Of a DNA stretch of 51,699 bases, positions 1-51,699 are shown in pieces; within the stretch, counting starts at the first letter, position 1, and each line of letters starts with the position of its first letter. The stretch covers positions 1 through 51,699 of the forward strand of contig JACPIJ010000060.1 of assembly GCA_016188145.1 (NCBI GenBank), given 5' to 3'. The position numbers and the translations under genes were made by a program. Under the pieces are notes generated by a model. It saw nothing but the letters and a program-made list of their open reading frames with translations. It did not search any database and had not been told where the DNA came from. This DNA comes from Candidatus Woesearchaeota archaeon. GTDB lineage: Archaea; Nanobdellota; Nanobdellia; Woesearchaeales; UBA10216.

Positions 1-145
1 CCGCCCATATACCGGCGTAGTCCGTCAGCTTTTTCTTTTTCTTGAAGTGCTCTCTAATAACATCTGAGAAGCTTTCATCCGGCAGCTTATGCCTTACCAG
101 AAGTTCGTAAGAATCTTCCGTTATTGCAATGTTCTTTGTGGCCAT
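1..145 (-). CDS. VapB-type antitoxin-like protein (DUF217/COG1753-like), 3' end cut by the window edge
   Basis: My minus-strand translation from the ATG at 143-145 gives MATKNIAITEDSYELLVRHKLPDESFSDVIREHFKKKKKLTDYAGIWA... This fits the archaeal small-antitoxin pattern (I-x-I-x-E-x-x-Y-x-L ... ESFSDVI ... GIW). A CTTAAATAT TATA-like box lies about 25 nt upstream. A 9-bp inverted repeat ATATGGGTA/TACCCATAT at 144-171 overlaps the promoter. Confidence 0.55.
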   Translation of the reverse strand, partial: MATKNIAITEDSYELLVRHKLPDESFSDVIREHFKKKKKLTDYAGIWA

Positions 146-171
146 ATGGGTATGCGTATGTGTACCCATAT

Positions 172-432
172 TTAAGCTTTTCTGTTTTTTTGCTTCACTG
201 CAGCCTTGAACATCCTTGTTTCCCTCTTTATGTCTATCATGTCAAATATCTTTATTTTTGGGATGAGTGGCAGCAGCATGAGCACGAACAGCAGGGCTAT
301 TAGGTACCTTGCGAAGAAGTCTGACTGCAGGGGGTATAGGTTGAAGAGGTAAATGCCAAGTATCAGCAGCACGAGCAGTAGCAGCGAGAAATAAAGCGCT
401 ATTGCTACCCTGCTACCTCTTTTTTGTGCCAT
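172..432 (-). CDS. small hypothetical membrane protein
   Basis: 86-aa ORF with two hydrophobic stretches (VAIALYFSLLLLVLLILGIYLF and YLIALLFVLMLLPLI). It sits 6 nt downstream of the GT4 gene on the same strand. Confidence 0.4.
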   Translation of the reverse strand: MAQKRGSRVAIALYFSLLLLVLLILGIYLFNLYPLQSDFFARYLIALLFVLMLLPLIPKIKIFDMIDIKRETRMFKAAVKQKNRKA

Positions 433-438
433 GGCTCA

Positions 439-1587
439 TTACCGGACTATGCTGTTTTTAAAGCTTTTTGCTGCGAGCTCCTTGTAGACGTCCAAGTATT
501 TCGCAATGTTCGCTTCAATCGTGAACTTCCTTAGTGGCGTTTTGTGGCACTTGCCCTTATGCATGCTGGTAACAGCATCCGCTATTTCCCTGCTGTTTTT
601 TGGCTCAACAAGGATGTGCTTCCCGCTCACAACTTCAGGCAGCGATGTGGTATCGCTTGCAACGATTGGCTTTCCCATTGCAGCGGCTTCTGCAGCAGTG
701 TATCCGAACCCTTCGCTTATTGATGGCACAATCACGCAGTCAGCAGCCATTATGTAATCAGGAAGTTCCGAGTGCGGCACAGGCTCAATGTTTATTATTC
801 TGCCGTCAAGTTGCAGTTTTTTTATCAGCTGCAGCAATTGCGAATATTTTTCTTGGTATTGCCTATCTCTGCTCAACATAAGCATCATTTTAGCATTTGG
901 GATTGAAGCAGAGATTTCCTTCATCGCTGTTATCGCATATTCAATTCCTTTGCTAGGCCCCGGTCTGCCATATACAAGTAACACGTAGTTCTGCTGCAGC
1001 GAATATTTTTTTCTGACTTTGTTGCCATTGTACTTTTGTGGGTTAAAGTGCCCGTAATCAACGCCGTTGTAAATCGTAACTGCGTTCTTCTTCCCTATTC
1101 CCAGAAGCTGCTGCCTTGTTGAGTTTGAGACAGCAACATACTTATCGACAGCAGGAAGCAAGTAGAGGAATCTTTCGACCATGTCGTGAATGAAAGCCTT
1201 GATTGGGTTAAAGTCCGTGTACTGCCACCATTTTCCAACCCAGACCTCGTGTATTGTTGCCACCAATGGTTTCCTGTTCAGCTTTGCCGCAGCCCATGCG
1301 GGAAAGAAGCCGTTGAACGTGGTGGTGTGCACAATATCGGCTTTTCCCGCAGCTGCAACTGCTGCCGGAATTGCCAAGAAAGTGAATAAATACCTGCTGC
1401 CGAAGCAGCTTACCCTCCTTACCTTAACGCCGTTTATTGTTTCCTCAGCCGCTGTTCCCCTTATGCGGTGCGTTATTATGGTTGCAGAGTGCCCTTTTTT
1501 GACAAGCCCTTCTGCAAGGTTTTTGAATACCATCTCTACCCCTCCGATGTGGGGGAGATAGTTTTCTATCACGAAGAGTATGTTCAT
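439..1587 (-). CDS. glycosyltransferase, GT4 (GT-B fold) family
   Basis: N-terminus MNILFVIENYLPHIGGVEMV. The C-terminal E-x7-E region reads PSISEGFGYTAAEAAAMGKPIV, typical of GT4 enzymes. Confidence 0.85.
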   Translation of the reverse strand: MNILFVIENYLPHIGGVEMVFKNLAEGLVKKGHSATIITHRIRGTAAEETINGVKVRRVSCFGSRYLFTFLAIPAAVAAAGKADIVHTTTFNGFFPAWAAAKLNRKPLVATIHEVWVGKWWQYTDFNPIKAFIHDMVERFLYLLPAVDKYVAVSNSTRQQLLGIGKKNAVTIYNGVDYGHFNPQKYNGNKVRKKYSLQQNYVLLVYGRPGPSKGIEYAITAMKEISASIPNAKMMLMLSRDRQYQEKYSQLLQLIKKLQLDGRIINIEPVPHSELPDYIMAADCVIVPSISEGFGYTAAEAAAMGKPIVASDTTSLPEVVSGKHILVEPKNSREIADAVTSMHKGKCHKTPLRKFTIEANIAKYLDVYKELAAKSFKNSIVR

Positions 1588-1593
1588 ATTCGG

Positions 1594-1624
1594 TTTTTGA
1601 TCAACCTTTTTCTTAAAAAGGTTG
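1594..1624 (-). repeat. hairpin + ATCAAAAAC element, short copy A
   Basis: Minus-strand reading: CAACCTTTTT-AAG-AAAAAGGTTG-ATCAAAAAC-CGAAT-ATG. A 10-bp stem lies between a TTTAAATA box (1640-1647) and the GT4 start codon. Confidence 0.8.
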
Positions 1625-1679
1625 TGCTGCAGATGCAGATATTTAAACGTGTTTGTTGTTTTTGGCTCATCTGTTATGC

Positions 1680-3518
1680 TCAGAACCCTATTTGCCTTTC
1701 AGCTCGTCCCAGAACATTTTTTCTCGCTATGTACGGGATTGTGTCAAGAAAATTTATTGGATGTACGAACCTAATCATTCCAGGCAGGCCGTAAGAGGCA
1801 AGTGTTTCTGTAGCTTCGTGCTTTGTTATTAAGTTAATTCCTGTTTCGCTTGTTGCCCGGTGTTTTCTTTCCATGAGATAGTCCTGCATTGTGTTGGTTA
1901 TTGTTTGAAATGCTGTGATTCCATGGGAGTGGGCTTCTTTGCCAAGGCGTATTTCTCCAGTTATGATCAGCTCGTGTACCACCAGAGCAAACATTACTGG
2001 CCGAGCGTCTATCCTGACTCCGTATGTCCTGTTTATTTCTTCCGCCAGCCTTTTGTATTCCTGTGAGTCTTTGCTTATCATTAGCAGCTGTACTATCGGC
2101 GGCAGGGCCTCCCCCATCCTGGTCAGTATTTCCAAGGATGCTCTTATCTGGCCCCCTGTGCCGTACCTTTTATCAAGCTCTTCTGACATTATTTTATCTG
2201 CAAGCTCTGAGGAGAACTCATTGCTTTGTGCAAATAGGCGCCTGTCGCCTCTTTCCGCATTTCCTGTCACTGTGGCAACTGAGTTGTGCTGGTTATAAGG
2301 CCGCGAAAGCGACTGCAGCCTGCTGAGAACATATTCTAGAACAAGAAAACCACTGTGTTGCGGCACCGCTTCCCTCAGCATCATCTTTTTGAAAAGGTTG
2401 TCATATATTGTTTCATACCTTTGCCTTGTTGATTCCAGGTACTCAGTGACAACTCCAGTGACTGCTTCGATTACGACTTCGCGCTCTCTCACCAAGTCAG
2501 TAACTGTTATTACCCTGCCTTTGAAGCCTTCAGGTATGGCTGTTACTAATCCTCTTGACAGTCTTGGGCTTGGCCTTCTTCCTGGGCCAACAACTGCGGG
2601 CTTGGTTTCGTCAGCAGCTTGTTCGGCGCTTGTTGTGCCCGTGCTGAGCACCATTGGGGAGGCAAACTTTTCTATTACCCTTCCGATGTATTCTCGTACG
2701 AGCCTGCTGATTTCTTCTGGGTAGTGTATCTGCACTGGCCTTCTGCGCTTATGCCCAGTTTCCTGAGCGGCTCTTTCCTTCGCGACAGCCGCATCTGCCA
2801 CGGTTTCAGCCTTTGCTGTCATTCCGCTCAGCATGTAGCCCACTATCTTTCCCACAAGGTCCCTGTAGAGCCAGTATGCTGCTCTTGGGTCTTTCGGGTA
2901 GGCCTTTTCGTCAAAGCTGCCTGTGCTTTGCTCCCATTTCAGAAATTCGGGGTTAATTGCTGCGAGTTGTTCAAGGGCTGAGTTTTCAAAGGCTTCTGCC
3001 TCGTAGTCGAACTCTTTCGGCGCTACCGTGGGTCCTGTTATCCACTTATAGATTGTTTGTTGCGTTCTTGCTTTTACACGGCTGTGGACAACCGCTGCCA
3101 TCTGTCTCAGCTCTTTACTGCTGAACCCTTGCCCTTCGCTTGCCAGCTTGTCTTCTAAGCCTTCTCTGCCCATGCCAAGGCAGGGCAGTTGCAATCCGTC
3201 TTTAGCATTGAGCTTCCACAGCCCTGTTATTATCAGGTAGCTCAGCATCGTTTGCCTGCGCCCGTAGTCTTTGAAGAGAAACCGCAGCGCTGCCTGCATC
3301 CTTTCTTCCTTTTCAATTGAAGCGAAGGCTTCTTTGTAGGTTATGCCTTGGATTGCTTGCCTGTGCACAAGGGGATGGTGGCCCTGCCTCACGTCGCTGC
3401 CCACGACTTTTAGGTAAACTCCCTCCCCCTTAAGGTCGCCTATGTCCAGAAAGGCCGGCTTGTCTCCCTCGGTCAGGAAGGTTCTTCCAGCAACCTCTAT
3501 CATGGTGTCCAGCGGCAT
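1680..3518 (-). CDS. hypothetical cytoplasmic protein, 612 aa, no recognisable domain
   Basis: Long uninterrupted ORF with complex composition and no TM segments. A CATTAAATACC TATA-like box lies about 28 nt upstream of the ATG. I could not place it in any family. Confidence 0.6.
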   Translation of the reverse strand: MPLDTMIEVAGRTFLTEGDKPAFLDIGDLKGEGVYLKVVGSDVRQGHHPLVHRQAIQGITYKEAFASIEKEERMQAALRFLFKDYGRRQTMLSYLIITGLWKLNAKDGLQLPCLGMGREGLEDKLASEGQGFSSKELRQMAAVVHSRVKARTQQTIYKWITGPTVAPKEFDYEAEAFENSALEQLAAINPEFLKWEQSTGSFDEKAYPKDPRAAYWLYRDLVGKIVGYMLSGMTAKAETVADAAVAKERAAQETGHKRRRPVQIHYPEEISRLVREYIGRVIEKFASPMVLSTGTTSAEQAADETKPAVVGPGRRPSPRLSRGLVTAIPEGFKGRVITVTDLVREREVVIEAVTGVVTEYLESTRQRYETIYDNLFKKMMLREAVPQHSGFLVLEYVLSRLQSLSRPYNQHNSVATVTGNAERGDRRLFAQSNEFSSELADKIMSEELDKRYGTGGQIRASLEILTRMGEALPPIVQLLMISKDSQEYKRLAEEINRTYGVRIDARPVMFALVVHELIITGEIRLGKEAHSHGITAFQTITNTMQDYLMERKHRATSETGINLITKHEATETLASYGLPGMIRFVHPINFLDTIPYIARKNVLGRAERQIGF

Positions 3519-3713
3519 CGTGATTTGGTTAAAAGAAATGGTATTTAATGCTTTTTCACAGTAGGCATTGTTACGCTACGGGTGTAAGCTTTATCCCTTC
3601 TTTAGCATTCCTCAATCTCCTGTATTCTCCAGCCAGGGCTTTTAGTTATCTGCCCCAATAGTTGGCTAAAAATCGGACTTATGAGGTAAAGCGGGTTGCG
3701 ATGAGCTATTGCT

Positions 3714-4463
3714 TCAGAAGAACATTGGCAATAAGTATGCCAGTCCCAGTCCGACAGCTATCGCGCCGATGCTGAATGAGATTATCCAAAACCACGTCGT
3801 TCCGCCTTTTCGCAGGAAAATCCAGACCGGAATTAAGCTCAAAAATTGGACAAGGAAGTCGTTCCAGAAGTAAAAGCTCGTTACCATTCCTTGAAATCCG
3901 TAGCCGAAGTGCCCGAAAGCCCCTCCGGTGTAGTATCCAAACGCTGCAGGAATGACAGTATAGCCGATTATTGGCCCGCACACCTCAATCAGCCTCGCCC
4001 ACAGCGCAATCCTGATTCCGGCCGCCTTCTGGTCAAACGTCAGAAGGAAGAGGGTGCCTAAGCCGATGCCGTAGAACATGGTGTCGTACAGGCCGCCCCT
4101 GAACCCTGTCCTTGCCCCGCCGAAAACGACTGCCAGAAGTCCGTTGGCAATAAGCACCAGGGAAATCAGGGCGAGAAATTTGCTCCTGTTCCACTTCAGC
4201 CTTATTCTTGGCTTCAGGAATTCCACGAACAGGCCAAGCGCAATCAGGTAATAGGCCAGCTGGAACGTCAGGCTGAGGAAAATCCCCCTCGTTGCAGGGC
4301 TCATTCCCTTGATGTAATCCGGCAGTTCATGCGCTCTTGCTTCAGAAAGGTTGACAAAGCCTATGGTGCTGGCAACTATCCATGATATAATTGCTGCTAT
4401 GAAAAGCAGGAGAAAGCCCTTTACGATTAGCTTTTCTTTATCCACAGCTCTAGCCGTTGCCAT
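3714..4463 (-). CDS. polytopic membrane protein, unknown function
   Basis: 249 aa with at least 6 hydrophobic helices. Its start overlaps the stop of the upstream TIM-barrel gene by 14 nt, which suggests translational coupling. Confidence 0.6.
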   Translation of the reverse strand: MATARAVDKEKLIVKGFLLLFIAAIISWIVASTIGFVNLSEARAHELPDYIKGMSPATRGIFLSLTFQLAYYLIALGLFVEFLKPRIRLKWNRSKFLALISLVLIANGLLAVVFGGARTGFRGGLYDTMFYGIGLGTLFLLTFDQKAAGIRIALWARLIEVCGPIIGYTVIPAAFGYYTGGAFGHFGYGFQGMVTSFYFWNDFLVQFLSLIPVWIFLRKGGTTWFWIISFSIGAIAVGLGLAYLLPMFF

Positions 4464-5214
4464 TTTTCAAGAACTCAACTTCCTTCTTTCTCTGCTCTAT
4501 GTCTACCGGCGTTTCAAGGCACACAGGCTTGTTCGCCTTCTTCACGGTTTCTTTCACGAAGTCAGGGTCTATGGCGCCTTCAAATATGCTCTGGTGGTGC
4601 CCCTTTGAATAAACTCTTGTGTTAAGTCTCACGCCGCTCAACTGGAAATATTCAGGCTTCAGTCTCATCAGCCCGGCAACAAACCTCTTATAGTCAATCC
4701 CAAGCTGATGGGCTGCGATCGCGGCATGTTCGAAGTCAAGACAAAACCCCGCACCCGTTATTTCAAGCAGTTCTCTTAGGTGCTCATAGTCATAGCAGAT
4801 GTAGTATTTTCCCTTCTCTATATCGAAGGCAGCCTTCGGATAGCTGTTCTCTATCAGCAGTCTGCCGTAGCTTACGGTTTTTGCGAGCTTTGCCACGGCT
4901 TTGGCGGCTTTCCTGACGAATTCTTCATCTGGTTCCTCTTCAACTAGCCCTGTATGCATTATTATCAGTCCTGCCTTGAGCTTTTTTGCAGCACCTACTG
5001 CCTGGTCCAGCAGCTTTCGGCTCTTCCTCATGTTGTGAATCGGGCTGAATCCGAAGAGTTCGTGAGGCACATGGATGGTGTATTTGCGCTTTCTTCTTGC
5101 GAGCTTGTCAAGGCTCCTTTCGCTTCTTGGCAGGACCTCTATGAAGTCGGCAAATTCCGATTTATCAACGTACTTTACAGGGTTGCTGCTCCAGAGTTTT
5201 ATTCCTACTTCCAT
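4450..5214 (-). CDS. xylose-isomerase-like TIM-barrel protein (sugar phosphate isomerase/epimerase family)
   Basis: Family-typical layout: ...YTIHVPHELFGFSP..., ...LIIMHTGL..., ...LIENSY..., ...GFCLDFEHA... An AGGTGA Shine-Dalgarno sits 5 nt upstream of the ATG. Confidence 0.65.
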   Translation of the reverse strand: MEVGIKLWSSNPVKYVDKSEFADFIEVLPRSERSLDKLARRKRKYTIHVPHELFGFSPIHNMRKSRKLLDQAVGAAKKLKAGLIIMHTGLVEEEPDEEFVRKAAKAVAKLAKTVSYGRLLIENSYPKAAFDIEKGKYYICYDYEHLRELLEITGAGFCLDFEHAAIAAHQLGIDYKRFVAGLMRLKPEYFQLSGVRLNTRVYSKGHHQSIFEGAIDPDFVKETVKKANKPVCLETPVDIEQRKKEVEFLKNGNG

Positions 5215-5265
5215 TCATTCACCTTTTTTTAACAATGCAAATAGTCATTTGCCGCAGCTGTTGTA

Positions 5266-5309
5266 ATAGCAAATCTCGGTAATTTTTGAACTTTTGCGAG
5301 ATTTGCTAT
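5266..5309. repeat. perfect 13-bp inverted repeat with an 18-nt loop
   Basis: ATAGCAAATCTCG (5266-5278) pairs with CGAGATTTGCTAT (5297-5309). It lies between the DUF2304 stop and the TIM-barrel gene start. Confidence 0.8.
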
Positions 5310-5325
5310 AATGCCAAGACTATTT

Positions 5326-5760
5326 TCACTTCTTCCGCTGCGTTTTCTGATTGACCTCTCCACGTCGTCTTTGGACGACGGGACCAGTCGTGCTTGCACG
5401 ACTTGGTTTCTTAAAGAGGTCATGCTGTGGTTCCTGCGCCCTTTCGAGTGCGAGCTGCCTAACGAGCTCTTCAAGGCCTTTCTGCGTTTTCCTGACAACG
5501 CGGTAGGAATAGAACGTAGCCGCTATGAGGAACATGAAGCCCAGTATTATGAAAAGGTCCAGCTTTCTTTCAAGCCTTAATGCAGCTGTTATTGGGTTGA
5601 TGACGTCGGGGAAAAGCGAGATTGCGCTGAATGACAGTGCAAACAGGCTCCAGAATGCCCACTCGTTTATTGTGAATTCCTTTTTCTTCCACTGGAGGAA
5701 GCTCATGTAGAGCATGAATGCGCCGAATACTATTCCGAAGACCTGTACGCCAAGCACCAT
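5326..5760 (-). CDS. DUF2304-family small membrane protein (usual GT2 partner) with an element-encoded C-terminal tail
   Basis: MVLGVQVFGIVFGAFMLYMSFLQWKKKEFTINEWAFWSLFALSF...FIILGFMFLIAATFYSYRVV fits DUF2304, and it lies directly downstream of a GT2 gene. The last ~30 codons are read straight through repeat copy E. Confidence 0.65.
   Translation of the reverse strand: MVLGVQVFGIVFGAFMLYMSFLQWKKKEFTINEWAFWSLFALSFSAISLFPDVINPITAALRLERKLDLFIILGFMFLIAATFYSYRVVRKTQKGLEELVRQLALERAQEPQHDLFKKPSRASTTGPVVQRRRGEVNQKTQRKK
5343..5422 (-). repeat. hairpin + ATCAAAAAC element, long copy E (carries a two-hairpin insert)
   Basis: Outer stem TGACCTCT/AGAGGTCA encloses CCACGTCGTC-TTTG-GACGACGGG and ACCAGTCGTGC-TT-GCACGACTTGGT. 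It is flanked by the (plus-strand) TTTTCTGAT motif. Confidence 0.85.
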
Positions 5761-5804
5761 GCATTATCGCCTTTTTCCTTCCCGTTTATATGTTTTTCTG
5801 TGGC

Positions 5805-6467
5805 TTACCTGGCTATTTTCCACCACAGCATCTTCAGCACGATGTTTACCCCGTCAAAGACTGTCGTGCCCTTGTACCTGTCTGCGTATATGGTTTTTAT
5901 TGGGAGCTGCGCGAATTTGAGCCTGTATTTTCCTGTTTTTGCAACTATCTCTGATTCTATGCTGTAGTCGTTCGACATGAGGCTCAGCTTTTCGTAAGCT
6001 GACCTGGTCAGGGCTTTGTAGCCGCACTGGGTGTCTTTCACGTTTATGTGGAATAGCAGCCTAATGACGGCGTCTATGAACCAGTTGCCAACCTTCTTCA
6101 CGATTGGCATGTTCTGGCTTCTCCTGTCCCGGTAGGTAAACACGATGTCGTTGCCTTTCAGCGCCTCAATCAGCCTTGGCAGGTCTTCCGGGTCGTGCTG
6201 CCCGTCGCTGTCCATGAAAACCAGCGCCTCGCAGCTTTTTCCGTAAGCATAGGTGCAGCCAGTCCTTAGGGCTGCTCCTTTCCCGAGGTTGATAATGTGC
6301 CTCAAAACAATCACGTCGTGCTTTTCTGCTACAGCTGCCGTGCCGTCCCTTGAGCCGTCGTCCACCGCGACTATTCTTTTGTTCGCAGCGAATTTCTTTG
6401 CTGCTTCAAGCACGTTGCCCAGGTTTCTTCCCTCGTTATGGGCGGGTATTATTACGTAGAAATCCAT
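5805..6467 (-). CDS. GT2 glycosyltransferase (dolichyl-phosphate hexose synthase-like)
   Basis: MDFYVIIPAHNEGRNL..., VAVDDGSRDGT and DSDGQHDPEDL (DXD) motifs. The ORF track extends it to 6551, but that would overlap the aglB stop. In-frame ATGs at 6509, 6494 and 6467 are all possible; 6467 gives the family-typical N-terminus. Confidence 0.85.
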   Translation of the reverse strand: MDFYVIIPAHNEGRNLGNVLEAAKKFAANKRIVAVDDGSRDGTAAVAEKHDVIVLRHIINLGKGAALRTGCTYAYGKSCEALVFMDSDGQHDPEDLPRLIEALKGNDIVFTYRDRRSQNMPIVKKVGNWFIDAVIRLLFHINVKDTQCGYKALTRSAYEKLSLMSNDYSIESEIVAKTGKYRLKFAQLPIKTIYADRYKGTTVFDGVNIVLKMLWWKIAR

Positions 6468-6532
6468 TTTTGAGTTCGTTTTTGCAGTTGCCATTTTGAC
6501 AATTTGCATTTTGCCGATCTTGCAGGATATGT

Positions 6533-9500
6533 TTACTCGAGCGTATCCCACTGTGCCTTGTATACGTACACGTTTGTTCCTGTCAGGCCGCGGTTGTGCG
6601 TGAGCAGCTTGAAGTGCTTGAGGCCCTTTCCTTCCATGAAAAACATCCTGGTGAACATCCCCGCTGCCTGCTCAGGGCTTGCCACGGCGGCATAATAACT
6701 GCTGTAGCTGTTACTGCTTCCAAGCCATTCTCCCTGGGGCACAAGTATCACTGAGAGCTGTTGCGGGACTGTGTCGTTTGCGTACGCCCTTTCCGCAAAT
6801 TCTTCCGTTCCTGTTTCGTTTGTCATGTATACAAATGAGATAGGATGCAAAACCTTTCCCTCTTGCGCGGGGAAATAGGCGTCGTTTGTGGTGAGGTTGA
6901 CTGTTAAGCCGTTGCCGCAACTCACAAGCTTGTCCTGCTCGTTTTCATTGCTGGCAAGTATTGCGCACCCGCTTACGTCTCCGGAGAAGCTTGGCCAGGG
7001 CGCTATCCAGCTATTCGCCTCGCGGTCATCCTTTATTCTTGCAATCTCATTGTATGTCGCCTTCGCCTTCTCTTCAGAATAGTTGAACATCTCCTTCATC
7101 GCAGTTACAGCTTCTTTTTGGCTTTTGCCTTTCAGGGTTTGCCATGCTATGCCTTTTTCGAAGTCCCAGCTTCCAAAATGCCCCCACACTCCGGATTTGC
7201 CTATCATGTCTTCTGACGCTATTACGTAGGCCTCCGGAGGTGTGCAGTGCGTGTACTTCAGCACGTTTTCTGCCTGACCTTGTGTCAGGTTGTAATCCAG
7301 AACCAGCAGTGTTTTTGCATCCTGCTTTAACGGAGTTGCCGTCAGCCTGTAAAGTATTTTTATAGTGGCGGCAAAGTCATTTTTTGCCTTATTCAGTTCG
7401 TCGAAGGCTATGGTGCTGCCGCAGTCAAGCATCCTCAGTATGCCTGCCGCTTCTGTCTCGTTTTTTGTCATGAAAAACTTCCCAACCCAGTGAGCAGGAG
7501 GATATTGCTGGGTTGTGCCGTCAAACGTAACCCTCCTGTCGGTTATGGACTTGAAGTGGTGCCCGAAGTCCCACCACGAGGTAATTATTGCATCAGGTTT
7601 GGAATCGTCCTGTATTGCAGTGAGTGAGCCGTACCACGCGTCATTAATTATTGGCACATCATTGTTGGCTATGGAGTAGGCTTTCTTTGTAACATCTGTT
7701 GAATAGGTTACTGTTGCCAGCATTACGAATACTGCTGTCGCAGCCGCAAACTTATTCAGCTTTAGGAAATTTTCGTTTATCCACATTAATAGCCTGAAGA
7801 TAAGCCCGAGCGTTGCGCCGAATCCAAGCCCCGCCATGGGAGCCAGCAGCAGCACGAATCTTATGCCTTTGGTGCTTGCGTAGATTGTGCCTGCAAACCA
7901 CACCACCACTAACGTTGCAAAGAATACCGAGTACAGCGCTTTTTCTTCTTTCGGCACTATCGCCTTTAGCTTGTTCTTGAGAAAGCCAAAGTTTGTTATT
8001 GCAACAGCGGTAAGCATTGCAGCGCTCAAAAATGAAAGCCAGAAGATGTTCGGCGTTATGCTGTTGACTACTTGGTCAAAGTTTCCTTCGTTAAGCTCGG
8101 CTACTGTCGTGAGCACGTTGGGCCAAAACGATGCGCCAACGACCGGACTTTTCAGCGTCTGCACGCCAAGTGCGAGCAGGGGCGTTTCCAGGAACTTGTT
8201 AAATCCCGTGAAGAGTGTTATGAGTGCTGCCGTCGAAAAGAAAAAGACCGCCGTCGGCATTATGAAACGCTTCCCAACGTTTCCTGCCAATATAAGCCTT
8301 AGCGTCTTGCCTAAACTCAGCTTGGTGCCTTCAACAAGCTGCGTGAATACGCTAACGGCAGCACCTGCCAGTATTGCTGCTGCCGCGGCACTGAGGATGA
8401 ATAGGAAAATAAACCACCACCCTCCCCAAGCCATGCTGTAAAGCGCTACTGAAAAACCGGCAAACAAGGCAAGCATAGTTCTCCATATAGCCCTATGCTC
8501 GTGGATTGCCTGCACGAACAGCCAGACTGAAAGCACGGCAAAAAAGATTACCACCTGGTCGTTATCGCCATGGATGGTCCTGTTGACGTAAGCCGCGTGC
8601 AGCGCAGCCATCAGGGCTCCAAAGAATCCTCCTACGGTGCCGGCAATTTTCCTTCCTATCAGGAATATTAGCAGCGCTGTTAGGCTTGTAAAAAGTACAG
8701 AGTATATCATGGTCTGGACTTCCCAAAGCGTTACGGAGTGGTTGAAGAACCTTACAAACTTGTAAAGGTATGCGATAAAATATGGAAAGAAGTAGTCCTG
8801 GGGTGAAATCTCTCTCCCAAGCGGCGCAACCTGATGGTTGTCCCATTCCAGTCCGTTCCTTATTTCATCCCCAATGTGGCCTTTTTCAACTATGTTCAGG
8901 GCATACCTGTTCCAGTAGTAAGGGTCAATGTCCGGCGAGTAGGGTCTGCCTTCCTCATCCCTGTAGAAATCCTTTATGAACTCTGAAGTGCTTTTTATCT
9001 GGCTGCTGACGTCAATCTGCTGCCCTGCATACTGACCTGTTTTGAAAATGTATGTTTTGCTGCTCCTTGCCTTGTTCATCTCATCAGCCAAAATCTGGCT
9101 TTTTCTCTTGTCAGGAAGGTTTGGGTACTGTGCGTTTATTGCGCCCTGTATGTCATTTTGCATGGTATTGTAAACAGAGTTGCTCGCCCAGTCCTCAGCG
9201 AAACGCAGCTGCGACGGCTGCGTCCTGACATCGGCAGTTAAGCCAATAACTATCAGAATTCCTAAAATTGGTAGTATGACAGAGCCCTTTTTTCTTAAAA
9301 ATTCGGCAATGGAATTGAAGTCCAGTGAGACCTCGTCCCCTTCAGTCACACCATGCGGTTTTTCTCCTTTTTCCTTTTCTTTTCCTTCCCTCTTGACTCT
9401 GAAAAGTCCCTTAATGCCGGAAGCCAGCCTCCCAATATCTATTTCAGCTTCTTCCCCTTCCTTTTTTCCTTCTGCTTCTGCGCTGCGGCTGCCGTGGTGC

Positions 9501-9697
9501 TCTGTTCTGTGTTCACTCTTTGCGGCTGCAGGTGATTCGCTTGCTTTTTTTTTAAAGAACGAGAGAACCTTGCCGAAGTTAAAGTTTATCTCAATGTCTT
9601 TCTCGTCTTTTTCTTCCGGGTGGGCGTCCCTTACTACCTCTTTGCCTTCCCCGAAGCCCTTTTCTTTTGCGTGCTCGTCTTTCCTGTCTTCAGCCAT
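6533..9697 (-). CDS. aglB: archaeal oligosaccharyltransferase AglB (STT3 family) with a long charged N-terminal extension
   Basis: 1054 aa. A multi-TM N-terminal half is followed by the catalytic WWDFG variant of WWDYG (ITSWWDFGHHFKS) and a large soluble C-terminal domain. About 140 Lys/Glu-rich residues precede the first TM helix. Confidence 0.9.
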   Translation of the reverse strand: MAEDRKDEHAKEKGFGEGKEVVRDAHPEEKDEKDIEINFNFGKVLSFFKKKASESPAAAKSEHRTEHHGSRSAEAEGKKEGEEAEIDIGRLASGIKGLFRVKREGKEKEKGEKPHGVTEGDEVSLDFNSIAEFLRKKGSVILPILGILIVIGLTADVRTQPSQLRFAEDWASNSVYNTMQNDIQGAINAQYPNLPDKRKSQILADEMNKARSSKTYIFKTGQYAGQQIDVSSQIKSTSEFIKDFYRDEEGRPYSPDIDPYYWNRYALNIVEKGHIGDEIRNGLEWDNHQVAPLGREISPQDYFFPYFIAYLYKFVRFFNHSVTLWEVQTMIYSVLFTSLTALLIFLIGRKIAGTVGGFFGALMAALHAAYVNRTIHGDNDQVVIFFAVLSVWLFVQAIHEHRAIWRTMLALFAGFSVALYSMAWGGWWFIFLFILSAAAAAILAGAAVSVFTQLVEGTKLSLGKTLRLILAGNVGKRFIMPTAVFFFSTAALITLFTGFNKFLETPLLALGVQTLKSPVVGASFWPNVLTTVAELNEGNFDQVVNSITPNIFWLSFLSAAMLTAVAITNFGFLKNKLKAIVPKEEKALYSVFFATLVVVWFAGTIYASTKGIRFVLLLAPMAGLGFGATLGLIFRLLMWINENFLKLNKFAAATAVFVMLATVTYSTDVTKKAYSIANNDVPIINDAWYGSLTAIQDDSKPDAIITSWWDFGHHFKSITDRRVTFDGTTQQYPPAHWVGKFFMTKNETEAAGILRMLDCGSTIAFDELNKAKNDFAATIKILYRLTATPLKQDAKTLLVLDYNLTQGQAENVLKYTHCTPPEAYVIASEDMIGKSGVWGHFGSWDFEKGIAWQTLKGKSQKEAVTAMKEMFNYSEEKAKATYNEIARIKDDREANSWIAPWPSFSGDVSGCAILASNENEQDKLVSCGNGLTVNLTTNDAYFPAQEGKVLHPISFVYMTNETGTEEFAERAYANDTVPQQLSVILVPQGEWLGSSNSYSSYYAAVASPEQAAGMFTRMFFMEGKGLKHFKLLTHNRGLTGTNVYVYKAQWDTLE

Positions 9698-9774
9698 GAA
9701 TCTGCCCCGTCAAACCCGGTGATGCAAGCTACTGCGGCAACTCAGGGCGTATTTAAATGTGTTGCGGATTTTTG

Positions 9775-9854
9775 TTTTTTGATTGACCTTTCCACATCGT
9801 CTTTTGACGATGGGACCCGTCGTGCTTGCACGACGTGGTTTAGAAAAAAGGTCA
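9775..9854 (-). repeat. hairpin + ATCAAAAAC element, long copy D (carries a two-hairpin insert)
   Basis: Outer stem TGACCTTT/AAAGGTCA encloses CCACATCGTC-TTTT-GACGATGGG and ACCCGTCGTGC-TT-GCACGACGTGGT. The TGA stop of the reductase gene is part of the outer stem. Confidence 0.85.
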
Positions 9855-11087
9855 GAACCACGCTTTTTTAGCGAAGAGCAGCAGCTTTGGCTCTCTCATC
9901 AAAAGCTTGAGCGCAAATCTTGACGGCTGGTCGCGGTCGTAGCTTTCAAGAATAGCTTTGTTCTTTTCCCTGGCGAAAGTTTCAACAAGCCTGTTGTAAT
10001 CCTCGTTGCTGAACCTTTCCATTGCCTTTCTCATGAGGAGTGAGAGGTACAGGTCCATCCCCATTCTCTTCTTCCACAGCTTTTCATAATCGGCATTTTT
10101 CGTTATCGCCTCCGCCACCGCCTCTGCCCCGATCAGGCTTTGGTTTATCCCTCCGAGCGTTGGCGCTTTCACCATTGTTGCCGCATCCCCAACAAGCAGC
10201 ACCCTGCCGTCCTTTGTTTTTGACTTTAGCCTTGGGTCATACAGTGGTATTGGGCCGGCCTGCCTACCTGCTATCTTCTTCTCGTAATCCTTGCCGGCCA
10301 CAGCTGTCAGGAACCGCTTGAAGTATTGGCTGGCTTCTTTTTTCGCGGCAATACCCACTCTTGCAATTTTCTCATTCTCGGGCACAACCCAGGCTATGCC
10401 TTCCTCGCTTGGGTAGAAGTCAATGATGTTATCGTTTTCAACCGGTATGGTTGCCTGCAGCCCGACGTAGAACTGCCTGTTTCCAAACAAGCCCGCAGAT
10501 TTTGCAACCGCGCTTATGGGCCCGTCAGCACCAACCAAATAATTGGCTTCGACGGTTTTTGTTTCGTTTTTTATTTTGTCTTTCACAGCAACCATTACTT
10601 TTCTCGTTTCCCAATTCGCTTTCGAGCGAATGGGCCCAATCGGGCTCTTCCCGATTTGTGTTTCTTTTTCACTGCCGCTGCCGCCATTATTGCCATCTTC
10701 AAACGTTTCAAACGTGTGGTTGGCAAAGAATTTTGCCCCTGCGTCTTTAGCCAATTCAGAAATGTGCCTGTCAAGCCCTGCCCTGTCTATAATAATGTCG
10801 TTCTTCAGCTTGACCTCAACAAATTCCTTATTTGGCGCAATTATCCTCGCCTTTGCAATCCTGTTGACAATTAATTCCTTCGGCAATTGCAGCCGTTGTG
10901 AAAGGACATCGCCGGTTATGACCCCTGTGCAGGCTACCGGTTCCCCTATCGTTCCATGCTCCTCAAACACCCGCACGTCCATCCCTGCTTTCGCAAGAAG
11001 GTAGGCTGAAAATCCGCCAGCTGGCCCTGCGCCAGCAATCGCTATTTTTTTGCTTTCCATATTTCCATCTCCGTTGCTGCCATGCAC
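9852..11087 (-). CDS. geranylgeranyl reductase family FAD-dependent oxidoreductase
   Basis: KIAIAGAGPAGGFSAYLLAKAGMDVRVFEE (GxGxxG), GEPVACTGVI and LLVGDAA motifs. A Gly/Ser-rich insertion of about 50 aa is present. Confidence 0.85.
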   Translation of the reverse strand: MHGSNGDGNMESKKIAIAGAGPAGGFSAYLLAKAGMDVRVFEEHGTIGEPVACTGVITGDVLSQRLQLPKELIVNRIAKARIIAPNKEFVEVKLKNDIIIDRAGLDRHISELAKDAGAKFFANHTFETFEDGNNGGSGSEKETQIGKSPIGPIRSKANWETRKVMVAVKDKIKNETKTVEANYLVGADGPISAVAKSAGLFGNRQFYVGLQATIPVENDNIIDFYPSEEGIAWVVPENEKIARVGIAAKKEASQYFKRFLTAVAGKDYEKKIAGRQAGPIPLYDPRLKSKTKDGRVLLVGDAATMVKAPTLGGINQSLIGAEAVAEAITKNADYEKLWKKRMGMDLYLSLLMRKAMERFSNEDYNRLVETFAREKNKAILESYDRDQPSRFALKLLMREPKLLLFAKKAWF

Positions 11088-11236
11088 CGCATGCAGTTTT
11101 TAATTGTTGCTGCATTTGTTGCCGCGGCCATTACGGCCTGTCGTGTTTCTATTCTAAAGTAGCGTCACTTGCAAAAACTTTAAATAATAGGTCATCCTTC
11201 GGCGTTTTTAACAGCTGTTGCTGGGGGGTTCAAAAA

Positions 11237-11599
11237 ATGGCGTCGTTCAGGCTTTTCTTCATTTCAGCGGTTCTTCTTATTGCCATCATCTCGGTCTCGG
11301 CGAATGCTGCGGCAGCCGAAAAAGCAGTCAAAATCACCAAGGTTTCGGCAGTCCAGGACTCCGAAGCGCTCGTTATTGTAAGCCTTGACTCGCAAAGGAA
11401 AAACACCGGTTCAAAGGTAACGGTTTCTGTTCCTGAGCTTGGATTAAGGGCCAGCCGCAATGTTGACTTTGCCAAGACAAACAAAAAGACAGTCCACCTT
11501 GAGATTCCTTCGCCAGACATGTTCGACCCCTACGTCAGGATAGTTTTTAGCAGCGACGGCGGCAAGAGGGTCAAGCACAGGCCGTTAATCCTGCAATAA
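11237..11599 (+). CDS. small secreted protein, single CARDB-like beta-sandwich module
   Basis: Signal peptide MASFRLFFISAVLLIAIISVSANAAAAE. The segment VSVPELGLRASRNVDF parallels VSIPELGVTATPDFVDEL in the next gene. Confidence 0.55.
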   Translation: MASFRLFFISAVLLIAIISVSANAAAAEKAVKITKVSAVQDSEALVIVSLDSQRKNTGSKVTVSVPELGLRASRNVDFAKTNKKTVHLEIPSPDMFDPYVRIVFSSDGGKRVKHRPLILQ

Positions 11600-11629
11600 T
11601 TTGACACCACTATATTTGACACCACTATA
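11600..11629. repeat. perfect tandem duplication of the 15-mer TTTGACACCACTATA
   Basis: Unit 1 is 11600-11614 and unit 2 is 11615-11629. It starts immediately after the TAA stop at 11597-11599. Confidence 0.9.
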
Positions 11630-11765
11630 TAATAGATAACAAAAGTAACTACTCTTATATGCTAAAATAGCGAAATGTTTATATAGAAGCTTCGTTTATC
11701 GGAGAAAGCATAACGCATAATTTTGTGCTAATTCAGTAGGAAATGACAGTTGGGGTGGTTTGAAA

Positions 11766-13391
11766 ATGAATATGTCCAAGAGTGTGTTTGTTGTTCTTTT
11801 GATGTCGATTGTCAGCATGCTTGTTCTGGCTTCGTCAGCACTCGCTGCCGCTCCAAAGGTTTCTTTTTCCGGCGTTCCGTCAAATGTTGTTGCCGGAACC
11901 ACGTTTGATGTAACGGTTTCAGCCGCAAACGACACTACTGCAAATCAGTTCATGCAGGTGATTACAGTGGCAAGCGACCTTGGCTGGTCAGTTTCACCCC
12001 AGTCAGTCAACTGCGGCTCTGTGCTTTCATGTGTTGCCAAATTCACCGTAACAGTTCCTTCTGGCGCAACTGTCAACCAGAAGTCAAAGCTGACTGCGCA
12101 GGTAACTACGAGCACCAGCGAGTCCGGCTCTGCAATTTCAGGGGATACAGTAGTTTCAGGCGCTCCATCGCTCGGCAACGGGGTGCCTGTCAGTGTTGAT
12201 GCTGTTGAGGTTGATAACTTCGAGCTTTCCTCTTCAGACACAAATGTCCGCGACCTGGAAAGGGGCGAGGAGTTCACGCTTAAGGTCAAGCTTACAGCAC
12301 TGGCGAATGCCAAGGACGTTGAGATAAGGGCTTTCGTTACAGGATTTGAGTTTGCAAAGAGCGAGCCAATAAGCGACTCGACAAGCCCATTCGACGTTGA
12401 GAAGGGAGTCAGCTATGTTAAAACGTTAAAGCTCAGGCTGCCTGACAGGGTTCAGGAGGACACATACAGAATAAGGGTAGTGGTTGGCGGCAGAGACAAC
12501 GATGAGCTTGTCGAAAACTTCAGGATAAAGGTAACCCCGTCAGCCCACGAGGTTGTTATCAAGGACCTTAGCGTCAACCCTGAGGACGTTATCCAGGCCG
12601 GAAGGGCTGTCCTGGCGACTGTCAGGGTGAAGAACCTTGGCGATAAGACGGAAAGGGACGTCAAGATCAGGGTCAGCATTCCTGAACTCGGTGTTACGGC
12701 AACTCCGGACTTCGTGGATGAGCTGAAGTCAGAGGATTCCGCAACTTCAGAGGAGTTTTTCCTCAGGATTGACCCGTGCGCAAAGCCGGGAACTTACGAT
12801 GTCAAGGCCGAAGTCACCTTTGAAGAGGGCGACAAGACGGTAACTGCAAAAGAGCAACTGACTGTCACAAAAGGCCCATGCGAAGCTCCGGCAGGCCCTG
12901 CATCTGTCTCGGCAGGCGGCGTTAAGATAGCTTACAGCGCTGAGCCGCAGAATGTTGAGGCTGGCGGCGCGGCTGTTGCATACCCAATAACGATTGTGAA
13001 CGAGGGCTCGGAAACAAAGAGCTACAGCCTGTCTGTAGCCGGCTCTGACTGGGCAACTGTCAAGCTCAGCCCAGGCAACATGGTCACCGTGAAGGGCGGT
13101 GACAGCCAGACTGTTTACGTGTTTGTTTCAGCCAAGGCAGGAAGCTCCGGCGGGCAGACGTTCGTAGTCAGGATCAAGGACCAGGCAGGCGACGTTGTGA
13201 AAGAGCTTCCATTGTCTGCTAATGTTGTAGCAGCAGGCGCTGGTGGCGCAGGTGCTGCCAGCCTTGCCCAGCTGTTGCAGCTTGGCCTGATTGCCCTGAT
13301 AGTCGTGCTGGTCATAGTTGGACTGGTCATGGCCTTCAGGAGAATGAAGGGCCCGGGCGAGGGCGGGGAAGGAAGCCAGACTTACTACTAA
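11766..13391 (+). CDS. sequon-poor surface (S-layer-like) protein with CARDB-like repeats and a C-terminal TM anchor
   Basis: Signal peptide, repeated beta-sandwich-like modules, and C-terminal LGLIALIVVLVIVGLVMAFRRMK. GGGGTGG sits 7 nt upstream of the ATG at 11766 (the ORF track starts at TTG 11760). Only one mature N-X-S/T sequon by my scan. Confidence 0.7.
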   Translation: MNMSKSVFVVLLMSIVSMLVLASSALAAAPKVSFSGVPSNVVAGTTFDVTVSAANDTTANQFMQVITVASDLGWSVSPQSVNCGSVLSCVAKFTVTVPSGATVNQKSKLTAQVTTSTSESGSAISGDTVVSGAPSLGNGVPVSVDAVEVDNFELSSSDTNVRDLERGEEFTLKVKLTALANAKDVEIRAFVTGFEFAKSEPISDSTSPFDVEKGVSYVKTLKLRLPDRVQEDTYRIRVVVGGRDNDELVENFRIKVTPSAHEVVIKDLSVNPEDVIQAGRAVLATVRVKNLGDKTERDVKIRVSIPELGVTATPDFVDELKSEDSATSEEFFLRIDPCAKPGTYDVKAEVTFEEGDKTVTAKEQLTVTKGPCEAPAGPASVSAGGVKIAYSAEPQNVEAGGAAVAYPITIVNEGSETKSYSLSVAGSDWATVKLSPGNMVTVKGGDSQTVYVFVSAKAGSSGGQTFVVRIKDQAGDVVKELPLSANVVAAGAGGAGAASLAQLLQLGLIALIVVLVIVGLVMAFRRMKGPGEGGEGSQTYY

Positions 13392-13576
13392 GCCCTTTTC
13401 TTTTTTCTTTTCTTTATTTTCTCTTTTTATTTAGTTTCAAGCCAGTTTGAAAATTATAAACTGTTCCACCTGTTCCACAAAACCTTTAAATAATGGAACC
13501 TATTCTAAAGTAGTAACTGATTTTGTAGACTTTGGATTAAATTTTTTTTCGTAAAATGGTCATGGGGAGGACTTGG

Positions 13577-14803
13577 ATGAAACGTGCTAACACAGGCGTT
13601 TTTGCGGCATTCCTTCTTGTTTTCTTGTTTTTGTTAGTCACTGTTATCCCTCTTCTGCTGCTCCTCTTCTCTTACGGCTTTTTGCAACTACCTAAGCTGA
13701 CTTACTATAACATCACAATCGCAGCCACCACAGGGCTTTTCATTATTCCCGTTTTCCTTGTTTTCCTCGCAGCAGTCATTGCTCTAGCAGCGAAAAGAAA
13801 AGGGGCAGCCGTTGCTGCTGGCTTAAAACCAAGGCGGGAACCTGAGCCTTATCCCTGGGAAAGTGTCTTCGGGGCAGCAGGGAAGGAGGATTTCAAGGCA
13901 GTAAAGGTAACTGCGAAAACAGCTTTTACCAGTCCTAAACCTAGCGTAACTGTCCTGGCTGTTGCTGCCGTTATTGTGGCAGCGACTGTTGTTTTCTTTG
14001 TAATGGTGGTGCCAACAGCAAAGGACGTGTTCACAGGAGGTGGCAAAGGCTCAAATTTGACTGTCCTGGCGAACTTAAGCGCTGGCATCTCAGATAACGT
14101 CGTGAAAAATGAAAGCGCAAGCTCGCTTTTCCAGTTTTTTAAGGCAAAATTAAGTAATTTAAGAAAAACAAACATGACTGGCCTGGCAGAAGAGGCAAGG
14201 ATAGCCGAAGCAAAAAAGCTGGCTGAACTGGAAAAGGCAAAGCAAAAGCAGGAAAAGGAAGCAAAGCAGAAGGAACAAAAGGCTTCATCTTTTTCAGCTT
14301 TGGCAGCGAAATTCAATGCTGTTAAGGCTGCAGCAGTGAAGGTGTCTGCGTTTTGGCCTTATGCCCTTGCCGGGATTAGCATGCTGGTGATGCTTGCTGG
14401 TGGTTTTTATTTTTACAGGGCAAAAAAGGTTAAGCCCGCTGCGGAATGGGTCAGAACATGCGTGGCTGACTCTGCCGGCTGGCTTGCCGTGCTTTTTTCT
14501 GACGTGAAAAGAAACGGCCTGAAGCTTCTGATAATTGCAGCTGTGGTTTTGGCTGCAGCCTTGGCTTTCGTGTTCAGAAGCTGGCTTAAGGCCAAATTGC
14601 CGGCTTTTTCCAAAGTTGCCGTGCCTGTTCTTGCGGCTATCCGCGAATCAGCCATTAGCTTTTTTTACGCGGCAAGAAACTTTCTTCTGGCTTACAGGAT
14701 TTACATCCTGATTGGCATAGCTGTGCTTCTGGTGATTTTTGGGATTCTTTTTGTGCTTGAACGCAAAGGGAAAGAAGCAGGAACACCCAAATCAAAAACC
14801 TAG
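13577..14803 (+). CDS. hypothetical membrane protein with a Lys/Ala-rich coiled-coil segment
   Basis: Several TM helices flank AEEARIAEAKKLAELEKAKQKQEKEAKQKEQK. A GGGGAGG Shine-Dalgarno lies 7 nt upstream of the ATG at 13577 (the ORF track starts at 13556). Confidence 0.55.
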   Translation: MKRANTGVFAAFLLVFLFLLVTVIPLLLLLFSYGFLQLPKLTYYNITIAATTGLFIIPVFLVFLAAVIALAAKRKGAAVAAGLKPRREPEPYPWESVFGAAGKEDFKAVKVTAKTAFTSPKPSVTVLAVAAVIVAATVVFFVMVVPTAKDVFTGGGKGSNLTVLANLSAGISDNVVKNESASSLFQFFKAKLSNLRKTNMTGLAEEARIAEAKKLAELEKAKQKQEKEAKQKEQKASSFSALAAKFNAVKAAAVKVSAFWPYALAGISMLVMLAGGFYFYRAKKVKPAAEWVRTCVADSAGWLAVLFSDVKRNGLKLLIIAAVVLAAALAFVFRSWLKAKLPAFSKVAVPVLAAIRESAISFFYAARNFLLAYRIYILIGIAVLLVIFGILFVLERKGKEAGTPKSKT

Positions 14804-15954
14804 CCTGCAATGGCCTTGGCTGCAGTAATCACGGCATAGATTATCCCGAACAGGAACATAAATGCAAGAGCAATTGCCACAAGCCTTGGCATGTTGATTG
14901 CGTATTCCGGTTTTACCTCAGCCTTTTTCTTCTTCGCGGCAATATGCATTGCTACCAGCAGGATTCCTTCTATGCCGCCAGCCACTGCACCTGCAACTCC
15001 CAGCACGGCAATGAAGTTCTTCAAGCCGAGAAGGAAAGCCAGCAGGGGGATGAAGCATGTCAGTGCCCACGCGGTCTTCCTTTTAAGCCTGTAGTCATAA
15101 ACGTACATCTCCTTTAGCGCAAGCCCAAGTGCTATGAACGAAGTGCTCATTGCCAGCACTGCAAAAAGGTTTGCGAACAGAATCATTCTTTCCCCAAGCA
15201 TTTTGCCAATGGTTACAGTTGCCAGCTGGCCTGTTGCTGCGCCGCTTATTCCAACAACAGCCACAGCAAAGAGCGAATAAAGCACTATGGGCACAAGCCC
15301 TCCCAATATTATTGCCCTTTTGAGAAGCTTTCTGGCTTTTCCGCTTCCGAGCTCTTCCCTCATTTCTGGTATGGCAACCGCTCCCAGAAAGGCAAATAGC
15401 ACGACACCATACGGCACAAACAGGTTTTGTATGCTTGTTCCAGTGAAGTTCGCCGCAGAGAACCTGCCTGAGTTTGCAGCGACTACTATTATAATAGATA
15501 TAACGGCAATGGTTAAAAAAGACAGCAGCAGCTCGGATTCCTCAACAGCCTTCAGCCCGAAGTATACTATTGCCGAGGCAGCTGCAAAAAAGATAATGCT
15601 CCAGAAAAATGGCGTGAGCTGGGGGTTTATGGCGTTAAGGGCATTCCCCGCTCCTATAATGTAGGCGAGCAGGGCTCCGTAGATGCCAAAAACCATTGCA
15701 AGCGCCATGAGCCTCTTGCCATTCTTGCCAAGATATTTTTCCGCATAGCCTGTCAGCTGGTGGTTTCCTTTGGTTCTAAGCACCACCTCCCCAAGCAGCA
15801 GGTTGACCAGCATCACGGCAGCGCCTATTATAATAATGTGCAGCAGCCCAACAGCCAAGCCTGACTTGGCAACAACATATGGTATGCCCAGCACACCGGC
15901 TCCGATTGTGGTGCCGACAAGCGTTGCGACTGCCTCAAGGAACCTCTTTTTCAT
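14800..15954 (-). CDS. amino acid permease (Trp/Tyr permease / AAAP-like family)
   Basis: 384 aa with about 11 TM helices. The N-terminus EAVATLVGTTIGAGVLGIPYVVAKSG is typical of this transporter family. Confidence 0.75.
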   Translation of the reverse strand: MKKRFLEAVATLVGTTIGAGVLGIPYVVAKSGLAVGLLHIIIIGAAVMLVNLLLGEVVLRTKGNHQLTGYAEKYLGKNGKRLMALAMVFGIYGALLAYIIGAGNALNAINPQLTPFFWSIIFFAAASAIVYFGLKAVEESELLLSFLTIAVISIIIVVAANSGRFSAANFTGTSIQNLFVPYGVVLFAFLGAVAIPEMREELGSGKARKLLKRAIILGGLVPIVLYSLFAVAVVGISGAATGQLATVTIGKMLGERMILFANLFAVLAMSTSFIALGLALKEMYVYDYRLKRKTAWALTCFIPLLAFLLGLKNFIAVLGVAGAVAGGIEGILLVAMHIAAKKKKAEVKPEYAINMPRLVAIALAFMFLFGIIYAVITAAKAIAG

Positions 15955-15977
15955 ACATTATTACCCGCATCTAAACA

Positions 15978-15985
15978 TTTAAATA
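15978..15985. promoter_or_regulatory. shared, near-palindromic TATA box (TTTAAATA) for the divergent permease gene and tRNA-Trp
   Basis: It lies 24 nt from the permease ATG (15954) and 26 nt from the tRNA 5' end (16012). TTTAAATA-type boxes recur about 25 nt upstream of many starts in the window. Confidence 0.6.
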
Positions 15986-16011
15986 TGTTGCTGCAAAGCC
16001 TTAAATCCTGT

Positions 16012-16231
16012 GGGGATGTAGTATAAACACCCGCGGCTCTTGAGTAGTGCTGCGGGATGGTACAGCCCGGCATTATGGGGGCCTCCAGCGATTGGAGAAC
16101 TGAGCCAACGGCAAACCGAAGGCGATGACCGACCCATAGTAGAAAGCCTCGGATCTGGGTTCAAATGACCTTTTTTTTGCGAAAAATGTCAATCAAAAAA
16201 CGCAAGAAGGCTGAAGGTCCCAGCATCCCCA
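16012..16231 (+). tRNA. tRNA-Trp(CCA) interrupted by three introns (D-arm, canonical 37/38, T-loop)
   Basis: Exons 16012-16024, 16064-16088, 16145-16166 and 16219-16231 join to a 73-nt cloverleaf: GGGGAUG-UA-GUAU-AGCCCGGCA-UUAU-G-GGGGC-CUCCAGA-GCCUC-GGAU-CUGGG-UUCAAAU-CCCAG-CAUCCCC-A. The acceptor stem is a perfect 7 bp and the T-stem a perfect 5 bp. The D-loop has A14, G18G19 and A21. A TATA box lies upstream and a T7 run downstream. The first intron boundary is ambiguous between 9/10 and 13/14 because of the GTAT/GTAC duplication. Confidence 0.8.
16166..16200 (+). repeat. hairpin + ATCAAAAAC element, copy F, inside the tRNA-Trp T-loop intron
   Basis: TGACCTTTTTTTTGCGAAAAATGTCAATCAAAAAACG aligns with the minus strand of copy C (TGACCTTTTTAGAAAAAAGGTCAATCAAAAACG). 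The similarity continues into CGCAAGAAGG versus CGAATAAGG. Confidence 0.7.
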
Positions 16232-16282
16232 CCTTTTTTTCCAAAAAGCTTATATAGTGCTTTTGCCTTTACAAAGTTCAGC

Positions 16283-16414
16283 ATGAAAACAGTAACGGTA
16301 TCAGAAGAGGAGTACAAACGTTTGAAAGAGAAGGAGAAGGTAGATTCCGAAATCCTAGAGGACATAGCACGAGGAGTTAAAGACATATTGACTGGCAAGG
16401 TCAAGGAGATTTAA
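16283..16414 (+). CDS. 43-aa antitoxin-like mini-protein
   Basis: My translation: MKTVTVSEEEYKRLKEKEKVDSEILEDIARGVKDILTGKVKEI. A CTTATATAG box lies about 25 nt upstream. It is too short for the ORF track. Confidence 0.35.
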   Translation: MKTVTVSEEEYKRLKEKEKVDSEILEDIARGVKDILTGKVKEI

Positions 16415-16526
16415 GGTCCCTAACCAGTTTTTCAATTAGTTCTCTGTAAACATCACGTGCCTTTTCTGAACCGTCAAGCTTGGAGAGCTTTTTCTCGTAC
16501 CAATCTGACCTGAACACCCTGAACAT
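16401..16526 (-). pseudogene. 41-aa ORF resembling only the N-terminal helices of a RelE/ParE toxin (possible truncated remnant)
   Basis: My translation: MFRVFRSDWYEKKLSKLDGSEKARDVYRELIEKLVRDLKSP*. A TTTTTAAAC box lies about 27 nt upstream. It converges on the 16283-16414 ORF and overlaps it by 14 nt. Confidence 0.3.
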
Positions 16527-16657
16527 ACAATGTAAAACTTCTCCCGTGTTTAAAAACATTGCTCGCTTGGGCGCAGCAAGCCCCTTAATTTACAGTATCG
16601 GGCTCCGAATCCAAAAAGCTTAATAAGCACCTCATAAGTCCGCCTTCCTGATATTCT

Positions 16658-17059
16658 ATGCCCGTAAAGAACGTTACCAGGAATACGATAATAGCTTCGC
16701 GTTCAAAGATTGCTGACTCGGCATTGGGGCGTGCTGTAGGCTTAATGTTTTCAAAGCCAACCCAGGCAGCCATGGTCCTCAAGTTTGCAAAAGAAACGCC
16801 AATAAGCCTGCACACGTTTTTTGTTTTTTTCCCGATAGACATCATCCTTGCCGATAGTGCACTGCGCGTTGTGGGCATTGTCAAGGGCATGCCTCCGTTC
16901 AGCACTTACTCTGCAGACCAGAAAGCAAAGTTTGTGGTAGAGGTTCCCAGTGGCACCAGAGCTAAAAGCAAAACGAGAGTCGGGGACAGGCTCACCTTCC
17001 TCCGGATTGTCGAAAAGAGGTTTGCCAACGGCAGGCGCATAACTGTGAGCAGGGCCTGA
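16658..17059 (+). CDS. DUF192 (COG1430) family protein
   Basis: GRAVGLMF...PISLHTFFVFFPIDIILADSALRVVGI...FVVEVPSG...VGDRLTF matches the DUF192 pattern. Confidence 0.7.
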   Translation: MPVKNVTRNTIIASRSKIADSALGRAVGLMFSKPTQAAMVLKFAKETPISLHTFFVFFPIDIILADSALRVVGIVKGMPPFSTYSADQKAKFVVEVPSGTRAKSKTRVGDRLTFLRIVEKRFANGRRITVSRA

Positions 17060-17429
17060 CACTCACAAATCTGCTGTTGCCATTTCAGTTTTGACCGGAT
17101 TGATGCGTAACTTGGCCAAAATTATCATAACTCATCATACTCGTCTTAACTTTAAAGAGGTTACAACAATTTAAATATAGACCTTCTCAACTGTTCCAAC
17201 TGGATTTGAAGGGGGTGCGTGCGCGTTATTGGCAAACGTAGCGAACATAATGGCAACAGGAGAGAAATTAAGTCATATTTTAGCACGTATTCACGCCTTT
17301 TCCAAAAAGTTTAAATACAACCTAACCAAAAGTGAGTTCCATACTCCCAGTCATACTATTATCGGCCATCGGAATTGTGTGGCTGTGCAGTTTGAGTGGT
17401 GTCAGGAGTTAAAATCGAGGTGTTGAGGC

Positions 17430-20400
17430 TTGTCTTTTAACGCGAAGTCGCTTAAGCCGCTTTTTTCACAGAAAAAGGGAACCATTTACAGCCTTGTTCT
17501 GCTGATTGCCGTAGCGGTAATGGTTGTAGGCATATTGTCGGTTAATGCTTTAAACGCAAGAAATGTTACAATAACTCCCAAGTGGGTGGGTTCTAGTTTC
17601 AATCAGTCCTTTAACATTACTGTTAGCAATGTTGCTGGCAGTGCTGTAATCAATGTAGTCAGGATTACTAAACCAAACGATTTTGTCGACATATACTGTA
17701 TTAACCCCGTGACTACGGGGTGGACTTGCGCAACCAACGGCACGAAACAAGGGTTTGTGTATGTGGAATTCACAGGCGGCACCATAGCTGCTGGCGCTTC
17801 TGACAGCTTTAACATTACCTCAACCGCTGCCAGTGCTGCCGGTGATTACACGTTTCAGTTGAGGACAGAGGATGACGCTGCCGCTATTAACTCAACCAAT
17901 CTCAACAACAACGTTTCTGTCGACACACGTCCTCCACTGCTTGTTTTGATGAACGTTTCTGACGGCACCAGAATCCTTAGCAGCGGGGAGCACCTTAATG
18001 GCTCGCTTTTCCTGAGCAACTCCACTGGCAGGGTTACCATACTGTTTAACGCAACCGACAACGAGTCGTCAGTGCACTCTGTAACGCTTTACTACAACGC
18101 CACAAATAGCACGTCAATTTCTGAAGATGTTATCTTAAAGCCTAACCACCAAACAGCAGGCACTTATGATTTGGCATATGCAATGTCCAACTTATCATTC
18201 GGGCCTGGCTCTTTGTGGAACGCAACGCTTGATGGCGGCAACATCCTCAACGGCACAAGGATATTCTTCACAGTTGTTGCCAACGACACGGTAAGAAACG
18301 GCAACGTGAGCAACTCCACCTACTGGCCGAATTCTGGCACGGCTTACAATTTTACTATAGACTCGGCTGCCCCAAGGTTTGAGGACGTTCAGGTTTTAAA
18401 CGCCAGTCAGCTTACCACCAACACGGCAGGCAATGCCATTAACACCACTAAGACGTTTGGCAGCCTTGGCGGGCTTGAGTACATAATAAACAGCAGCCTG
18501 CTGCTTAACGTCAGCGCCCTCGTCAGCGATGGCGGAGGCTCAGGCGTTGTGCGTGTCCAGATTATGAACAGGACAGGCAACTTTGTGGACATGAACCCGA
18601 TTACCGGCACGAATGGCTCAAGTGGCCAGACAACGTGGAACCTCTCGCTCTACAACATAACCGACCTGGGGCAGCGCGTTGGCGGCTTCAATGGCGATGG
18701 GTTATACAACCTCAGCTTCAGGACAACCGATAATGTCAGCAACGTCGTCAATAATAACTTCACCGTTGAGGTTGACGACGCCCCGCCAACAGGCTCTGTT
18801 TCCACAAACATAACAATTAATGGCAAGCTTTCAGAAGGCAATGTAACACTGGACATCTCTACAAACGCATCCTTCAACATCAGCCTTAAGACAACCAATA
18901 ACATAAACAACATTACAAGGAACGTGAGCGTGTTTGGCAACAGAGGGCTGGTGTACAACTTCACTTTCGGCAGCGGAACGACTTCAGGCACTTCAGTCTG
19001 GAACCTGACCCTGTTAAACGACTCATTGGTTAACCTGAGCAACTTCTGCGACGCAAGCACGGGCTTTACGGCTGCTGACGGCTCGCAGTGTAACCTCCAA
19101 TTCAACTTCTCAGACGTCCTTGGAAGGATGAACAGCTCAATAAACCTGACAATAGCTGTTGACGGGGTTGCGCCAAACGTTTCGATAATCAGCCCTGTTT
19201 CCCTTACAACTAACTATACCGGTACAGTCCTGATTAACGCCTCAGTGAACGATTCTGTCGGGCCATTAAGGAACGTCTCGTTCAGGTGGAGGATGAACTC
19301 GTCAACAATTACTGACGGTGACGAAGGCCTTAATGCGAGCAACTGGATGCCCCTCAGTTTGACATCAGGCACCAACAGCCAGTTCAACGCTCGCGGCTAC
19401 TGGTCAGCCACGCTCACAATCAGCAGCTTGACTGACACGAATTACAGCATAGAAATCAACGCAACCGACAGCGGCGCAAGGCAGAACACTACGACAAATG
19501 TTTCGAATGTCATATTTGACTCTACAATTCCGCAGAACATCACCATAGTTGCGCCCGGCTCGAACAGCTTCCTCAGGGTTAACTTCACAGTTGGCATAAA
19601 CGCCACCGAGAGGATATCGGGGCTGCGCAACGTGAGCGTAAGGCTTGAAAACGCAACCCATACTTCTCCGTGGGTTGGGATGAATCAGGAGATTGTTGCC
19701 CTTTCATCTGTTACTACCATTGCCACAACTGCAAAATACAACGCATCCAGGTTTAACCTCACCCATGTTGGTGAGCAGGCCATGAACGCAAGCAATGGCA
19801 ACTTCACCTTGCGGCTTAACGTCACAGACACGGCAGGCAACCAGAACACCACTGTAACGATAAACTTCACAATAGACACGGTTCTGCCCACGAATATAAC
19901 GGTAATACAGCCGTTAACCGGCATAAACAGGACAGGCAACTTCACCATTAACCTCTCGGTTAATGAGTCAAACATTGATACTGTCTGGTTCAGGTGGGTT
20001 AATGACAGCAGCGGCGCTACAGCGGGCCATAGGGGGCCATGGGTGCCAATGACTCAAGGCACTGTCGGCATGTTCAACAGCACCTTTATCAACCTGACCG
20101 TTGCTCCGGTATTGCTTGATGGCAACTACAGCATAGAGTTTAACGTTACCGACAGGGCGGGCAACCAGAACGCCTCCACGCTGCTCAACAGCACTCCCTT
20201 TGCCCAGCTTGTCCTTGACAGTAATGCCCCGCTGATTATTGCTACCGGCTCCCTTGCTGGCAACACCTCAAACCTGACCGGCAACTTTTTTGTTAACCTC
20301 ACGATAAACGACACCAGCACATGGAACATGACCGTTGGCAAGCTTACTACCAGAAACATTAACGCCTCAGCGTTCAGGCTTGAGAACACAACGTTTAACA

Positions 20401-21647
20401 GCAGCTGGCTCAACATGGATTTCGCAACCAATGACATGACAAACGCAGACTCCAACAGGACCAACGCTACCTTCACGTTCAGCTCTGTGCCAAACGGGCT
20501 TTACAACATAAGGTTCATGGTTAACGACACAGCAGGAAACCAGAACAACACAGTCCAGGTCAGCAACGTTATGCTTGACAACGTTGCGCCAAGCGTTGCA
20601 ATGTCTGTAAGCAACCTAAGCCCGAGCCCGACTGGAGGAAGCGGTATTTCCGGCAGTTTGTCATTCAATGTTACCATAACAGACAACCTGCCGGTTAACA
20701 TCAGCATCGGAAACACGAACAGCACGCAGGGCAACAGGTTCGGCGTGTTCTACCGCTTTGTGAGCGCTTCACTCACAACATCGTGGCTGCCGATGAACAC
20801 TACATCGTTCTCAGAGTCAATAACAGCGCCGCACAAGGTCGTGTTTAACGCCACCAACGGCACCTCAGCGCTGGCTGACGGCGATTACCAGCTGCAGATT
20901 AACGCAACAGACTCGGCAAACAACCAGAACGCTACAGTGTATGTTGACGTTACATTGCAGAATGGCGGCAGCCGTGTGCAGGCCAAGAACCTGACCTTCT
21001 TTGAGGGCATTTGGAATGGCTTTGCCAACAGCAGCACAGACACCTACACGTTCCTGATGAACACCACTGCAAACGCGACTTGCAGATACTCGCTCGACAC
21101 GTCAGCAACCGACTATGACGCTATGACCAGCACTATGACTAACAACGTCAGCAGGGAGCACAGAATCGCCTTCGGTCCACGCAGGGATGTTGGAGCTTCA
21201 GGCCATACATTATACTATGCCTGCAAGGATGTTTCTGGCAACTTCACAGCTGCTGGAGGAGCAGCGAGCCAGTTCCCCTTCGGCATTGACACCAGGAGCC
21301 GTTGGAATGTTACAATCCCGGGAAAGACCGACAGCAAGTGGCCAAACTACTTCCAGGCAGCAGCTGGCGGCAGCGCTAATGGCTGGTCAAGCTTTGTGCT
21401 TTCAACAGGACAGTTGGCAGACACTACTTTAGTCAGTCCGGGAACATATAACGTGACTTCTGTGCTGTCCTCGCTGCTGAGCGGAACCGCAGCAGGCAAC
21501 TTCACCAGAATATATGCTTACACTGCCAGCAGTGACTCGTGGGTGAGTTTCAGGGTAGGGCAGACAGGCAATACATTTATCAACTTTACCAACCAGACAA
21601 CATACTGGCTTAACGTTACAACCGTTGAAAGGCTGGAGATAAACTAA
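17430..21647 (+). CDS. giant secreted/anchored glycoprotein, about 10 Ig-like (DxAGN-type, Big_5/SbsA-like) repeats, sequon-saturated
   Basis: 1405 aa. Repeated modules end in DTAGNQNTT / DRAGNQNAS / DTAGNQNNT / DSANNQNAT followed by V-x-D-x-x-x-P. I hand-counted about 110 N-X-S/T sequons. The N-terminus SQKKG-TIYSLVLLIAVAVMVVGILSV resembles an archaeal class III signal. TTG start, with GAGGTG 10 nt upstream. Confidence 0.8.
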   Translation: MSFNAKSLKPLFSQKKGTIYSLVLLIAVAVMVVGILSVNALNARNVTITPKWVGSSFNQSFNITVSNVAGSAVINVVRITKPNDFVDIYCINPVTTGWTCATNGTKQGFVYVEFTGGTIAAGASDSFNITSTAASAAGDYTFQLRTEDDAAAINSTNLNNNVSVDTRPPLLVLMNVSDGTRILSSGEHLNGSLFLSNSTGRVTILFNATDNESSVHSVTLYYNATNSTSISEDVILKPNHQTAGTYDLAYAMSNLSFGPGSLWNATLDGGNILNGTRIFFTVVANDTVRNGNVSNSTYWPNSGTAYNFTIDSAAPRFEDVQVLNASQLTTNTAGNAINTTKTFGSLGGLEYIINSSLLLNVSALVSDGGGSGVVRVQIMNRTGNFVDMNPITGTNGSSGQTTWNLSLYNITDLGQRVGGFNGDGLYNLSFRTTDNVSNVVNNNFTVEVDDAPPTGSVSTNITINGKLSEGNVTLDISTNASFNISLKTTNNINNITRNVSVFGNRGLVYNFTFGSGTTSGTSVWNLTLLNDSLVNLSNFCDASTGFTAADGSQCNLQFNFSDVLGRMNSSINLTIAVDGVAPNVSIISPVSLTTNYTGTVLINASVNDSVGPLRNVSFRWRMNSSTITDGDEGLNASNWMPLSLTSGTNSQFNARGYWSATLTISSLTDTNYSIEINATDSGARQNTTTNVSNVIFDSTIPQNITIVAPGSNSFLRVNFTVGINATERISGLRNVSVRLENATHTSPWVGMNQEIVALSSVTTIATTAKYNASRFNLTHVGEQAMNASNGNFTLRLNVTDTAGNQNTTVTINFTIDTVLPTNITVIQPLTGINRTGNFTINLSVNESNIDTVWFRWVNDSSGATAGHRGPWVPMTQGTVGMFNSTFINLTVAPVLLDGNYSIEFNVTDRAGNQNASTLLNSTPFAQLVLDSNAPLIIATGSLAGNTSNLTGNFFVNLTINDTSTWNMTVGKLTTRNINASAFRLENTTFNSSWLNMDFATNDMTNADSNRTNATFTFSSVPNGLYNIRFMVNDTAGNQNNTVQVSNVMLDNVAPSVAMSVSNLSPSPTGGSGISGSLSFNVTITDNLPVNISIGNTNSTQGNRFGVFYRFVSASLTTSWLPMNTTSFSESITAPHKVVFNATNGTSALADGDYQLQINATDSANNQNATVYVDVTLQNGGSRVQAKNLTFFEGIWNGFANSSTDTYTFLMNTTANATCRYSLDTSATDYDAMTSTMTNNVSREHRIAFGPRRDVGASGHTLYYACKDVSGNFTAAGGAASQFPFGIDTRSRWNVTIPGKTDSKWPNYFQAAAGGSANGWSSFVLSTGQLADTTLVSPGTYNVTSVLSSLLSGTAAGNFTRIYAYTASSDSWVSFRVGQTGNTFINFTNQTTYWLNVTTVERLEIN

Positions 21648-21693
21648 AAATATAAATAATAGCTTCTATCTTTGGCATAGTAGGGGAATCTGC

Positions 21694-23364
21694 ATGGTTA
21701 AAGCTAAAAATTCCGCATTAATAATTCTTATTTTAAGCATTTTAAGCTTGTCATTGTTTCTGTCATTAAGCGCGTATGCTGAGCAGTATGAAAAGCTTAA
21801 CACATTCACAGGCAACGTCACAATAGGAGGGAGCTACGCGTATAACGGCGCAGTTATTGACGCCTTCATAGGCAGCTCGTCCTCTCCTGCAAAGTCGTAC
21901 ACGATTGGCTCCTCAAACCTGGGGGAGAACTACTCAGTTGACTTTGAATGCAACGCCGGCAGCACAGTTTTCCTGAAAGTGTGGGGCATCAACGCCACCC
22001 ATCAAACCTGCACCAATTACTTGGCTAACTACACAAACCTTTCTGTTTCCCTGACGGCCAACGACGGCTCGTGCAGCTACGCCAACGGCTGCTCAAGCGG
22101 CATCTGCTGCTCTGGCGATACTGCAGTTAACAGCTCTACCTCAAGCGGCGTATGTCAGGCAGCGGCGTGCGGCGCCGGCATAACCATACCGGCATTTTCC
22201 CTCAGCGCTTCGAGCATAACAACGTCTGGAACAGTGAATTTCACCATAAACCTAAGCAGCGTGCTGCGCTACAACATCACGTCAGCGAACTTCACCCTGG
22301 TTACCGGGTCAACTGTGGTTAGCAGGAACTTTACCATACCTTCCAGCGGGAAGGATTTCAACTTAAGCTACAAAATCTTTGCCTCGTCAGAAACAGCGTC
22401 TGCTGGCACGTACAACGTGACCGCTGTGCAGGTTAATGACAACGGAAGCATAGTAAACCGCACTGCCATAACAAACATGAACTTCACCGTTACGGCTGCG
22501 GCAACCACTCCTGCCGCTGATACGGGCGGAAGCAGCGGCGGTGGAAGCGGTGGCGGAGGGGGAACCCCGGCTGTAACACCAGCTCCAGCACCCAGTAAAG
22601 AAACTGTAGAGGCGGTTAAAGAGGCCTTGCCTGCGACTTTCCAGGTGGCTGCGGAAGCCGGCAACGTTGAGTACAAGACAGTTGCAGCTCCTGAGGTCAA
22701 GGCGGTTCCCGCAAAGGCAGAAGCAGCTACCTCAGATATCAAGTACGCTGTGGATTATTTAGTCAAGACAGAGGAGGCACAGCAGGCGTTGAGCAGCATA
22801 CAGGACGCCGTTTCAGCTGGCTCTGCAACCACGGTCCAGGCTTCTGGCGGCTCTGTCAAGAAAACAATTGAGGTTGTCAAGGCTACCAACAAGGTCACTA
22901 AGGAAGAGGTAGTTGTTTCTGTCGTCAAGCTCTCGGTCACCGCCCCAGGTAACCAGGACCTGAAGAACGTTGAGGTTGTCGAGGTTATTCCGAAGGCAGC
23001 TGCCAGCAATGTCAACCAGGTCACTTTTAAGGGCGAAAAGCCCATAGTGCTTGAGGCAGACCCTGTTGTCAAGTGGTTCTTTGCCCAGGTCAGCAAGGGC
23101 CAGAAGAAGGATCTCAGTTACGCCATTAACAAGGACATAAGGAGCATCGGCACGAGCACAGTCGCTGTCCAGGGACGGGCAGAAGCAGCCCCTCCGGCCG
23201 TTGAGGCGCCCCCTGCTCCTCCTGTTGGGGAGAAAGAAGAGGCAGCGCCTGCTGAGGTCAAGAAGCCCACTCCTTTTAGCATAATGATTTTGGTGGTTGT
23301 TCTGGCTGTTGTCGTGGTTGGCGGCTGGCTGTTCCTGAAGGGCAGGAAGAAGGTTATGAAGTAA
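21694..23364 (+). CDS. secreted Cys-rich glycoprotein with a Gly linker, IPK-type domain, TM anchor and basic tail
   Basis: Signal peptide ...LSLSAYAEQ, a Cys-rich N-domain, many NxS/T sequons, GGSSGGGSGGGGGTP, and C-terminal FSIMILVVVLAVVVVGGWLFLKGRKK. Confidence 0.75.
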   Translation: MVKAKNSALIILILSILSLSLFLSLSAYAEQYEKLNTFTGNVTIGGSYAYNGAVIDAFIGSSSSPAKSYTIGSSNLGENYSVDFECNAGSTVFLKVWGINATHQTCTNYLANYTNLSVSLTANDGSCSYANGCSSGICCSGDTAVNSSTSSGVCQAAACGAGITIPAFSLSASSITTSGTVNFTINLSSVLRYNITSANFTLVTGSTVVSRNFTIPSSGKDFNLSYKIFASSETASAGTYNVTAVQVNDNGSIVNRTAITNMNFTVTAAATTPAADTGGSSGGGSGGGGGTPAVTPAPAPSKETVEAVKEALPATFQVAAEAGNVEYKTVAAPEVKAVPAKAEAATSDIKYAVDYLVKTEEAQQALSSIQDAVSAGSATTVQASGGSVKKTIEVVKATNKVTKEEVVVSVVKLSVTAPGNQDLKNVEVVEVIPKAAASNVNQVTFKGEKPIVLEADPVVKWFFAQVSKGQKKDLSYAINKDIRSIGTSTVAVQGRAEAAPPAVEAPPAPPVGEKEEAAPAEVKKPTPFSIMILVVVLAVVVVGGWLFLKGRKKVMK

Positions 23365-23468
23365 CCTTTCCTTTGTGCCGTTTTCGGCACTTAAGTGCCA
23401 CAATTGGAACATTATAAACAACTTTTCCTGTATAACTTTATAAATCCCCGCTTGCACTTAATTTTAAG

Positions 23469-26400
23469 GTGCTGGCAAAATTGGACAGTAGAGCGGTGTC
23501 GAGGCTTGTTTTTCTGGTTGCTGTAGCTGCTGCAGCTGCTGTGCTGTTTGGAAAGCTTTTCGTAGCTGCCTCAGCATCTTCTGAGGAGCCTGTAAAGGTA
23601 ATTGTTTACGTCAAGGACGGCTCTTGGGAGAAGAAGCTCGTCAGGGGGATTTACCCCGCAGCTGCCGCTGTCAGTTCGCAGTCTGTGCTGGAATCCTTGC
23701 CTGCTGGCGAGGTCGAGGCTGGCCACCGCTTTAGCTCCTTTGACGGCTTTGTAGCTACTGTGAGCAGGGCTGCTTATGAGCAGCTTAAGGCAAATCCGAA
23801 CCTTGAGGTGTATGAAGATGGGTTTTCCAGCATCATGCTTGACGGCTCTGCCCCCCTTGTAAACTCAACCATTACGCATGGCCTGGTTTACAACAGCAGC
23901 AACATAACGGGGAATACCATAAGCGTTTGCGTTATTGACACTGGCGTCAACTACAGCCATCCTGCCCTGGGAGGATGCACCACTTCGCAGTTTACAGGCG
24001 GCACCTGTGCAAAGGTTCTTTCAGGCTATGACTTTTTCAACTCTGACAATGACCCGATGGACAACCACGGCCACGGCAGCCACGTTGCAGGGATAGTGGC
24101 GAGCACTGACAGCACTTACCGCGGCATAGCCCCTAACGCTTCCATTATAGCCTTAAATGCCTGCAGCAATGCAGGCTCCTGCCCTAACAGTAACATTACA
24201 GCTGCCATCGACTGGTGCGTCAACAACGCCTCTAAGTTCAACATTTCCGTCATAAGCATAAGCTTGGGGGGAGGGCTTTACAATTCTTACTGCGACAACG
24301 ATGATTCAGCAGGCGTTTTCAAGCTGCCAATAGACACCGCTGTTGTGAATAACATCTCTGTTGTTGCAGCTTCTGGCAACCAGGGCGTTTCTGTTACTCA
24401 GGGCAGCACAACTCAGATACGCGCTCCTGCCTGCATCCAGAACGCTACAGCTGTTTCTTCAACAACCAAGCAGGATGCGGTTGCAGCTACTGCTGACCGA
24501 AACAACATTACAGACCTGCTTGCCCCTGGCGACAGCATTACATCTGTTAATTACAACACTGGCGGCTTTACGTCAAAGAGCGGCACTTCCATGGCTGCCC
24601 CGCATGTTTCTGGCGCGATTGCCCTTCTGGCGCAGTTCAGGAAGCTCACGGCAGGTGTTAACATAACGGTAAACGAAAGCTTCCTCGCCCTCAACACAAC
24701 AGGCGTCAACGTTACAGACACAGACGGAAACGGTATCCAGTATGCGAGGATTAACGTCTACAAGGCTTCGCTGTGGCTTGACTCCGACCCTCCCAACATC
24801 ACTTACGTTGCCCCGACACTTGCTAACAATTCAAATTCCTCGTCGACAAACGTCTTCGTCAACATCACCAGCAGCGAAATCCTCCATACTGCATTGCTTG
24901 AGTGGAACAACAACACCAACATCACCAACTACAGCATGGTCCAGAATGGCTCGGCTCTTGCCTGGGCTAGGAACCATACCTCGAGCAGCTCCGGCGTTAT
25001 AACTTACAGAGTGTGGGGCAACGACTCTGCTGGCAACTGGGGTGTTGCCGAAAATAGGACTGTGCAGGTCAACAACACGCCTCCGAGGATTGATTTGTTC
25101 CTGCCTGCCAACATCAACCACAACATCACAGAGCCAGCCAATCAGACATTCAACATAACCTACACCGACACCGAAAACGATGCCGTGATTGTGGACTGGT
25201 ACGTTAACGGCACCCTCCAGGCATCAGCGAGGAACACCAACTTCACTTTCCTTGGCAACTTCAGCCAGGCATCGCAGCAGCGCAACGGCACTTACAACAT
25301 CACCGCTGTTGTCTCGGATGGTAGCCTTTCCAACCAGCTAAACTGGACTTTGACAGTGAATAACACAAACAGGGCTCCGCAATGGGCCAATGCCTCCAAC
25401 CAGACATCAGCCGAGGACGCCCCGCTGAATTTCACAGTCATTGCCACAGACCTTGACAACGACACGATAACCTACTTCCTGAACAACACGATAAACTTTA
25501 CTATAAACGCGACAACAGGCAACATAACCTTCAACCTCTCTGGCGCCGGCAACTTTTCGGGAACGTTTTACCTTGCCATCAACGCTTCTGACGGCCTCGC
25601 AAATGCGTCTGAAGTGATTTTCGTGAACATAACGGCAGTTAATGACACCCCAACGCTATTTACAATCAGCAACTTTACCTTGAACGAAACCGACTTTGCC
25701 AACATAACCGCAGTTGCCGATGACGCTGAGAACGACCTTCTCAACTTTACAATAAACGACACTGCAAGATTTAATTTCACGACGAGAAACCAGTCAGCTG
25801 CCAACTTCAGCTGGAAGACAAACATTACTGATGCGGGAACTTACCAGTTCAGGGTCAACGCCACTGACTTCAATACATCAAGCATTGGCTTCTTCAACGT
25901 TACGGTGGTTGACAGGCCTGATTTTGACGGGGATGCCATTCCTGACATTTATGATGATGATATTGACAATGACGGCGTTCAAAACGGGCAGGACTCGATC
26001 CTTGGTAACTTCAGCAGCCTGAATTCCTCAACTCTGCTGTCTTCAGCCCTTAATGTTACGATTAATGGCACAGCAAACGCATCAAGGCTTCTCAGCGATA
26101 CGCTTTTTGTGAACGTATCAAACAGCACCCGTTCATTGCTCGCGTTTTACTGGAATTTCAGCCTCAGCAACCTTTCGCTTAATTTTACGGTTGACGTGCA
26201 GGCCCCGGCAGCGTCTGTTGGCTTTATACTGATTAAAGGGCTTGTGCTGCAGCAGAACCAGACGAAAAACATCACTATAAACGTTGTGAGCGGCAGCAAC
26301 AGCGTCTGCGTCAAGGATGCTGATGTTTCCTCGATTAATGACGTGAGCAGCGGCTGCAGCGGCGCTAATGAGACTCTCATCTCATGCCCTGGAGTTGCAG

Positions 26401-27305
26401 GCAAGTTCGACTGCTCAATAGTCAACAGCCAATTTTACGAAATCACGAATGTCAGCTTTACAGCAGCAAAGGAGCAGCCTGCATCACCAAGTCCGCAGGC
26501 GCAGAATGACGGTGGTGGTGGTGGCGGTGGAGGCGGTGGTGGGGGTGGTGGAGGGGGTACGGCAGCAAGCACAGGCGGCTCTTTGGCAAGGGTGTCACAG
26601 GTGTTTACAGCAGTCAAGGAAGGTGAAACTGCGATTATGAGGATTAACAGGTCAAGCATAGCTTTCACGAAGGTAAGATTTACGGCAGCGTCATCCCTGT
26701 CAAACATCAACATTAATGTTGAGCTTCTTAATGAGTCGAGCGTTTCAACTAGGCTTTCCACCCCTGAAACATCATTCTCTGTTTACCAGTACCTGAGCAT
26801 TACATCAAAGCTTACCTTCCTTGACATAACCGGTGCTGCAGTTGAGTTCAGGGTTCCAAGGCAGTGGCTGTCGGACAGGGGCTTCAATGCAAGGCAGGTT
26901 TCGCTGTTCAGGCACTCAGCCGGCTCATGGGACAGGATGAGGGCTGTGCTTTTCAGCGAGGACAGCAGCTATTACTACTATTCAGCCGATTTGCCGGCGT
27001 TTTCGCTTTTCGCAATCGCTGCTGAGAAGCTTGGAGAAGAGGAAAAGCCTGTTGCCGGAGAACCTCTCCTGGTACCGCCAAATGCGACAGAAGCAAAACC
27101 GGCTGATCAAACCGCAGTTTCGCTGCAAAAAGAGTCTCTTTTCAAATCGGTATTTTCTGAAAGGAAGTTCAAGCTTGTGGCAGCAGCTGCCGCTGTTGCC
27201 CTCGTTCTGCTGGCAGCCATTTTCCTTAAAATGTTCAGAAAAATGAGGGAGCAGGAAAGAGTAAGCGACTTTGTGTCCACAGTTTCTAGAATAAGGCGTA
27301 AATGA
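23469..27305 (+). CDS. membrane-anchored subtilisin-like (S8) serine protease fused to a long glycosylated stalk
   Basis: Catalytic motifs VCVIDTGVNYSHPAL (Asp), HGHGSHVAGIVAS (His), AASGNQG (Asn) and SGTSMAAPHVSGAIALL (Ser). An I9-like propeptide comes first. After the protease come sequon-rich Ig/cadherin-like repeats, a DFDGDAIPDIYDDDIDNDGVQNGQD calcium-type motif, a 16-Gly tract, a PGF-pre-PGF-like domain (...VYQYLSI...FRVPRQWL...AFSLFAIAA) and a TM anchor. A leaderless-type GTG start lies about 25 nt downstream of CTTTATAAAT. Confidence 0.85.
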   Translation: MLAKLDSRAVSRLVFLVAVAAAAAVLFGKLFVAASASSEEPVKVIVYVKDGSWEKKLVRGIYPAAAAVSSQSVLESLPAGEVEAGHRFSSFDGFVATVSRAAYEQLKANPNLEVYEDGFSSIMLDGSAPLVNSTITHGLVYNSSNITGNTISVCVIDTGVNYSHPALGGCTTSQFTGGTCAKVLSGYDFFNSDNDPMDNHGHGSHVAGIVASTDSTYRGIAPNASIIALNACSNAGSCPNSNITAAIDWCVNNASKFNISVISISLGGGLYNSYCDNDDSAGVFKLPIDTAVVNNISVVAASGNQGVSVTQGSTTQIRAPACIQNATAVSSTTKQDAVAATADRNNITDLLAPGDSITSVNYNTGGFTSKSGTSMAAPHVSGAIALLAQFRKLTAGVNITVNESFLALNTTGVNVTDTDGNGIQYARINVYKASLWLDSDPPNITYVAPTLANNSNSSSTNVFVNITSSEILHTALLEWNNNTNITNYSMVQNGSALAWARNHTSSSSGVITYRVWGNDSAGNWGVAENRTVQVNNTPPRIDLFLPANINHNITEPANQTFNITYTDTENDAVIVDWYVNGTLQASARNTNFTFLGNFSQASQQRNGTYNITAVVSDGSLSNQLNWTLTVNNTNRAPQWANASNQTSAEDAPLNFTVIATDLDNDTITYFLNNTINFTINATTGNITFNLSGAGNFSGTFYLAINASDGLANASEVIFVNITAVNDTPTLFTISNFTLNETDFANITAVADDAENDLLNFTINDTARFNFTTRNQSAANFSWKTNITDAGTYQFRVNATDFNTSSIGFFNVTVVDRPDFDGDAIPDIYDDDIDNDGVQNGQDSILGNFSSLNSSTLLSSALNVTINGTANASRLLSDTLFVNVSNSTRSLLAFYWNFSLSNLSLNFTVDVQAPAASVGFILIKGLVLQQNQTKNITINVVSGSNSVCVKDADVSSINDVSSGCSGANETLISCPGVAGKFDCSIVNSQFYEITNVSFTAAKEQPASPSPQAQNDGGGGGGGGGGGGGGGGTAASTGGSLARVSQVFTAVKEGETAIMRINRSSIAFTKVRFTAASSLSNININVELLNESSVSTRLSTPETSFSVYQYLSITSKLTFLDITGAAVEFRVPRQWLSDRGFNARQVSLFRHSAGSWDRMRAVLFSEDSSYYYYSADLPAFSLFAIAAEKLGEEEKPVAGEPLLVPPNATEAKPADQTAVSLQKESLFKSVFSERKFKLVAAAAAVALVLLAAIFLKMFRKMREQERVSDFVSTVSRIRRK
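26511..26558 (+). repeat. GGN microsatellite encoding 16 consecutive glycines
   Basis: ggt ggt ggt ggt ggc ggt gga ggc ggt ggt ggg ggt ggt gga ggg ggt, read directly from the sequence. Confidence 0.95.
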
Positions 27306-27579
27306 ACGGCGATAATGGGGATGCTTGCCCGAATATTATGAGCATGCCCACAAGCACAAGCGTTACTATTATTGGCAGGAGCCACCACTTCTTCCTGACC
27401 TTCATGAAGCTCCAGGCCTCCCTCACAAGGTAGAAGTGTCTCTGCAGGAAACCTTCCCTTCCCTCATTTTTGCCAAGTACCTCTGCAATTCTTGCTTCTT
27501 CACCTGTTTGAGCTTGAGCTTCCCGATTTTCATTCCGGGCTTGTTTGCCTTTGTCCATTTCAGTTTTTCCGTTCTTCAT
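27286..27579 (-). CDS. DUF5989-family small membrane protein with a charged N-terminal extension
   Basis: The C-terminus VREAWSFMKVRKKWWLLPIIVTLVLVGMLIIFGQASPLSPFIYALF matches the DUF5989 signature (RKKWWL...PFIY-LF). It sits 12 nt downstream of the SGNH gene. Confidence 0.7.
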   Translation of the reverse strand: MKNGKTEMDKGKQARNENREAQAQTGEEARIAEVLGKNEGREGFLQRHFYLVREAWSFMKVRKKWWLLPIIVTLVLVGMLIIFGQASPLSPFIYALF

Positions 27580-27591
27580 ATTACTGCGTTT

Positions 27592-28797
27592 TTATATTTT
27601 GGCTTTTATCCTCAAATCCTCAACTGCAGCGGTTTGTGTGCTGTAGTTTGCCAGGCCCTTGTAAAGCTCTTCTGCAAATAGCTTGTCGCCTTCCTTTGTG
27701 AAGTGCACGAAGGACTGGTACAGGGTTTTGCCTTCAGCCTCGCGCTTCAGAAATTCGTCTGTAGGGTCTATCAGCATTATTCCATTCCTGGCGCTTATGT
27801 CTGTAATCCTTTCCCGGATGGCTTGCATGTTTGTTCTGTTAGTGCTGAGGTTGGCTGCCTGCAGGAAGTCCTCGTACTCCTTTTCGCCCACTTCCCACCT
27901 TGCAGGGATATAGGCCAGGGCAAGCTTTGCTCCTCTCTGCTCGGTTTCTGCTTTCATGGTTCTTATCAGCAGCTCAGTTTTGTTCCAGGCGTCTTCTACG
28001 GCCTGCTTCTCATCCGGCGCCAGGTCCGTGACATAGGGATGCTTTTTGAAATCTGTTGCGGTTGCTGCCCCTGTTGCAACGCTAAAGCCAAGCCTTGCCA
28101 TTATTGGATTGAGGAGCTTGAACTGTGTTGCGTGCAGCTGGAAGTAGCTGCAAAATGCAGAGTAGAAGCTGCATTTTATGATTAGCTTCTTCGCCCCGTT
28201 CCCAAGCATTGTTCCTCCAACATCTGTTGGCAGTATGCTTTCGTTCTCAACCCTGAAGAGCCTGCTTACCGCCACGTTTCCCAGGTCGTTCTGGTAGTAA
28301 GTGAGCACAACGACGTCAGGATTATAGCTAAGAGCTTGTGTTATCAGGTACTTGTACTCGTTGTCTGTGCCCCACGAGCTTGTGCCGTAGCTTATTACCT
28401 CGTGCCTTGCTGATGATTGCTGGCTTGCATAGCTGTTTAGCCTGTTCTGCAGAAGCGCCGTGAAGTGATTTTCTTTTTCTGTGTAGAGCCCTTCAACAAA
28501 GGAGTCCCCAACAATGAAGATTCTTTTTGTGCCTGGCGGTTTTTCTTTTTTCGGGTTCTGGTTAACGAAACCTTCCTGGTTTGTCCAGAACTCGTGCTGC
28601 CCTTCCGGGCTTTTGTACACCCCGACGAAGTTTGGCTTTGGTTTATAGTTGAGCTCGTCGTCTGAGACGTATATTGATTTGTACGGCCAGTAGAACCTGA
28701 AGAACACCTCGATGACTATTGCGCACGCAAGCAGCGTTATTGCAAGCAGCAGCATCTTTTTTACCAGCTGATTCGTTTTCATCGGTTGCTCCATCAT
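27592..28797 (-). CDS. SGNH/GDSL-like hydrolase with an N-terminal TM anchor
   Basis: Block I RIFIVGDSFVEG, block III-like YYQNDLGN, and block V-like SFVHFTKEGDKLFAEEL. The N-terminal hydrophobic helix is LLLAITLLACAIVIEVFF. Confidence 0.6.
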   Translation of the reverse strand: MMEQPMKTNQLVKKMLLLAITLLACAIVIEVFFRFYWPYKSIYVSDDELNYKPKPNFVGVYKSPEGQHEFWTNQEGFVNQNPKKEKPPGTKRIFIVGDSFVEGLYTEKENHFTALLQNRLNSYASQQSSARHEVISYGTSSWGTDNEYKYLITQALSYNPDVVVLTYYQNDLGNVAVSRLFRVENESILPTDVGGTMLGNGAKKLIIKCSFYSAFCSYFQLHATQFKLLNPIMARLGFSVATGAATATDFKKHPYVTDLAPDEKQAVEDAWNKTELLIRTMKAETEQRGAKLALAYIPARWEVGEKEYEDFLQAANLSTNRTNMQAIRERITDISARNGIMLIDPTDEFLKREAEGKTLYQSFVHFTKEGDKLFAEELYKGLANYSTQTAAVEDLRIKAKI

Positions 28798-28846
28798 GCT
28801 CCATAGGCAATTGCTTAATAATTGTTTAGTCTTTGCTTAGTTTTGC

Positions 28847-30574
28847 TTAGTCCTTAGCGAGGCTTTCGCTGTCCCAGAGGTCTTTTTTGTTGTCTTCTCT
28901 CCTGATTAGGAAGTTGTCCATTGCAAGGTAGTCGATGCCTGTGCCCGTGAAGCAGCGGTAGGCATGCTCCGGTGTCATCACAATTGGCTCCCCCCTGATG
29001 TTGAATGAGGTGTTGACAAGTATGGGCACCCTGCTGAGCTTTTCAAACTCCCTGAGGAGGTCATAGTATCTCTGGTTTGCCTTTCTCCTTATGGTCTGGA
29101 GCCGTCCTGAGCCGTCAACATGGGTCACTGCCGGCAGCAGCTTTCGCGCTTCCTTCCTTACAGGGTAAACAAATGACATGAATGGCACTTCTATGTCGGC
29201 CTCGAAATACTTTCTGGCATCCTCCGCGGCCACAACAGGGGCGAAGGGCCTGAACTGCTCCCTGTGCTTCACCTTCATGTTCAGTATGTCCCTCATTTCC
29301 GGATTGCACGGGTTGGCAAGGATGCTCCTGTTTCCCAAAGCCCTTTCGCCAAACTCCATCCTGCCCTGGAACCATCCAACGACGTTGTTCTCCCATAGCA
29401 GCTTTGCAACGGTTTTGACAAGTTCTTTTTCAGGCAGTTCCTTGTAGGCAATGCTGCGGTTGTCAAGGAAACTTTTTATGCCATCATGGCTGAATCCAGG
29501 TCCCAGGTCAGCCACGTTCATCACAAAGCTTCTCGGCTTTCCAAGCAGCATGTGGTAAACAACTGTTGCAGCACCGACAGCAGCTCCGGGATCAGATGGC
29601 GCTGGGGGCACGTAAACGTTCCTGAACGGCGTCATCCTTGTCAGCTTGCCATTGGCTACGGAGTTTAGCGCTACCCCTCCTGCCAGGCACAGGTTTTTTG
29701 TCTTGGTAAGCTCGTGAAGATGATTTACGGCAGCGAATACCACCTCCTCAACCACCTTTTGCAGCGATGCTGCGATGTCCTTGTGCCTTTCCTCAACGAC
29801 TGCCTCCTTCTTCCTCACAGGGCCGAATTTTTCCTCAAACCTTTTGCTCAGCATCCTTGTGCCGTAATGGAACGTGAAATAGCCCATGTCAAGCCTGTAG
29901 CTGCCATCCTCCTTTACGTCTATTATTTTCCTGAACCTTTCATAGTATGTCGGCTTGCCATAAGGCGCAAGTCCCATGACTTTGTATTCGTCGTTGTTTA
30001 CCTTGAATCCGAGATATGCGGTTACCGAGCTGTAGAGCAGGCCCAGCGAGTGCGGGAAATGGAGTTCTTTGAGCAGCGTCACTTCAGTGCCCTTTCCGTA
30101 GCCAAGCGTAGTGGTTGTCCATTCCCCAACGCCGTCTGCCGTGAATATTGCCGCTTCCTCAAAGGGCGAGACGTGGAATGAGCTGGCAGCGTGGGCCATG
30201 TGGTGCTCCACGAAGAACACCTTGCCATCGTACCTGAGCCTCTTCCTAAGCAGGCTTGGTATTCTAAGCTTTTCAGTTATCCAGCTCGGCAGGGCCTGCA
30301 CGAACGCCTTGTACGACTTTGGGAAGGTCTCTATATGCGAGCTCAACAGCCTTTCAAACTTTAGCAATGGTTTTTCATAAAAACCAATGGCATCAACCTT
30401 ATCAATAGTCAGTCCTGCTTGTTCAAGGCAGTACCTTATGGCGTTTTCAGGAAAGCTTATGTCGTGCTTCTTTCTCGTCCACCGCTCTTCCTGCGCAGCA
30501 GCCACTATCTTGCCGTCCTGTAGCAGCGCCGCTGAACTGTCATGGTAAAAGCATGATATGCCCAGTATGTTCAT
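28847..30574 (-). CDS. carbamoyltransferase (NodU/CmcH family, COG2192)
   Basis: MNILGISCFYHDSSAALLQDGKIVAAAQEERWTRKKHD is the hallmark N-terminus. At 575 aa it has the family-typical two-domain length. Confidence 0.9.
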   Translation of the reverse strand: MNILGISCFYHDSSAALLQDGKIVAAAQEERWTRKKHDISFPENAIRYCLEQAGLTIDKVDAIGFYEKPLLKFERLLSSHIETFPKSYKAFVQALPSWITEKLRIPSLLRKRLRYDGKVFFVEHHMAHAASSFHVSPFEEAAIFTADGVGEWTTTTLGYGKGTEVTLLKELHFPHSLGLLYSSVTAYLGFKVNNDEYKVMGLAPYGKPTYYERFRKIIDVKEDGSYRLDMGYFTFHYGTRMLSKRFEEKFGPVRKKEAVVEERHKDIAASLQKVVEEVVFAAVNHLHELTKTKNLCLAGGVALNSVANGKLTRMTPFRNVYVPPAPSDPGAAVGAATVVYHMLLGKPRSFVMNVADLGPGFSHDGIKSFLDNRSIAYKELPEKELVKTVAKLLWENNVVGWFQGRMEFGERALGNRSILANPCNPEMRDILNMKVKHREQFRPFAPVVAAEDARKYFEADIEVPFMSFVYPVRKEARKLLPAVTHVDGSGRLQTIRRKANQRYYDLLREFEKLSRVPILVNTSFNIRGEPIVMTPEHAYRCFTGTGIDYLAMDNFLIRREDNKKDLWDSESLAKD

Positions 30575-30592
30575 TTGTTACCCCGGAATCTT

Positions 30593-30874
30593 TTAGAACG
30601 CCCTGTAAGACTCCTTGCTGCTGTAATCCTCTTTCTTCCTCTCAATCCAGTAGCTTTGCTTCTTTTCATCTGGCTTAAGATCTAAGAACCTTTTCCTGGC
30701 CACCTTGGCAATGGCAGCAGTTGCGGCAAAAGCGGTGAAGTAAACGGCAGTTAAAAGAACATAATTCACCAGAATGGCAACCTTTTTCCCAACGAACTCA
30801 AATGGTTTGAGTGCCAGCTTCAGCCTTTTCAGCTTGCCCAGCGGCTTTAGAAAGTCAAAAATCCCCATTTTCAA
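30593..30874 (-). CDS. SxtJ-like small membrane protein (C-terminal-half homologue)
   Basis: VNYVLLTAVYFTAFAATAAIAKVARKRFLDLKPDEKKQSYWIERK resembles the conserved SxtJ C-terminal pattern (...L-x-LK......SYW/F-x-R). It lies directly upstream of the carbamoyltransferase, as in bacterial clusters. Confidence 0.5.
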   Translation of the reverse strand: MKMGIFDFLKPLGKLKRLKLALKPFEFVGKKVAILVNYVLLTAVYFTAFAATAAIAKVARKRFLDLKPDEKKQSYWIERKKEDYSSKESYRAF

Positions 30875-31019
30875 GTCAGGAGCGGGTTTAGGCTGTTTTT
30901 TAAATGTTTTTATCCGTCACTGTGCTCAATGCAGGCACATAGAAAACTTTAAATATGCCTGCCACAGTTTATTCCTCGTTTCTTTGCTTTAGTTCATGGG
31001 ATTGTGAAAGAGGTGTTGG

Positions 31020-34000
31020 ATGAGTAAAGCAGGCGGTTTATTCAGGCTATCTGTTTCCTTTGCTGCCGTTGCGGTGTTTGCAGCCGTTTTAGTGCTCCTT
31101 TTCAGCTCGTTTGGCAGCGGGCAGCAGGGCCCTCCTCCTTGCACTCCAGGTCCCTTTGTCCTTCGTGGAACAGTCCTTAACAGCAGCTTCCACAACGCCT
31201 CATCTAACAACGTAACCCTTTGGAATGGCTCTAACGTTAACATCTCGATTTTTAACATGTCCTTCTCCCAGTTCGGGGAGCCGCAGAAGGTATTCATAAA
31301 CCAGACAAACACTAGTTCGATGAACGGCTCGTTTATTTTAAACACAGCCTCTGGCAACTGCGACACCTTATACACGCTAAGCGTTGTTGCTTATAACATT
31401 TCGACCTGGAACGCCTTGGAAATAGGCCCGACGCTGCCTCCTGTTCCCAAAGGCGCTTTGATAGCCTTTATGGACAACAGCACCATTTATCTCCAGCCCG
31501 CTGTCACTTTGAACCTTACGGCATGGAACGGCACTGCCATGGTTAATTTCAGCAACCTTATCTTTGATGACGCGCTGGGCTTCCCGATTTCTGAGGACTT
31601 CAGGACCCTCCGCTTCAACACTTCCATTGTTGTGCCAAGGGCTAAGAACTATACGATTATGATGATGCGGCCGCCGCAATTTGACCCTGGGGACCCTAAT
31701 CCCTTTAACCTTGCCTTGCCGCCCCAGACAATATCTGTCCAGAACGCGTCGAACTATTCAAGCAGCCAGTTTGTCATAAGCATTAACAAGAGCCTTGCCT
31801 TCGCGCTAAACACGATTTCTGGCAACATAACCATTGACGGAAGCAATTCGACAGCTGTTAACGTTACCCAGATTGTTGTGAAGCTCGGCATTGCCGGACT
31901 GGTGCCTCCAAACTCTGACCTGCAGATTTCCGGCGGTACTGCAATAAACCAAACCCCAGGCGGCGGCAATCACGTTGCCAACTACAGCGCAACTGTCATG
32001 AGCTCTACCAGCGGGATTTACCAGATTCTTGAGTTTTACGGCGCAAATACCTCAGGCATGAGTTCAGGCGGCGGCGAGTATTTTGCTTATTTCAGCAACT
32101 TCACAGTAACCGGAAATATTGTCCACAACCTGACATTGAAGAAGCTTGCAGGCAATTACTCAAGCGTTAGCAGCGGTTCAACGACCCTTAACACCAGCTT
32201 TGTGAGGATAAACATCAGCGATGCCAACGGCCTGCCCTTGGATGATGCGCACACAGAGCTTAAGGTTGACATGGTTGGCCACAAGACAAACTTCCCGACG
32301 TTCAGGTACATGGTCGACCAGCTGAGCGGCGGAATAATAAGTCTCCCAATCCTTAACGGCAGCAACGCTACCTTGTTAGTCTTTAACAGGCAATTTGCCC
32401 CTCTTAAGTTCAAGCTTAACGTAACGAACGCATCCAGGGAGCCAAATGGCATAATCAAGGTCACGCTGAACGCCTTCAAGCCCAGGAAGTTCCAGGCAAA
32501 CGGCAGCTTTGAGGACTTCTCAGGCAGCAAGGCAGGCGAGTTCAGGCTTACCTTCATGAGGAACAGCGCTGCCTGCAACGTTTTTAATGCCAGTGTTGAA
32601 AGCTGCAGGCTGTTCAAGGATGACTTTGACGCTGGCGGGTTTAACCCTCTGAAGGTCATGGCTACTGGCAAGGTCAACATGCTTATGGAGATTAACACGA
32701 CTGGCGTGAAGGTTTACTTTATAGGGGTTGACATGCTCGCTTCAGGCCCCCCCGAGGCTTCGATGAGCGACAGCGCGCTTAGGGCGGACACGAACGGCAG
32801 CAGCTATCAGGAGCTCTTCAAGTTCGGCAGCGCAGCACCCAATATTTACGACAATGTATTTGTTGGCATGCCGTACAATTATTCAAGGCTTGATGACTCC
32901 AAGCAGATTAATTTCACGATTAAGGAGCTTTTCGATGACACCGGCTCTCTTGCATGGAACAGCAGCGTAACCCCGAATTCAAGCATCCCTTCCGAATGGT
33001 CTGATTACGACACAAGGTGGTTAAACACAACTAATGGCGGAATGCCCTGCACCAGCACTGAAGATGCGAACTCAACAAATGCTACCTGCTTCGTGAACAC
33101 AACCACCAACTACGTCTGGATTAGCCTGCCGCACTTCTCTGACGGCCAGGGAGGCCCGCAGGGCAGCGATTCCACGCCGCCAGCTGCGCCTGCGCTAATA
33201 AACATATCAGCCACGCTTGGCGGCAACGCCATGATAAACTGGACTGACGTTTCTGGCGAAACAGGGGAGAGCTACATAATTTTCAGGTCCGCGACAAACA
33301 TCAGCACGCTTTGGAATAACCTTACCAATTACTCCGGCATAAACTACGTTATTAACATCACAAATCTCACTTCCACAAGCAGGATTGGCGAGGGCGTGCA
33401 GACCTACATTGACAACATAACCCTTAACGGCAGCGTTTTCTATTACGCTGTTGCCGCTGTTGACGCAACCGGAAACCTGCAAAACAGCAGCCCCACAGGC
33501 GGTGTTAACGTGTCCAGCAGCTACAACATTACTATTAATGATACTATATTACCTCGTTCACCAACAAACCTTACCCTGACCGCTTCAGGCGCTACAGTCA
33601 CCCTTACATGGCTTAACGTAACCCAGGATGTTAACGGCATGGCAGACTTCTACGGCCGCGTTTACAGGATTTATCGCTCTGCCGTGAACGAAACCAAGGT
33701 TAACCTTAGTGCCGGCGTTAATGTGACGGCAGCAAACATGACCTATCTGAAAAACGTTACCGCTAATTCAACAACAGACACAGGACTTGTAGGAGGCAAC
33801 TACCATTATGCAATCACAACTGTTGATGATGCCGGAAACGAAAACGTTACCGTGTACGTTCCAAGCGCTGATCGCAATTATAACAATGTAAGCGTCACCC
33901 CGTCTGCCGGCAGCGGAGATGGCAGTAGTAGCGGCGGTGGAAGCAGTGGTGGGGGAGGTGGAGGAACGCCTGCTCCAAGCGAGGGTACAAAGGTGTCCAA

Positions 34001-34826
34001 AAAATGGGACGCCCTGCCTGCAGGCACTTCAACAATGAACATTGCGAATGATAAGGTAAGCTTCAAGGCGCTTGATATCACCACTGCGAACAGCGCTTCT
34101 AACGTTGAAATATCCGTAACAGCGCTTGCCTCAAAGCCAACCGTAAAAAGGGAGGTGCAGGGCAAGGTCTACCAGTACATAAAGATTGACAAGACTAACC
34201 TTAGGGACGCTGATGTTTCCGAGGTCAAAATTGAGTTCAAGGTAGAGAAGAAATGGTTTGACCAGAACTCCGGCTCCATCAAGAATATAATTCTGCAGCG
34301 CTACTCCAGCGACCTGTGGACATCCCTTGATACGGTTTACAAGCGCTCTGACACTACTGACAATTATTTCGAGTCAACCTCACCAGGCTTGTCGCTGTTT
34401 GCGGTTGTCCTCAAGCCTGCCGCTGAGGGAACGCCGAAGCCAAAAGCAAACGAAACGCCAGTGAATATCAGCGCGGCAGCAGGCAACGAGTCCGGAATTG
34501 AAGCAGCCAAGGGGGAAAAAGGCGGCAAAGCCAGCGGCAAAGCCCTGCTGTTTGCCGTTATAGCGCTTGCTGTTCTGGCGGTTGGCGGAGGCGCGTTCTT
34601 TGTAATCAAGAAGAAAGGCGGCGGGATGGGCGGCTTTAGCTTCCCGAACCCGTTCAGCAGGTTTGGCAAAGGAGGCAGAGGGAAAGGAGCAGGCGGCAGG
34701 GGCAAATCGCGCGATGCGGAAGAGGCAGCCGAAATTGTCAGGGAGTACGAGAGCCAGCGCTCCGGCCGGCAGGAGCGCCCGCCTCAGCAGGACCAGAGGG
34801 GCAGGCCCCCTGAGGCGTTTAATTAG
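31020..34826 (+). CDS. giant sequon-rich surface glycoprotein with FN3-like modules, a PGF-pre-PGF-like domain, a TM anchor and a Gly/Arg-rich cytoplasmic tail
   Basis: 1268 aa. FN3-like segments: PPAAPALINISATLGGNAMINWTDV...YYAVAAVDATGN and PRSPTNLTLTASGATVTLTWLNV...YHYAITTVDDAGNEN. These are followed by GGGSSGGGGGGTP, then ...VYQYIKIDK...EFKVEKKWF...LSLFAVV, the TM helix ALLFAVIALAVLAVGGGAFFVI, and the tail KKKGGGMGGFSFPNPFSRFGKGGRGKGAGGRGKSR. GAGGTG precedes the ATG. Confidence 0.8.
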   Translation: MSKAGGLFRLSVSFAAVAVFAAVLVLLFSSFGSGQQGPPPCTPGPFVLRGTVLNSSFHNASSNNVTLWNGSNVNISIFNMSFSQFGEPQKVFINQTNTSSMNGSFILNTASGNCDTLYTLSVVAYNISTWNALEIGPTLPPVPKGALIAFMDNSTIYLQPAVTLNLTAWNGTAMVNFSNLIFDDALGFPISEDFRTLRFNTSIVVPRAKNYTIMMMRPPQFDPGDPNPFNLALPPQTISVQNASNYSSSQFVISINKSLAFALNTISGNITIDGSNSTAVNVTQIVVKLGIAGLVPPNSDLQISGGTAINQTPGGGNHVANYSATVMSSTSGIYQILEFYGANTSGMSSGGGEYFAYFSNFTVTGNIVHNLTLKKLAGNYSSVSSGSTTLNTSFVRINISDANGLPLDDAHTELKVDMVGHKTNFPTFRYMVDQLSGGIISLPILNGSNATLLVFNRQFAPLKFKLNVTNASREPNGIIKVTLNAFKPRKFQANGSFEDFSGSKAGEFRLTFMRNSAACNVFNASVESCRLFKDDFDAGGFNPLKVMATGKVNMLMEINTTGVKVYFIGVDMLASGPPEASMSDSALRADTNGSSYQELFKFGSAAPNIYDNVFVGMPYNYSRLDDSKQINFTIKELFDDTGSLAWNSSVTPNSSIPSEWSDYDTRWLNTTNGGMPCTSTEDANSTNATCFVNTTTNYVWISLPHFSDGQGGPQGSDSTPPAAPALINISATLGGNAMINWTDVSGETGESYIIFRSATNISTLWNNLTNYSGINYVINITNLTSTSRIGEGVQTYIDNITLNGSVFYYAVAAVDATGNLQNSSPTGGVNVSSSYNITINDTILPRSPTNLTLTASGATVTLTWLNVTQDVNGMADFYGRVYRIYRSAVNETKVNLSAGVNVTAANMTYLKNVTANSTTDTGLVGGNYHYAITTVDDAGNENVTVYVPSADRNYNNVSVTPSAGSGDGSSSGGGSSGGGGGGTPAPSEGTKVSKKWDALPAGTSTMNIANDKVSFKALDITTANSASNVEISVTALASKPTVKREVQGKVYQYIKIDKTNLRDADVSEVKIEFKVEKKWFDQNSGSIKNIILQRYSSDLWTSLDTVYKRSDTTDNYFESTSPGLSLFAVVLKPAAEGTPKPKANETPVNISAAAGNESGIEAAKGEKGGKASGKALLFAVIALAVLAVGGGAFFVIKKKGGGMGGFSFPNPFSRFGKGGRGKGAGGRGKSRDAEEAAEIVREYESQRSGRQERPPQQDQRGRPPEAFN

Positions 34827-34837
34827 ACTTTTTCCAT

Positions 34838-35263
34838 TTAAGCCACTTCTACAAGATACCTGTCAGGCGATAGCATCGTAAGGCGTGCCTTTTCCTTTTT
34901 TTGCTTTGCCCAGTTTGCCGTCAGGTCCTTCGGAAATCTCACAAAGTAAGTCTTGCCGTCGTAATTCAGGCTTCTTTCCATTTTCGGGGCCTTTCCTTCA
35001 AAAAACATTTGCATCTGCCAGAACCTTTCAAGGTGTTTTGCCTGGTTCGTATCAAGGTAGTCCTTATGGCATCGTTCGCATTGCCAGACGTCATATGAGA
35101 ATTCTATGCCCCTGTAACTTGTTTTTTTCCAAGTCCTTTCAGTTAATTTGCCACAGCATTTGATAGGCTTTTTGAAAGCATCCTTGTCTATAGTAACATT
35201 TACCTCACCGATGATGTCTTCTTCCCTTATCTCCTCATCTTCCTTACTTATGCTTCTTTTCAT
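34838..35263 (-). CDS. putative antitoxin: YgiT/MqsA-type zinc ribbon plus AbrB/SpoVT-like C-terminus
   Basis: CCGK...x24...CERCHKDYLD gives four Cys ligands. The C-terminus is YFVRFPKDLTANW...LSPDRYLVEV. Its start overlaps the stop of the upstream toxin-like gene (ATGA, 4 nt). Confidence 0.5.
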   Translation of the reverse strand: MKRSISKEDEEIREEDIIGEVNVTIDKDAFKKPIKCCGKLTERTWKKTSYRGIEFSYDVWQCERCHKDYLDTNQAKHLERFWQMQMFFEGKAPKMERSLNYDGKTYFVRFPKDLTANWAKQKKEKARLTMLSPDRYLVEVA

Positions 35264-35520
35264 TTTCTCTTGTAAAGGCTGATTTGCCAGTTTGATGACG
35301 GATAGGCTGTTATAATCATTGCGATTCCACTTCTATTTTCATATACTACGCTGATGAACCTTTTCAGGAAGCCAATTGCAAGGTATCTGCCTCTTCTGGC
35401 TTTGAGGTGTTTCGGCTCGTCTGCAAGCAAGGTTTCCTCTATTTCTTCCCTCAGCACGCTGTGCTTTGTCAATATCTTTTCTTCTATCTCTTGCCCTAAG
35501 TACACGTCCACGATACGCAT
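35260..35520 (-). CDS. BrnT/DUF497-like toxin
   Basis: From the internal ATG at 35520: MRIVDVYLGQEIEEKILTKHSVLREEIEETLLADEPKHLKARRGRYLAIGFLKRFISVVYENRSGIAMIITAYPSSNWQISLYKRK. The KH-x-V..EE.EE ... R-Y-x-x-G ... VVY ... IITA pattern resembles BrnT. An ACTTTAAAGAG box lies about 27 nt upstream. The ORF track's longer version (to 35664) has an implausible N-terminus. Confidence 0.5.
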   Translation of the reverse strand: MRIVDVYLGQEIEEKILTKHSVLREEIEETLLADEPKHLKARRGRYLAIGFLKRFISVVYENRSGIAMIITAYPSSNWQISLYKRK

Positions 35521-35901
35521 TGTAGTACTCCATAGCGTACTCTTTAAAGTACGCCACCTTTTTAATGTTTTCGCTTTTGCACTCCACAGTTGCAGAACCA
35601 GCTTATAAGCCCTAGCCGCACCTGTCCAGTGTCCAGTGAACATCATATTTCGGAAATCTTTCATTACTGCCGAAAATCTTCCACCATTTTACTCATGGAG
35701 GAGGTCAAAAAAGCCGAAGAAGTCACTGGACACAATTCCGCCATGCGGAACATAGGCAGTTACGCTGCCTATGCGCATCGGCTTTGCCGATGCTGTGTGC
35801 AATCAGCGTAAACGATTTGCACCTTCGCCAGCGACCCAGAAGCTAATCCCATAACTCCCCCTGTCAAGCCCGGATTCCAGAAGCTTTTGCCTGCCTAAAT
35901 C

Positions 35902-35953
35902 TGTATGTGCACAAATAACCGAAATATTTATATATTGTGTGCACATACAATAT
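35902..35953. promoter_or_regulatory. fic promoter: TATA (TTTATATA, 35927-35934) bracketed by an inverted repeat of TGTGCACATACA
   Basis: TGTATGTGCACAAAT (35902-35915) is the reverse complement of TGTGCACATACAATAT (35938-35953) apart from small differences. A third, direct copy lies at 36905-36920. Confidence 0.6.
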
Positions 35954-36895
35954 GGTGTGGTCTACATAGAAACAATAAAGCGGAATAATAAGGAATATTA
36001 TTACTTTACCAAAAATGTAAGGCTCAACTTAAACAAATGGAAAAAAATCAGGATTTTTTTGGGAGATAAAAAACCTTTAAAGGAAGAACTAAAAAAACAT
36101 GCTAAAGAAATAGAAGATAAAGCAAAGCCATTCTTGAAATTATCAAACCGCGCTTACCTGTCAGAGCATGACGCAGAAACTTTGCAGGATTTAAAAGAAA
36201 GTTACAGCACATGGCTTAAGCAGATTCCCAAAAGTGTTAAAGAAAAGCTGAATGAAGATTTTGTAATTAGGTTTACCTATCATTCCAATGCAATTGAAGG
36301 CAATCGGCTGACATTAAGGCAAACTGCCCTTATCCTAAAAGATAAAGTCATCCCTTCTGGAGTGCGGGCAGAGGATTATAATGAAGCAATAAACGGGAAA
36401 GAGTGTTTGGATTATATAAAATCATATAAAGGCGAATTAAACGCTAAATTGCTTGAAAAAGTAAACGGAATTCTTACTAAAAATACCGGCGTGGTTTACG
36501 GTGGAAGAATGCGATTCTTTGATGTGCGGATAGAGGGCTCAGCACATGTTCCTCCTCCTCACAACGAAGTCAAGAAACACATGCTTAATTTCTTTAAGTG
36601 GTATAGTGCAAATAAAAATAAGCTGCGCCCCTTTGAATTAGCTGCTTTGGCTCATGCAAAATTAACATGGATACACCCTTTTGAAGATGGGAATGGCAGA
36701 ACTGCGAGAACACTTATGAATTTTATTCTGATGAGAAAAGGATTCCCTATGTTCTTTATCCCTTTTGAGAAGAGAGAAGAATATTATCAATCATTGGATC
36801 TTGCTGATAAGGGCAATTATAAGGAATACGTCTCCAGGATGCTGCGGTTGATTATAGATCAAATAAGAAGTTACGGGCACAGCAAAAAACAATAA
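35939..36895 (+). CDS. Fic-domain protein (AMPylase/phosphocholine-transferase family)
   Basis: Canonical Fic motif HPFEDGNGRTARTLMN. The gene is AT-rich (a 60-nt sample I counted was about 35% GC). The start is uncertain: GTG at 35939 or at 35957, and the latter fits a leaderless start about 25 nt after the TATA. Confidence 0.85.
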   Translation: MHIQYGVVYIETIKRNNKEYYYFTKNVRLNLNKWKKIRIFLGDKKPLKEELKKHAKEIEDKAKPFLKLSNRAYLSEHDAETLQDLKESYSTWLKQIPKSVKEKLNEDFVIRFTYHSNAIEGNRLTLRQTALILKDKVIPSGVRAEDYNEAINGKECLDYIKSYKGELNAKLLEKVNGILTKNTGVVYGGRMRFFDVRIEGSAHVPPPHNEVKKHMLNFFKWYSANKNKLRPFELAALAHAKLTWIHPFEDGNGRTARTLMNFILMRKGFPMFFIPFEKREEYYQSLDLADKGNYKEYVSRMLRLIIDQIRSYGHSKKQ

Positions 36896-36904
36896 TCCTT
36901 AAAT

Positions 36905-36920
36905 TGTGCACATACAATAT
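36905..36920 (+). repeat. direct repeat TGTGCACATACAATAT (second copy, downstream of fic)
   Basis: Exact 16-nt match to 35938-35953. Confidence 0.9.
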
Positions 36921-37089
36921 TTTTTCTGCCATAACCTGAAGAATTTCAACGTTTTACTCACGGCAGCCGCAAAAAACGCCTGAAGAAGCCACTGGACATC
37001 CTACCACAAGCCATAAGCCTATGCTACATAATTATGGTTAAATGCAATCGTCGGGAGAATTTATTATTGAAAAGTCGCAGGGTATAAAA

Positions 37090-37210
37090 CCCCGACCTGT
37101 CAGAAGCGAAGCTTCTGAGCACTCAGAAACGCTTAAGCGTTTCTGTTGTTTAGGTCGGGGATACACAGAAATGCTTGCGCATTTCTGGTACACAAAACCA
37201 AGGGTTTTGT
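37090..37210. repeat. cluster of four hairpins, three sharing CAGAA...TTCTG bases, two of them enclosed by a 9-bp outer stem
   Basis: The outer stem CCCCGACCT (37090-98) / AGGTCGGGG (37152-60) encloses CAGAAGC-GAA-GCTTCTG (37101-17) and CAGAAACGC-TTAA-GCGTTTCTG (37124-45). Next come CAGAAATGC-TTGC-GCATTTCTG (37166-87) and ACAAAACC-AAG-GGTTTTGT (37192-210). Confidence 0.8.
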
Positions 37211-37336
37211 TGTAGCTCCGAGCAGGCGAGTTTTGTTATTTGGGGTTGGCTCGAGTATTAATGGTTAGGATTACTTTCTTAAGTTCTAATACTTTTAGTG
37301 ACTTCAAAGTCTTCTAAAGAATCGGTAATGAAAATA

Positions 37337-37957
37337 TCAATCCAAATTTTTAAAATTATTTTTTACCAAATAATCTTTAACTACAACCTCTTCAACGATG
37401 TCTTGTTCTATACTATAAAATTTAATAGTACATTTTTCAAACTCAAAATACTCGGAATCAGAAGCGTCGATTGTAGATTCTTCCTTGAAGTATTTCACCA
37501 GAGGATAAGTTCTAATTTGAAACCAAAATTCAACTATCCCTCCCTTTTCCAAAAACTCTATCCCATCTTTATTTGTAACAACTCTTGTTTTTCTATCTAA
37601 TGTATAATCACTAAATCTAGTATCTTCACATGCATTCTGTTTACTGCACGTAGAATATCTTTGATTTCCATATTTTTCAGATTCAACTAAAAAATCGCAA
37701 TCATATTGTGTCTTAAGATTTTTTATATTATCTCCCTTGGCCATTAGTGTGACTGTTATAGTGGGGATATCATTATCATTCAAAACATAATTATTTCCTG
37801 AGATATACTTAACAACTTCATCTCCTGAAAGCACTCTTACTTCTATGTTAGTTATGACTATTTCAGGCTTGCTAAATATCAAAAAGGCTGTAGCAATAAG
37901 CCCCACACTTAACAGCACTGATATTACAATCAATGACCCAATCAAAAATTTTCTCAT
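37337..37957 (-). CDS. hypothetical N-terminally anchored protein, low-GC
   Basis: 206 aa. The N-terminal TM/signal anchor is MRKFLIGSLIVISVLLSVGLIATAFLIF. It has strongly AT-rich codons like the fic gene and no recognisable domain. Confidence 0.5.
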   Translation of the reverse strand: MRKFLIGSLIVISVLLSVGLIATAFLIFSKPEIVITNIEVRVLSGDEVVKYISGNNYVLNDNDIPTITVTLMAKGDNIKNLKTQYDCDFLVESEKYGNQRYSTCSKQNACEDTRFSDYTLDRKTRVVTNKDGIEFLEKGGIVEFWFQIRTYPLVKYFKEESTIDASDSEYFEFEKCTIKFYSIEQDIVEEVVVKDYLVKNNFKNLD

Positions 37958-38154
37958 CTTAATAAATATAAAAACTCCCTATTTAAACATTTCTATATGT
38001 ACAATCTATTCCCCTTGTTTTCTGTACAATTCAATTTTTTAAGTGAACACTAGAGCCTCAGTATACAAGTTCGCATTCCTCGCCGATCTTATTTTTACTC
38101 TAGTGCCGATAACTCTTCGTCAATTTTTGCTTCACTCCTCACTCAGGCTTCGCC

Positions 38155-38796
38155 TCAAACCTCCACAACCTCTCCTTTCGGCCCCGGATTAATAACCAGC
38201 GTCTTTCCAATCCTGTCCTTCTTGCCCTGCGTTTCGTGCAAATGGCCGCATACGTGCAGCAACGGCTGGAATTTTTTGACAAACCTTGTGTAACTCTTAT
38301 TGCCGTGGTGTGCCCAGATGTAGTCAAGCTTTGTGCCGTGAGGGGGTTGGTGAGTGATGAATATGATTTTTTTGCCCTTTTTTCGCAGCTGCTGCAGCCG
38401 GAACGAAATTCCTCTTGCAAACCTCTCAAAGTCCTCGCTTACACTGTCAAACCCTTCCCCGCCGTGCCCTACAAAGACGTAATCCGGAAATTCGTTGCTG
38501 CCATAAACTTTCCTGTGAATCTGCTTAACATTTTTGAGCGTCCTGCATATCTCGTAAACAAGGCCTTCATCCTCGTGGTTGCCGTTGACCAGCATTACGG
38601 GCTTTCCGATTGTGTCAAGCTTCCTCATTATGCGCAGTATGTTGTGTTCAAAGACGGTAAAGTCCCCTGCGCATACAACAACATCTGCTTTTTTTGCCCT
38701 TTTTGCAACTATTCCCAGCGCCTTTTCATTGCCGTGCAGGTCGCTGAACGCAAGAAGCTTCAGTTTTCTTTTCTTCTTTGTTATTTTGGCTTTCAT
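38155..38796 (-). CDS. calcineurin-like metallophosphoesterase
   Basis: Motifs in order: SDLHG, GDFT, GNHED, GHGG, THQPP, GHLHE. Confidence 0.8.
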   Translation of the reverse strand: MKAKITKKKRKLKLLAFSDLHGNEKALGIVAKRAKKADVVVCAGDFTVFEHNILRIMRKLDTIGKPVMLVNGNHEDEGLVYEICRTLKNVKQIHRKVYGSNEFPDYVFVGHGGEGFDSVSEDFERFARGISFRLQQLRKKGKKIIFITHQPPHGTKLDYIWAHHGNKSYTRFVKKFQPLLHVCGHLHETQGKKDRIGKTLVINPGPKGEVVEV

Positions 38797-38801
38797 AATC
38801 G

Positions 38802-38833
38802 TTTTTTGATAAACCTTTTTTCTAAAAAGGTTT
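38802..38833 (-). repeat. hairpin + ATCAAAAAC element, short copy B
   Basis: Minus-strand reading: AAACCTTTTT-AGA-AAAAAGGTTT-ATCAAAAAA-CGATT-ATG. It lies between a TTTAAATA box and the metallophosphoesterase start. Confidence 0.8.
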
Positions 38834-38855
38834 TGTTGAGGCGCTATTTAAAACT

Positions 38856-40043
38856 TTACGCTACTGTAGCATAATAATCCTCTAGCACCAGCACGTCGAC
38901 GTCTTCAATGCTTTTAGCCACCAGGAACCTTCCTTTTCCTATCTCGACAATTTTCTCCGCCAGTTTTCTGCCCTCCTCGTCAGGGCTTATGCCTATGACG
39001 GACACTGTTATGCCTTTTGATGCTATCTGCGATACGGCTTCGAGCGTTTCCTTTTCCGGCTCCTGCCCTGCTGTTGGCATTATGTCAGTTATCAGGATCA
39101 GGTGTTTTTTCGACTCTGCTTTCTCCCTTTCCAGCATTTCCGCAGCTTTCCGGATTGTTGCCGCTATGTCTGTCTGCTCAAGGGCTTTTATTCTGGCTAT
39201 CTCGTGCAGCAGGTGGCTGAAGTCCTTTGTCGGATTTACCTCTGCCCTTACCTGTCTCCCGAAAACGACCATTCCCACAAGGTCATTGCCTTCAATTGCC
39301 TTGTATGCCAGTGCGACTCCAGCTTTTTTGCACTGCTCGAGCTTTTTTCCTTTCATGCTTCCTGATGCGTCAAGGGCGTAGATTACCGTGTTCCTGCCTT
39401 TTGACTCGCGCTCAAGGCTTTCGAGGTCTTCCATCTGCACGGCCGTGTGGCCTCTTTTTGCGGCTTTTTTTATCGTTTTCCTTATTGCTATGTCCCTATA
39501 CCTCTCGCTGGTGTACGGCTTTGTCTCTTCGGTTTCTCCTGTTCTCGTGATTCTTCTCCTGTGCTTCTCGCCATAGCCCTTTGCTGCCAGGCTGTCTATT
39601 TCTTCTGTGAAGATTATGAGGGCTGCCAGCTTTATTGCTTTGTCTGTCAGCTGGTATTCTGCGTCTATAAGCTTGTGCTTTTGCAGCTGACCCAGCTTTT
39701 GCCTTATTCTTTCCCTGAGCTCCTTCCTGAACTCCGGAATGTTAAGGTTTCTCTCAACCTGTTCAGGCTCATACCCTGTCAGTGCCCTTATCATGGCCTC
39801 TCCGGTGAGCTGTTTTGCGAGCTTGTAGTTTTTTACTATCTGCTCAAGCATAAGCTCCGGTGTCAGTGCCCCTATTCCCTGGTTTATGGCGTCGAGTATG
39901 AGGTGGGCGTTGTCTGTTGCTTCCTTGTCGTCTTCAAGGATTGTTTTCATCAGCCTTTTTTCTTCAGGGTCTGATTTCAGCTTTCCGGACAGTTCTTCTA
40001 TCAGTGAGAATTCTTTTGGCTTTTGCTCTGAGCTACCGGCCAT
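38856..40043 (-). CDS. von Willebrand factor A (vWA) domain protein, ChlD-like partner of the AAA+ ATPase
   Basis: MIDAS motif VIYALDASGSMKG. The ATG at 40043 overlaps the AAA+ stop by 11 nt. The ORF-track start at 40082 is a TTG. Confidence 0.8.
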   Translation of the reverse strand: MAGSSEQKPKEFSLIEELSGKLKSDPEEKRLMKTILEDDKEATDNAHLILDAINQGIGALTPELMLEQIVKNYKLAKQLTGEAMIRALTGYEPEQVERNLNIPEFRKELRERIRQKLGQLQKHKLIDAEYQLTDKAIKLAALIIFTEEIDSLAAKGYGEKHRRRITRTGETEETKPYTSERYRDIAIRKTIKKAAKRGHTAVQMEDLESLERESKGRNTVIYALDASGSMKGKKLEQCKKAGVALAYKAIEGNDLVGMVVFGRQVRAEVNPTKDFSHLLHEIARIKALEQTDIAATIRKAAEMLEREKAESKKHLILITDIMPTAGQEPEKETLEAVSQIASKGITVSVIGISPDEEGRKLAEKIVEIGKGRFLVAKSIEDVDVLVLEDYYATVA

Positions 40044-41052
40044 CACCCTGTAGCACTTGGTGGTCTTGTGAGAAGTCTTCAAGCTCTTCCTTTATGAACT
40101 CTTCCGGGCTCATCGCATATCTGGCAGAGGGCTTGAGCCCTATTCTGTGTGCAAGGACCGACATTATGGCGTCTTTCACATCCTCCTGCTGCACTTGTTT
40201 GTGTTTCCTTAGCAGGGCGTTTGCCTGTGCCCTTTCGTAAAGGCCAATGCTGGCCCGTACGCTTGGCAGCTTCTCCAGCTTTTTGCTTTCCCTGAGCTGC
40301 CGCACAAAGCTTATTGTGAAGTCAATGAGCTGCTGCTGGAATTCAACTGGCTCAATCCTTTTGCCTTTCTCAATGACTATCCTTTTTTCTGTTTCGTGAT
40401 TCTCAGGGTAAGTCATGTAGATGAGGTCAAACCTGTCCAGGAAAACGTCAGAAAGCTTTTCTGTGCTGGAATCATACGGATTCAATGTACCTATAAATAT
40501 GAAATCCGCATCAAGGTCAACCTTGTAGCTGCCTAGGGTCGCCTTTTTTTCTTCCAGGACCTGCAGCAGCGCATTCTGCAGCCTCTGGGGGCACCTGTTC
40601 AGCTCGTCGAAGAACAGCACTCCGTTGTTTGCCCTGAATATTTTTCCTGGCGAGAATGCTTCCAATGACGTTGGGCCGAACTTCAGCGCCTTTATCGGGT
40701 CTATATCACCAAGCAAATCCTCTGCTGCTAAATCAGGAGAGCCTTGCACCCTTATGAACCGCTCCGAGCCTTTGCTTTTCTTCTTTGCTGTTTTAGCTCC
40801 GGATTTGCACTGTTGGCATACCGGCTTTTCAGGGAGGCAGTTGAACCCGCAGCCGTTTACTGTTATTTCTGGAAGCAGCTTTGCAACGTTTTTGGCCAGT
40901 GTTGTTTTTCCAACTCCAGGCGGCCCTATGATTATGACGTTCCTCTCGGCAAGGAGCGCTGACTTGAGCTGTTCTTTCGTTGTGTCCTGCCCTATTATGT
41001 CAGTGAAGCAGTCATTTGCCAGCAGCGCTTTTTTCAGCTCGTCATTTATCAT
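40033..41052 (-). CDS. ChlI/BchI-like (COG1239) AAA+ ATPase
   Basis: Walker A IIIGPPGVGKTT and Walker B VLFFDELNRCP. The ChlI-typical Cys cluster LLPEITVNGCGFNCLPEKPVCQQC follows Walker A. Confidence 0.85.
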   Translation of the reverse strand: MINDELKKALLANDCFTDIIGQDTTKEQLKSALLAERNVIIIGPPGVGKTTLAKNVAKLLPEITVNGCGFNCLPEKPVCQQCKSGAKTAKKKSKGSERFIRVQGSPDLAAEDLLGDIDPIKALKFGPTSLEAFSPGKIFRANNGVLFFDELNRCPQRLQNALLQVLEEKKATLGSYKVDLDADFIFIGTLNPYDSSTEKLSDVFLDRFDLIYMTYPENHETEKRIVIEKGKRIEPVEFQQQLIDFTISFVRQLRESKKLEKLPSVRASIGLYERAQANALLRKHKQVQQEDVKDAIMSVLAHRIGLKPSARYAMSPEEFIKEELEDFSQDHQVLQGDGR

Positions 41053-41078
41053 TGCAGCTCAACCCGTCTCAGCCTAGT

Positions 41079-41585
41079 TCAGCCTTGTTCAGCCTTTTGC
41101 AGGGCTGCTTTTATGTTTATGCCTTCCGTAACAACTATTTCCGCAACCTTGCCGAACATGTGCTCTTTCCTATCATCTTCCAGCACCTTTCTTATCCTTT
41201 GCAGGAGCGGCTCAAGCTCCTTGTAAGCGTAGATTGCTGCTGCCAGGGCATCTTTCTCGTGCTCATTGCCCGCCCTGCTGGCTTTGCCTGCTTTGCCGGC
41301 TATGTAATCCCTCGTCAGCGTCTCCTTTTCAGCCACGAACAGGTCCTCTTTTGGCGCTATTATCCTTGCCCCGGTTTTCGCTGCAGCTTTCTCAATCAGG
41401 CCAGGGCATTTCTTCTTGTCAGTGCCTATCGCCAGGACAGTTCCAAAGCCAACAACCTCTTCAACCATGCTGTTCAGCTCAAGCTGCTTTGACGACCTTG
41501 TTATAAGAACATTGCCTCTCGTGTCCAGCACAGCATACCCCACAGTCGTGCCGGGGTCCACCCCAACTATCAAGAGCTCCCTCAT
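41079..41585 (-). CDS. RNase-H-fold (RuvC/YqgF-like) putative nuclease, COG2433/DUF460 N-terminal-domain-like
   Basis: LIVGVDPGTTVGYAVLDTRGNVL...VLAIGTDKKK...ARIIAPKEDL resembles the DUF460 N-terminal nuclease domain. At 168 aa it lacks the long coiled-coil of full-length DUF460 proteins. Confidence 0.5.
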   Translation of the reverse strand: MRELLIVGVDPGTTVGYAVLDTRGNVLITRSSKQLELNSMVEEVVGFGTVLAIGTDKKKCPGLIEKAAAKTGARIIAPKEDLFVAEKETLTRDYIAGKAGKASRAGNEHEKDALAAAIYAYKELEPLLQRIRKVLEDDRKEHMFGKVAEIVVTEGINIKAALQKAEQG

Positions 41586-41634
41586 CCAGCCAACAAGAAT
41601 AACTTCGGCATTTAAATAGGTATTCCCTTATTCG

Positions 41635-41665
41635 TTTTTGATTGACCTTTTTTCTAAAAAGGTCA
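41635..41665 (-). repeat. hairpin + ATCAAAAAC element, short copy C
   Basis: Minus-strand reading: TGACCTTTTT-AGA-AAAAAGGTCA-ATCAAAAAC-GAATAAGG. It lies 21 nt upstream of the TTTAAAT box of the nuclease gene, at the left edge of the lower-GC BNR gene. Confidence 0.8.
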
Positions 41666-41844
41666 TGCGCTTTCGCTCCTTTGCACGCCTTTTACTTTGT
41701 CAAATGCGGCGTCATGTTTCACATCATAGTGTCTATTTCATTCAGGAAGTTTTTGCCAAAGTCAACCTTTGGACGGTTAAGAAACTTCTTGAATGGAGGT
41801 GAAGGTCTCAGAAACATTATTAAATATCGTGAAAATAGTAGCTT

Positions 41845-44193
41845 ATGATGGAAAAAGAAGTGATGCTGGCAATTTGTGCTATTTTTCTGGTTATCCTGAG
41901 TAGTGGTTGCGCTCCTCAAGGAGTTCCTATAGAGAATGTACTAGAACCCATTGTTGAAGATGCTCAACAGGAAGCAGCGGAAGATCTAGAACCTGTTGTT
42001 GAAGAAAAAGATGAAGTGGCATTTGAAGATGATCCAGCATTTAATCTACCGCCAGATCAAGATTCATCTGGTTGGACACAAACATCCGGACCGCTAGGAG
42101 GAGTAGTCATTAGAATGGTCCCTCACGATGGAACCGTTTGGGCCTCATTGTATTCAGGAGGAATTTATGAACTTCAGCCAGATAATTCTTGGAAACAAAT
42201 CGCGGTAGGGCATGGCATTCCAGAAGTCCGCGCCTTTGACATTGTGGCTGATCCCAGCAACGTCAACATTGCTTATGTTCCAGAAATGATTGCATGTGTA
42301 GCAAAGACAACGAATAAAGGAGTTAGTTGGCAGGGTTTATGTGATAAGGTGGTCAGAGATATTGGATCGCCTAATTTCAACTCGCACACGTTGGCGCTCG
42401 ATCCAGACAATCCGAAGATAGTGTATGTGCCGGGCCATACTCATGATCAAACCAGTATGCTCATCATTTCTACGGATGGAGGAGAACACTGGGAAAAACG
42501 CTTCACCTTTGATAAGCATTATGATTTTAATCACATTTATTTTTATAATTCAAAAATGTATCTTGCCACGCGTGATGATGGTGTTTTGGTTTCATCCGAC
42601 AAAGGTAAAAGTTGGGTGCCATTCAACGCTGGCCTTGAAGATCTAAAGACTGCTCGGTTCGTGAATTTCAAAAATACCCTTTATCTACTTGGTGCTGAAC
42701 TGCAATTTAATGTCCGCATGGGAGGCAACTTGTACCGCCTGGCGAATGATGGTTTATCATGGGAAAAAGTTCCTGAGGTTCAGGAGTTGTTTCATGAGGT
42801 TACGGGGATCGGAACGGATGGCACAACACTCTTTATTGGAACATGGGATCCTAATCCTACACTTTGGGCTTCACCAGACGGTGTCTCATTTCAGAGAGCA
42901 GAATCCAAAGGATTGCCGCGCGATTGGATTGGGGAGATTGTGCCGCTTGATGGAAAAATATATGTTGGTACAGGTGGTGATGGCGTGTATGTATCTTTGG
43001 ATAATGGCAACACCTTTGAGGAGTTCAACAAAGATCTGATTTCTATTGCAACGCGGGAAGTGTATGTTAATCCAAAAGATGAGAACGAAATATACGTTGG
43101 AACCTGGGACCGGCTCGGTTTTTATTGGTCAAAAAATGGTGGTAAAGGATATAAGCGTGTTGCAACAGACCTAAGCATTGTCACTCTTCTGCCAGATCCC
43201 CATAACTTCTCGATCGTGTACCTTGGAGGTGATGGATTTTTTAAAGGAACAGTGCATGAAAAAAGCAGCACATTTGTTCAAAAAAATAAGCCAGGAAGCA
43301 TGACATCTGTCATCAAATCCATCGCAGTTGATCCAAAAAATTCTGATCATATTCTTATAGGAATTGGAGATGAACTAGCTGAAACCCCACCGGGTGAGGG
43401 ACTCTGGGAATCCTATGATGGGGGAGAAAGCTGGAATAGAGTGCAAGGAATTGGAAATTTTGCAGTATATTCTATTATTTTTAATCCGATTGATCCAAGT
43501 ATAGTATATGCATCAGCATTAGGCGGAGGAGTATTTAAGAGCAACGATGGTGGCAGCCACTTTACGTCATTAGGAACAGATAAACTTAAATATACTTACC
43601 GACTGGTAATGTCTCCCGCAGATCCTAATATAATTATTGCATCTTCCAACGTCTTTTTCGGACAACTTTCCTCAGAGGAACAAATATCAGGAAAATATGG
43701 AGGAATTTTTCAAAGCAAGGACGGTGGGGCAACTTGGAAAGAACTTACCAAGGGAATTCGAAATTATGAAGGTGGAGAGAGGGAAGAAGACTTCTTGGGC
43801 TGGCTCTATAATTTTGGCCACCTGCCAAATTATGAAAATATCCTTATTGACCCAAAAAACCCCGATCATCTGGTCGTTGGGCATCACGGAGAGAACGTCG
43901 TAGAAACTACCGATGGTGGTGCAAGTTGGAAAAAAGCTGGAGCAAATGAGATGGTGCCTGGCGGTATCCACAATTATGCTTACTGCTTAGGTGCATCGCC
44001 AAGTTTCAAAAAATTTTATGCCTGCACATGCGGACGCGGGTTATTTCGAGGTATTATGAATGAAAAGGGTTACATCTCTTTGAGCTTAACCGGCGCTGCA
44101 GTCTACGCTGATGAAGAAGAACATCCCCAACCTCGCAATGCTGCAGAAGCAAGAGAATTCATCTTATCTGGAGAATATAATCATCAGCATTAA
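41845..44193 (+). CDS. BNR/Asp-box repeat beta-propeller lipoprotein (sialidase / GH74 / Ycf48-like fold)
   Basis: Lipobox-type signal ...FLVILSSGC. At least 7 Asp-boxes: TTNKGVSW, STDGGEHW, SSDKGKSW, SYDGGESW, SKDGGATW, TTDGGASW and SNDGGSHF. Codon usage is visibly more AT-rich than in the flanking genes. Confidence 0.8.
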   Translation: MMEKEVMLAICAIFLVILSSGCAPQGVPIENVLEPIVEDAQQEAAEDLEPVVEEKDEVAFEDDPAFNLPPDQDSSGWTQTSGPLGGVVIRMVPHDGTVWASLYSGGIYELQPDNSWKQIAVGHGIPEVRAFDIVADPSNVNIAYVPEMIACVAKTTNKGVSWQGLCDKVVRDIGSPNFNSHTLALDPDNPKIVYVPGHTHDQTSMLIISTDGGEHWEKRFTFDKHYDFNHIYFYNSKMYLATRDDGVLVSSDKGKSWVPFNAGLEDLKTARFVNFKNTLYLLGAELQFNVRMGGNLYRLANDGLSWEKVPEVQELFHEVTGIGTDGTTLFIGTWDPNPTLWASPDGVSFQRAESKGLPRDWIGEIVPLDGKIYVGTGGDGVYVSLDNGNTFEEFNKDLISIATREVYVNPKDENEIYVGTWDRLGFYWSKNGGKGYKRVATDLSIVTLLPDPHNFSIVYLGGDGFFKGTVHEKSSTFVQKNKPGSMTSVIKSIAVDPKNSDHILIGIGDELAETPPGEGLWESYDGGESWNRVQGIGNFAVYSIIFNPIDPSIVYASALGGGVFKSNDGGSHFTSLGTDKLKYTYRLVMSPADPNIIIASSNVFFGQLSSEEQISGKYGGIFQSKDGGATWKELTKGIRNYEGGEREEDFLGWLYNFGHLPNYENILIDPKNPDHLVVGHHGENVVETTDGGASWKKAGANEMVPGGIHNYAYCLGASPSFKKFYACTCGRGLFRGIMNEKGYISLSLTGAAVYADEEEHPQPRNAAEAREFILSGEYNHQH

Positions 44194-44233
44194 CTAAAAT
44201 TTATTTTGGCGCATTTTTCAGATTATCGCTTGG

Positions 44234-44944
44234 CTATTCAAGCTTCACATAATCCTGGTCGCGGCTACCTGGAAAATTAGCATCGCCGTTCTTGGTTCCT
44301 TCAACAGGGCACGGCTCAGCGTCCCTTTCTGCTTTTGGGATGATGATATTTTCAGGATTTACTCCCTTGTCAGCGTATTCGCTAAGCACAGCTGCTGACA
44401 TGTGGAGGAATGGCGAGTCAAACACCTGCCCTCTGAAGCCGAACTGCTTCAGGCCGATGTCGAAGTTGTGAATCTCCTGATGCGCATAGCCGACCAGCTG
44501 CCCGGCCTTAACATAGCTTCCTTCTCTAATCTCCGGCATTGGGCTGGTGTGGAAGAAGATAAAGTTCCATGACGGCGCTGCATTGGCTGAAATGAACATT
44601 TGTTTTCCAGGAGGGGATTCAAGGAGCTCTGTTACCTTTCCATCAAAAGGGGCGAAAATTTTCACTGTGTTGCCAACGCGCAATTTCTGGAGGGGTTCAA
44701 CGTAGTGCTTCATGGACCTGAGTGTTTCCCTCTCCCCCTTGTTGTTGAGGCCGCTGTAGTCATGCCCGACACAGCTTCTGAATTTGGAAATCCTTTCTAT
44801 CTGGGATAAGTCTAGGGGGTTGGCAACGATGAACTTCTCACCGCTTTTCTGGATTGGCGTCTGCTTCTTCTCTTGAACACAACCGCTAACCAGAAAGATA
44901 GTAAGCGCAACAACCGCAATAACGGTTAAAGCTTCTTTTTTCAT
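44234..44944 (-). CDS. lipoprotein with a divergent M23/LytM-like barrel-sandwich motif
   Basis: Lipobox ...IFLVSGC. FAPFDGKVTEL...FFHTSPMPEIREGSYVKAGQLVGYA resembles the M23 fold, but I could not find canonical HxxxD/HxH ligands. Confidence 0.4.
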   Translation of the reverse strand: MKKEALTVIAVVALTIFLVSGCVQEKKQTPIQKSGEKFIVANPLDLSQIERISKFRSCVGHDYSGLNNKGERETLRSMKHYVEPLQKLRVGNTVKIFAPFDGKVTELLESPPGKQMFISANAAPSWNFIFFHTSPMPEIREGSYVKAGQLVGYAHQEIHNFDIGLKQFGFRGQVFDSPFLHMSAAVLSEYADKGVNPENIIIPKAERDAEPCPVEGTKNGDANFPGSRDQDYVKLE

Positions 44945-44947
44945 CTT

Positions 44948-45928
44948 TCACAGCCAGTCGTTCTTCTTCGCGTAGAAGAATATGGAGGCCATCAGTGCCA
45001 AGGTTGACCCCGTTACTGCGAAGAAGCCCCATTCGTATTGCGCGAAGGGTATGACGCTGAAGTTCATCCCGAAGATTCCGGAAATCAGCGTTGGTATGAG
45101 CAGTATCAGGCCGTAGGCAGCAAGCCTCTTCATAATGAGGTTAAGGTTGTTTGATATTATTGCAAGCCTGTTGTTCACGCCTGTCGCATAAACTGTAAGG
45201 GCATCGCTTAGCATCTCCTTTTGCGCTGCAGCCACGTCTATCTGGTGCAGGAACGTTTCATGGACATCGCCCAGGAGCCGGATGCTTTCCGTGTCAATGC
45301 CGACCTGTGCAACGCCCATCCTTATGAGCGAGATGACTCTTGTTGTTGCCCAAAACTGCCTGCTGAGCTTGTAAAGCTGCGATTTCAGGTACATGATGTC
45401 GTCCACTTTTATCCTTGATTCTTTTTCGAACATCGCAGCCTTGAACTCTATGCTTTTGATTTGCTCCTCGATTTTGCCAAGGACCTCATAGTTCTCGTCT
45501 ACGTCCTCCTGCAGGAAGTTGCAGAGTATGTGGCCTATGCTCCTTACCTTTGTCTTCCTGAACCCCTCGAGCAGGTTGGTCACAAGCTCGTCATAGTAGC
45601 GTGATTCTTTTGCTGATGCAACTATCAGGCACTTGTTTGTCAGGACGAAAAGCAGGTTCGTGGAGTCAACCTTGCCGTCTTCAATGTAAACAGATCTCAT
45701 TACGAACTGGAAAGGGACTGTTATGAACCTTCTGGAGTGAAATTCTTTTGCAAAATTAGCGATGGGCCTTTTGTCAAACTTAAAGTCAGAAGCAATCCTG
45801 TCAATCTCTTCCCTGTTCGGTCTGCTTAAGAAGATGAGAAGGTAGTCTTTCTTCCCTGGCTTGGGGTAGTCGAGCCTTGAGCCTTTCTTTACAGAGCCTT
45901 TTCCGTCGAACAGGACATAGCTTATCAT
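44948..45928 (-). CDS. corA: CorA-family Mg2+/Co2+ transporter
   Basis: The C-terminal two-TM region carries the GMN signature (LISGIFGMNFSVIPF). The 326-aa length is typical. Confidence 0.85.
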   Translation of the reverse strand: MISYVLFDGKGSVKKGSRLDYPKPGKKDYLLIFLSRPNREEIDRIASDFKFDKRPIANFAKEFHSRRFITVPFQFVMRSVYIEDGKVDSTNLLFVLTNKCLIVASAKESRYYDELVTNLLEGFRKTKVRSIGHILCNFLQEDVDENYEVLGKIEEQIKSIEFKAAMFEKESRIKVDDIMYLKSQLYKLSRQFWATTRVISLIRMGVAQVGIDTESIRLLGDVHETFLHQIDVAAAQKEMLSDALTVYATGVNNRLAIISNNLNLIMKRLAAYGLILLIPTLISGIFGMNFSVIPFAQYEWGFFAVTGSTLALMASIFFYAKKNDWL

Positions 45929-46112
45929 TGCGCTTCCTCTTTTGCGTCGATTCGTGTGTCGTCAATCCGTCCACAATTTGCCAGCAGCAGGTCGGCGGCT
46001 CTTTGCTGTCTTCTATGGTCTCTTTTGAGGCGTATTTAAACTTTGCCTTTTTAAAATGAGCAGCGTCAATCCTGCAACAACTATTTATAGTCGCAGCAGC
46101 GGCCATAGCCAT

Positions 46113-47273
46113 ATGATTAAAATAGACGGCAGCTACCTTGAAGCCGGCGGCCAAATCTTGAGGACAGCCCTTACACTTTCTTCCCTCACTTTGCAGCCAT
46201 TTGAGATAACCAATATCCGCAAAGGGCGCCCTAATCCCGGCCTTCAGCCGCAGCACCTTGCATGCGTAAAGGCATTGGAGGGCTTGTGCAACGCCTCTTC
46301 GGAAGGTGCCGAGGTCGGTTCAGCGGTTGTGAAGTTTTATCCTGGAAAGCCACAGTCAAGAACGCTTAACATTGATATCGGGACTGCTGGCTCAATCACT
46401 CTCCTGTTGCAGGCGGTTCTGCTTCCTGCATTGTTTGCGCCGGGCAAGGTCCGCCTCAAGCTGACTGGCGGTACAAGCGTGATGCACAGCCAGCCCGTTG
46501 AGTATTTTAGCGGCGTTTTCCTCCCCCATACGGCTAGTTTTGGCAACTGCAGCTTTTCGCTGTTGCGCCGTGGATACTTTCCCAAAGGCGGAGGAAAGGC
46601 GGAGCTCGAGATAAGGCCGCTTTTTCATCTTAATGACTACGACACTTTTGCAGATTTCGGAAAGGCGATATCGCAACAGATTACTGGAATAAGTCTGGCC
46701 GAAAGGGGAAAGCTCCTGAAAATAGCAGGAGTGTCCCACGCCTCGGCTGATTTGAGAAAGGCAGAGGTTGCCGAAAGGCAAGCTAGGTCAGCGAAGTCAA
46801 CTTTGTTGCAGCAGCTGCAGAAAATTAACGGCAGTTGCCCGGTAAGCATCCAGGCAGAGTATTCAGATTCCTTTTCAACAGGCTCAGGAATAACCTTGTT
46901 TGCATATTTTGCTTCTGCGTGGAAAGACGACATTGATGCTGTCAATCCTGTAATTCTTGGCGCTGATGCCCTTGGTGAGCGTGGCAAAAGGGCTGAGGCT
47001 GTTGGCCAGGAAGCGGCAGCTGCTTTGGTTAAGGAAATAAGTTCAGGAGCATGTGTTGACCGTTATCTGGCAGACCAGCTCATTCCTTTTATGGCCCTTG
47101 CCGGCAACAGCAATAAGGGCAGCTCTACGCCGCCCTTATCAACCCTCGGCAGCCTCATAAGGGCTTCGGAAATCACGAATCATTGCCTCACTAACATCTT
47201 TGTTGTGGAGCAGTTTCTTGGCAAGTGCTTTGAGGTGGATGAAGGGAGAAAGCTTATTCGCACAACTGAATGA
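46113..47273 (+). CDS. rtcA: RNA 3'-terminal phosphate cyclase
   Basis: MIKIDGSYLEAGGQILRTALTLSSLTLQPFEITNIRKGRPNPGLQPQHL is the RtcA N-terminal signature. I prefer the ATG at 46113, about 25 nt after TATTTATAG. The ORF-track start at 46056 lies too close to the upstream TATA. Confidence 0.85.
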   Translation: MIKIDGSYLEAGGQILRTALTLSSLTLQPFEITNIRKGRPNPGLQPQHLACVKALEGLCNASSEGAEVGSAVVKFYPGKPQSRTLNIDIGTAGSITLLLQAVLLPALFAPGKVRLKLTGGTSVMHSQPVEYFSGVFLPHTASFGNCSFSLLRRGYFPKGGGKAELEIRPLFHLNDYDTFADFGKAISQQITGISLAERGKLLKIAGVSHASADLRKAEVAERQARSAKSTLLQQLQKINGSCPVSIQAEYSDSFSTGSGITLFAYFASAWKDDIDAVNPVILGADALGERGKRAEAVGQEAAAALVKEISSGACVDRYLADQLIPFMALAGNSNKGSSTPPLSTLGSLIRASEITNHCLTNIFVVEQFLGKCFEVDEGRKLIRTTE

Positions 47274-47281
47274 GATGGGAA

Positions 47282-47394
47282 CGCCACGGGCGGGAGTTTC
47301 ACTCTGCCTCACAGCAGAGTTTTGAACCCACACGATGGTTGGCCCATCACCCGCTTCTGGAGCGAGCGCATTAACCAAGTTCTGCCACCGTGGC
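47282..47394 (-). tRNA. type II tRNA, Leu(CAG) by anticodon position, with a 25-nt T-loop intron
   Basis: Minus strand: GCCACGG-TG-GCA-GAACTTGGTTAA-TGC-G-CTCGC-TCCAGAA-GCGGG-T-GATGG-GCCAA-CCATC-GT-GTGGG-TTCAAAA[CTCTGCTGTGAGGCAGAGTGAAACT]CCCGC-CCGTGGC-G. It is 88 nt after intron removal. A CTTTATAATG box lies about 25 nt upstream. Position 33 is C and the discriminator is G, both atypical. Confidence 0.65.
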
Positions 47395-47677
47395 AATTCC
47401 CTCCTTCATTATAAAGTCAAATGTTGATATGCCTTTCGCCGACTTTTCCGGAAGTTGTTTTATAAAAGTGAAAGATTTACGGCCCCATTGGAAAAATATT
47501 TGCCGTGTTTAAAAAGTGAAGTTTTGTTTTTTCAACTTAACCGCAAGAATTTTGCGCAGTCATCCACACAATAGGAAAAAGATAGAAAAGCTTAAATAGG
47601 CGGTGAACTTCAATTACCTTTAGAAGGTTGGCCCTAAGTCATTAACCGGGTTCTGGAACCCGCATTTTTCTTCTCTT

Positions 47678-48100
47678 TTATTTTATTCTGGAAAAATTCC
47701 CGTTTATGACAATCGGCTTGACAGCTTGTATTTCTGACTTGTAGAATTCAATTTCCGGAATTGGATTCATCAGGTATATTCTCTTGTTCAGTACGTGAGC
47801 GAATCCTATTTCCATCAGCGTGTTCCCGCCAATGTAGTTTTTAATGCCTTTCCTGTCATAGTTCAAAACGAGAACCGCATTGCTTTTCTTTATCTTTTCC
47901 CAAAATTCGCGTATGGCGTCTTTCGCAAATTTGTGATGCAACTTAAGTTTTTCAATTTCTTCTTCTTTCTTGCCAACATATGAATCTGCAAATCCAGAAA
48001 TAAAAACTTTATGACCGAGCTTTTCAAGCTTTTTCTTAATTTTAAGCATCTTTTCTGTGAAGACCATGCTTGTGCATATGGCAATTTTCATGGGTTTCAT
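47678..48100 (-). CDS. nucleoside 2-deoxyribosyltransferase-like protein
   Basis: MKIAICTSM..., ...NAVLVLNYD..., ...YIGGNTLMEIGFA... resembles the Rossmann-like NDT / DUF4406 pattern. Its start abuts the stop of the upstream gene. Confidence 0.5.
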   Translation of the reverse strand: MKPMKIAICTSMVFTEKMLKIKKKLEKLGHKVFISGFADSYVGKKEEEIEKLKLHHKFAKDAIREFWEKIKKSNAVLVLNYDRKGIKNYIGGNTLMEIGFAHVLNKRIYLMNPIPEIEFYKSEIQAVKPIVINGNFSRIK

Positions 48101-49828
48101 CTACCCGAGCGAAGCCAGTTTCAAATCCGCTTCAACTTCCAGAATTTCGTATTCCATCTGCTTTTTCTCGTTGAGCGTCATGTAGACTGTGTTGAAGACA
48201 GACTGCGCCTGCTCAAGCGCTTTTTGGGCTTCGTCAACATTGTTCTGGTATATATGCTGCTTTGCCTCTTCCAGTAGCGCCTGCAGCCTTTCTTTTCCGT
48301 ATTCCCCTCCAAGCCTCAGGTCCGGCATCCCTTTCAGTTCCTGGGCGAAGTCTGGCAAGCGTTCAGGCTGCTCTGCCTGCTCTGCCAGTAATGTCTCCTG
48401 TCTTTGCGCTGTGAGCCTGTGCTTCCTCATGAATATCTCAAACTTTTTCCTTTCAATTTCTCCTTTCTGCTTTATCAGCTCGTATCTTTTTCTGGTTATG
48501 TCAATCTTGTTGGCGTTTAGCTCTGCTTCCTCGCTGCTTAGCTCCTTCTCCTGCCTGTCTAGCTCCTCCTCTTTCCTGTCAAGCTGAGCCTCTTCGGGCG
48601 TTTTTCTTTCCCTTGCCTTTTTTATTCCCCCTGCATGCTCTTCTGCCATTTCTTTCGCAGAGGCAGGCAGCTCTCCCATTTCCTCTCCCACTCCTTCCTC
48701 AACTTCTTCTTTGGTTTCTTTTTCTTTCCCTTCCCCACTGGCCTCTGCCCATTGTGCATGGTGAGGCTCAAGCTCAGCAGTTTCTGCCCCTGCTTTTTGA
48801 TCCATATCAGCCTTGCTAGGCCTGAATCCCCCCATTCTTGCCCTTTGCGTTTCCGGCATCCCGAACTCTTGGCCAATCTCCCCGAGTTCTTCTAAGTCTG
48901 GCAGGTCAGGCACAATAGCTTCTTTTTGCGCTATCCCCTCTTCCTTGAATGGAGTTTCCGGAATCTTGGGGAACTCAGGAAGTTCAGGCACGGCCTCTGC
49001 CGCCTCTTCAGGGCTTTTTTTCTTGAATGGCCAGAACCACCTTCCTGGTTTTGCAACGCGTTTGGCTTCTTCCTCATTTTCTGCTGCTGTTGTAATTTCC
49101 GGCAGCTTCAGCTTTAGCTCTTCGCCAGGCTCTTCATTAGGTTCCTTGCCAAATTCATCAATTTGCGCTCCCTTTGGCATATCCTTCCAGGTCTTCCAGG
49201 CCTCAATATCTTCTTTGAGTGGCTTCGGCTGTTTTATCTTTGCGGCAGTCCTTATTGCCTTTGTCTTCCCGGTTGCTTTTGCAGGCTTTTCGGCTGGTTT
49301 GGCTGCTTCTTTCCAGGCTTTTTTGGCTGGCTTTGTTGCTTTCATTGCCTTAGCAGCTGTCCTTGCTGCCATCTCCGCTTTTCTCCTTGCGGCCTTGAGG
49401 CTGCTGAGTTCTTTCTCCGCATAACTTGCTGCCTGAAGCCTGCCCTTCGCCTTCCTCAACTGCATGGCGAGCCTGTCATCGTTCAGTATCTCCTTCACCC
49501 ATTCTGCAATGTCATTCCGTTCATCGTTCACGTGTTCCTTGTAGTCCGCCGCATTCATTTTCCTCAGCGCTGCGGCGAGTTCCTTCAGGCTCTTTACCGT
49601 TGCGCCGTTGTTAAGCCAAAGGGCAAGCTCCGGCTCAACCTCTTCCTTCACATTTACGGCTGCTTCAGCGCCTTCTCCTGCTGCCTGCTCTGATTCAATC
49701 TCCCTTGCAGCTGAGACATCTATTTTTTTTAAGAATTCCGGCTCTTCCTGTGCAGCTGTAGCAGCTAAGGTGCTAATTGCATCTTCTTTTTTTTTGCCTG
49801 GCTTCAAAAAGCCGAATAAGCCCATCAC
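48101..49828 (-). CDS. hypothetical Lys/Glu/Ala-rich coiled-coil protein
   Basis: 575 aa. The N-terminus is MMGLFGFLKPGKKK. An internal WLNNGATVKSLKELAAALRKMNAADYKEHVNDERNDIAEWVKEIL motif is followed by long charged helical segments. The antisense ORFs here are low-complexity Ser/Phe artefacts. Confidence 0.6.
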   Translation of the reverse strand: MMGLFGFLKPGKKKEDAISTLAATAAQEEPEFLKKIDVSAAREIESEQAAGEGAEAAVNVKEEVEPELALWLNNGATVKSLKELAAALRKMNAADYKEHVNDERNDIAEWVKEILNDDRLAMQLRKAKGRLQAASYAEKELSSLKAARRKAEMAARTAAKAMKATKPAKKAWKEAAKPAEKPAKATGKTKAIRTAAKIKQPKPLKEDIEAWKTWKDMPKGAQIDEFGKEPNEEPGEELKLKLPEITTAAENEEEAKRVAKPGRWFWPFKKKSPEEAAEAVPELPEFPKIPETPFKEEGIAQKEAIVPDLPDLEELGEIGQEFGMPETQRARMGGFRPSKADMDQKAGAETAELEPHHAQWAEASGEGKEKETKEEVEEGVGEEMGELPASAKEMAEEHAGGIKKARERKTPEEAQLDRKEEELDRQEKELSSEEAELNANKIDITRKRYELIKQKGEIERKKFEIFMRKHRLTAQRQETLLAEQAEQPERLPDFAQELKGMPDLRLGGEYGKERLQALLEEAKQHIYQNNVDEAQKALEQAQSVFNTVYMTLNEKKQMEYEILEVEADLKLASLG

Positions 49829-49873
49829 TTCCCCCTTTTTTACTATTCCCAGCGGTAAAAACTGTTGCTGCTG

Positions 49874-50233
49874 CTATTTAATACTTTTGATTTGGTGATG
49901 TTCCCTTCTGAGGCATTCGTTAACCTTGGCAACTATTTTATCGTGAAATGCGTCGTTTATTGTGCAAAGCTTCTTCCTTATTATCTTTTCATGAATTGTG
50001 AATAGCCTGTGCGGTTTTATCCAACTCCTGAAGGGCAGCTTGCCTCCCTCAAAGCAGCCGGTTTCTATGGGGATGCCGTCTTGAGGCTGCTGGCTGGTGA
50101 CGAGGCAGCAGATTCTGTCTTGGCTTATGTTGACAAGCTCGTTTGAGATTATGAGGGCGGGTCTATGCTTTGCGCCTGTAAGGTCAGAGTAAGGGAATGG
50201 TATTAGGACAACGTCCTTTTGCTCATAGCTCAT
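49874..50233 (-). CDS. MazF/PemK-family toxin (endoribonuclease)
   Basis: MSYEQKDVVLIPFPYSDLTGAKHRPALIISN... is the PemK signature. Its ATG overlaps the antitoxin stop (ATGA). Confidence 0.8.
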   Translation of the reverse strand: MSYEQKDVVLIPFPYSDLTGAKHRPALIISNELVNISQDRICCLVTSQQPQDGIPIETGCFEGGKLPFRSWIKPHRLFTIHEKIIRKKLCTINDAFHDKIVAKVNECLRREHHQIKSIK

Positions 50234-50460
50234 ACATCGTTCCACCTTTCATCTGCCTTATTGTCCCATTCTTTTTTCAGCACTTCTTCCGAAGCAAGCA
50301 TAGTCAGGATGCTCTCCTTAGCCCCGCTGCGCCCGAGTTCGTCTAGCTCGTCTACTCTTTGCTTTATGGCTTTGCGCACAAACTCGCTCCACTTTATTTC
50401 GGAGTGCTTGCGCATACGCCTGTATACGGAATCCTCGATGGACAGTGTTACATTCGTCAT
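50230..50460 (-). CDS. RHH/CopG-like antitoxin of the MazF pair
   Basis: MTNVTLSIEDSVYRRMRKHSEIKWSEFVRKAIKQRV has a ribbon-helix-helix pattern. It lies upstream of the toxin and overlaps it by 4 nt. Confidence 0.65.
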   Translation of the reverse strand: MTNVTLSIEDSVYRRMRKHSEIKWSEFVRKAIKQRVDELDELGRSGAKESILTMLASEEVLKKEWDNKADERWNDV

Positions 50461-50555
50461 AAAGCCAAATAAGTGAGCTCACTTATTTAAAGCTTTCGCA
50501 TTTTCGCAGCGTTTTGCAAATCTTTTTAAAGCTCCTGCCGTTCCTGCTTTTTGGC

Positions 50556-50723
50556 ATGGCGGATGTTTGCAGTTCCTGTAGGAACCAGGTAACCAATATG
50601 AAAGGGATGGTCAGGTTTAGCTGCCCTGGCTGCGGCAAGGTTGAGTTCGTCAGGTGCCAGCGCTGCAGGGCGAATGCTGTCCAGTACAAGTGCCAGGAAT
50701 GCGGTTTCTCAGGTCCGAACTAG
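50556..50723 (+). CDS. COG2888-type zinc-ribbon protein (translation-associated, usual neighbour of aEF-1beta)
   Basis: MADVCSSCRNQV...FSCPGCGKVEFVRCQRCRANAVQYKCQECGFSGPN contains four CxxC pairs. The ATG at 50556 is about 25 nt after TTTTTAAAG. Confidence 0.7.
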   Translation: MADVCSSCRNQVTNMKGMVRFSCPGCGKVEFVRCQRCRANAVQYKCQECGFSGPN

Positions 50724-50735
50724 GTCAAGCGAAAA

Positions 50736-51011
50736 ATGGCAACGGTAATCGTCACAATGAAGATAATGCCTTCCTCGCCTGAAGAGGACTTGGAATTAAT
50801 AAAATCGGCTGCAGCAAGGCTGATAACAGAATTTGGCGGCACTATCGGGAAGGTTGATGTCGAGCCCGTAGCCTTTGGCCTCAAAGCCCTGGTTTTCATG
50901 TTTGCAATGAGTGAGAGCCTTGGCGACACCGAGGATGTTGAAAAGAAGATAGGCGACCTTGACGGTGTAAACAGCGTTCAGGTTACCGATGTCAGAAGGG
51001 CGATTGGTTGA
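50736..51011 (+). CDS. ef1b: translation elongation factor aEF-1 beta
   Basis: MATVIVTMKIMPSSPEEDLELIK...VDVEPVAFGLKALVFMFAMSESLGDTEDVEKKIGDLDGVNSVQVTDVRR matches the archaeal EF-1beta pattern. The 91-aa length is typical. Confidence 0.85.
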   Translation: MATVIVTMKIMPSSPEEDLELIKSAAARLITEFGGTIGKVDVEPVAFGLKALVFMFAMSESLGDTEDVEKKIGDLDGVNSVQVTDVRRAIG

Positions 51012-51020
51012 TTTTCAGGC

Positions 51021-51620
51021 TTAGGTCTGGCTTGCTATTATCTGCTTCAGCCTTTCAAACTCTGACTCTGTTATCGTGCCGTTCATGTATTTTTCTGTTA
51101 GGTAGTGGGCCTCTGTCATTGCCGCCTGCTGCGCAAGCGACCTGTGTATGCGCATTATTCTTGAATAGTATTGTGCTCTTTCCCCTTCTTCCATCTGTGC
51201 ATACAGCTGCTTTATGCCGTTGTACAGGGCATAAGCTTCAGAGTGGTTGCCTTCCTTAACAGCATTTTCCGCTTTTTCAACAGTGCCTTTTATGCCAGGG
51301 GCTTTGCCTTCCTTCATGCCCGCCAAGGCATTTTGCCCGACCCTTGCAACGACTACCAGCACGGCTATTGACAGCAGCCCGAGCAGGGCAGAGCCGGCAG
51401 CCTTTTGCAGGCCATTCAGTTGCGCTGAGTTTATCCCATGGTCTGCAGCCTTTCCGGTTACCGCTGCAAAATTACCTTTAACAACGCTTTCTTTTGCAAC
51501 AGTGAATCCTGTTATGGTATTCGCTACAAAGAAGGTTCCGGCCAATGACAGGACTATCGCTGTGATTATGATTATCCTTCCTGCAGCAGACGCCCTTCTT
51601 TCCCTTTCCTCTTTTGTCAT
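51021..51620 (-). CDS. hypothetical two-TM protein
   Basis: MTKEERERRASAAGRIIIITAIVLSLAGTFF plus a second helix ALLGLLSIAVLVVVA. The C-terminal helical region is AYALYNGIKQLYAQMEEGERAQYY. The ORF-track start at 51629 is a TTG; the ATG is at 51620. Confidence 0.5.
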   Translation of the reverse strand: MTKEERERRASAAGRIIIITAIVLSLAGTFFVANTITGFTVAKESVVKGNFAAVTGKAADHGINSAQLNGLQKAAGSALLGLLSIAVLVVVARVGQNALAGMKEGKAPGIKGTVEKAENAVKEGNHSEAYALYNGIKQLYAQMEEGERAQYYSRIMRIHRSLAQQAAMTEAHYLTEKYMNGTITESEFERLKQIIASQT

Positions 51621-51699
51621 GCCCGCCAATTGCCTCTGCTTTTTCTGTGCTTTTTTCTATTATAAATCTTTCGCAGCAGCCGGCATAGTTGAAAATCTC

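Follow-up and report, generated by a model that had tools for sequence, protein, structure and literature searches.

Two genes in a DNA stretch from Candidatus Woesearchaeota archaeon (contig JACPIJ010000060.1) have a small palindrome placed between their TATA box and their start codon, and similar palindromes occur elsewhere in the same stretch. We asked what this repeated hairpin is. An earlier note on the sequence had left three readings: a palindromic operator over the transcription start, a 5'-leader or terminator RNA hairpin, or a MITE-like mobile module. We compared the copies with one another and with loci collected from other genomes; the window is the whole stretch that was analysed (51,699 nt). 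Literature searches returned no description of this element.

Copies of the element in the window

Six copies were found in the 51.7-kb window: three short (A, B and C), two long (D and E) and one, F, on the plus strand (Table 1). The short copies that the earlier note had listed were all present, the pattern ACCTTTTT-N3-AAAAAGGT giving three matches against 0.02 expected from shuffles. The module measures about 33 nt and reads NR-ACCTTTTT, loop, AAAAAGGT-YN, then ATCAAAAA, which is a 10-bp A/T-rich hairpin followed by a tail. That the tail is conserved also held true, but its invariant part is the 8-nt ATCAAAAA, and not ATCAAAAAC as first proposed. This octamer was unchanged in 72/72 non-identical archaeal copies, its eighth A being present in all of them although it lay outside the search pattern. 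The ends of the element are sharply defined, and sequence information was confined to the stem and tail, with none 5' of the stem. Scored with a covariance model trained on copies from other genomes, A reached 55.6 bits, B 55.7 and C 53.5 (E about 1e-10), and F 31.4 bits.

Table 1. Coordinates of the element copies and associated features in the window.
Feature	Position (strand)	Sequence and structure	Site
Short copy A	1592..1624 (-)	CAACCTTTTT-AAG-AAAAAGGTTG + ATCAAAAAC; hairpin 1602-1624, tail 1594-1601; palindrome centre 1613	Between TTTAAATA (1641-1648) and ATG (1587) of GT4 gene
Resident box at A	1641..1648 (-)	TTTAAATA	Upstream of copy A; displaced by the insertion to 56 nt from ATG
Long copy E	5342..5422 (-)	86% identical to D	3' end of DUF2304 gene
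Long copy D	9774..9854 (-)	Outer stem TGACCTTT/AAAGGTCA around twin-hairpin insert, then ATCAAAAAAC; repeat family D5	Between GGR gene stop and AglB TATA box
Putative tRNA-Trp(CCA) gene	16012..16231 (+)	Three introns	
Copy F	16166..16201 (+)	TGACCTTTTT-TTTGCG-AAAAATGTCA + ATCAAAAAAC; one stem mismatch	T-loop intron of putative tRNA-Trp gene
Short copy B	38801..38833 (-)	AAACCTTTTT-AGA-AAAAAGGTTT + ATCAAAAAAC; hairpin 38811-38833; palindrome centre 38822	Between TTTAAATA (38846-38853) and metallophosphoesterase ATG (38796)
Resident box at B	38846..38853 (-)	TTTAAATA	Upstream of copy B; displaced to 52 nt from ATG
Short copy C	41633..41665 (-)	TGACCTTTTT-AGA-AAAAAGGTCA + ATCAAAAAC; hairpin 41643-41665	Divergent intergenic region, 16 nt upstream of DUF460 gene TATA box (41611-41618)

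The long form is 81 nt and the short form 33 nt, a 48-nt twin-hairpin module being nested in the stem of the former. Both had been assigned to one family, and this was confirmed at the site of long copy E, where the syntenic genome L058/L121 holds the 33-nt short form. Copy D was predicted to fold into a Y shape (z -6.9), an architecture also present in L053 and L069. The inner module (GTCGTGCAAGCACGAC) had no exact match in the loci collected from other genomes; with a relaxed anchor search, L053, L069 and L001 proved to have long forms that are homologous or analogous. The outer 3 nt of the 5' arm of copy D are the TGA stop codon of the GGR gene (9854-9852), and copy E is an 81-nt in-frame insertion 18 nt before the stop of the DUF2304 gene, whose Pfam domain stops at residue 108/144.

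Covariation and pairing of the stem

The stem ends of the short copies do covary (CA/TG, AA/TT and TG/CA), as had been claimed, and the two outer pairs were complementary in 70/72 non-identical archaeal copies. An alignment of 31 sequences contained 29 double-sided stem changes compared with 8.2 ± 2.5 in shuffles (0/500 shuffles reached 29), and one-sided changes numbered zero. Perfect stems made up 83 of 98, mismatches of G.T (2) were no more frequent than those of A.C (3), and no tolerance of G.U wobble was seen on either strand in the 98 stems or the 31-sequence alignment. Neither covariation through G.U intermediates nor a match to an Rfam family, which would mark a structured RNA, was found. 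Such wobble-free, perfect covariation indicates that the hairpin matters as DNA, and from the sequences we infer that it is most likely recognised as a single-stranded hairpin by a trans-acting enzyme, in the manner of REP/RAYT or IS200/IS605 ends. Templating of the outer stem pairs by the target was considered and rejected, as the same GCA flank occurs with AA, CA and TG pairs, which shows that the pairs are not copied from the target.

These data bear on the suggestion that the element acts as RNA, be it a hairpin in the 5' leader, a stabiliser of 3' ends or a signal for processing such as a tRNA-minihelix-like substrate cut beside the AUCAAAAA tail. Its orientation bias follows transcription, copies abut tRNA ends on the hairpin side, L064 has an antisense tRNA in the place of the hairpin before ATCAAAAA, and the long forms fold as stable three-way junctions with compensatory changes. 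However, besides the wobble-free stems and the lack of an Rfam match, transcription directed by the upstream TATA box would begin within the hairpin itself, and not at the same point in L058 as in the window. In addition, about 1/4 to 1/3 of copies are antisense to their neighbors, and some lie within coding sequence. A leader or terminator RNA hairpin as the primary function was therefore left unsupported, and we consider a role as RNA improbable.

The element varies in presence between syntenic genomes

Checking the orthologous loci revealed both filled and empty sites in syntenic genomes, with presence/absence variation at every window site tested (A, B, D and E). Copies A and E are common to the window and L058/L121; L122 has neither of these, nor copy D. 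At the orthologous site in L058/L121, copy A was identical over 37/37 nt although the flanks of the compared genomes are about 77% identical; such full conservation would not be expected of junk DNA and suggests a host function or gene conversion. Copy B was absent from three orthologous junctions (L117, L118 and L119), which read TATA + 23 nt + ATG. The empty copy-D site in L122 reads GGTTCTGA|TAAATCCGCAA, and at the E site, also empty in L122, taking the element out restores the homologous DUF2304 C-terminus. Extra copies were seen in L119, where one within the metallophosphoesterase coding sequence adds 11 amino acids in frame, and in L122, where one is fused to the start codon of GGR. Counted together, at least six insertions have occurred independently across five genomes, over about 15 kb of synteny; this count and the filled and empty sites support the mobile-module reading. 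The contexts were the TATA-ATG gap, a stop codon, two coding regions (in frame) and a tRNA intron; the element tolerates any harmless context, intergenic spacers included.

Because the genomes compared are only 70–85% identical, the junctions were defined to ±2 nt. At this resolution, which a very short duplication could escape, no target-site duplication was visible at the filled and empty junctions of B and L119. In one pair the empty site reads GCAACA|ACGATG and the filled site CAACA-element-ACGATTATG; in the other the empty GGCAGCA|ACGAAT corresponds to the filled AGCAGCA-element-TTCCCG. GCA lies directly 5' of 15/74 copies (1.2 expected), and the flank preference is GCA before the element and ACG after it, with empty sites of GCA|ACG and ACA|ACG.

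A mobilising enzyme was sought in several places. No transposase, integrase, HUH nuclease or reverse transcriptase was encoded by the window (Pfam, 30 ORFs), and none was found between inverted copy pairs, the intervening genes of L044 and L003 being ordinary, or on the single viral contig with the element. A tblastn search of 916 kb of loci with an approximate IS608 TnpA query was also negative. We conclude that the element is probably a miniature palindromic insertion element, about 33 nt long, non-autonomous and REP/MITE-like, with no mobilising enzyme found in these searches.

The sequences also bear on how copies are made. In a SINE-like route, the intermediate would be a small hairpin RNA, A-rich at its tail, that is turned back into DNA, or a tRNA-intron-type RNA that is reverse-spliced into transcripts and fixed by reverse transcription. 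The 3' tail is indeed A-rich, the sense orientation is favoured, 5'-truncated partial copies lie beside full ones (L081, L090, L107, L108 and L076), and three tRNA-intron copies begin 0–2 nt past the 37/38 splice site. Yet antisense copies are common, and a non-exhaustive search of the collected loci saw no reverse transcriptase. Target-primed reverse transcription usually leaves a target-site duplication, and none was visible here; the perfect, wobble-free stems fit DNA copying better. An RNA intermediate thus appears quite improbable.

Position of the element relative to promoters and genes

The layout described for A and B was found as TTTAAATA, 11–15 nt, hairpin, ATCAAAAA(A)C, 4–5 nt and ATG. 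In C and D the element is upstream of a TATA box, as had also been stated; the tail ends 16 nt from the box, which places the end of the hairpin about 25 nt away. The distance from palindrome centre to ATG is exactly 26 nt in both A and B, and the centre is A/T-rich. Elsewhere, 9–10 of 75 copies lie at +23 to +26, and about 65/75 are not at promoter distance from a start codon. The empty orthologues share the TTTAAATA box at B (TAAAGTTTTAAATAGCGCCTCA is the same in L117); at empty sites, those of L122 included, the TATA box lies at -31..-24. In L058 the hairpin is as far from the ATG as in the window, but the spacer from TATA box to hairpin differs in length by 12 nt.

These positions are hard to reconcile with an operator for a dimeric transcription factor, the first of the three original readings, by which the palindrome would be a repressor site downstream of TATA in A and B and an activator site upstream of it in C and D. 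The palindrome is perfect and in A and B spans the point where transcription would be expected to start; SurR and TrmBL1, which are dual regulators, have sites at comparable positions relative to TATA and start. Against this, the element is absent from the orthologous promoters (L117–L119 and L122), its distance from TATA is not conserved, as the 12-nt indel shows, and other copies sit in coding sequence and tRNA introns. Moreover, the long forms put 48 nt between the half-sites, the invariant tail is asymmetric, the flanking genes are functionally unrelated, and the freely varying stem positions covary, whereas protein half-sites do not require pairing. The operator reading is contradicted by these observations, and we consider it highly improbable.

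For a mobile element, the fixed spacing may instead reflect which insertions survive. Among insertions between TATA box and ATG (A, B and about 8 elsewhere), persistence seems to be limited to those with the T5-loop-A5 core at -31..-22, and this core would most likely take over as the TATA box of a leaderless transcript. The T-run of the element may also help to end the upstream transcript. Judging from the spacing, the element plausibly replaces the displaced TATA box in A and B; the resident TTTAAATA upstream of A, being still conserved, may still be the working promoter. The T-run is 5–8 nt long, and several copies lie downstream of a stop codon or of a tRNA 3' end; intact T5-6 runs also occur within coding sequence (L119 and L121). 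A Shine-Dalgarno reading of AAGGTTGATC was rejected, this motif being 19 nt from the ATG and present in only one subfamily.

Portable gene punctuation could then be the primary selected function, with a compact terminator and, for the gene that follows, a TATA-like core with initiator spacing supplied in one piece, and with spread driven by usefulness in tiny, tightly packed DPANN genomes. The exact -26 spacing recurs in independent insertions, copy A is perfectly conserved in diverged genomes, and in co-directional gene pairs sense copies outnumber antisense ones 14:4. The element fills the gap between co-directional genes in L113 (2 and 6 nt spare), L101 (3 and 10 nt) and L003, and copies lie 1–2 nt past tRNA 3' ends in L019, L081 and L092. 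However, about 65/75 copies are away from promoter distance, those in coding regions (E and L119) and tRNA introns are where neither function applies, close relatives lack the element at the same junctions, and a TATA box or oligo-T terminator does not need stem covariation. Punctuation as the primary function is thus a possibility that we hold only tentatively.

A copy within an intron of a putative tRNA-Trp gene

Copy F forms the first 36 nt of a 52-nt T-loop intron (16166-16217) in a putative tRNA-Trp gene, the other two introns being in the D-region (about 38 nt) and at the canonical 37/38 position (56 nt). Excision of 16166-16217 restores the T-arm CTGGG-TTCAAAT-CCCAG, and the gene was predicted to fold with z = -4.1, closed by a 10-bp terminal stem. 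In the unedited window this tRNA was called neither by ARAGORN nor by Rfam (gathering threshold, whole window), and Rfam at permissive thresholds on 15950-16300 and 9740-9880 gave nothing relevant; ARAGORN called tRNA-Trp only after manual removal of the T-loop and D-region segments. A candidate bulge-helix-bulge was read by eye (H = UUCA/UGAA, 3' bulge GGU) and is relaxed on its 5' side. The loci collected from other genomes contained no homologue of the tRNA-Trp gene. In three tRNA introns, copies of the element begin 0–2 nt past the 37/38 splice site.

Several unusually long tRNA introns consist in large part of the element, which in this resembles the mobile or transposed tRNA introns of archaea (PMC4090602). 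It differs from them in that the element alone has no bulge-helix-bulge motif, and in that most copies are outside tRNA genes. A model of tRNA disruption invokes a 1.8-kb recombinase-encoding element (PMC3293823), unlike the 33-nt hairpin described here. The element could be a source of new or enlarged tRNA introns.

Distribution across genomes

In the genome collection, the exact 23-base pattern was matched by at least 115 loci; by our own estimate fewer than 2 would be expected by chance. The 24 core bases are identical in at least eight archaeal lineages, covering many archaeal phyla, and the element was also found within hairpin clusters of rumen Clostridia; Rfam on four of the bacterial loci detected one tRNA and nothing else. 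About 62/75 copies are outside long ORFs. Clusters and inverted pairs were observed, for example in introns of L003 and L085 and in the bacterial hairpin clusters. Partial 5'-truncated copies, consisting of the 3' arm and tail or of tail repeats, adjoin full copies in L081, L090, L107, L108 and L076.

Two further origins were examined and rejected. Among 2.9 million viral contigs a single locus was found, without informative genes, so the element is not virus-borne. A CRISPR-repeat origin was discarded as there were no arrays with unique spacers and never more than three copies per locus, the tandem units in L012 and L111 repeating an identical 'spacer'. A metagenome scan for closer relatives, using a 22-mer common to the filled and empty B loci, returned 0 matches, and the window metallophosphoesterase had no exact database record.

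Relationship to known mobile palindromes

REP/REPIN sequences are bacterial repetitive extragenic palindromes that are mobilised by RAYT, an IS200-like Y1 HUH transposase. The element shares with them a 20–40 nt palindrome with a covarying stem and a short invariant single-stranded motif beside the hairpin, many copies that are mostly intergenic and often directly follow a stop codon, the occurrence in clusters and inverted pairs, a lack of coding capacity, and copies kept at orthologous sites. It thus agrees with REPs in size, covarying stem, copy number and extragenic location. The invariant motif, however, is 3' of the hairpin (ATCAAAAA) and not a 5' GTAG, the stem is A/T-rich rather than G+C-rich, and copies are also found inside coding regions and tRNA introns. 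No RAYT (Y1 HUH) gene was detected in the window or in 916 kb of loci with an approximate TnpA probe. REP-type elements are normally lineage-specific, whereas this sequence is common to archaeal phyla and Clostridia; identity over 24 bases across phyla and in bacteria is unusual for them and counts against the REP/MITE-like reading.

With the ends of IS200/IS605 elements and with their non-autonomous derivatives, the PATEs, it has in common hairpin-based ends, strand asymmetry and a duplication-free insertion, occurring 3' of a short target (GCA|). The tail includes TCAA, and its complement includes TTGAT, which may resemble the right-end cleavage site of IS608 and the target of ISDra2. It differs in being a single 23-nt hairpin within 33 nt in total, not separate left and right ends, and in having no TnpA or TnpB nearby, the approximate TnpA query having been negative over the 916 kb.

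Of the MITE-like module proposed in the earlier note, the mobility stands, with at least six insertions; the formal identity as a MITE does not, in view of the 33-nt length, the missing duplication and the absence of an autonomous relative. Like MITEs, the element is non-autonomous and multi-copy, has inverted-repeat termini (10-bp arms) and no coding capacity, varies in presence from one relative to another, and may bring promoter or terminator activity to new sites. Its 33-nt short form is far below the usual 50–500 bp (the long form is 81 nt), and the element shows no target-site duplication at ±2 nt resolution and has no related full-length insertion sequence, only ordinary genes being found between inverted pairs.

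The small repetitive hairpin elements of organelle genomes, such as those of sponge mitochondria (PMC2800124), likewise invade the intergenic regions of very compact genomes, differ between close relatives and have no identified transposase. They are reported to diverge in structure and composition between lineages (PMC2800124), whereas the present element has 24 bases that are the same in different phyla, a defined tail and a preferred target.

Implications for DPANN genomes

The tiny genomes of DPANN archaea are usually said to contain little mobile DNA. In this DPANN archaeon, insertions of the element have remodelled promoters, extended proteins and populated tRNA introns. Annotation pipelines should take account of the element, since it lengthens ORFs, looks like an operator and keeps standard finders from calling a tRNA gene. 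That its sequence is nearly the same in different phyla and in bacteria implies either that a mobilising enzyme has been widely transferred or that a host factor is conserved. A more ambitious proposal, which we regard as speculative and rather unlikely as a whole, is that a single 33-nt element, nearly the same in archaeal phyla and some Clostridia, moves without duplication into GCA|ACG targets and without a linked transposase, maybe through a conserved host ssDNA/RNA enzyme, and serves DPANN archaea as portable gene punctuation and as a generator or enlarger of tRNA introns. If the element does seed or enlarge tRNA introns, it would bear on the origin of the non-canonical tRNA introns of archaea, and if the core of the palindrome works as a TATA box, it would be a natural example of a mobile archaeal promoter.

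Copies of the Element and Its Distribution

The earlier note had placed three short copies, A, B and C, of a hairpin element in the window, and inspection of the window sequence bore out these positions. For the pattern ACCTTTTT-N3-AAAAAGGT, the window has 3 matches where dinucleotide-preserving shuffles predict 0.02. A repeat finder grouped A, B and C as a single family and the 81-nt long copies D and E (86% identical) as a separate one. A covariance model trained solely on copies from other genomes scored A, B and C at 53–56 bits (E ~1e-10), and copy F at 31 bits. Neighboring genes in the window include AglB/STT3, GT2 and GT4 glycosyltransferases, digeranylgeranylglycerophospholipid reductase (GGR), a MoxR-VWA pair and DUF460; orthologues of window genes bear the names Candidatus Woesearchaeota or Nanoarchaeia, which makes the window a contig of a DPANN archaeon.

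Features in the window and in loci from other genomes (L numbers)
Sequence	Feature	Position	Strand	Remark
Window	Short copy A	1592-1624	-	
Window	Hairpin, 13-bp stem, ATAGCAAATCTCG...CGAGATTTGCTAT	5262-5310	-	DUF2304/AP_endo spacer
Window	Long copy E	5342-5422	-	DUF2304 gene
Window	GGR-to-AglB junction	~9698-9851		long copy D
Window	Long copy D	9774-9854	-	
Window	TTTAAATA box	15979-15986		~30 nt upstream of tRNA-Trp(CCA)
Window	Structured RNA fold	16012-16231	+	z -4.1
Window	Copy F	16166-16201	+	sixth copy
Window	Putative T-loop intron	16166-16217	+	52 nt; ARAGORN after excision
Window	Putative D-region intron		+	~38 nt; ARAGORN after excision
Window	Putative canonical 37/38 intron		+	56 nt; ARAGORN after excision
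Window	Three very large ORFs	17430-21647, 23469-27305, 31020-34826	+	1268-1405 aa
Window	Low-GC island	35900-38000		GC 0.35 vs about 0.48 elsewhere
Window	Fic/DOC-family protein	35939-36895		in island
Window	Short copy B	38801-38833	-	
Window	DUF460 ORF	41079-41585	-	168 aa
Window	Short copy C	41633-41665	-	
L121	GGR-to-AglB junction	1932-2860		929-nt insert, two small ORFs
L123	GGR-to-AglB junction	7132-7364		~170-nt insert, long palindrome
L064	Antisense tRNA gene	~6422-6525	-	
L065	Hairpin cluster	3990-4201		
L094; L063; L012; L075; L111	Decayed 5'-end duplicates	~7219-7300; ~4340-4440; 3650-3770; ~6050-6125; 3938-4190		

Besides the Fic/DOC-family protein, the low-GC island encodes an unannotated 206-aa ORF, and it is possibly foreign DNA. 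The three very large ORFs contain repeats of ~375 nt as well as tracts of Gly/Ser-rich GGTGGTGG, and probably encode surface proteins.

When one genome per species was scanned for exact matches to ACCTTTTT-N(2-6)-AAAAAGGT-NN-ATCAAAA, at least 115 loci were found, where we estimate fewer than 2 by chance for the collection scanned. Archaeal hosts among the matches listed were Woesearchaeota (several genomes with 3–8 exact copies apiece), Micrarchaeota, Aenigmatarchaeota, Altiarchaeota, Undinarchaeota, Methanobacterium, Methanosarcinales, Methanomethylicaceae and others; the bacterial hosts listed were rumen and gut Oscillospiraceae/Eubacteriales, where one hairpin in a cluster consists of these same 27 bases and the others are unrelated and G+C-rich. 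Such REP/BIME-like clusters of several different hairpins occur in many rumen and gut Clostridia (L065, L008, L010 and others), one of the hairpins being CG-ACCTTTTT-GAA-AAAAGGT-CG followed by ATCAAAAACTTT, whose core matches that of the archaeal element exactly. The clusters of MAG RGIG4054 lie at contig ends, so assemblies break there.

Among 72 non-identical archaeal copies the bases before the stem carried no sequence information, all 72 had the tail ATCAAAAA (its eighth A lying outside the search pattern), and conservation was lost two bases past the tail; the element is thus a sharp-edged module of 33–35 nt. Often a decayed duplicate of the downstream gene's 5' end lies upstream of it, comprising a Shine-Dalgarno sequence, ATG and 5–12 codons, or a promoter and the initial ~15 nt of a tRNA. 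This group of loci also holds the element in tandem repeats, with a unit of 68 or 111 nt.

The Stem Covaries, Probably as a DNA Hairpin

The outer two stem positions vary freely (CA/TG in 24 copies, AA/TT in 17, TG/CA in 16, GA/TC in 7, with rarer types besides), yet they are complementary in 70 of the 72 archaeal copies. In a gap-free alignment, 29 double-sided stem changes were counted against 8.2 ± 2.5 in shuffles (0/500 as high), and no one-sided changes. Protein half-sites would not require freely varying positions to covary. The operator reading suggested earlier is refuted. A functional RNA would accept G·U pairs; in a relaxed set 83/98 stems were perfect and the mismatches (G·T 2, A·C 3) showed no G·T excess. 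An RNA hairpin lacks support as the main role of the element. The simplest reading would be that selection acts for a DNA hairpin. Templating of the outer pairs by the target was ruled out, as AA, CA and TG pairs are all found beside an identical GCA flank.

Orthologous Sites Are Filled or Empty

Judged from sequence comparison, presence and absence at orthologous sites is the decisive evidence, and was found at the A, B, D and E sites. The B site, at the VWA-to-metallophosphoesterase junction, is empty in the syntenic relatives L117, L118 and L119 (75–85% protein identity), which read TAA-AG-TTTTAAATA, 23 nt, ATG; the window has the same TTTTAAATAGCGCCTCA, then the element and ACGATT-ATG. A further relative, L122, has the entire GGR-AglB-GT2-DUF2304-AP_endo-GT4 cluster with no element at the A, D or E sites. 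Its empty A site reads TTTAAATA, 24 nt, ATG, and its empty D site GGTTCTGA/TAAATCCGCAA. For copy D in the window, the resident stop codon supplies the stem's outer 3 nt. Copy E lies in frame within the DUF2304 gene, 18 nt ahead of the stop, and its excision in silico gives the C-terminus ...LERAQEPQQQRKK, homologous to ...LERVKQPEQKRAKKK in L122.

The syntenic genome L058/L121 (70–77% identity to the window) also has the element at the A and E sites. At A the two match perfectly over 37 nt, with a TATA-box spacer differing by 12 nt. The E site holds a 33-nt short form in L058/L121 and the 81-nt long form in the window, with one stem pair compensatorily changed (T·A to C·G). L119 has a 33-nt in-frame insertion within the metallophosphoesterase domain (+11 residues), missing in the window, L117 and L118, and in L122 the GGR start codon is fused to a copy missing in the window and L121. 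All told, no fewer than six independent insertions occurred in five genomes within ~15 kb.

Insertions cluster at the GGR-to-AglB junction, a hot spot with different inserts in L121, L123 and the window and none in L122. The separate 13-bp-stem hairpin is missing from the orthologous L058/L121 spacer and looks like another small hairpin indel of unrelated sequence.

The occurrence of both forms at the E site bears out the earlier proposal that short and long forms are one family, and makes the extra 48 nt either a secondary insertion into the hairpin or a module since lost; these 48 nt could in turn be a mobile module nested in the element. Long copies fold as a Y-shaped three-way junction of the outer stem and two 6–7 bp hairpins (z -5.4 and -6.9). 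The same architecture occurs with related GTCG-type hairpins in another Woesearchaeota genome (L053) and with unrelated hairpin sequences in Methanovirga (L069).

Insertion Signature and Mobilization

The clearest filled/empty junctions showed no target-site duplication: GCAACA/ACGATG is filled as CAACA-element-ACGATTATG, and GGCAGCA/ACGAAT as AGCAGCA-element-TTCCCG. GCA directly precedes 15/74 copies (1.2 expected) and CAGCA 7/74, whilst ACG is the most frequent triplet past the tail (12/74). Orientation relative to genes is biased, not absolute: co-directional gene pairs hold 14 sense and 4 antisense copies, and the downstream gene has the element's orientation in 28 cases and the opposite in 14. 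Mere tolerance may account for some of this bias. By our reading, all sense-strand frames are open except for a TGA in the TG/CA subfamily, which is the stop codon used in copy D, and the antisense strand has TGA in one frame.

Filled and empty sites support the mobility of the MITE-like module that had been proposed; its size, absent target-site duplication and want of a parent element set it apart from MITEs. Like REP/RAYT and IS200/IS605 systems, it has a hairpin beside an invariant single-stranded motif, duplication-free insertion, a short specific target and strand asymmetry. This likeness favors a trans-acting enzyme that would handle single-stranded hairpin DNA, a route we rate as possible but on the unlikely side. 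Unlike REPs, the element has a differently placed invariant motif and an A/T-rich stem, lies also inside genes and introns, and is identical across phyla and domains. RNA-mediated spread is a minor rival, favored by partial copies (3' arm and tail, or tail repeats) beside full copies in L081, L090, L107, L108 and L076. In the window neither a transposase or integrase nor an HUH nuclease or reverse transcriptase was found, inverted copy pairs enclose only ordinary genes, and a TnpA probe of the 916 kb of all loci collected gave no match. Among 2.9 million viral contigs only 1 bears the element, with no informative genes.

Insertions at Promoters and Gene Ends

Window promoters have a TTTAAATA box centered 25–28 nt from the start codon in leaderless genes, and 54–68 nt away in others, which have a Shine-Dalgarno sequence. 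The layout described for A and B holds: TTTAAATA, 11–15 nt, hairpin, tail, 4–5 nt, ATG. In both, exactly 26 nt separate the palindrome center from the A of ATG, which places the T5-loop core at -31..-24, the TATA-box position in empty orthologues. In other genomes an ORF starts at +23 to +26 for 9–10/75 copies, a sharp peak, and between the window and L058 the hairpin-to-ATG distance of copy A is fixed while the TATA-to-hairpin spacer varies. Together these suggest a survivorship effect, in which an element landing between TATA box and start site would persist if its A/T-rich core can serve as TATA box, giving a leaderless transcript; the core may thus have replaced the TATA box at copies A and B. 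The original TTTAAATA box remains conserved and could still drive a 19–31 nt leader lacking a Shine-Dalgarno sequence. The T5-8 run may terminate upstream transcripts, but intact T-runs within coding sequence (L119, L121) indicate that termination is not efficient everywhere.

Copy C lies ~50 nt upstream of the window DUF460 start. Syntenic orthologues of this gene in L118 and L119 encode 399–419 aa, and the window gene may be N-terminally truncated.

Links to tRNA Genes

Several copies lie 0–2 nt from tRNA gene ends, the hairpin side always toward the tRNA. In L003, L057 and L085, anticodon-loop introns of unusual length hold one or two copies, starting 0–2 nt past the splice site. In L064 an antisense tRNA gene is directly followed by ATCAAAAA, the tRNA taking the hairpin's place before the tail.

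Copy F, with 16 nt pairing with its 5' arm, makes up the T-loop segment of the structured RNA fold. Removing this segment and ~38 nt of the D region left a tRNA-Trp(CCA) that ARAGORN recognized, with the further canonical intron. Its apparent load of three introns explains why neither ARAGORN nor Rfam called this gene in the unedited sequence. Downstream of the gene is a T7 run, and by our reading a relaxed bulge-helix-bulge (UUCA/UGAA helix, GGU bulge) can be drawn at the putative T-loop intron. Introns are, at least, safe harbors for the element.

We file the element among miniature palindromic mobile elements. Its interest lies in a mobilizing enzyme not found, its distribution, the apparent promoter replacement and the link to tRNA introns.

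Follow-up and report, generated by a model that had tools for sequence, protein, structure and literature searches.

The 81-nt unit that occurs twice in the stretch of DNA analysed here (the window, 51,699 nt from a Candidatus Woesearchaeota genome) appears to consist of two short interspersed palindromic DNA repeats, one nested in the other, and we propose that the inner member, E2, is non-autonomous mobile DNA rather than a host RNA. Judging from sequence comparison we would put the probability of this reading at roughly 70%. The 80-nt element is a composite, in which an outer stem and its tail (E1) surround two inner hairpins (E2). An earlier sequence-only reading of this DNA had treated the 80-mer as a single unit; it consists instead of two nested repeats, each of which is also found without the other.

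A repeat finder applied to the window returns an 81-nt direct-repeat family with members at 9774-9854 (copy A) and 5342-5422 (copy B) that are 86% identical. A 28-nt core pattern matches copies A and B and nothing else in the window, where 0.00 matches are expected (100 shuffles). Folded on either strand, both copies form an 8-bp outer stem around two hairpins, with an MFE of -35.8 to -39.2 kcal/mol (z -5.1 to -6.6) that is equalled by 0 of 200 shuffles. The parts of the two copies are given below, together with matches to R2, a covariance model of the E2 module only.

9774-9783, plus strand: E1 tail of copy A, GTTTTTTGAT, common to all E1 copies, empty or filled
9784-9791, plus strand: 5' arm of the E1 outer stem of copy A, TGACCTTT, pairing with 9847-9854 in the MFE fold
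9792-9839, plus strand: E2 double-hairpin module of copy A, 48 nt (R2 match 9788-9842, 37.2 bits, E = 1.7e-07)
about 9792-9814, plus strand: hairpin 1 of copy A, CC-A-CATCGTC/GACGATG-GG
about 9815-9839, plus strand: hairpin 2 of copy A, ACC-CGTCGTGC/GCACGACG-T-GGT
9840-9846, plus strand: junction of copy A, TTAGAAA, the remnant of the E1 T-run, loop and A-run
9847-9854, plus strand: 3' arm of the E1 outer stem of copy A, AAAGGTCA, whose last three bases (9852-9854) are complementary to the TGA that ends the reductase gene
5342-5359, plus strand: E1 tail GTTTTCTGAT and outer stem 5' arm TGACCTCT of copy B
5360-5407, plus strand: E2 module of copy B, 48 nt (R2 match 5356-5411, 44.6 bits)
5408-5422, plus strand: junction TTCTTAA and outer stem 3' arm AGAGGTCA of copy B

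The sequence-only reading had described a repeated three-helix element in which every stem difference is compensated. Both copies lie where it placed them, the fold is recovered on recomputation, and all three of the stem differences between them (outer stem T:A/C:G, hairpin 1 A:T/G:C, hairpin 2 C:G/A:T) are matched on the partner arm, the remaining differences falling in loops or the junction. Its coordinates were right, but the letters that it gave have one A too many in the junction of copy A and one too few in that of copy B: 9840-9854 is TTAGAAA-AAAGGTCA (15 nt) and the 3' part of copy B is TTCTTAA-AGAGGTCA. It had missed that the repeat runs 10 nt further (GTTTT[T/C]TGAT), that the outer stem occurs alone elsewhere in the window, and that the inner hairpin pair occurs alone at 10610-10660. 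As had been noticed, the ORF at 9852-11087 (minus strand) ends with the TGA at 9854-9852. The description of both copies as lying at gene 3' ends fits copy A; it fits copy B only loosely, as a DUF2304 ORF (5326-5760, minus strand) reads through it.

E1 on its own is about 33 nt long and reads GTTTTTTGAT followed by TGACCTTTTT-NNN-AAAAAGGTCA or, written with the tail form, TTTTTGAT-TGACCTTTTT-NNN-AAAAAGGTCA. It has terminal inverted repeats (TGACCTTT/AAAGGTCA), and in empty copies the 5' arm extends as a T5-T6 run. The stem occurs in compensated variants (TGACC/GGTCA, CAACC/GGTTG and AAACC/GGTTT). Four sites in the window carry E1 without an insert.

1594-1624, plus strand: empty E1, TTTTTGAT-CAACCTTTTT-CTT-AAAAAGGTTG
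38802-38833, plus strand: empty E1, AAACC.../...GGTTT variant, immediately upstream of a metallophosphoesterase gene that starts at 38796 (minus strand)
41635-41665, plus strand: empty E1, TTTTTGAT-TGACCTTTTTT-CTA-AAAAGGTCA
16166-16201, minus strand: empty E1, inverted relative to the other three; plus-strand sequence TGACCTTTTTTTTGCGAAAAATGTCAATCAAAAAAC

Empty E1 is also present in the related Candidatus Woesearchaeota loci L005, L009, L131, L133, L134, L137, L138 and L142. At 1594-1624 the tail adjoins the ATG of a GT4 glycosyltransferase gene (start 1587, minus strand) with a TATA-like TTTAAATA upstream, and an orthologous empty E1 lies at 8745-8792 of L131. The copy at 16166-16201 is situated immediately behind a conserved 210-nt non-coding stretch. 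On the gene-sense strand E1 starts with TGACC and continues with an oligo-T run (T5-T8), after stop codons and the one conserved non-coding stretch, and its tail, which on this strand reads ATCAAAAAAC (the minus strand in the case of copy A), abuts start codons in at least six cases. Because of this placement E1 is most likely a putative oligo-T terminator and spacer module. It is kept at the DUF2304 boundary in L131, L133, L134 and L138, and conservation at orthologous gene boundaries suggests some host role for the outer part. E1 is itself an insertion when set against some relatives. The T5-T8 run on the sense strand, directly after a stop or at the 3' end of a non-coding stretch, resembles archaeal oligo-T termination signals; E1 differs from these in that it is a repeated palindrome of conserved sequence whose 10-nt tail is constant, and in that it is found in both orientations and also inside the ends of ORFs.

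E2 is a module of 48-52 nt composed of two abutting, mutually inverted hairpins of 9-11 bp, each with one bulged base, on the scheme CCC-A-stem-loop-stem-GGG / CCC-stem-loop-stem-T-GGG. On the strand where it is flanked by T-runs, its consensus is TTT-CCC-A-AGTCG..loop..CGACT-GGG followed without interruption by CCC-AGTCG..loop..CGACT-T-GGG-TTT, and since hairpin 2 is an inverted hairpin 1 the pattern is the same on both strands. E2 has terminal inverted repeats (CCCAAGTCG/CGACTTGGG), and E1 and E2 (48-81 nt) are without an ORF of their own. The search for further copies that the sequence-only reading had recommended finds the hairpin-pair module at 26 loci in 229 kb of Woesearchaeota DNA, on both strands, with a density of about one copy per 9-17 kb; R2 gives 0 matches in 466 kb of unrelated loci. 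By way of reductase homologues, nine syntenic loci of other Woesearchaeota could be compared with the window. E2 occurs without E1 in L009, L131, L132, L133, L134, L136, L138, L140 and L142, and in the window at one site.

10610-10660, plus strand: copy C, a lone E2 of 51 nt without the outer stem (R2 match 10607-10664, 69.4 bits, E = 1.6e-15)

Copy C lies in-frame within the FAD-dependent (geranylgeranyl-type) reductase gene at 9852-11087 (minus strand) and is translated as ..TQIGKSPIGPIRSKAN... A genome scan returned five more full copies in Woesearchaeota MAGs, two of the five being in one MAG labelled Methanosarcinales. Among the matches listed in a metagenome scan with a loose pattern there is one true copy (L047), the others being chance matches in high-GC contigs, and a scan of viral contigs gave 0 matches. 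We found no description of E2 in the literature. A woesearchaeal genome with 105 MITEs/Mb is among the most MITE-dense archaeal genomes in a MITE census (PMC11602168); the density of E2 is of the same order, and the E2 family may be part of that signal.

That E2 is an insertion can be seen where filled and empty sites are compared. When 9792-9839 is taken out of copy A, what is left is TGACCTTT+TTAGAAAAAAGGTCA, the form of an empty E1. Since 48 nt are all that a filled E1 has beyond an empty one, the 7-nt junction is the remnant of the E1 loop and stem. The same relationship is seen between the filled copy in L008, TGACCTTT[48]TTTCTAAAAAGGTCA, and the empty copy in the window at 41643, TGACCTTTTTTCTAAAAAGGTCA, the 48 nt being situated within the T-run of the 5' arm. 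In L131, which is syntenic with the window over 0.4-11 kb, the site of copy B (7266-7300) holds an empty E1 with the 23 nt TGACCTTTTTTCTAAAAAGGTCA, where the window has the 23 nt plus the 48-nt module. There is no target duplication, and the length difference between filled and empty is exactly 48 nt. The GT4 gene gives the converse case: that of L131 reads CTGCAGAA[51 nt]AAATTAT, whereas in six orthologues including the window's own CTGCAG(A/C)A runs uninterrupted into (A/G)AATTAT, or close variants of these, with nothing duplicated. The target being a homopolymer, a duplication of 1-2 nt would be hidden in these comparisons only if the ancestral run had been shorter. At the site of copy A, the reductase TGA in L132, L134, L137 and L142 is followed directly by the AglB promoter (AAATCCGCAAC..TTTAAATA), and in the window the whole 81-nt unit stands between the two; the corresponding spacer carries E1 inverted in L133 and unrelated palindromic inserts in L136 and L138. 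Apparent synteny of the copy B site with L008 and L001 was discarded, the tblastn matches being to the translated element and not to orthologous genes. The evidence for mobility is comparative, the genomes compared having reductase proteins 70-88% identical to that of the window. In the ten E1+E2 composites the position and orientation of E2 within E1 are identical in all, so that the 81-nt unit may be spreading whole, or the arrangement may be under selection.

E2 is also inserted in-frame in at least six proteins, in each case in one or two genomes, and is missing from the other aligned orthologues (5-18 per gene).

Reductase: E2 coding insert in the window and L132
GT4 glycosyltransferase: E2 coding insert in L131
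AglB, N-terminal region: E2 coding insert in L136 and L138
Membrane protein of about 400 aa: E2 coding insert in L134 and L138
Protein of 82 aa: E2 coding insert in L138
DUF2304 protein, C-terminus: E2 coding insert in the window

The reductase insert, a 51-nt module situated in a variable loop, is confined to P0001 and P0003 among 20 aligned homologues and is lacking from the closest homologue. The coding copies are in-frame and stop-free, as for translated sequence, and E2 is read in three different frames (..IGP.., ..LGPV.. and ..DWAQS..). A 44-aa element-encoded query had too few exact words in common with any protein of the database. Over all six-frame readings 122 of 138 are open (88%), against 61.5% expected. 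E2 is tolerated in coding genes because, with a length divisible by three, it preserves the frame and because stop codons are almost absent from its six frames. The reductase-borne modules of the window and L132 are identical at 49 of 51 positions (96%), where the host gene is 75% identical (p ~1e-4, a binomial estimate), which indicates either a recent acquisition or conversion, or a constraint on the element at the nucleotide level. One observation counts against the mobility reading: the module is common to the window and L132 at the same reductase site and is absent from the closer relative L131, an absence that would have to be explained by an exact loss of the module, or by its having been inserted more than once or through conversion. 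Copies also differ in their state of preservation. Of two orthologous intergenic copies, the one in L142 (3778-3833) is decaying (-13.3 kcal/mol) and the one in L133 (2542-2600) is intact (-30.2 kcal/mol).

The pairing of the two inner hairpins is strongly kept across these copies. In a 43-row alignment 96.7% of the pairs are standard and 14 of the 18 pairs have changed on both sides. The covariation test that had been suggested gives a score of 0.380 for the inner hairpins against 0.085 for shuffles (reached by 0 of 500), and all slid controls collapse. Because this alignment is fitted to the model it favours structure, although the effect is very large and is also visible in raw MAFFT alignments. 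It is the individual hairpins that covary. The alternative of one long REPIN-type hairpin (arm1:arm4, arm2:arm3) was rejected, as its pairs are standard in 87.1% of cases against 85.0% for shuffles and its score of 0.090, against 0.081, is reached by 86 of 500. Among 457 pair cells from the 26 loci there are 437 Watson-Crick pairs, 4 G:T, 4 A:C and 12 others. As G:T is as rare as A:C, with no excess of wobble pairs, the pairing constraint is that of a strand-symmetric DNA palindrome and not that of a single-strand RNA. Intramolecular template switching could account for part of the compensation without selection. The sequence-only view that the pattern reflects a folded RNA or a cruciform DNA, and not a peptide, stands as to the conservation of pairing and the exclusion of a peptide; a single host RNA unit is not supported, and cruciform DNA comes closer. 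That reading had also set its proposal against a MITE with no structural conservation, and in the event E2 seems to be MITE-like mobile DNA, but with its pairing strongly kept.

Against Rfam 15 the window as a whole yields 0 matches at gathering score, and 5300-16400 yields none at E ≤ 1, with a chance IRES_Bip match elsewhere; the sequence-only reading, too, had not recognised the fold as any known RNA family. The hammerhead core that had been looked for by eye and not found is likewise missing from the Rfam results at gathering score or E ≤ 1, by which other known ribozymes and riboswitches are also ruled out. An archaeal bulge-helix-bulge intron, with two 3-nt bulges and a 4-bp helix between them, can be set aside as the folds show single-base bulges only.

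These results bear on the possibility that the whole 80-nt three-way junction serves the host as a cis-acting RNA, whether as a 3'-UTR or intergenic terminator, an mRNA stabiliser or a protein-binding platform. Such a role would suit the location of copies A and B behind coding regions on the sense strand, where TGACC and a T6 run amount to an archaeal termination signal, the high stability of both folds and the strong covariation, as well as the E1 at 16166 behind the conserved non-coding stretch and the E1 kept at the DUF2304 boundary in four relatives. The inner hairpins, however, occur without the outer stem in at least six unrelated coding regions, and E2 is missing from the orthologous 3' ends of close relatives. 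In addition, the model matches both strands, G:U is in no excess over A:C, old copies decay, E1 is inverted at the orthologous spacer in L133, and there is no Rfam match to the element even at E ≤ 1. We consider a host RNA quite unlikely, notwithstanding the putative terminator role of E1, and favour E2 as mobile DNA. A repeated fold in which every change is compensated is as easily produced by selfish palindromic DNA as by a functional RNA, and the two may be told apart by the balance of G:U and A:C, by matches on both strands and by presence or absence at orthologous sites.

A further explanation, that the repeats are double-stranded DNA binding sites, either operators or nucleoid/topology sites for a dimeric protein, is very improbable. 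In its favour, E1 and E2 are palindromes, at two genes E1 stands where a repressor would, with a TATA-like box on one side and the start codon on the other, and roles in DNA supercoiling, transcription termination and mRNA stabilization are among those hypothesized for bacterial REPs in the account cited (PMC3733652). The stems of E2 nevertheless vary freely so long as they stay complementary (CATCGTC, AGTCGAC, ATTCGC, AATCGGG and others), which a sequence-specific duplex binder would not tolerate, and copies in coding regions and in decay speak against a regulon.

A plausible course of events for E2 as mobile DNA is the following. E2 lands, without detectable target-site duplication, inside oligo-T/oligo-A runs, and an insertion into the T-run of an E1 arm gives rise to the apparent three-way junction. 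Such an insertion leaves the sense-strand T-run intact, which may explain why E1 is tolerated as a target. Both hairpins, in which a single bulged base and a G/C foot are conserved, would be required for the propagation of E2 itself, and the stems would remain compensated because of this requirement, immobile copies being left to decay. We infer that the hairpins would form in single-stranded DNA and serve as recognition sites for a trans-acting protein. The candidate that suggests itself is an HUH tyrosine transposase of the IS200/IS605 or RAYT type, since imperfect hairpins, one extrahelical base, the lack of duplication and a strand-specific short target are the features that these transposases use. 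We name it with low confidence, as Pfam searches and gene tables reveal no transposase or HUH endonuclease gene in the window or the fetched loci, and no RAYT or TnpA is found there. L047 was considered as a REPtron and rejected, the 190-aa ORF between its modules being a PIN_5 ribonuclease and not a Y1 transposase.

E2 could instead be a mobile element that moves otherwise than by a hairpin-specific HUH transposase, through an RNA intermediate or by recombination/gene conversion. This would be in keeping with the lack of a target-site duplication and of a transposase nearby, and the identity of the reductase module (96%, against 75% for the host gene) fits conversion or transfer. There is also a precedent in the hairpin elements of Allomyces, for which an RNA-mediated mode has been suggested, flanking duplications being absent (PMC2800124). 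On the other hand no reverse transcriptase is seen in the 229 kb, strand-symmetric pairing and conserved single-base bulges fit the recognition of a DNA hairpin, and no other IS family is as widespread in Archaea as IS200/IS605 (PMC13343696). Such a route is unlikely in our view, and recognition of the DNA hairpins by a protein in trans is the preferred reading. It is conceivable, though we regard it as doubtful, that E2 represents an active and new type of archaeal transposon that inserts into oligo-T, keeps six frames open and is moved in trans by a dedicated DPANN enzyme. If so, Archaea would have their first REPIN/RAYT-like partnership, or the mechanism would be a new one, and E2 would steadily supply these very small genomes with peptide insertions and remodelled terminators.

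The REPs and REPINs of bacteria are mobilised by RAYT, an IS200/IS605-like Y1 transposase. As described in the passages cited, REP, BIME and REPIN sequences resemble E2 in consisting of short imperfect palindromes, each hairpin measuring about 23-26 nt and keeping one base unpaired, in forming inverted dimers, in their many copies, mostly at gene boundaries and also in ORFs, and in the compensated changes of their stems (PMC3733652; PMC3116915). At one end of a REP palindrome the tetranucleotide GTAG (or CGTC) is conserved and stays unpaired (PMC3733652). E2 has no unpaired GTAG/CGTC tag, but paired CCC/GGG feet flanked by T-runs, and CGTC occurs only inside the paired stems of some copies. 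Unlike REPINs, E2 is found in an archaeal host, its hairpins abut without a spacer, two separate hairpins covary rather than one long hairpin, and there is no RAYT/Y1 gene in the window or the fetched loci. Rickettsia palindromic elements (RPE) are selfish palindromes that lie in-frame in unrelated housekeeping genes, the peptide being tolerated (PMC10969869). E2 is similar in its in-frame occurrence in at least six unrelated proteins and its absence from orthologues, a likeness of behaviour. RPE are bacterial and about 100-150 bp long, and E2 is 48-52 nt and read in three frames. The name 'double-hairpin element' reportedly goes back to Paquin et al. 2000. In Allomyces, double-hairpin elements without flanking duplication are known (PMC2800124). 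Such mitochondrial double-hairpin elements, GC clusters and hairpin-forming repeats (Allomyces, yeasts, sponges) are, like E2, tiny and made of one or two hairpins; they are situated in spacers, variable rRNA regions and occasionally protein genes, and differ between close relatives (PMC2800124). They belong to eukaryote organelle genomes, however, and homology with E2 is not expected. It is a hallmark of IS200/IS605 to insert at a short specific target and to leave that target unduplicated. The MITEs of that family (PATE) are matched by E2 in its being non-autonomous, with no ORF and with hairpin ends. E2 sites show no duplication and a T-run target on one strand; the end hairpins of IS200/IS605 have the same orientation on one strand, the hairpins of E2 are mutually inverted, and neither a parent IS nor a TnpA was found in the DNA examined. 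Like classical MITEs, E1 and E2 have terminal inverted repeats and code for nothing of their own. A classical MITE duplicates its target site, whereas E2 sites differ by exactly the length of the module (48 nt / 51 nt). From these comparisons E2 is best read as a new archaeal family of mobile repeats of the REP/RPE/double-hairpin type that is not demonstrably a member of any of them.

E2 repeatedly adds 16-19 residues to housekeeping proteins (AglB, a lipid reductase, glycosyltransferases) and enters a probable terminator palindrome. In the very small, gene-dense genomes of Woesearchaeota it is a source of variation both in protein length and at gene boundaries and, where ORFs read through the repeats, of gene-calling errors. 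Should an enzyme that moves E2 be found, REP/RAYT-type biology would be extended to Archaea.

Several minor observations concern the host DNA and the arrangement of copies. The genes of the window are archaeal in type (AglB/STT3, a geranylgeranyl-type FAD reductase, glycosyltransferases), and promoters in the window have TTTAAATA boxes. An exact-protein look-up gave no identical protein on record for the neighbouring AP-endonuclease. L047 carries a nested copy at 1901-2004 and tandem copies at 2607-2724, an arrangement typical of mobile DNA. In all eight coding copies scored for orientation the A-run lies on the sense strand, which is within what target availability would give, as sense-strand runs of A≥5 number 144 and those of T≥5 number 55 (p ~0.07).

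A candidate for an unannotated non-coding RNA lies between the amino-acid permease gene and the DUF192 gene:

Window 15956-16168 (+): non-coding stretch of about 210 nt

A ATTTAAATA box is situated upstream of this stretch, and an E1 palindrome (the ~33-nt repeat of gene boundaries) with a T8 run lies directly 3' of it. The stretch shows 94% identity to the related locus L138 and 75-91% to a further five relatives, and is conserved above the level of the reductase coding DNA (75%, window versus L132). Its predicted fold has an energy of -61.8 kcal/mol and it includes a T-loop-like GGGTTCAAAT, and neither ARAGORN nor Rfam (E <= 1) returned a match to it.

Some open reading frames run on through E1, or through the composite of E1 with the double-hairpin module E2, because the repeats are stop-free in that frame:

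Window 5326-5760 (-): extended ORF
L131 6935-7315: extended ORF
L008 7082-7510: extended ORF

The extended ORFs have tails in common, for example ..HDLF(K/R)KP..VNQKT.., and as these are encoded by the repeats, tblastn reports false "homology" between unrelated proteins.

E1, E1+E2 and stand-alone E2 resembling those of the Woesearchaeota loci are also seen in a MAG labelled "uncultured Methanosarcinales archaeon" (CAZBFZ01 contigs, L001 and L009), with one repeat copy situated between the ribosomal protein genes S19 and L22. Either this MAG is wrongly labelled or binned, or the E1/E2 family crosses phyla.

The spacer between the reductase and AglB genes is a hot spot for further kinds of palindromic insert, and these are seen in and around it at three related loci:

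L136 11150-11340: palindromic unit of ~190 nt, with an outer stem GCCAGTTGCG/CGCAACTGGC around three hairpins
L138 6350-6470: two unrelated palindromes in the reductase-AglB spacer
L137 4926-5015: E1-type outer stem enclosing two hairpins, in-frame in the AglB N-terminal region

A 220-nt stretch around the L136 unit folds at -91.6 kcal/mol, and the two hairpins within the L137 stem are unrelated to E2.

Further genes of the window are as follows:

Window 17430-27305 and 31020-34826: ORFs of 1405, 1278 and 1268 aa
Window 35939-36895: Fic/DOC-family gene, in a low-GC island
Window 49874-50245 (-): MazF/PemK-type toxin gene

The three ORFs of the first entry, all very large, contain internal repeats of ~320-380 nt together with Gly/Ser-rich GGN tracts, and their products are probably surface proteins, since homologues at syntenic loci are annotated with faint Big_3/Big_13 matches. 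The low-GC island also holds ORFs for which Pfam gave no match. The island (window 36000-38000) has a GC content of 0.35 versus ~0.48 elsewhere, and is possibly foreign DNA.

Follow-up and report, generated by a model that had tools for sequence, protein, structure and literature searches.

A tRNA-Trp(CCA) gene from a Woesearchaeota (DPANN) MAG is built of four exons and three inserts, and it went undetected by standard tRNA finders. The third of these inserts, in the T-loop, is probably a non-canonical intron at position 59/60 that is spliced through a bulge-helix-bulge (BHB) structure and whose interior is a gene-junction module captured into an already existing, rapidly turning over intron slot. 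Two features of this locus are new: the interior of the intron comes from a dispersed module unconnected with tRNA genes, and among close relatives a single slot is filled by three or more unrelated sequences. The stretch of DNA analyzed here, 51.7 kb in length, is referred to below as the window. The features discussed are collected in Table 1.

Table 1. Features of the tRNA-Trp gene and copies of the hairpin-tail module in the window
Feature	Positions	Strand	Basis or remarks
TATA box TTTAAAT of tRNA-Trp	15978-15984	+	~28 nt 5' of G1; read from sequence
tRNA-Trp(CCA) gene	16012-16231	+	Four exons and three inserts
Exon 1	16012-16026	+	
D-loop intron, position 15/16, 39 nt	16027-16065	+	Limits inferred from intron-less orthologs
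Exon 2	16066-16088	+	
Canonical intron, position 37/38, 56 nt	16089-16144	+	Placed by ARAGORN
Exon 3	16145-16165	+	
T-loop intron, position 59/60, 52 nt	16166-16217	+	BHB-like motif, PWM and CM membership, copy in L014
Hairpin + tail module inside T-loop intron	16166-16201	+	PWM, CM, alignment
3' splice-site region, predicted	16212-16218	+	BHB scan
Exon 4	16218-16231	+	
T7 run directly 3' of tRNA-Trp, presumed terminator	16234-16240	+	Read from sequence
Module copy 1	1588-1627	-	CM 54.2 bits; ends 6 nt before ATG of GT4 glycosyltransferase gene
Module copy 2	38797-38836	-	CM 55.4 bits; directly 5' of ATG of metallophosphoesterase gene (Pfam)
Module copy 3	41629-41668	-	CM 56.9 bits; copy C of the preliminary description
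Module copy 4	5338-5425	-	48-nt two-hairpin module nested in loop
Module copy 5	9770-9857	-	Nested two-hairpin module; between FAD-binding gene and aglB

A tRNA-Trp gene interrupted by three inserts

No tRNA was reported in the raw 51.7-kb sequence by ARAGORN, run with and without its intron options, or by Rfam searches in gathering and E-value modes. When the D-loop insert and the T-loop insert (16166-16217) were removed by hand, ARAGORN called a tRNA-Trp(cca) with a 56-nt canonical intron. The limits of exons and introns were set by comparison with intron-less orthologs. Removal of the inserts restores a canonical cloverleaf with the acceptor stem GGGGATG/CATCCCC, the discriminator A73 at 16231, and a T-arm, CTGGG-TTCAAAT-CCCAG, equal to that of the intron-less orthologs. 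The exons are identical or nearly identical to those of orthologs that adjoin the same permease gene. A TTTAAAT motif is also found 5' of the orthologous genes, and runs of five to eight T's occupy the equivalent place at their 3' ends.

DPANN genomes are small and usually contain one gene per anticodon, and the tRNA-Trp gene of the window is probably the only one of its genome. Standard tRNA finders overlook an essential tRNA in DPANN MAGs, which bears on estimates of completeness and on claims of "missing" tRNAs.

The preliminary description of this DNA, made from the sequence, had correctly read the 52 nt that separate TTCAAAT (16160-16166) from CCCAG (16219-16223). The limits that it gave to the insert, 16167-16218, are equivalent to 16166-16217 since positions 16166 and 16218 are both T, but the string that it quoted began one base early, with the T at 16166 that is the last base of the T-loop.

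The D-loop intron forms a central helix, GUAU/GUAC, followed by a long distal hairpin. It is also found in two related loci, L101 and L106, with 38 of its 39 nucleotides identical; the D-loops of intron-less orthologs read AACTAGGCA, AAGCCGGTA, or AACCCGGCTA. The intron at 37/38 contains CUGA-GCC...GGC-GAUGA, a K-turn-like C'/D' pair, and this motif is kept in all orthologs. Its segment UUGGAGAA is complementary to the anticodon loop, and the UUGGAGA found in the window and in all orthologs sets C34 opposite the fifth nucleotide upstream of CUGA. This arrangement suggests to us that the 37/38 intron may guide the methylation of C34.

The T-loop insert belongs to a family of hairpin modules

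The insert starts with a hairpin, TGACCTTTTT...AAAAATGTCA (16166-16191), whose stem has a single C.U mismatch and whose T-run has grown to eight, and continues with the tail ATCAAAAAAC (16192-16201). Five intergenic copies of the hairpin + ATCAAAAAAC module are present in the window, all on the minus strand. Three of them are simple hairpins, and two consist of the same hairpin with a nested insertion. The family is characterized by a stem of ~10 bp (...ACCTTTTT/AAAAAGGT...), a short loop, and the 3' tail ATCA(A/G)AAAAC. Four to eight T's are found in the 5' arm of every copy.

The preliminary description took the T-loop insert for a copy of the intergenic hairpin element, and models built without introns place it in that family. 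A two-block PWM made from the five intergenic copies only gave the insert 39.3 bits, compared with 38.7 to 43.7 bits for the members and 19.3 bits for the best other site in the window. The maxima in 60 simulated windows had a mean of 20.9 bits (standard deviation, 2.6) and did not exceed 30.0. A covariance model (CM) built from nine non-intron copies scored the insert at 41.4 bits, with an E value of ~4e-6, and the corresponding intron of a related metagenome contig, L014, at 45.8 bits. End-to-end alignment of the window intron to the intergenic copies produced scores of 38 to 47, as opposed to 13 ± 2.5 for the null. The alignment also extended end to end, including the 3' TGAAGGT of the intron, with the copy at the end of a DUF2304 gene in L105, where the score was 45 against a null of 13.3 ± 2.5. 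The resemblance, for which the preliminary description allowed that it might prove nonsignificant, is thus far above the null by PWM, CM, and alignment.

The hairpin itself shows covariation. Double compensatory changes were found in two outer pairs (U:A/A:U/C:G and G:C/A:U), and 97% of cells were paired in the module hairpin versus 49 to 70% in slid controls. Structured 81-nt copies of the module had only chance-level matches in Rfam. None of the first 13 related loci contained the exact tail pattern; with the CM, diverged variants were then found, among them those of L099 and of the distant L013. A scan of viral contigs for AAAGGTCAATCAAAAA returned 81 single matches, none with a hairpin, and all of these were considered chance matches.

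A BHB-like fold at the 59/60 junctions

Folding of the pre-tRNA and a search for a relaxed BHB had been proposed in the preliminary description, and in silico a BHB-like motif is accessible at the 59/60 junctions. It comprises the T-stem (CUGGG/CCCAG, 5 bp), the bulge GGU, a helix UUCA:UGAA, the bulge AAU, and an irregular distal helix. The central helix, which adjoins the T-stem, is Watson-Crick in four of four pairs, and both bulges are 3 nt long. In this helix, the UUCA of the T-loop (16160-16163) pairs with UGAA at 16212-16215, and the adjacent GGU (16216-16218) is the 3' bulge. The distal helix consists of a G:C pair, one bulged A, CCUUUUU:AAGAAGG, and GCG:CGC. This side is irregular owing to the 1-nt bulge, and the hairpin of the module itself competes with it.

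The pairing between the ends of the intron, ACCTT/AAGGT, that had been pointed out earlier does exist and forms part of the minimum free energy (MFE) fold of the window T-arm. This pairing (ACCUU/AAGGU) and the BHB fold are mutually exclusive. For the window intron, the BHB-constrained fold has an energy of -21.6 kcal/mol, 1.8 kcal/mol above the MFE of -23.4 kcal/mol. The corresponding difference was 1.1 kcal/mol in L014, which carries the same type of intron (type B), and 1.4 kcal/mol in L099, which carries a different one (type A). In L002, also of type A, the BHB-constrained fold had the same energy as the MFE fold.

Position 59/60 is among the documented positions of non-canonical introns (PMC4090602). 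Disrupted tRNA genes, together with EndA enzymes of broad specificity that have extra loops (L3-loop), have been reported in DPANN, including a Woesearchaeota genome (PMC5829648). The window encodes an RNA 3'-phosphate cyclase (RtcA); EndA and RtcB were not seen on its contig. The 59/60 insert is an intron-like interruption, with splicing, cleavage sites, and ligation predicted from the established archaeal pathway.

The central helix of the BHB depends on the tRNA's own T-loop UUCA and T-stem, and the module by itself, as modeled here, does not provide the cleavage motif. The claim that the element can be excised at the RNA level therefore stands in part. The insert occupies a known intron position between intact exons, and the pre-tRNA can adopt a BHB-like fold, but excision as a property of the element itself is not supported.

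The run of eight T's in the T-loop intron lies at 16171-16178; the L014 intron has a run of five. Runs of five to six T's are efficient termination sites for archaeal RNA polymerase (PMC2253867), and the efficiency of termination is set by U-tracts together with aCPSF1 (PMC8716108). Because the T8 run has the appearance of a terminator and tRNA genes in this clade end in T5-T8, full-length pre-tRNA may be scarce. Either there is enough read-through, or the gene is attenuated, or a more unusual route is used, in which the 3' exon is transcribed separately.

Module copies at gene junctions

Outside the tRNA gene, the module recurs in a few settings: it directly follows or overlaps a stop codon, precedes a TATA box by ~16 nt, or has the center of its hairpin 26 to 28 nt upstream of an ATG. 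Three of the intergenic copies are conserved at orthologous sites. The ortholog of copy 1 in L105 (16236-16275), a locus where AglB is 65% identical to AglB of the window, has a compensatory change from C:G to T:A and the same spacing to the ATG. Copy 3 precedes the TATA box of a DUF460 gene by 17 nt. Copy 4 lies within the 3'-terminal coding sequence of a DUF2304 gene (ORF 5326-5760). Its counterpart in L105 has the simple form and falls within the last codons of DUF2304 (...PDLFRKNINQKTRK*), and a second L105 copy comes next, just 5' of the ATG of the following gene. Copy 5 begins with a TGA that serves as the stop codon for the FAD-binding gene, and 16 nt separate this copy from the TATA box of aglB downstream; at the orthologous site, L104 has a simple hairpin. 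The diverged variant in L013 directly adjoins a tRNA-Glu TATA box, and two copies in L099 are antisense to neighboring genes.

The nested two-hairpin module shows clean presence or absence between relatives. A generic T/A-run terminator of the genome was considered as an account of the module and was found to be insufficient: the 51.7 kb contain only five such palindromes, and three of these belong to the module family.

The preliminary description raised the question of cleavage at equivalent positions in the other copies. No equivalent motif emerged, as none of the five intergenic copies had a BHB in register, in a loose scan of weak power in which 264 of 400 random anchors gave some relaxed match. 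Since the copies are conserved at orthologous junctions, with one of them within a coding 3' end, they appear to behave as junction elements and not as introns, and their excision is not predicted. Conservation at orthologous junctions with fixed spacing suggests a function in cis of the hairpin-tail module rather than pure selfishness. Our best guess is that the intergenic module forms an intercistronic hairpin with the role of a terminator, insulator, or leader. The arms of the module act as inverted repeats, and no target-site duplication was seen; presence/absence variation occurs at the tRNA slot. In a CM search of the window and 27 loci (307 kb), the only place where a tRNA contained the module was the orthologous tRNA-Trp slot, in the window and in L014, and there was no other T-arm in the window.

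Turnover at position 59/60 among related loci

The tRNA-Trp gene is divergent from a Trp/Tyr-type permease gene throughout the clade. Twelve orthologous tRNA-Trp loci were gathered by means of this neighboring gene, and the identity of its product to the window permease was used as a proxy for relatedness. Type A, an intron (TGGGTAAGGACAACTCTGCCTTATCTTGGGCG, 32 nt, in L099) that is unrelated to that of the window, was found at position 59/60 in L099, L100, L101, and L002, with permease identities of 92%, 91%, 89%, and 74%, respectively. Type B is present at 2 of the 13 tRNA-Trp loci, those of the window and of L014 (permease identity of ~85% over 40 amino acids); the L014 intron, TGACCTTTTTCCGAAAAAGGTCAATCAAAAACGCAAAAAAGTCGGAATG, has a perfect hairpin and tail. 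L107 (76%) contains a third, longer sequence in the T-loop, and L102 and L103 (86% and 85%) have an insert at 53/54 instead. Position 59/60 is empty in L001, L105, L015, and L016, where permease identity was lower or not measured. Judging from these sequences, the 59/60 slot of tRNA-Trp is a hot spot of turnover.

Neither type A nor the D-loop intron, the 53/54 insert, or an extra insert in L101 had intergenic relatives in 314 kb. The type C insert of L107 gave a Smith-Waterman p of ~0.002 to 0.004 against the nested two-hairpin module, yet covariance model R2 misses L107, and the link is unproven.

Acceptor stems vary with compensation among the orthologs (ATG/CAT, ACG/CGT, ACA/TGT, and CTG/CAG). 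Such compensatory changes also separate the two type B carriers, which argues that type B genes are still selected as tRNAs. The region is mosaic: the D-loop intron of the window is shared with L101 and L106, and its acceptor stem is shared with more distant loci. The contigs of L103, L106, and L107 break within or at the edge of the T-arm insert, which is consistent with strain-level heterogeneity at this place.

Origin of the intron and alternative explanations

Under the explanation that we favor, the pre-tRNA would fold into a BHB with a 5-bp T-stem, a 4-bp U54-A57:UGAA helix, and the 3-nt bulges AAU and GGU. Both bulges would be cut by the archaeal splicing endonuclease, after which A59 and U60 would be joined again by a ligase. 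The "hairpin + AUCAAAAAAC" module of ~35 nt, being widespread and older than the intron, would have been copied into the slot or have replaced its content, and the type B allele would then have spread by recombination. New content would be tolerated since anything between the two bulges would be spliced out.

Because the closest relatives have an intron of unrelated sequence in this very position, the element most likely entered a slot that already had an intron, filling it or replacing its content, where closeness is measured by permease identity within a visibly mosaic region. A transfer from module to intron is the economical direction, because the module is broadly distributed and sits at orthologous junctions, including those of genomes without a 59/60 intron, while type B is confined to 2 of 13 loci. 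The opposite direction, with type B as the source and the intergenic copies derived from introns that, once excised, returned to DNA as copies at gene junctions, is very improbable. In its favor, the intron and the junction copies share a sequence family, and for Thermoproteales a transposition of introns has been proposed (PMC4033280, PMC4090602). However, the module occupies orthologous sites in L105, where position 59/60 is empty, and in the distant L013; type B is rare, with type A in the closest relatives; and no reverse transcriptase was seen in the window.

Another reading gives the module a more active part. The extended module (TGACC...hairpin...AUCAAAAAAC...UGAAGG) may belong to a pool of very small, structured mobile modules of DPANN genomes and make its own tRNA intron, although we regard this as unlikely. 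Such modules would insert in hairpin loops, in in-frame coding regions, and in tRNA T-loops. The 3' UGAA would pair with the universal UUCA of the T-loop, and landing after A59 would automatically yield a splice-competent BHB. Many copies have TGAA soon 3' of the tail because the next gene starts with ATG-AAx. If true, this would be a concrete mechanism for the de novo gain of non-canonical tRNA introns. A broader proposal, that the hairpin-tail element is a mobile intron-like family cut from RNA by the splicing endonuclease wherever it is located, seems quite improbable to us. One sequence family does occur in the tRNA intron and at gene junctions, UGAA follows the tail at a short distance in most extended copies, and the intron aligns end to end with the L105 copy. 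On the other hand, that UGAA is usually just the ATG-AAx start of the next gene, the central helix requires the UUCA and T-stem of a tRNA, and in the scan of weak power a BHB in register was found in zero of five intergenic copies. Moreover, the copies are kept at orthologous junctions with fixed spacing to an ATG or a TATA box, and one is translated as a protein C terminus.

Two further explanations take the T8 run as their starting point. In one, the gene is inactivated or crippled by the module in its T-loop: transcription terminates at T8 before the 3' exon, and another tRNA-Trp does the work. The T8 run within the insert, set against the T7 run that presumably serves as the gene's own terminator, points this way, as does the termination of archaeal RNA polymerase at T-tracts (PMC2253867, PMC8716108); the locus is also missed by standard tRNA finders. 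Yet all four exons are intact and identical to those of functional-looking orthologs, and a tRNA-Trp gene is conserved in synteny next to the permease gene in all relatives. The same type of insert persists in L014, with compensatory changes in the acceptor stem and with the UUC/GAA helix retained. In view of these observations and of the usual presence in DPANN of one gene per anticodon, a crippled gene is distinctly unlikely.

The other explanation has the tRNA split in place, with the module as a junction cassette that would both stop transcription and restart it. Nucleotides 1 to 59 would end at T8, and the 14-nt 3' exon would be transcribed separately from within the intron and trans-spliced as in Nanoarchaeum. 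The proposed pairing of GACCUUUU with AAGAAGGC and of UUCA with UGAA would hold the pieces together, the 5' arm and the 3' segment of the intron being complementary. The T8 run and the distance of 26 to 28 nt between the hairpin center and the start of the next gene in the junction copies would fit as well, and split tRNAs occur in DPANN (PMC4090602). Nevertheless, the intron is without the canonical TTTAAAT box, a 3' piece of 14 nt is far below any known split half in length, and several copies precede a separate bona fide TATA box, so that the module is not needed as a promoter. We consider a gene split in this manner to be extremely unlikely.

Comparison with known systems

With the 59/60 slot in four states among close relatives (none, type A, type B, and the third sequence), the locus is a snapshot of intron turnover, and the donor family of the type B intron can be named as a conserved gene-junction hairpin module. 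Reviews have asked for "snapshots" of tRNA intron insertion (PMC4033280), and the mechanism of transposition is regarded as unknown (PMC4090602). The locus makes it testable whether any sequence between the bulges is tolerated, whether T-tracts within introns attenuate tRNA output, and whether small palindromic modules seed introns.

The two-hairpin module of 48 to 60 nt resembles MITE-like and REP-like repeats and the palindromic elements of Rickettsia, reportedly described by Ogata et al. in 2000, in that all are short multicopy palindromes, some of which lie in frame in genes and some of which are nested in one another. The difference is that neither a transposase nor a terminal or target-site duplication was identified here, and that the hairpin-tail module keeps its place at orthologous junctions.

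In Haloferax and other Euryarchaeota, the canonical intron of tRNA-Trp contains a box C/D guide. The 37/38 intron of the window is similar in its CUGA...GAUGA pair and its complementarity to the anticodon loop, whereas its terminal C and D boxes are not recognizable.

The split tRNAs of Nanoarchaeum equitans, another member of DPANN, likewise form a BHB from complementary flanks and rely on the splicing endonuclease for joining (PMC4090602), which for the window is a prediction. Unlike in these split tRNAs, the pieces in the window follow one another on a single strand with 52 nt between them, and there is no evident promoter for a separate piece.

The connection that the preliminary description drew between a dispersed repeat and a tRNA intron is upheld by the homology; the Thermoproteales frame in which it was placed was wrong, as the source is a Woesearchaeota (DPANN) genome. 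There are similarities to the transposed introns of Thermoproteales, namely, related short sequences at more than one genomic place, a recent gain, and presence that varies between close relatives. In Thermoproteales, however, similar introns occur in different tRNA genes or positions, whereas the relatives of the window intron are non-tRNA elements, intergenic or at coding ends. A near-identical intron in a second tRNA, as is characteristic of Thermoproteales, was not found in the 307 to 314 kb searched.

There is a parallel in position and structure with the non-canonical BHB introns of Crenarchaeota, Nanoarchaeota, and DPANN, with which the window gene shares an intron at 59/60, the presence of three inserts, and a relaxed exon-intron BHB (PMC4090602, PMC5829648). 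Non-canonical positions in multi-intron tRNAs include 53/54, 56/57, and 59/60 (PMC4090602). In contrast to the known BHB introns, for the window intron cleavage is predicted, and its interior comes from a dispersed gene-junction module and carries a terminator-like run of eight T's.

T-loop inserts in related loci

T-loop inserts were also found in tRNA genes of the related loci compared with the window (see the table). In L013, the tRNA-Glu(CUC) gene is preceded by 77-nt tandem repeats, interrupted by an N-masked stretch. Each repeat combines three parts: the initial 12 nt of the tRNA, the hairpin-tail module (the hairpin and tail dispersed at gene junctions), and the tRNA promoter. The probable tRNA-Leu(CAG) of L105, which has a long, GC-rich flanking helix, occupies the interval separating the FAD-binding gene from aglB, a place taken in the window by hairpin copy 5. 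The T-loop insert of tRNA-Trp in L107 comprises three hairpins and is at least 69 nt long, as the contig ends inside it. Since three independent contigs (L103 at its start, L106 and L107 at their ends) terminate inside or exactly at the T-arm insert of tRNA-Trp, strain-level heterogeneity is suggested at this site, with assemblies broken there.

Features in the window and related loci
Feature	Locus	Position	Strand	Remarks
tRNA-Trp(CCA)	window	16012-16231	+	
Permease gene, Trp/Tyr family	window	14800-15954	-	
Very large ORFs (several)	window	17430-34826		1268-1405 aa
Fic/DOC-family gene	window	35939-36895		in low-GC island
Low-GC island	window	36001-38000		35% GC versus about 48%
RtcA (RNA 3'-terminal phosphate cyclase) gene	window	46056-47273	+	
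Two-hairpin module	window	5356-5412, 9788-9844, 10607-10666	-	
Two-hairpin module	L014	130-187	-	
tRNA-Glu(CUC) gene	L013	8890-9260	-	own T-loop insert
LAGLIDADG_3 homing-endonuclease-like ORF	L102	89-751		immediately beside tRNA-Trp 3' end
tRNA-Leu(CAG), probable	L105	about 9860-9985		long variable arm; T-loop insert ACAGCTGAAGAAGCTGTGAA
tRNA-Trp with T-loop insert of a third type	L107	1-69 (rc)		upstream of permease

Canonical intron of tRNA-Trp

A box C/D guide is known in tRNA-Trp introns of Euryarchaeota, and the canonical 37/38 intron (16089-16144 in the window) looks similar to it. Two elements are kept in the window and in all orthologs: CUGA-stem-GAUGA, a K-turn-like C'/D' pair, and UUGGAGA, whose pairing with the anticodon loop sets the fifth nucleotide upstream of CUGA opposite C34. 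No terminal C and D boxes were evident in the intron of the window or of the orthologs. At the 3' end of the intron, L101 alone among the loci compared carries an additional 43 nt of hairpin-rich sequence (ATGTCGCTGGAGAGGCGACATTCTTCAGCTCTCAGCTGAAGAA).

Genomic surroundings

The permease and tRNA-Trp genes are adjacent and divergent in the window. Among the related loci in which both genes were open to inspection, most share this arrangement, L108 being an exception. Elsewhere in the window, the RtcA gene bears on the chemistry of RNA ends during splicing and ligation. The low-GC island, which also contains an unannotated ORF of 206 aa, may be foreign DNA. The very large ORFs contain internal repeats and Gly/Ser-rich tracts of the GGTGG type, and their products are probably surface proteins.

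Two-hairpin module

A second small module of 48 to 60 nt is formed by a pair of adjacent, GC-rich hairpins. It is nested in the loops of hairpin copies 4 and 5 of the window; the L104 ortholog is a simple hairpin without it. In-frame insertions of the module occur in two genes, at the tail of DUF2304 and in the FAD-binding gene, which thereby gained ~27 aa that its L105 ortholog lacks. The permease ATG of L014 lies 6 nt downstream of a copy. The similarity of the L107 T-loop insert to the module was weak (SW p ~0.003), and R2, the covariance model used for the module, did not detect this insert. In its nesting and in-frame insertion, the two-hairpin module resembles the Rickettsia palindromic elements.

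Follow-up and report, generated by a model that had tools for sequence, protein, structure and literature searches.

Positions 16012-16231 of the window (the whole 51,699-nt stretch of DNA that was analysed) hold, on the + strand, a tRNA-Trp(CCA) gene with three introns and four exons. The host is a Woesearchaeota (DPANN) groundwater archaeon with a genome of 1.2 Mb, the assembly is 84.6% complete. Three introns are, to our knowledge, the largest number on record in a single tRNA gene. The features of the locus are as follows.

15978-15985, + strand: TATA-like box TTTAAATA, read directly, 26 nt upstream of tRNA position 1
16012-16026, + strand: exon 1, tRNA nt 1-15 (acceptor 5' strand, U8 A9, D-stem 5' strand, A14 A15), from the BLAST match of the mature sequence
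16027-16065, + strand: intron 1, 39 nt, at 15/16, with a BHB of HBh' type (H is 16021-24 GUAU with 16060-63 GUAC, bulges AA^A and AG^C)
16030-16056, + strand: intron-1 hairpin, an 8-bp helix (16030-37 with 16049-56) that extends helix h' and is in the minimum-free-energy fold
16066-16088, + strand: exon 2, nt 16-37 (remaining D-loop, D-stem 3' strand, anticodon stem 5' strand, CUCCAG)
16089-16144, + strand: intron 2, 56 nt, at the canonical site 37/38 (h is the anticodon stem, H is C32-C35 with 16139-42, 3/4 pairs, C34 mismatched)
16092-16097, + strand: candidate guide UUGGAG, complementary to C32-G37 (16083-88), in a hairpin of the minimum-free-energy fold
16100-16128, + strand: K-turn, read directly, with CUGA (box D'-like), stem-loop GCC..GGC and GAUGA (box C'-like)
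16145-16165, + strand: exon 3, nt 38-59 (anticodon stem 3' strand, variable loop GGAU, T-stem 5' strand, UUCAAA)
16166-16217, + strand: intron 3, 52 nt, in the T-loop at 59/60 (h is the T-stem, H is 16160-63 UUCA with 16212-15 UGAA, bulges AA^U and GG^U, long h')
16166-16202, + strand: one copy of the dispersed hairpin repeat TGACC-T(n)-loop-A(n)-GGTCAATCAAAAAACG; its T-run has grown to 8 and its 3' arm has a single mismatch
16218-16231, + strand: exon 4, nt 60-73 (U60, T-stem 3' strand, acceptor 3' strand, discriminator A73)
16234-16240, + strand: T7 run, read directly, a likely transcription terminator

The TATA-like box lies in a block that is conserved in the genus as AAC(A/T)TTTAAATA. The block AACATTTAAATA is kept upstream of 9/10 genes of the genus and G010 has AACTTTAAATA there, and from this position and conservation the box probably acts as an archaeal promoter. 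T-rich tracts are found downstream of most of the orthologous genes.

In the unspliced window ARAGORN finds 0 genes and Rfam gives no tRNA match, either at the gathering threshold or at E<=10, as expected because the gene has three introns. When introns 1 and 3 are deleted ARAGORN reports a tRNA-Trp with a 56-nt intron at 37/38, i(38,56), and so by itself places intron 2 at 16089-16144, where a first-pass annotation made from the sequence alone had also put it. The exons given by that annotation (16012-24, 16064-88, 16145-66 and 16219-31) total the 73 nt that it had claimed, and ARAGORN calls the joined product tRNA-Trp(CCA), with the perfect 7-bp acceptor stem, anticodon loop CUCCAGA, T-loop UUCAAAU and discriminator A it had described. 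Its canonical D-loop nucleotides (A14, G18G19, A21) are read directly in the product, as is the 4-nt variable loop in exon 3. U8 and U33 are likewise present in the joined exons, and G1:C72 with A73 match the archaeal Trp identity set. No second tRNA-Trp was found in the assembly by an anticodon-loop scan and BLAST with the mature sequence.

The same gene is present in 13 other genomes, nine from the same genus and four from other genera of the family, and at every locus whose flank was inspected its neighbour is the same transporter gene. The tRNA-Trp gene is interrupted in all 13 of these relatives, and ARAGORN calls tRNA-Trp for 14/14 spliced products. Across the 14 genomes 97.4% of cloverleaf cells are paired and 9/21 pairs show compensatory changes, which are seen in the acceptor, anticodon and T stems; none of 500 shuffles is as good, and when the partners are slid only 0-1 pairs are changed on both sides. 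The covarying exons lie up to 200 nt apart. In some orthologues introns 1 and 3 are exactly absent, leaving contiguous D- and T-arms. Orthologue presence and absence, covariation and BHB geometry all agree, and therefore support the first-pass reading of a three-intron gene: the comparison confirms that the predicted gene at 16012-16231 is a real tRNA-Trp gene interrupted by three tRNA-type introns, one canonical and two non-canonical. Six boundaries chosen freely in 220 nt might give a cloverleaf by chance, and brute-force deletion followed by ARAGORN on the same DNA does yield spurious tRNA calls of other identities. That explanation has next to no probability, being refuted by the conservation of the orthologues, the exact intron absence in relatives and the compensatory stem changes. 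In a naive BHB scan of 16005-16240 the best scores are chance pairings, with only 16165/16217 (intron 3) meaningful.

The intron content of the gene varies within the genus. Intron 2 is present in 14/14 genomes, intron 1 is missing from 6/13 relatives and intron 3 from 6/13. The congeners G008 and G005 have the same three introns, the one at 59/60 in the sister genome G005 being unrelated in sequence. Because close relatives carry different intron combinations, the comparison indicates that introns at tRNA-Trp are gained and lost quickly. A single-gene tree resolves three sister pairs only.

Intron 1 was placed at 16025-16063 (13/14) by the first-pass annotation, and splicing there would also give a 73-nt cloverleaf accepted by ARAGORN, with G15, which is common in tRNAs. 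This register has neither a 4-bp helix nor 3-nt bulges (UAGU against UGGU fails) and so forms no BHB. The register 16027-16065 has a 4-bp central helix and 3-nt bulges, its helix H is fully paired (4/4) in each of the six intron-bearing members of the genus, and it leaves A14-A15, reproducing the AA-C/U of the intronless orthologues (G006, G003, G004 and G010, which read ..GUAUAACCCGG..). It also gives the mature tRNA A15, the expected Levitt partner of U48. Intron 1 is thus better placed at 16027-16065 (15/16) as judged from the sequence, and splicing at the earlier site is unlikely. The intron also occurs in G012 and G021, which belong to other genera. It is without an exon-side helix, HBh' being a relaxed form of the BHB, and the 8-bp helix noted in it earlier is found as described, with one G-U pair.

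In intron 2 the exon-side helix of the BHB is present, the 4-bp central helix contains a mismatch that is conserved, and the inner helix h' is weak. The guide and the K-turn follow each other as UUGGAG-AA-CUGA, so that C34 pairs with the fifth nucleotide upstream of CUGA (box C/D N+5), and this register is identical in 14/14 genomes. The pattern xxGA-stem-loop-NNUGA is also kept in 14/14, with loop and stem sequences that vary. Fibrillarin and Nop5 are encoded in the genome, adjacent on C50. A conserved CCCAU in intron 2 could pair with the AUUGG stretch of the guide (helix h') or with tRNA U23-G28.

The primary work on the box C/D guide of the tRNA-Trp intron is reportedly that of Omer 2000, Clouet d'Orval 2001 and Singh 2004. 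A box C/D guide is nested in the euryarchaeal tRNA-Trp intron, as in Pyrococcus sR50 and Haloferax volcanii (reviewed in PMC4090602 and PMC7994747). The element described here is in the same tRNA and at the same intron position, and shares with the euryarchaeal guide the antisense element that sets C34 at N+5 from a CUGA box, the K-turn and the encoded fibrillarin and Nop5. It differs in having a single K-turn, of an internal D'-hairpin-C' type, and a guide duplex of only ~6 bp, and intron 2 is 38-57 nt long across the genomes compared with a median of ~65 nt. Neither intron 2 nor the flanking exons contain a terminal C or D box, and a D box is likewise absent after the 3' spacer in the 14 genomes. 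There is also no second guide for U39, position 39 being G in 13/14 genomes and C in G021, never U. A CUGA in the 3' spacer of G007 was considered as a box and rejected, as it is not conserved. The lone K-turn, the missing terminal boxes and the 6-bp duplex argue against a guide role, but the conserved register makes it plausible that intron 2 directs Cm34 formation. The UUGGAG and K-turn would most likely guide Cm34 through L7Ae-Nop5-fibrillarin, as a one-sided version of the euryarchaeal guide.

Intron 3 forms an hBHBh' motif that is close to canonical, and one A is bulged in its h' helix. The first-pass annotation had it at 16167-16218, the T-loop location, the 52-nt length and the mature sequence hold good, and the BHB moves the boundaries to 16166-16217. 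Introns at this site are variable, as intron 3 is absent in G001, G007 and G002, other congeners have unrelated sequences at the same site, and at least four unrelated sequences occupy it within the genus.

Most of intron 3 is the copy of the dispersed repeat. The genome contains the sequence GTCAATCAAAAA 30 times, where 0.18 occurrences would be expected. Copies are also found outside tRNA genes, between genes and, by reading of two copies, in frame inside protein-coding genes. The genome has 21 candidate T-loop (59/60) introns including intron 3, and for 17 of the ~20 other candidate genes ARAGORN confirms a tRNA after intron removal. Across the 21 introns nt 57 covaries with the first nucleotide of the intron helix strand (A:U in 15, G:C in 5, one exception). 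Such introns are the rule in this genome. The first-pass annotation had missed this, as it had the repeat copy carried by intron 3 and, in intron 2, the K-turn guide.

The T8 run (16171-78) begins 5 nt past the 5' splice site of intron 3 and could stop the archaeal RNA polymerase early, which speaks against a working gene; several other T-loop introns of the genome contain T5-T6 runs. The locus might then be a decaying pseudogene whose T-loop was struck by the repeat, with a working copy in the part of the genome that is not assembled. The incomplete assembly, the largely repeat-derived intron with its T8 run and the different intron at 59/60 in the sister genome G005 would all fit such decay. 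The exons are intact, however, and show compensatory changes relative to relatives, the tail of the insert builds a proper BHB with the T-loop and T-stem, and T-loop introns recur in the ~20 other candidate tRNA genes. The interrupted gene in 13/13 relatives examined, with the same transporter neighbour within the genus, likewise counts against decay, which we regard as very unlikely.

The T8 run also allows a split tRNA, in which transcription ends at the run and a separate transcript provides the last 14 nt for joining in trans, the arrangement of Nanoarchaeum; such tRNAs are known in DPANN (PMC5829648). No TATA-like box was found between 16179 and 16217, no more than 52 nt separate the two parts, which form a single long helix when folded, and orthologues without the intron are contiguous, so a split gene is more improbable still.

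The search for the splicing endonuclease gave no EndA in this 84.6%-complete assembly, either by Pfam search or by tblastn with the 199-aa protein of G008, and the assembly lacks the entire EndA/RNase Z neighbourhood that the relatives have. The EndA type, which the first-pass annotation had proposed as a check in this genome, is instead seen in the congeners. EndA is present in 10/10 of these and is encoded by a single gene in each, the open frame measuring 180-246 aa and the protein ~200 aa. Searching seven genomes with the protein (E<=10) revealed no EndA paralogue, beta subunit or three-unit fusion. The L1/CSL, L2/ASL and L3/NEQ insertions near the catalytic His are absent from the congener EndA, pairwise alignments being gapped opposite all three, and the segment YDRGVKPGEDH is of M. 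jannaschii length and conserved in 7/7 EndA sequences from genomes of the order. The enzyme of the relatives looks like a plain single-subunit, alpha4-like EndA. These three insertions are linked to broad EndA specificity (PMC5829648, PMC3488258), and a plain single-subunit (alpha4) EndA needs strict BHB motifs (PMC3239211). The earlier statement that the gene implies a broad-specificity splicing endonuclease is therefore not established, and a broad-specificity enzyme is unproven. RtcB is encoded in the genome. The rtcB gene carries its own 32-nt BHB intron, which is absent from three congeners, and since rtcB is interrupted in this way BHB splicing must be active in the lineage.

From these features we infer the following pathway. 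Transcription from the TATA box at 15978-85 would give a ~220-nt precursor, EndA would cut the three BHB motifs and RtcB would join the four exons into the 73-nt tRNA. For intron 1 the D-stem 5' strand would pair with the 3' end of the intron, the exon-side helix being missing. For intron 2 the outer helix would be the anticodon stem, with nt 32-35 paired to the 3' end of the intron, and for intron 3 it would be the T-stem, with U54-A57 paired to the intron UGAA. Intron 3 would be a recent arrival, mostly a copy of the repeat followed by a 15-nt tail, which provides the strand that pairs with the near-universal T-loop. It is thus very probable, as read from the DNA and its orthologues, that the locus is a single functional tRNA-Trp(CCA) gene with three BHB introns, a putative guide in intron 2 and an intron 3 that probably arrived recently.

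The gene is a good example of a known phenomenon rather than a new kind. Multi-intron tRNA genes of Thermoproteales were reportedly described by Sugahara in 2007 and 2008. Single tRNA genes of Thermoproteales and ARMAN-2 can hold as many as three BHB introns, some canonical in position and others not, as here, and likewise escape standard tRNA finders (Fujishima 2011, PMC3239211). The site 59/60 is a documented intron site, at which the ARMAN-2 pre-tRNA-Cys is cleaved in vitro (PMC3239211). The present lineage is Woesearchaeota, and in it 59/60 is a genome-wide hot spot with 21 candidate genes. The endonuclease also differs, as the Thermoproteales and ARMAN-2 enzymes are (alpha-beta)2 or epsilon2 and that of the congeners is a single ~200-aa subunit without the CSL, ASL and NEQ loops.

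Methanopyrus kandleri has an HBh' intron in a D-arm, processed by an EndA without L1, L2 or L3 insertion, and the present case shares both the intron type and the lack of these insertions (Kaneta 2018, PMC5829648). The M. kandleri enzyme is an (alpha-beta)2 heterotetramer, and here a single subunit gene is all that can be detected. Splicing in M. kandleri is backed by RNA-seq (PMC5829648), that of the present gene being predicted from sequence. In a further known intron system similar intron sequences occur in different tRNA genes and turn over rapidly between close relatives, as in this genus. In the present genome the related sequences are also a dispersed repeat outside tRNA genes and are concentrated at 59/60.

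The results have a consequence for annotation. ARAGORN and Rfam overlook this gene, and the same reasoning extends to much of the tRNA complement of these DPANN genomes. Because standard finders miss interrupted genes, the apparent 'missing tRNAs' in such MAGs are an annotation artefact. The ten genus orthologues with their differing intron combinations are a test bed for rates of BHB intron gain, loss and replacement, and the set can probe whether a single-subunit EndA without the specificity loops processes relaxed, non-canonical introns.

The link between intron 3 and the dispersed repeat bears on how archaeal tRNA introns arrive. We tentatively propose, while thinking it somewhat less probable than its negation, that the dispersed repeat (TGACC-T(n)..A(n)-GGTCAATCAAAAA) and the T-loop introns are one sequence family and that intron gain has been caught in the act. 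A repeat with a short tail matching the near-universal T-loop (UGAA or CGAA plus a 2-nt bulge) would form a BHB with any tRNA T-arm, such a repeat could insert at 59/60 in any tRNA gene, or be copied there, and the gene would survive. If true, this would explain the 21 candidate T-loop introns in one 1.2-Mb genome and the unrelated intron at the same site in the sister genome. As a corollary, a plain single-subunit EndA without L1-L3 loops could support a heavily disrupted tRNA gene set. It would also give a DNA-level route for the arrival of BHB introns, a route that a 2026 Asgard study is said to have left open.

Database tools run on the raw DNA see nothing of the tRNA-Trp gene: ARAGORN reports 0 tRNAs in the window and Rfam gives no tRNA match. 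The gene is interrupted by three introns, located with its neighbours as follows.

14800-15954, minus strand: transporter gene, neighbour of the tRNA-Trp gene
15978-85: TTTAAATA, upstream of the tRNA-Trp gene, read directly
16012-16231: tRNA-Trp gene, between the transporter gene and a small ORF
16027-16065: intron 1 (D-loop, 15/16), by BHB geometry
16089-16144: intron 2 (canonical site, 37/38)
16166-16217: intron 3 (T-loop, 59/60), by BHB geometry
16234-40: T7 run, downstream of the tRNA-Trp gene, read directly

The four exons proposed by the first-pass annotation join to 73 nt, which ARAGORN calls as tRNA-Trp(CCA). With the D-loop and T-loop inserts deleted, ARAGORN recognises tRNA-Trp unaided and places a 56-nt intron at the canonical site. 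Brute-force deletion followed by ARAGORN also returned spurious tRNA calls of other identities, so finding a cloverleaf is by itself weak evidence and the case rests on relatives. Among 40 relatives searched at the DNA level, nine genomes of the genus have the orthologous locus, with the transporter gene adjoining in 9/9. The tRNA-Trp gene is also present in four genomes from other genera of the family. The congeners are MAGs deposited as 'Candidatus Woesearchaeota archaeon', for most of them from groundwater. The block AAC(A/T)TTTAAATA is conserved 5' of the orthologues in the genus.

Removal of the introns yields tRNA-Trp(CCA) in 14/14 genomes (the window's own and 13 relatives). Aligning the 11 distinct mature sequences shows 97.4% pairing in the cloverleaf; at nine of its 21 pairs both partners have changed, as at 6:67 (U:A to C:G), 50:64 (U:A to A:U) and 29:41 (G:C to A:U). 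This covariation was matched by 0/500 shuffles, and sliding the 3' partners reduced the two-sided pairs to 0-1. Paired positions belong to separate exons, with as much as about 200 nt of DNA between them. The nucleotides G1:C72 and A73 match the archaeal and eukaryal Trp identity set. The earlier proposal of a three-intron tRNA-Trp gene at 16012-16231 is borne out by the relatives and by ARAGORN on the spliced exons; on this comparative evidence the gene is genuine. The assembly (window on contig C8; 1.18 Mb, 81 contigs, 47.8% G+C) is 84.6% complete, which leaves room for a second tRNA-Trp gene in the unassembled part, and the whole assembly holds no other candidate. However, tRNA-Trp is an interrupted gene in all 13 relatives examined, and within the genus that interrupted gene adjoins the same transporter gene.

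Intron boundaries were placed by the standard archaeal splice geometry, a 4-bp helix between two 3-nt bulges, with cleavage behind the second nucleotide of each bulge. For intron 1 the central helix pairs G10-U13 with GUAC, 4/4 pairs in all six genus members having the intron, with bulges AA^A and AG^C (or AA^C) and an inner helix that runs on into an 8-bp hairpin. It has no exon-side helix and is therefore an HBh' motif. This register leaves A14-A15-C16, identical to the intronless orthologues, and its A15 matches U48. The boundaries first proposed, 16025-16063, lack a BHB motif and were rejected in favour of the register with the 4/4 helix. Intron 3 has the 5-bp T-stem as outer helix, a central helix of U54-A57 with UGAA (16212-15) flanked by bulges AA^U and GG^U, and a long inner helix (CCUUUUU..GCG with CGC..AAGAAGG) also present in the minimum-free-energy fold. 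Its earlier boundaries, 16167-16218, move accordingly and the mature product is identical. Those of intron 2 are retained: the outer helix is the anticodon stem, the inner helix is weak, and C32-C35 against intron positions -6 to -3 is only 3/4 paired in 14/14 genomes, the unpaired position usually being C34.

Distribution of the tRNA-Trp introns (G000, the window's genome; G001-G010, congeners; G012, G018, G021, G024, other genera of the family)
Intron 1 (D-loop): present in G000, G008, G005, G001, G007, G002, G012 and G021; absent from G006, G003, G004, G010, G018 and G024
Intron 2 (37/38): present in 14/14 genomes; absent from none
Intron 3 (T-loop): present in G000 (52 nt), in G008, G005 and G004 (32-33 nt, one sequence family), in G006 (146 nt), G010 (102 nt) and G003 (42 nt); absent from G001, G007, G002 and all four other-genus genomes

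Genomes without intron 1 or intron 3 have an uninterrupted, canonical D-arm or T-arm at that place. Three sister pairs (G000/G005, G006/G008 and G001/G004) are resolved in a tree of the neighbouring transporter gene, and intron state differs between the members of all three. At the same site, G000 and its sister G005 carry unrelated intron-3 sequences. As judged from these sequences intron turnover is fast, a conclusion kept qualitative because the tree is of one gene only.

The locus at 14800-16231 is a mosaic relative to its counterparts in G008 (L002) and G005 (L003). The tRNA-Trp region with its upstream spacer shares 95% identity with G008 and 88% with G005, and the protein of the adjacent transporter gene shares 91.6% with G005 and only 73.5% with G008. 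These mosaic identities suggest recombination between lineages near the tRNA-Trp gene.

Intron 2 keeps the pattern 5'-..UUGGAG-NN-(C)UGA-[hairpin]-NNUGA..-3' in 14/14 orthologues. This arrangement, a GA running straight into a helix and, past the helix, a second GA after three further nucleotides, is the K-turn signature of box C/D motifs. In length and sequence the hairpin is variable (GCCGAAAGGC, GCCGCAAGGC, GUCGCAAGAC, GCGAAAGC; a 20-nt form in the window), with pairing retained. UUGGAG is complementary to C32-G37, and, counting upstream from the D'-like box, the fifth position pairs with C34 in 14/14 genomes. C34 is the methylation site guided by the tRNA-Trp intron in Euryarchaeota (PMC4090602; PMC7994747). 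Fibrillarin and Nop5 genes are adjacent on contig C50 of G000. Intron 2 contains neither terminal C and D boxes nor a guide for position 39, which places it outside the two-motif sR50 family; unlike that family it is one-sided, with a single K-turn. This putative guide probably works like those of the sR50 family.

The splicing machinery is partly visible. RtcB is encoded in G000. In tblastn, neither a congener's EndA nor the RNase Z and TFE-like proteins encoded beside it have a match in the assembly; as all three are missing, the EndA region is taken to be unassembled. In G008, EndA (L019, G008:C1:142600-144800) sits between the RNase Z and TFE-like genes and has a 26-residue Lys/Glu-rich N-terminal extension lacking in M. 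jannaschii EndA. One EndA match above the Pfam cut-off occurs in 10/10 congeners and in 24/26 genomes searched overall. The matches lie in open frames of 180-246 aa, and no paralogue turned up when seven genomes were searched with the protein. Among solved structures, the catalytic subunit of Nanoarchaeum equitans EndA (3IEY_A, E = 1.6e-36) is nearest, and the M. kandleri and M. jannaschii enzymes come next.

In pairwise alignments the relatives' EndA has gaps where three insertions lie: the crenarchaeal CSL (A. pernix), the region of the ARMAN-2 ASL, and the basic NEQ loop of six residues beside the catalytic His. YDRGVKPGEDH has the M. jannaschii length and is conserved in 7/7 EndA sequences extracted from genomes within the order. 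The CSL, ASL and NEQ loops are linked to broad EndA specificity (PMC5829648; PMC3488258), and alpha4 enzymes need strict motifs (PMC3239211). The first-pass annotation took the introns to imply a broad-specificity endonuclease; since the relatives' EndA has neither these loops nor a paralogue, the sequence gives this no support. The nearest precedent is M. kandleri: its EndA lacks the loops and in vitro cleaves a D-arm HBh' intron poorly, yet mature tRNA is present in vivo (PMC5829648).

The RNA ligase gene rtcB itself has a 32-nt frame-breaking insert (G000 C39:21253-21284, minus strand) within its HEGYGFPIGG motif, with a good BHB (AAGG:CCUU, bulges UU^U and AG^A). Similar inserts with compensatory stem changes occur in five congeners. 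In G005, G007 and G009 the insert is exactly absent and the reading is HEGYGFPIGG.

Positions 16166-16202 of intron 3 match a dispersed repeat, TGACC-T5-loop-A5-GGTCAATCAAAAA(ACG), matched in 10/10 congeners by DNA search.

Copies of the repeat and its motifs in G000
Strict short-form repeat: 26
Tail motif GGT[CT][AT]ATC[AG]A[AG]AA: 55
GTCAATCAAAAA: 30 (0.18 expected from composition)
15-mer GTCAATCAAAAAACG: 5 (0.003 expected from composition)

The final 15 nt of the intron lie outside the repeat; they complete the inner helix with its second strand and contain the UGAA for T-loop pairing. G000 was scanned for split T-arms, and ARAGORN was run after intron removal. The scan gave 21 candidate tRNA genes with 59/60 introns, tRNA-Trp among them (sites include C4:13288, C4:13595, C13:12145, C49, C65, C72:3623 and C77:7529/8656/8890). 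Once the intron is removed, 17 of the 21 are recognised (Gly, Ser x2, Leu x5, Arg x2, Pro, Phe, Val, Ala, Tyr, Asp, Lys). T-loop nucleotide 57 and the first nucleotide of the intron helix strand are A:U in 15, G:C in five and an exception in one (n=21), a covariation that independently supports the predicted 59/60 BHB. Several T-loop introns are built like the dispersed repeat, as TGACC-T(n)..A(n)-G(C/G)UCAA(C/U)CAAAAA, and two families recur, TGACCTTTTT.. and CAGCCCTTTT..AAAAGCCCTGGGGGAAAAC... As the T-loop is near-identical in all tRNAs, an intron carrying its complement is portable between tRNA genes, which would explain the 59/60 hot spot. Transcription might end early at the T8 run in intron 3; however, T5-T6 runs occur in several other T-loop introns of G000 (Pro-UGG, Val-GAC, Asp-GUC, Tyr-GUA and Lys-UUU, among others), so read-through must be adequate.

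Further hidden tRNA genes and repeat copies were seen.

Window 47282-47394, minus strand: candidate tRNA-Leu(CAG), missed in raw DNA by ARAGORN and Rfam, recognised by ARAGORN after removal of a 25-nt T-loop (59/60) intron
G000 C74:2710-2885, plus strand: candidate tRNA-Gln(UUG), found only by brute-force deletion and ARAGORN, with D-region (~23 nt), canonical (46 nt) and T-loop (15 nt) introns; it may be a second three-intron tRNA
G000 C14:~2400-2510: hairpin-repeat copy directly 5' of tRNA-Phe(GAA); the repeat is flanked on either side by the first 11 nt of that tRNA, GGGAACGTAGC, resembling a target-site duplication
G000 C23:7907 and C23:9892: the 33-nt hairpin repeat occurs in frame at both sites, read in a different frame at each, within apparent Elp3-like and NOL1/NOP2/Sun-like genes (identified by eye)

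Three introns is the largest number known for one tRNA gene, and Thermoproteales and ARMAN-2 have introns at 59/60 and in the D-loop, so the gene belongs to a known class. The more novel angles would be the very fast replacement of introns between sister genomes, a heavily disrupted tRNA set apparently served by a plain single-subunit EndA, and the dispersed repeat as a putative source of T-loop introns. In the lineage of this tRNA-Trp gene, such intron-rich genes are largely unannotated.
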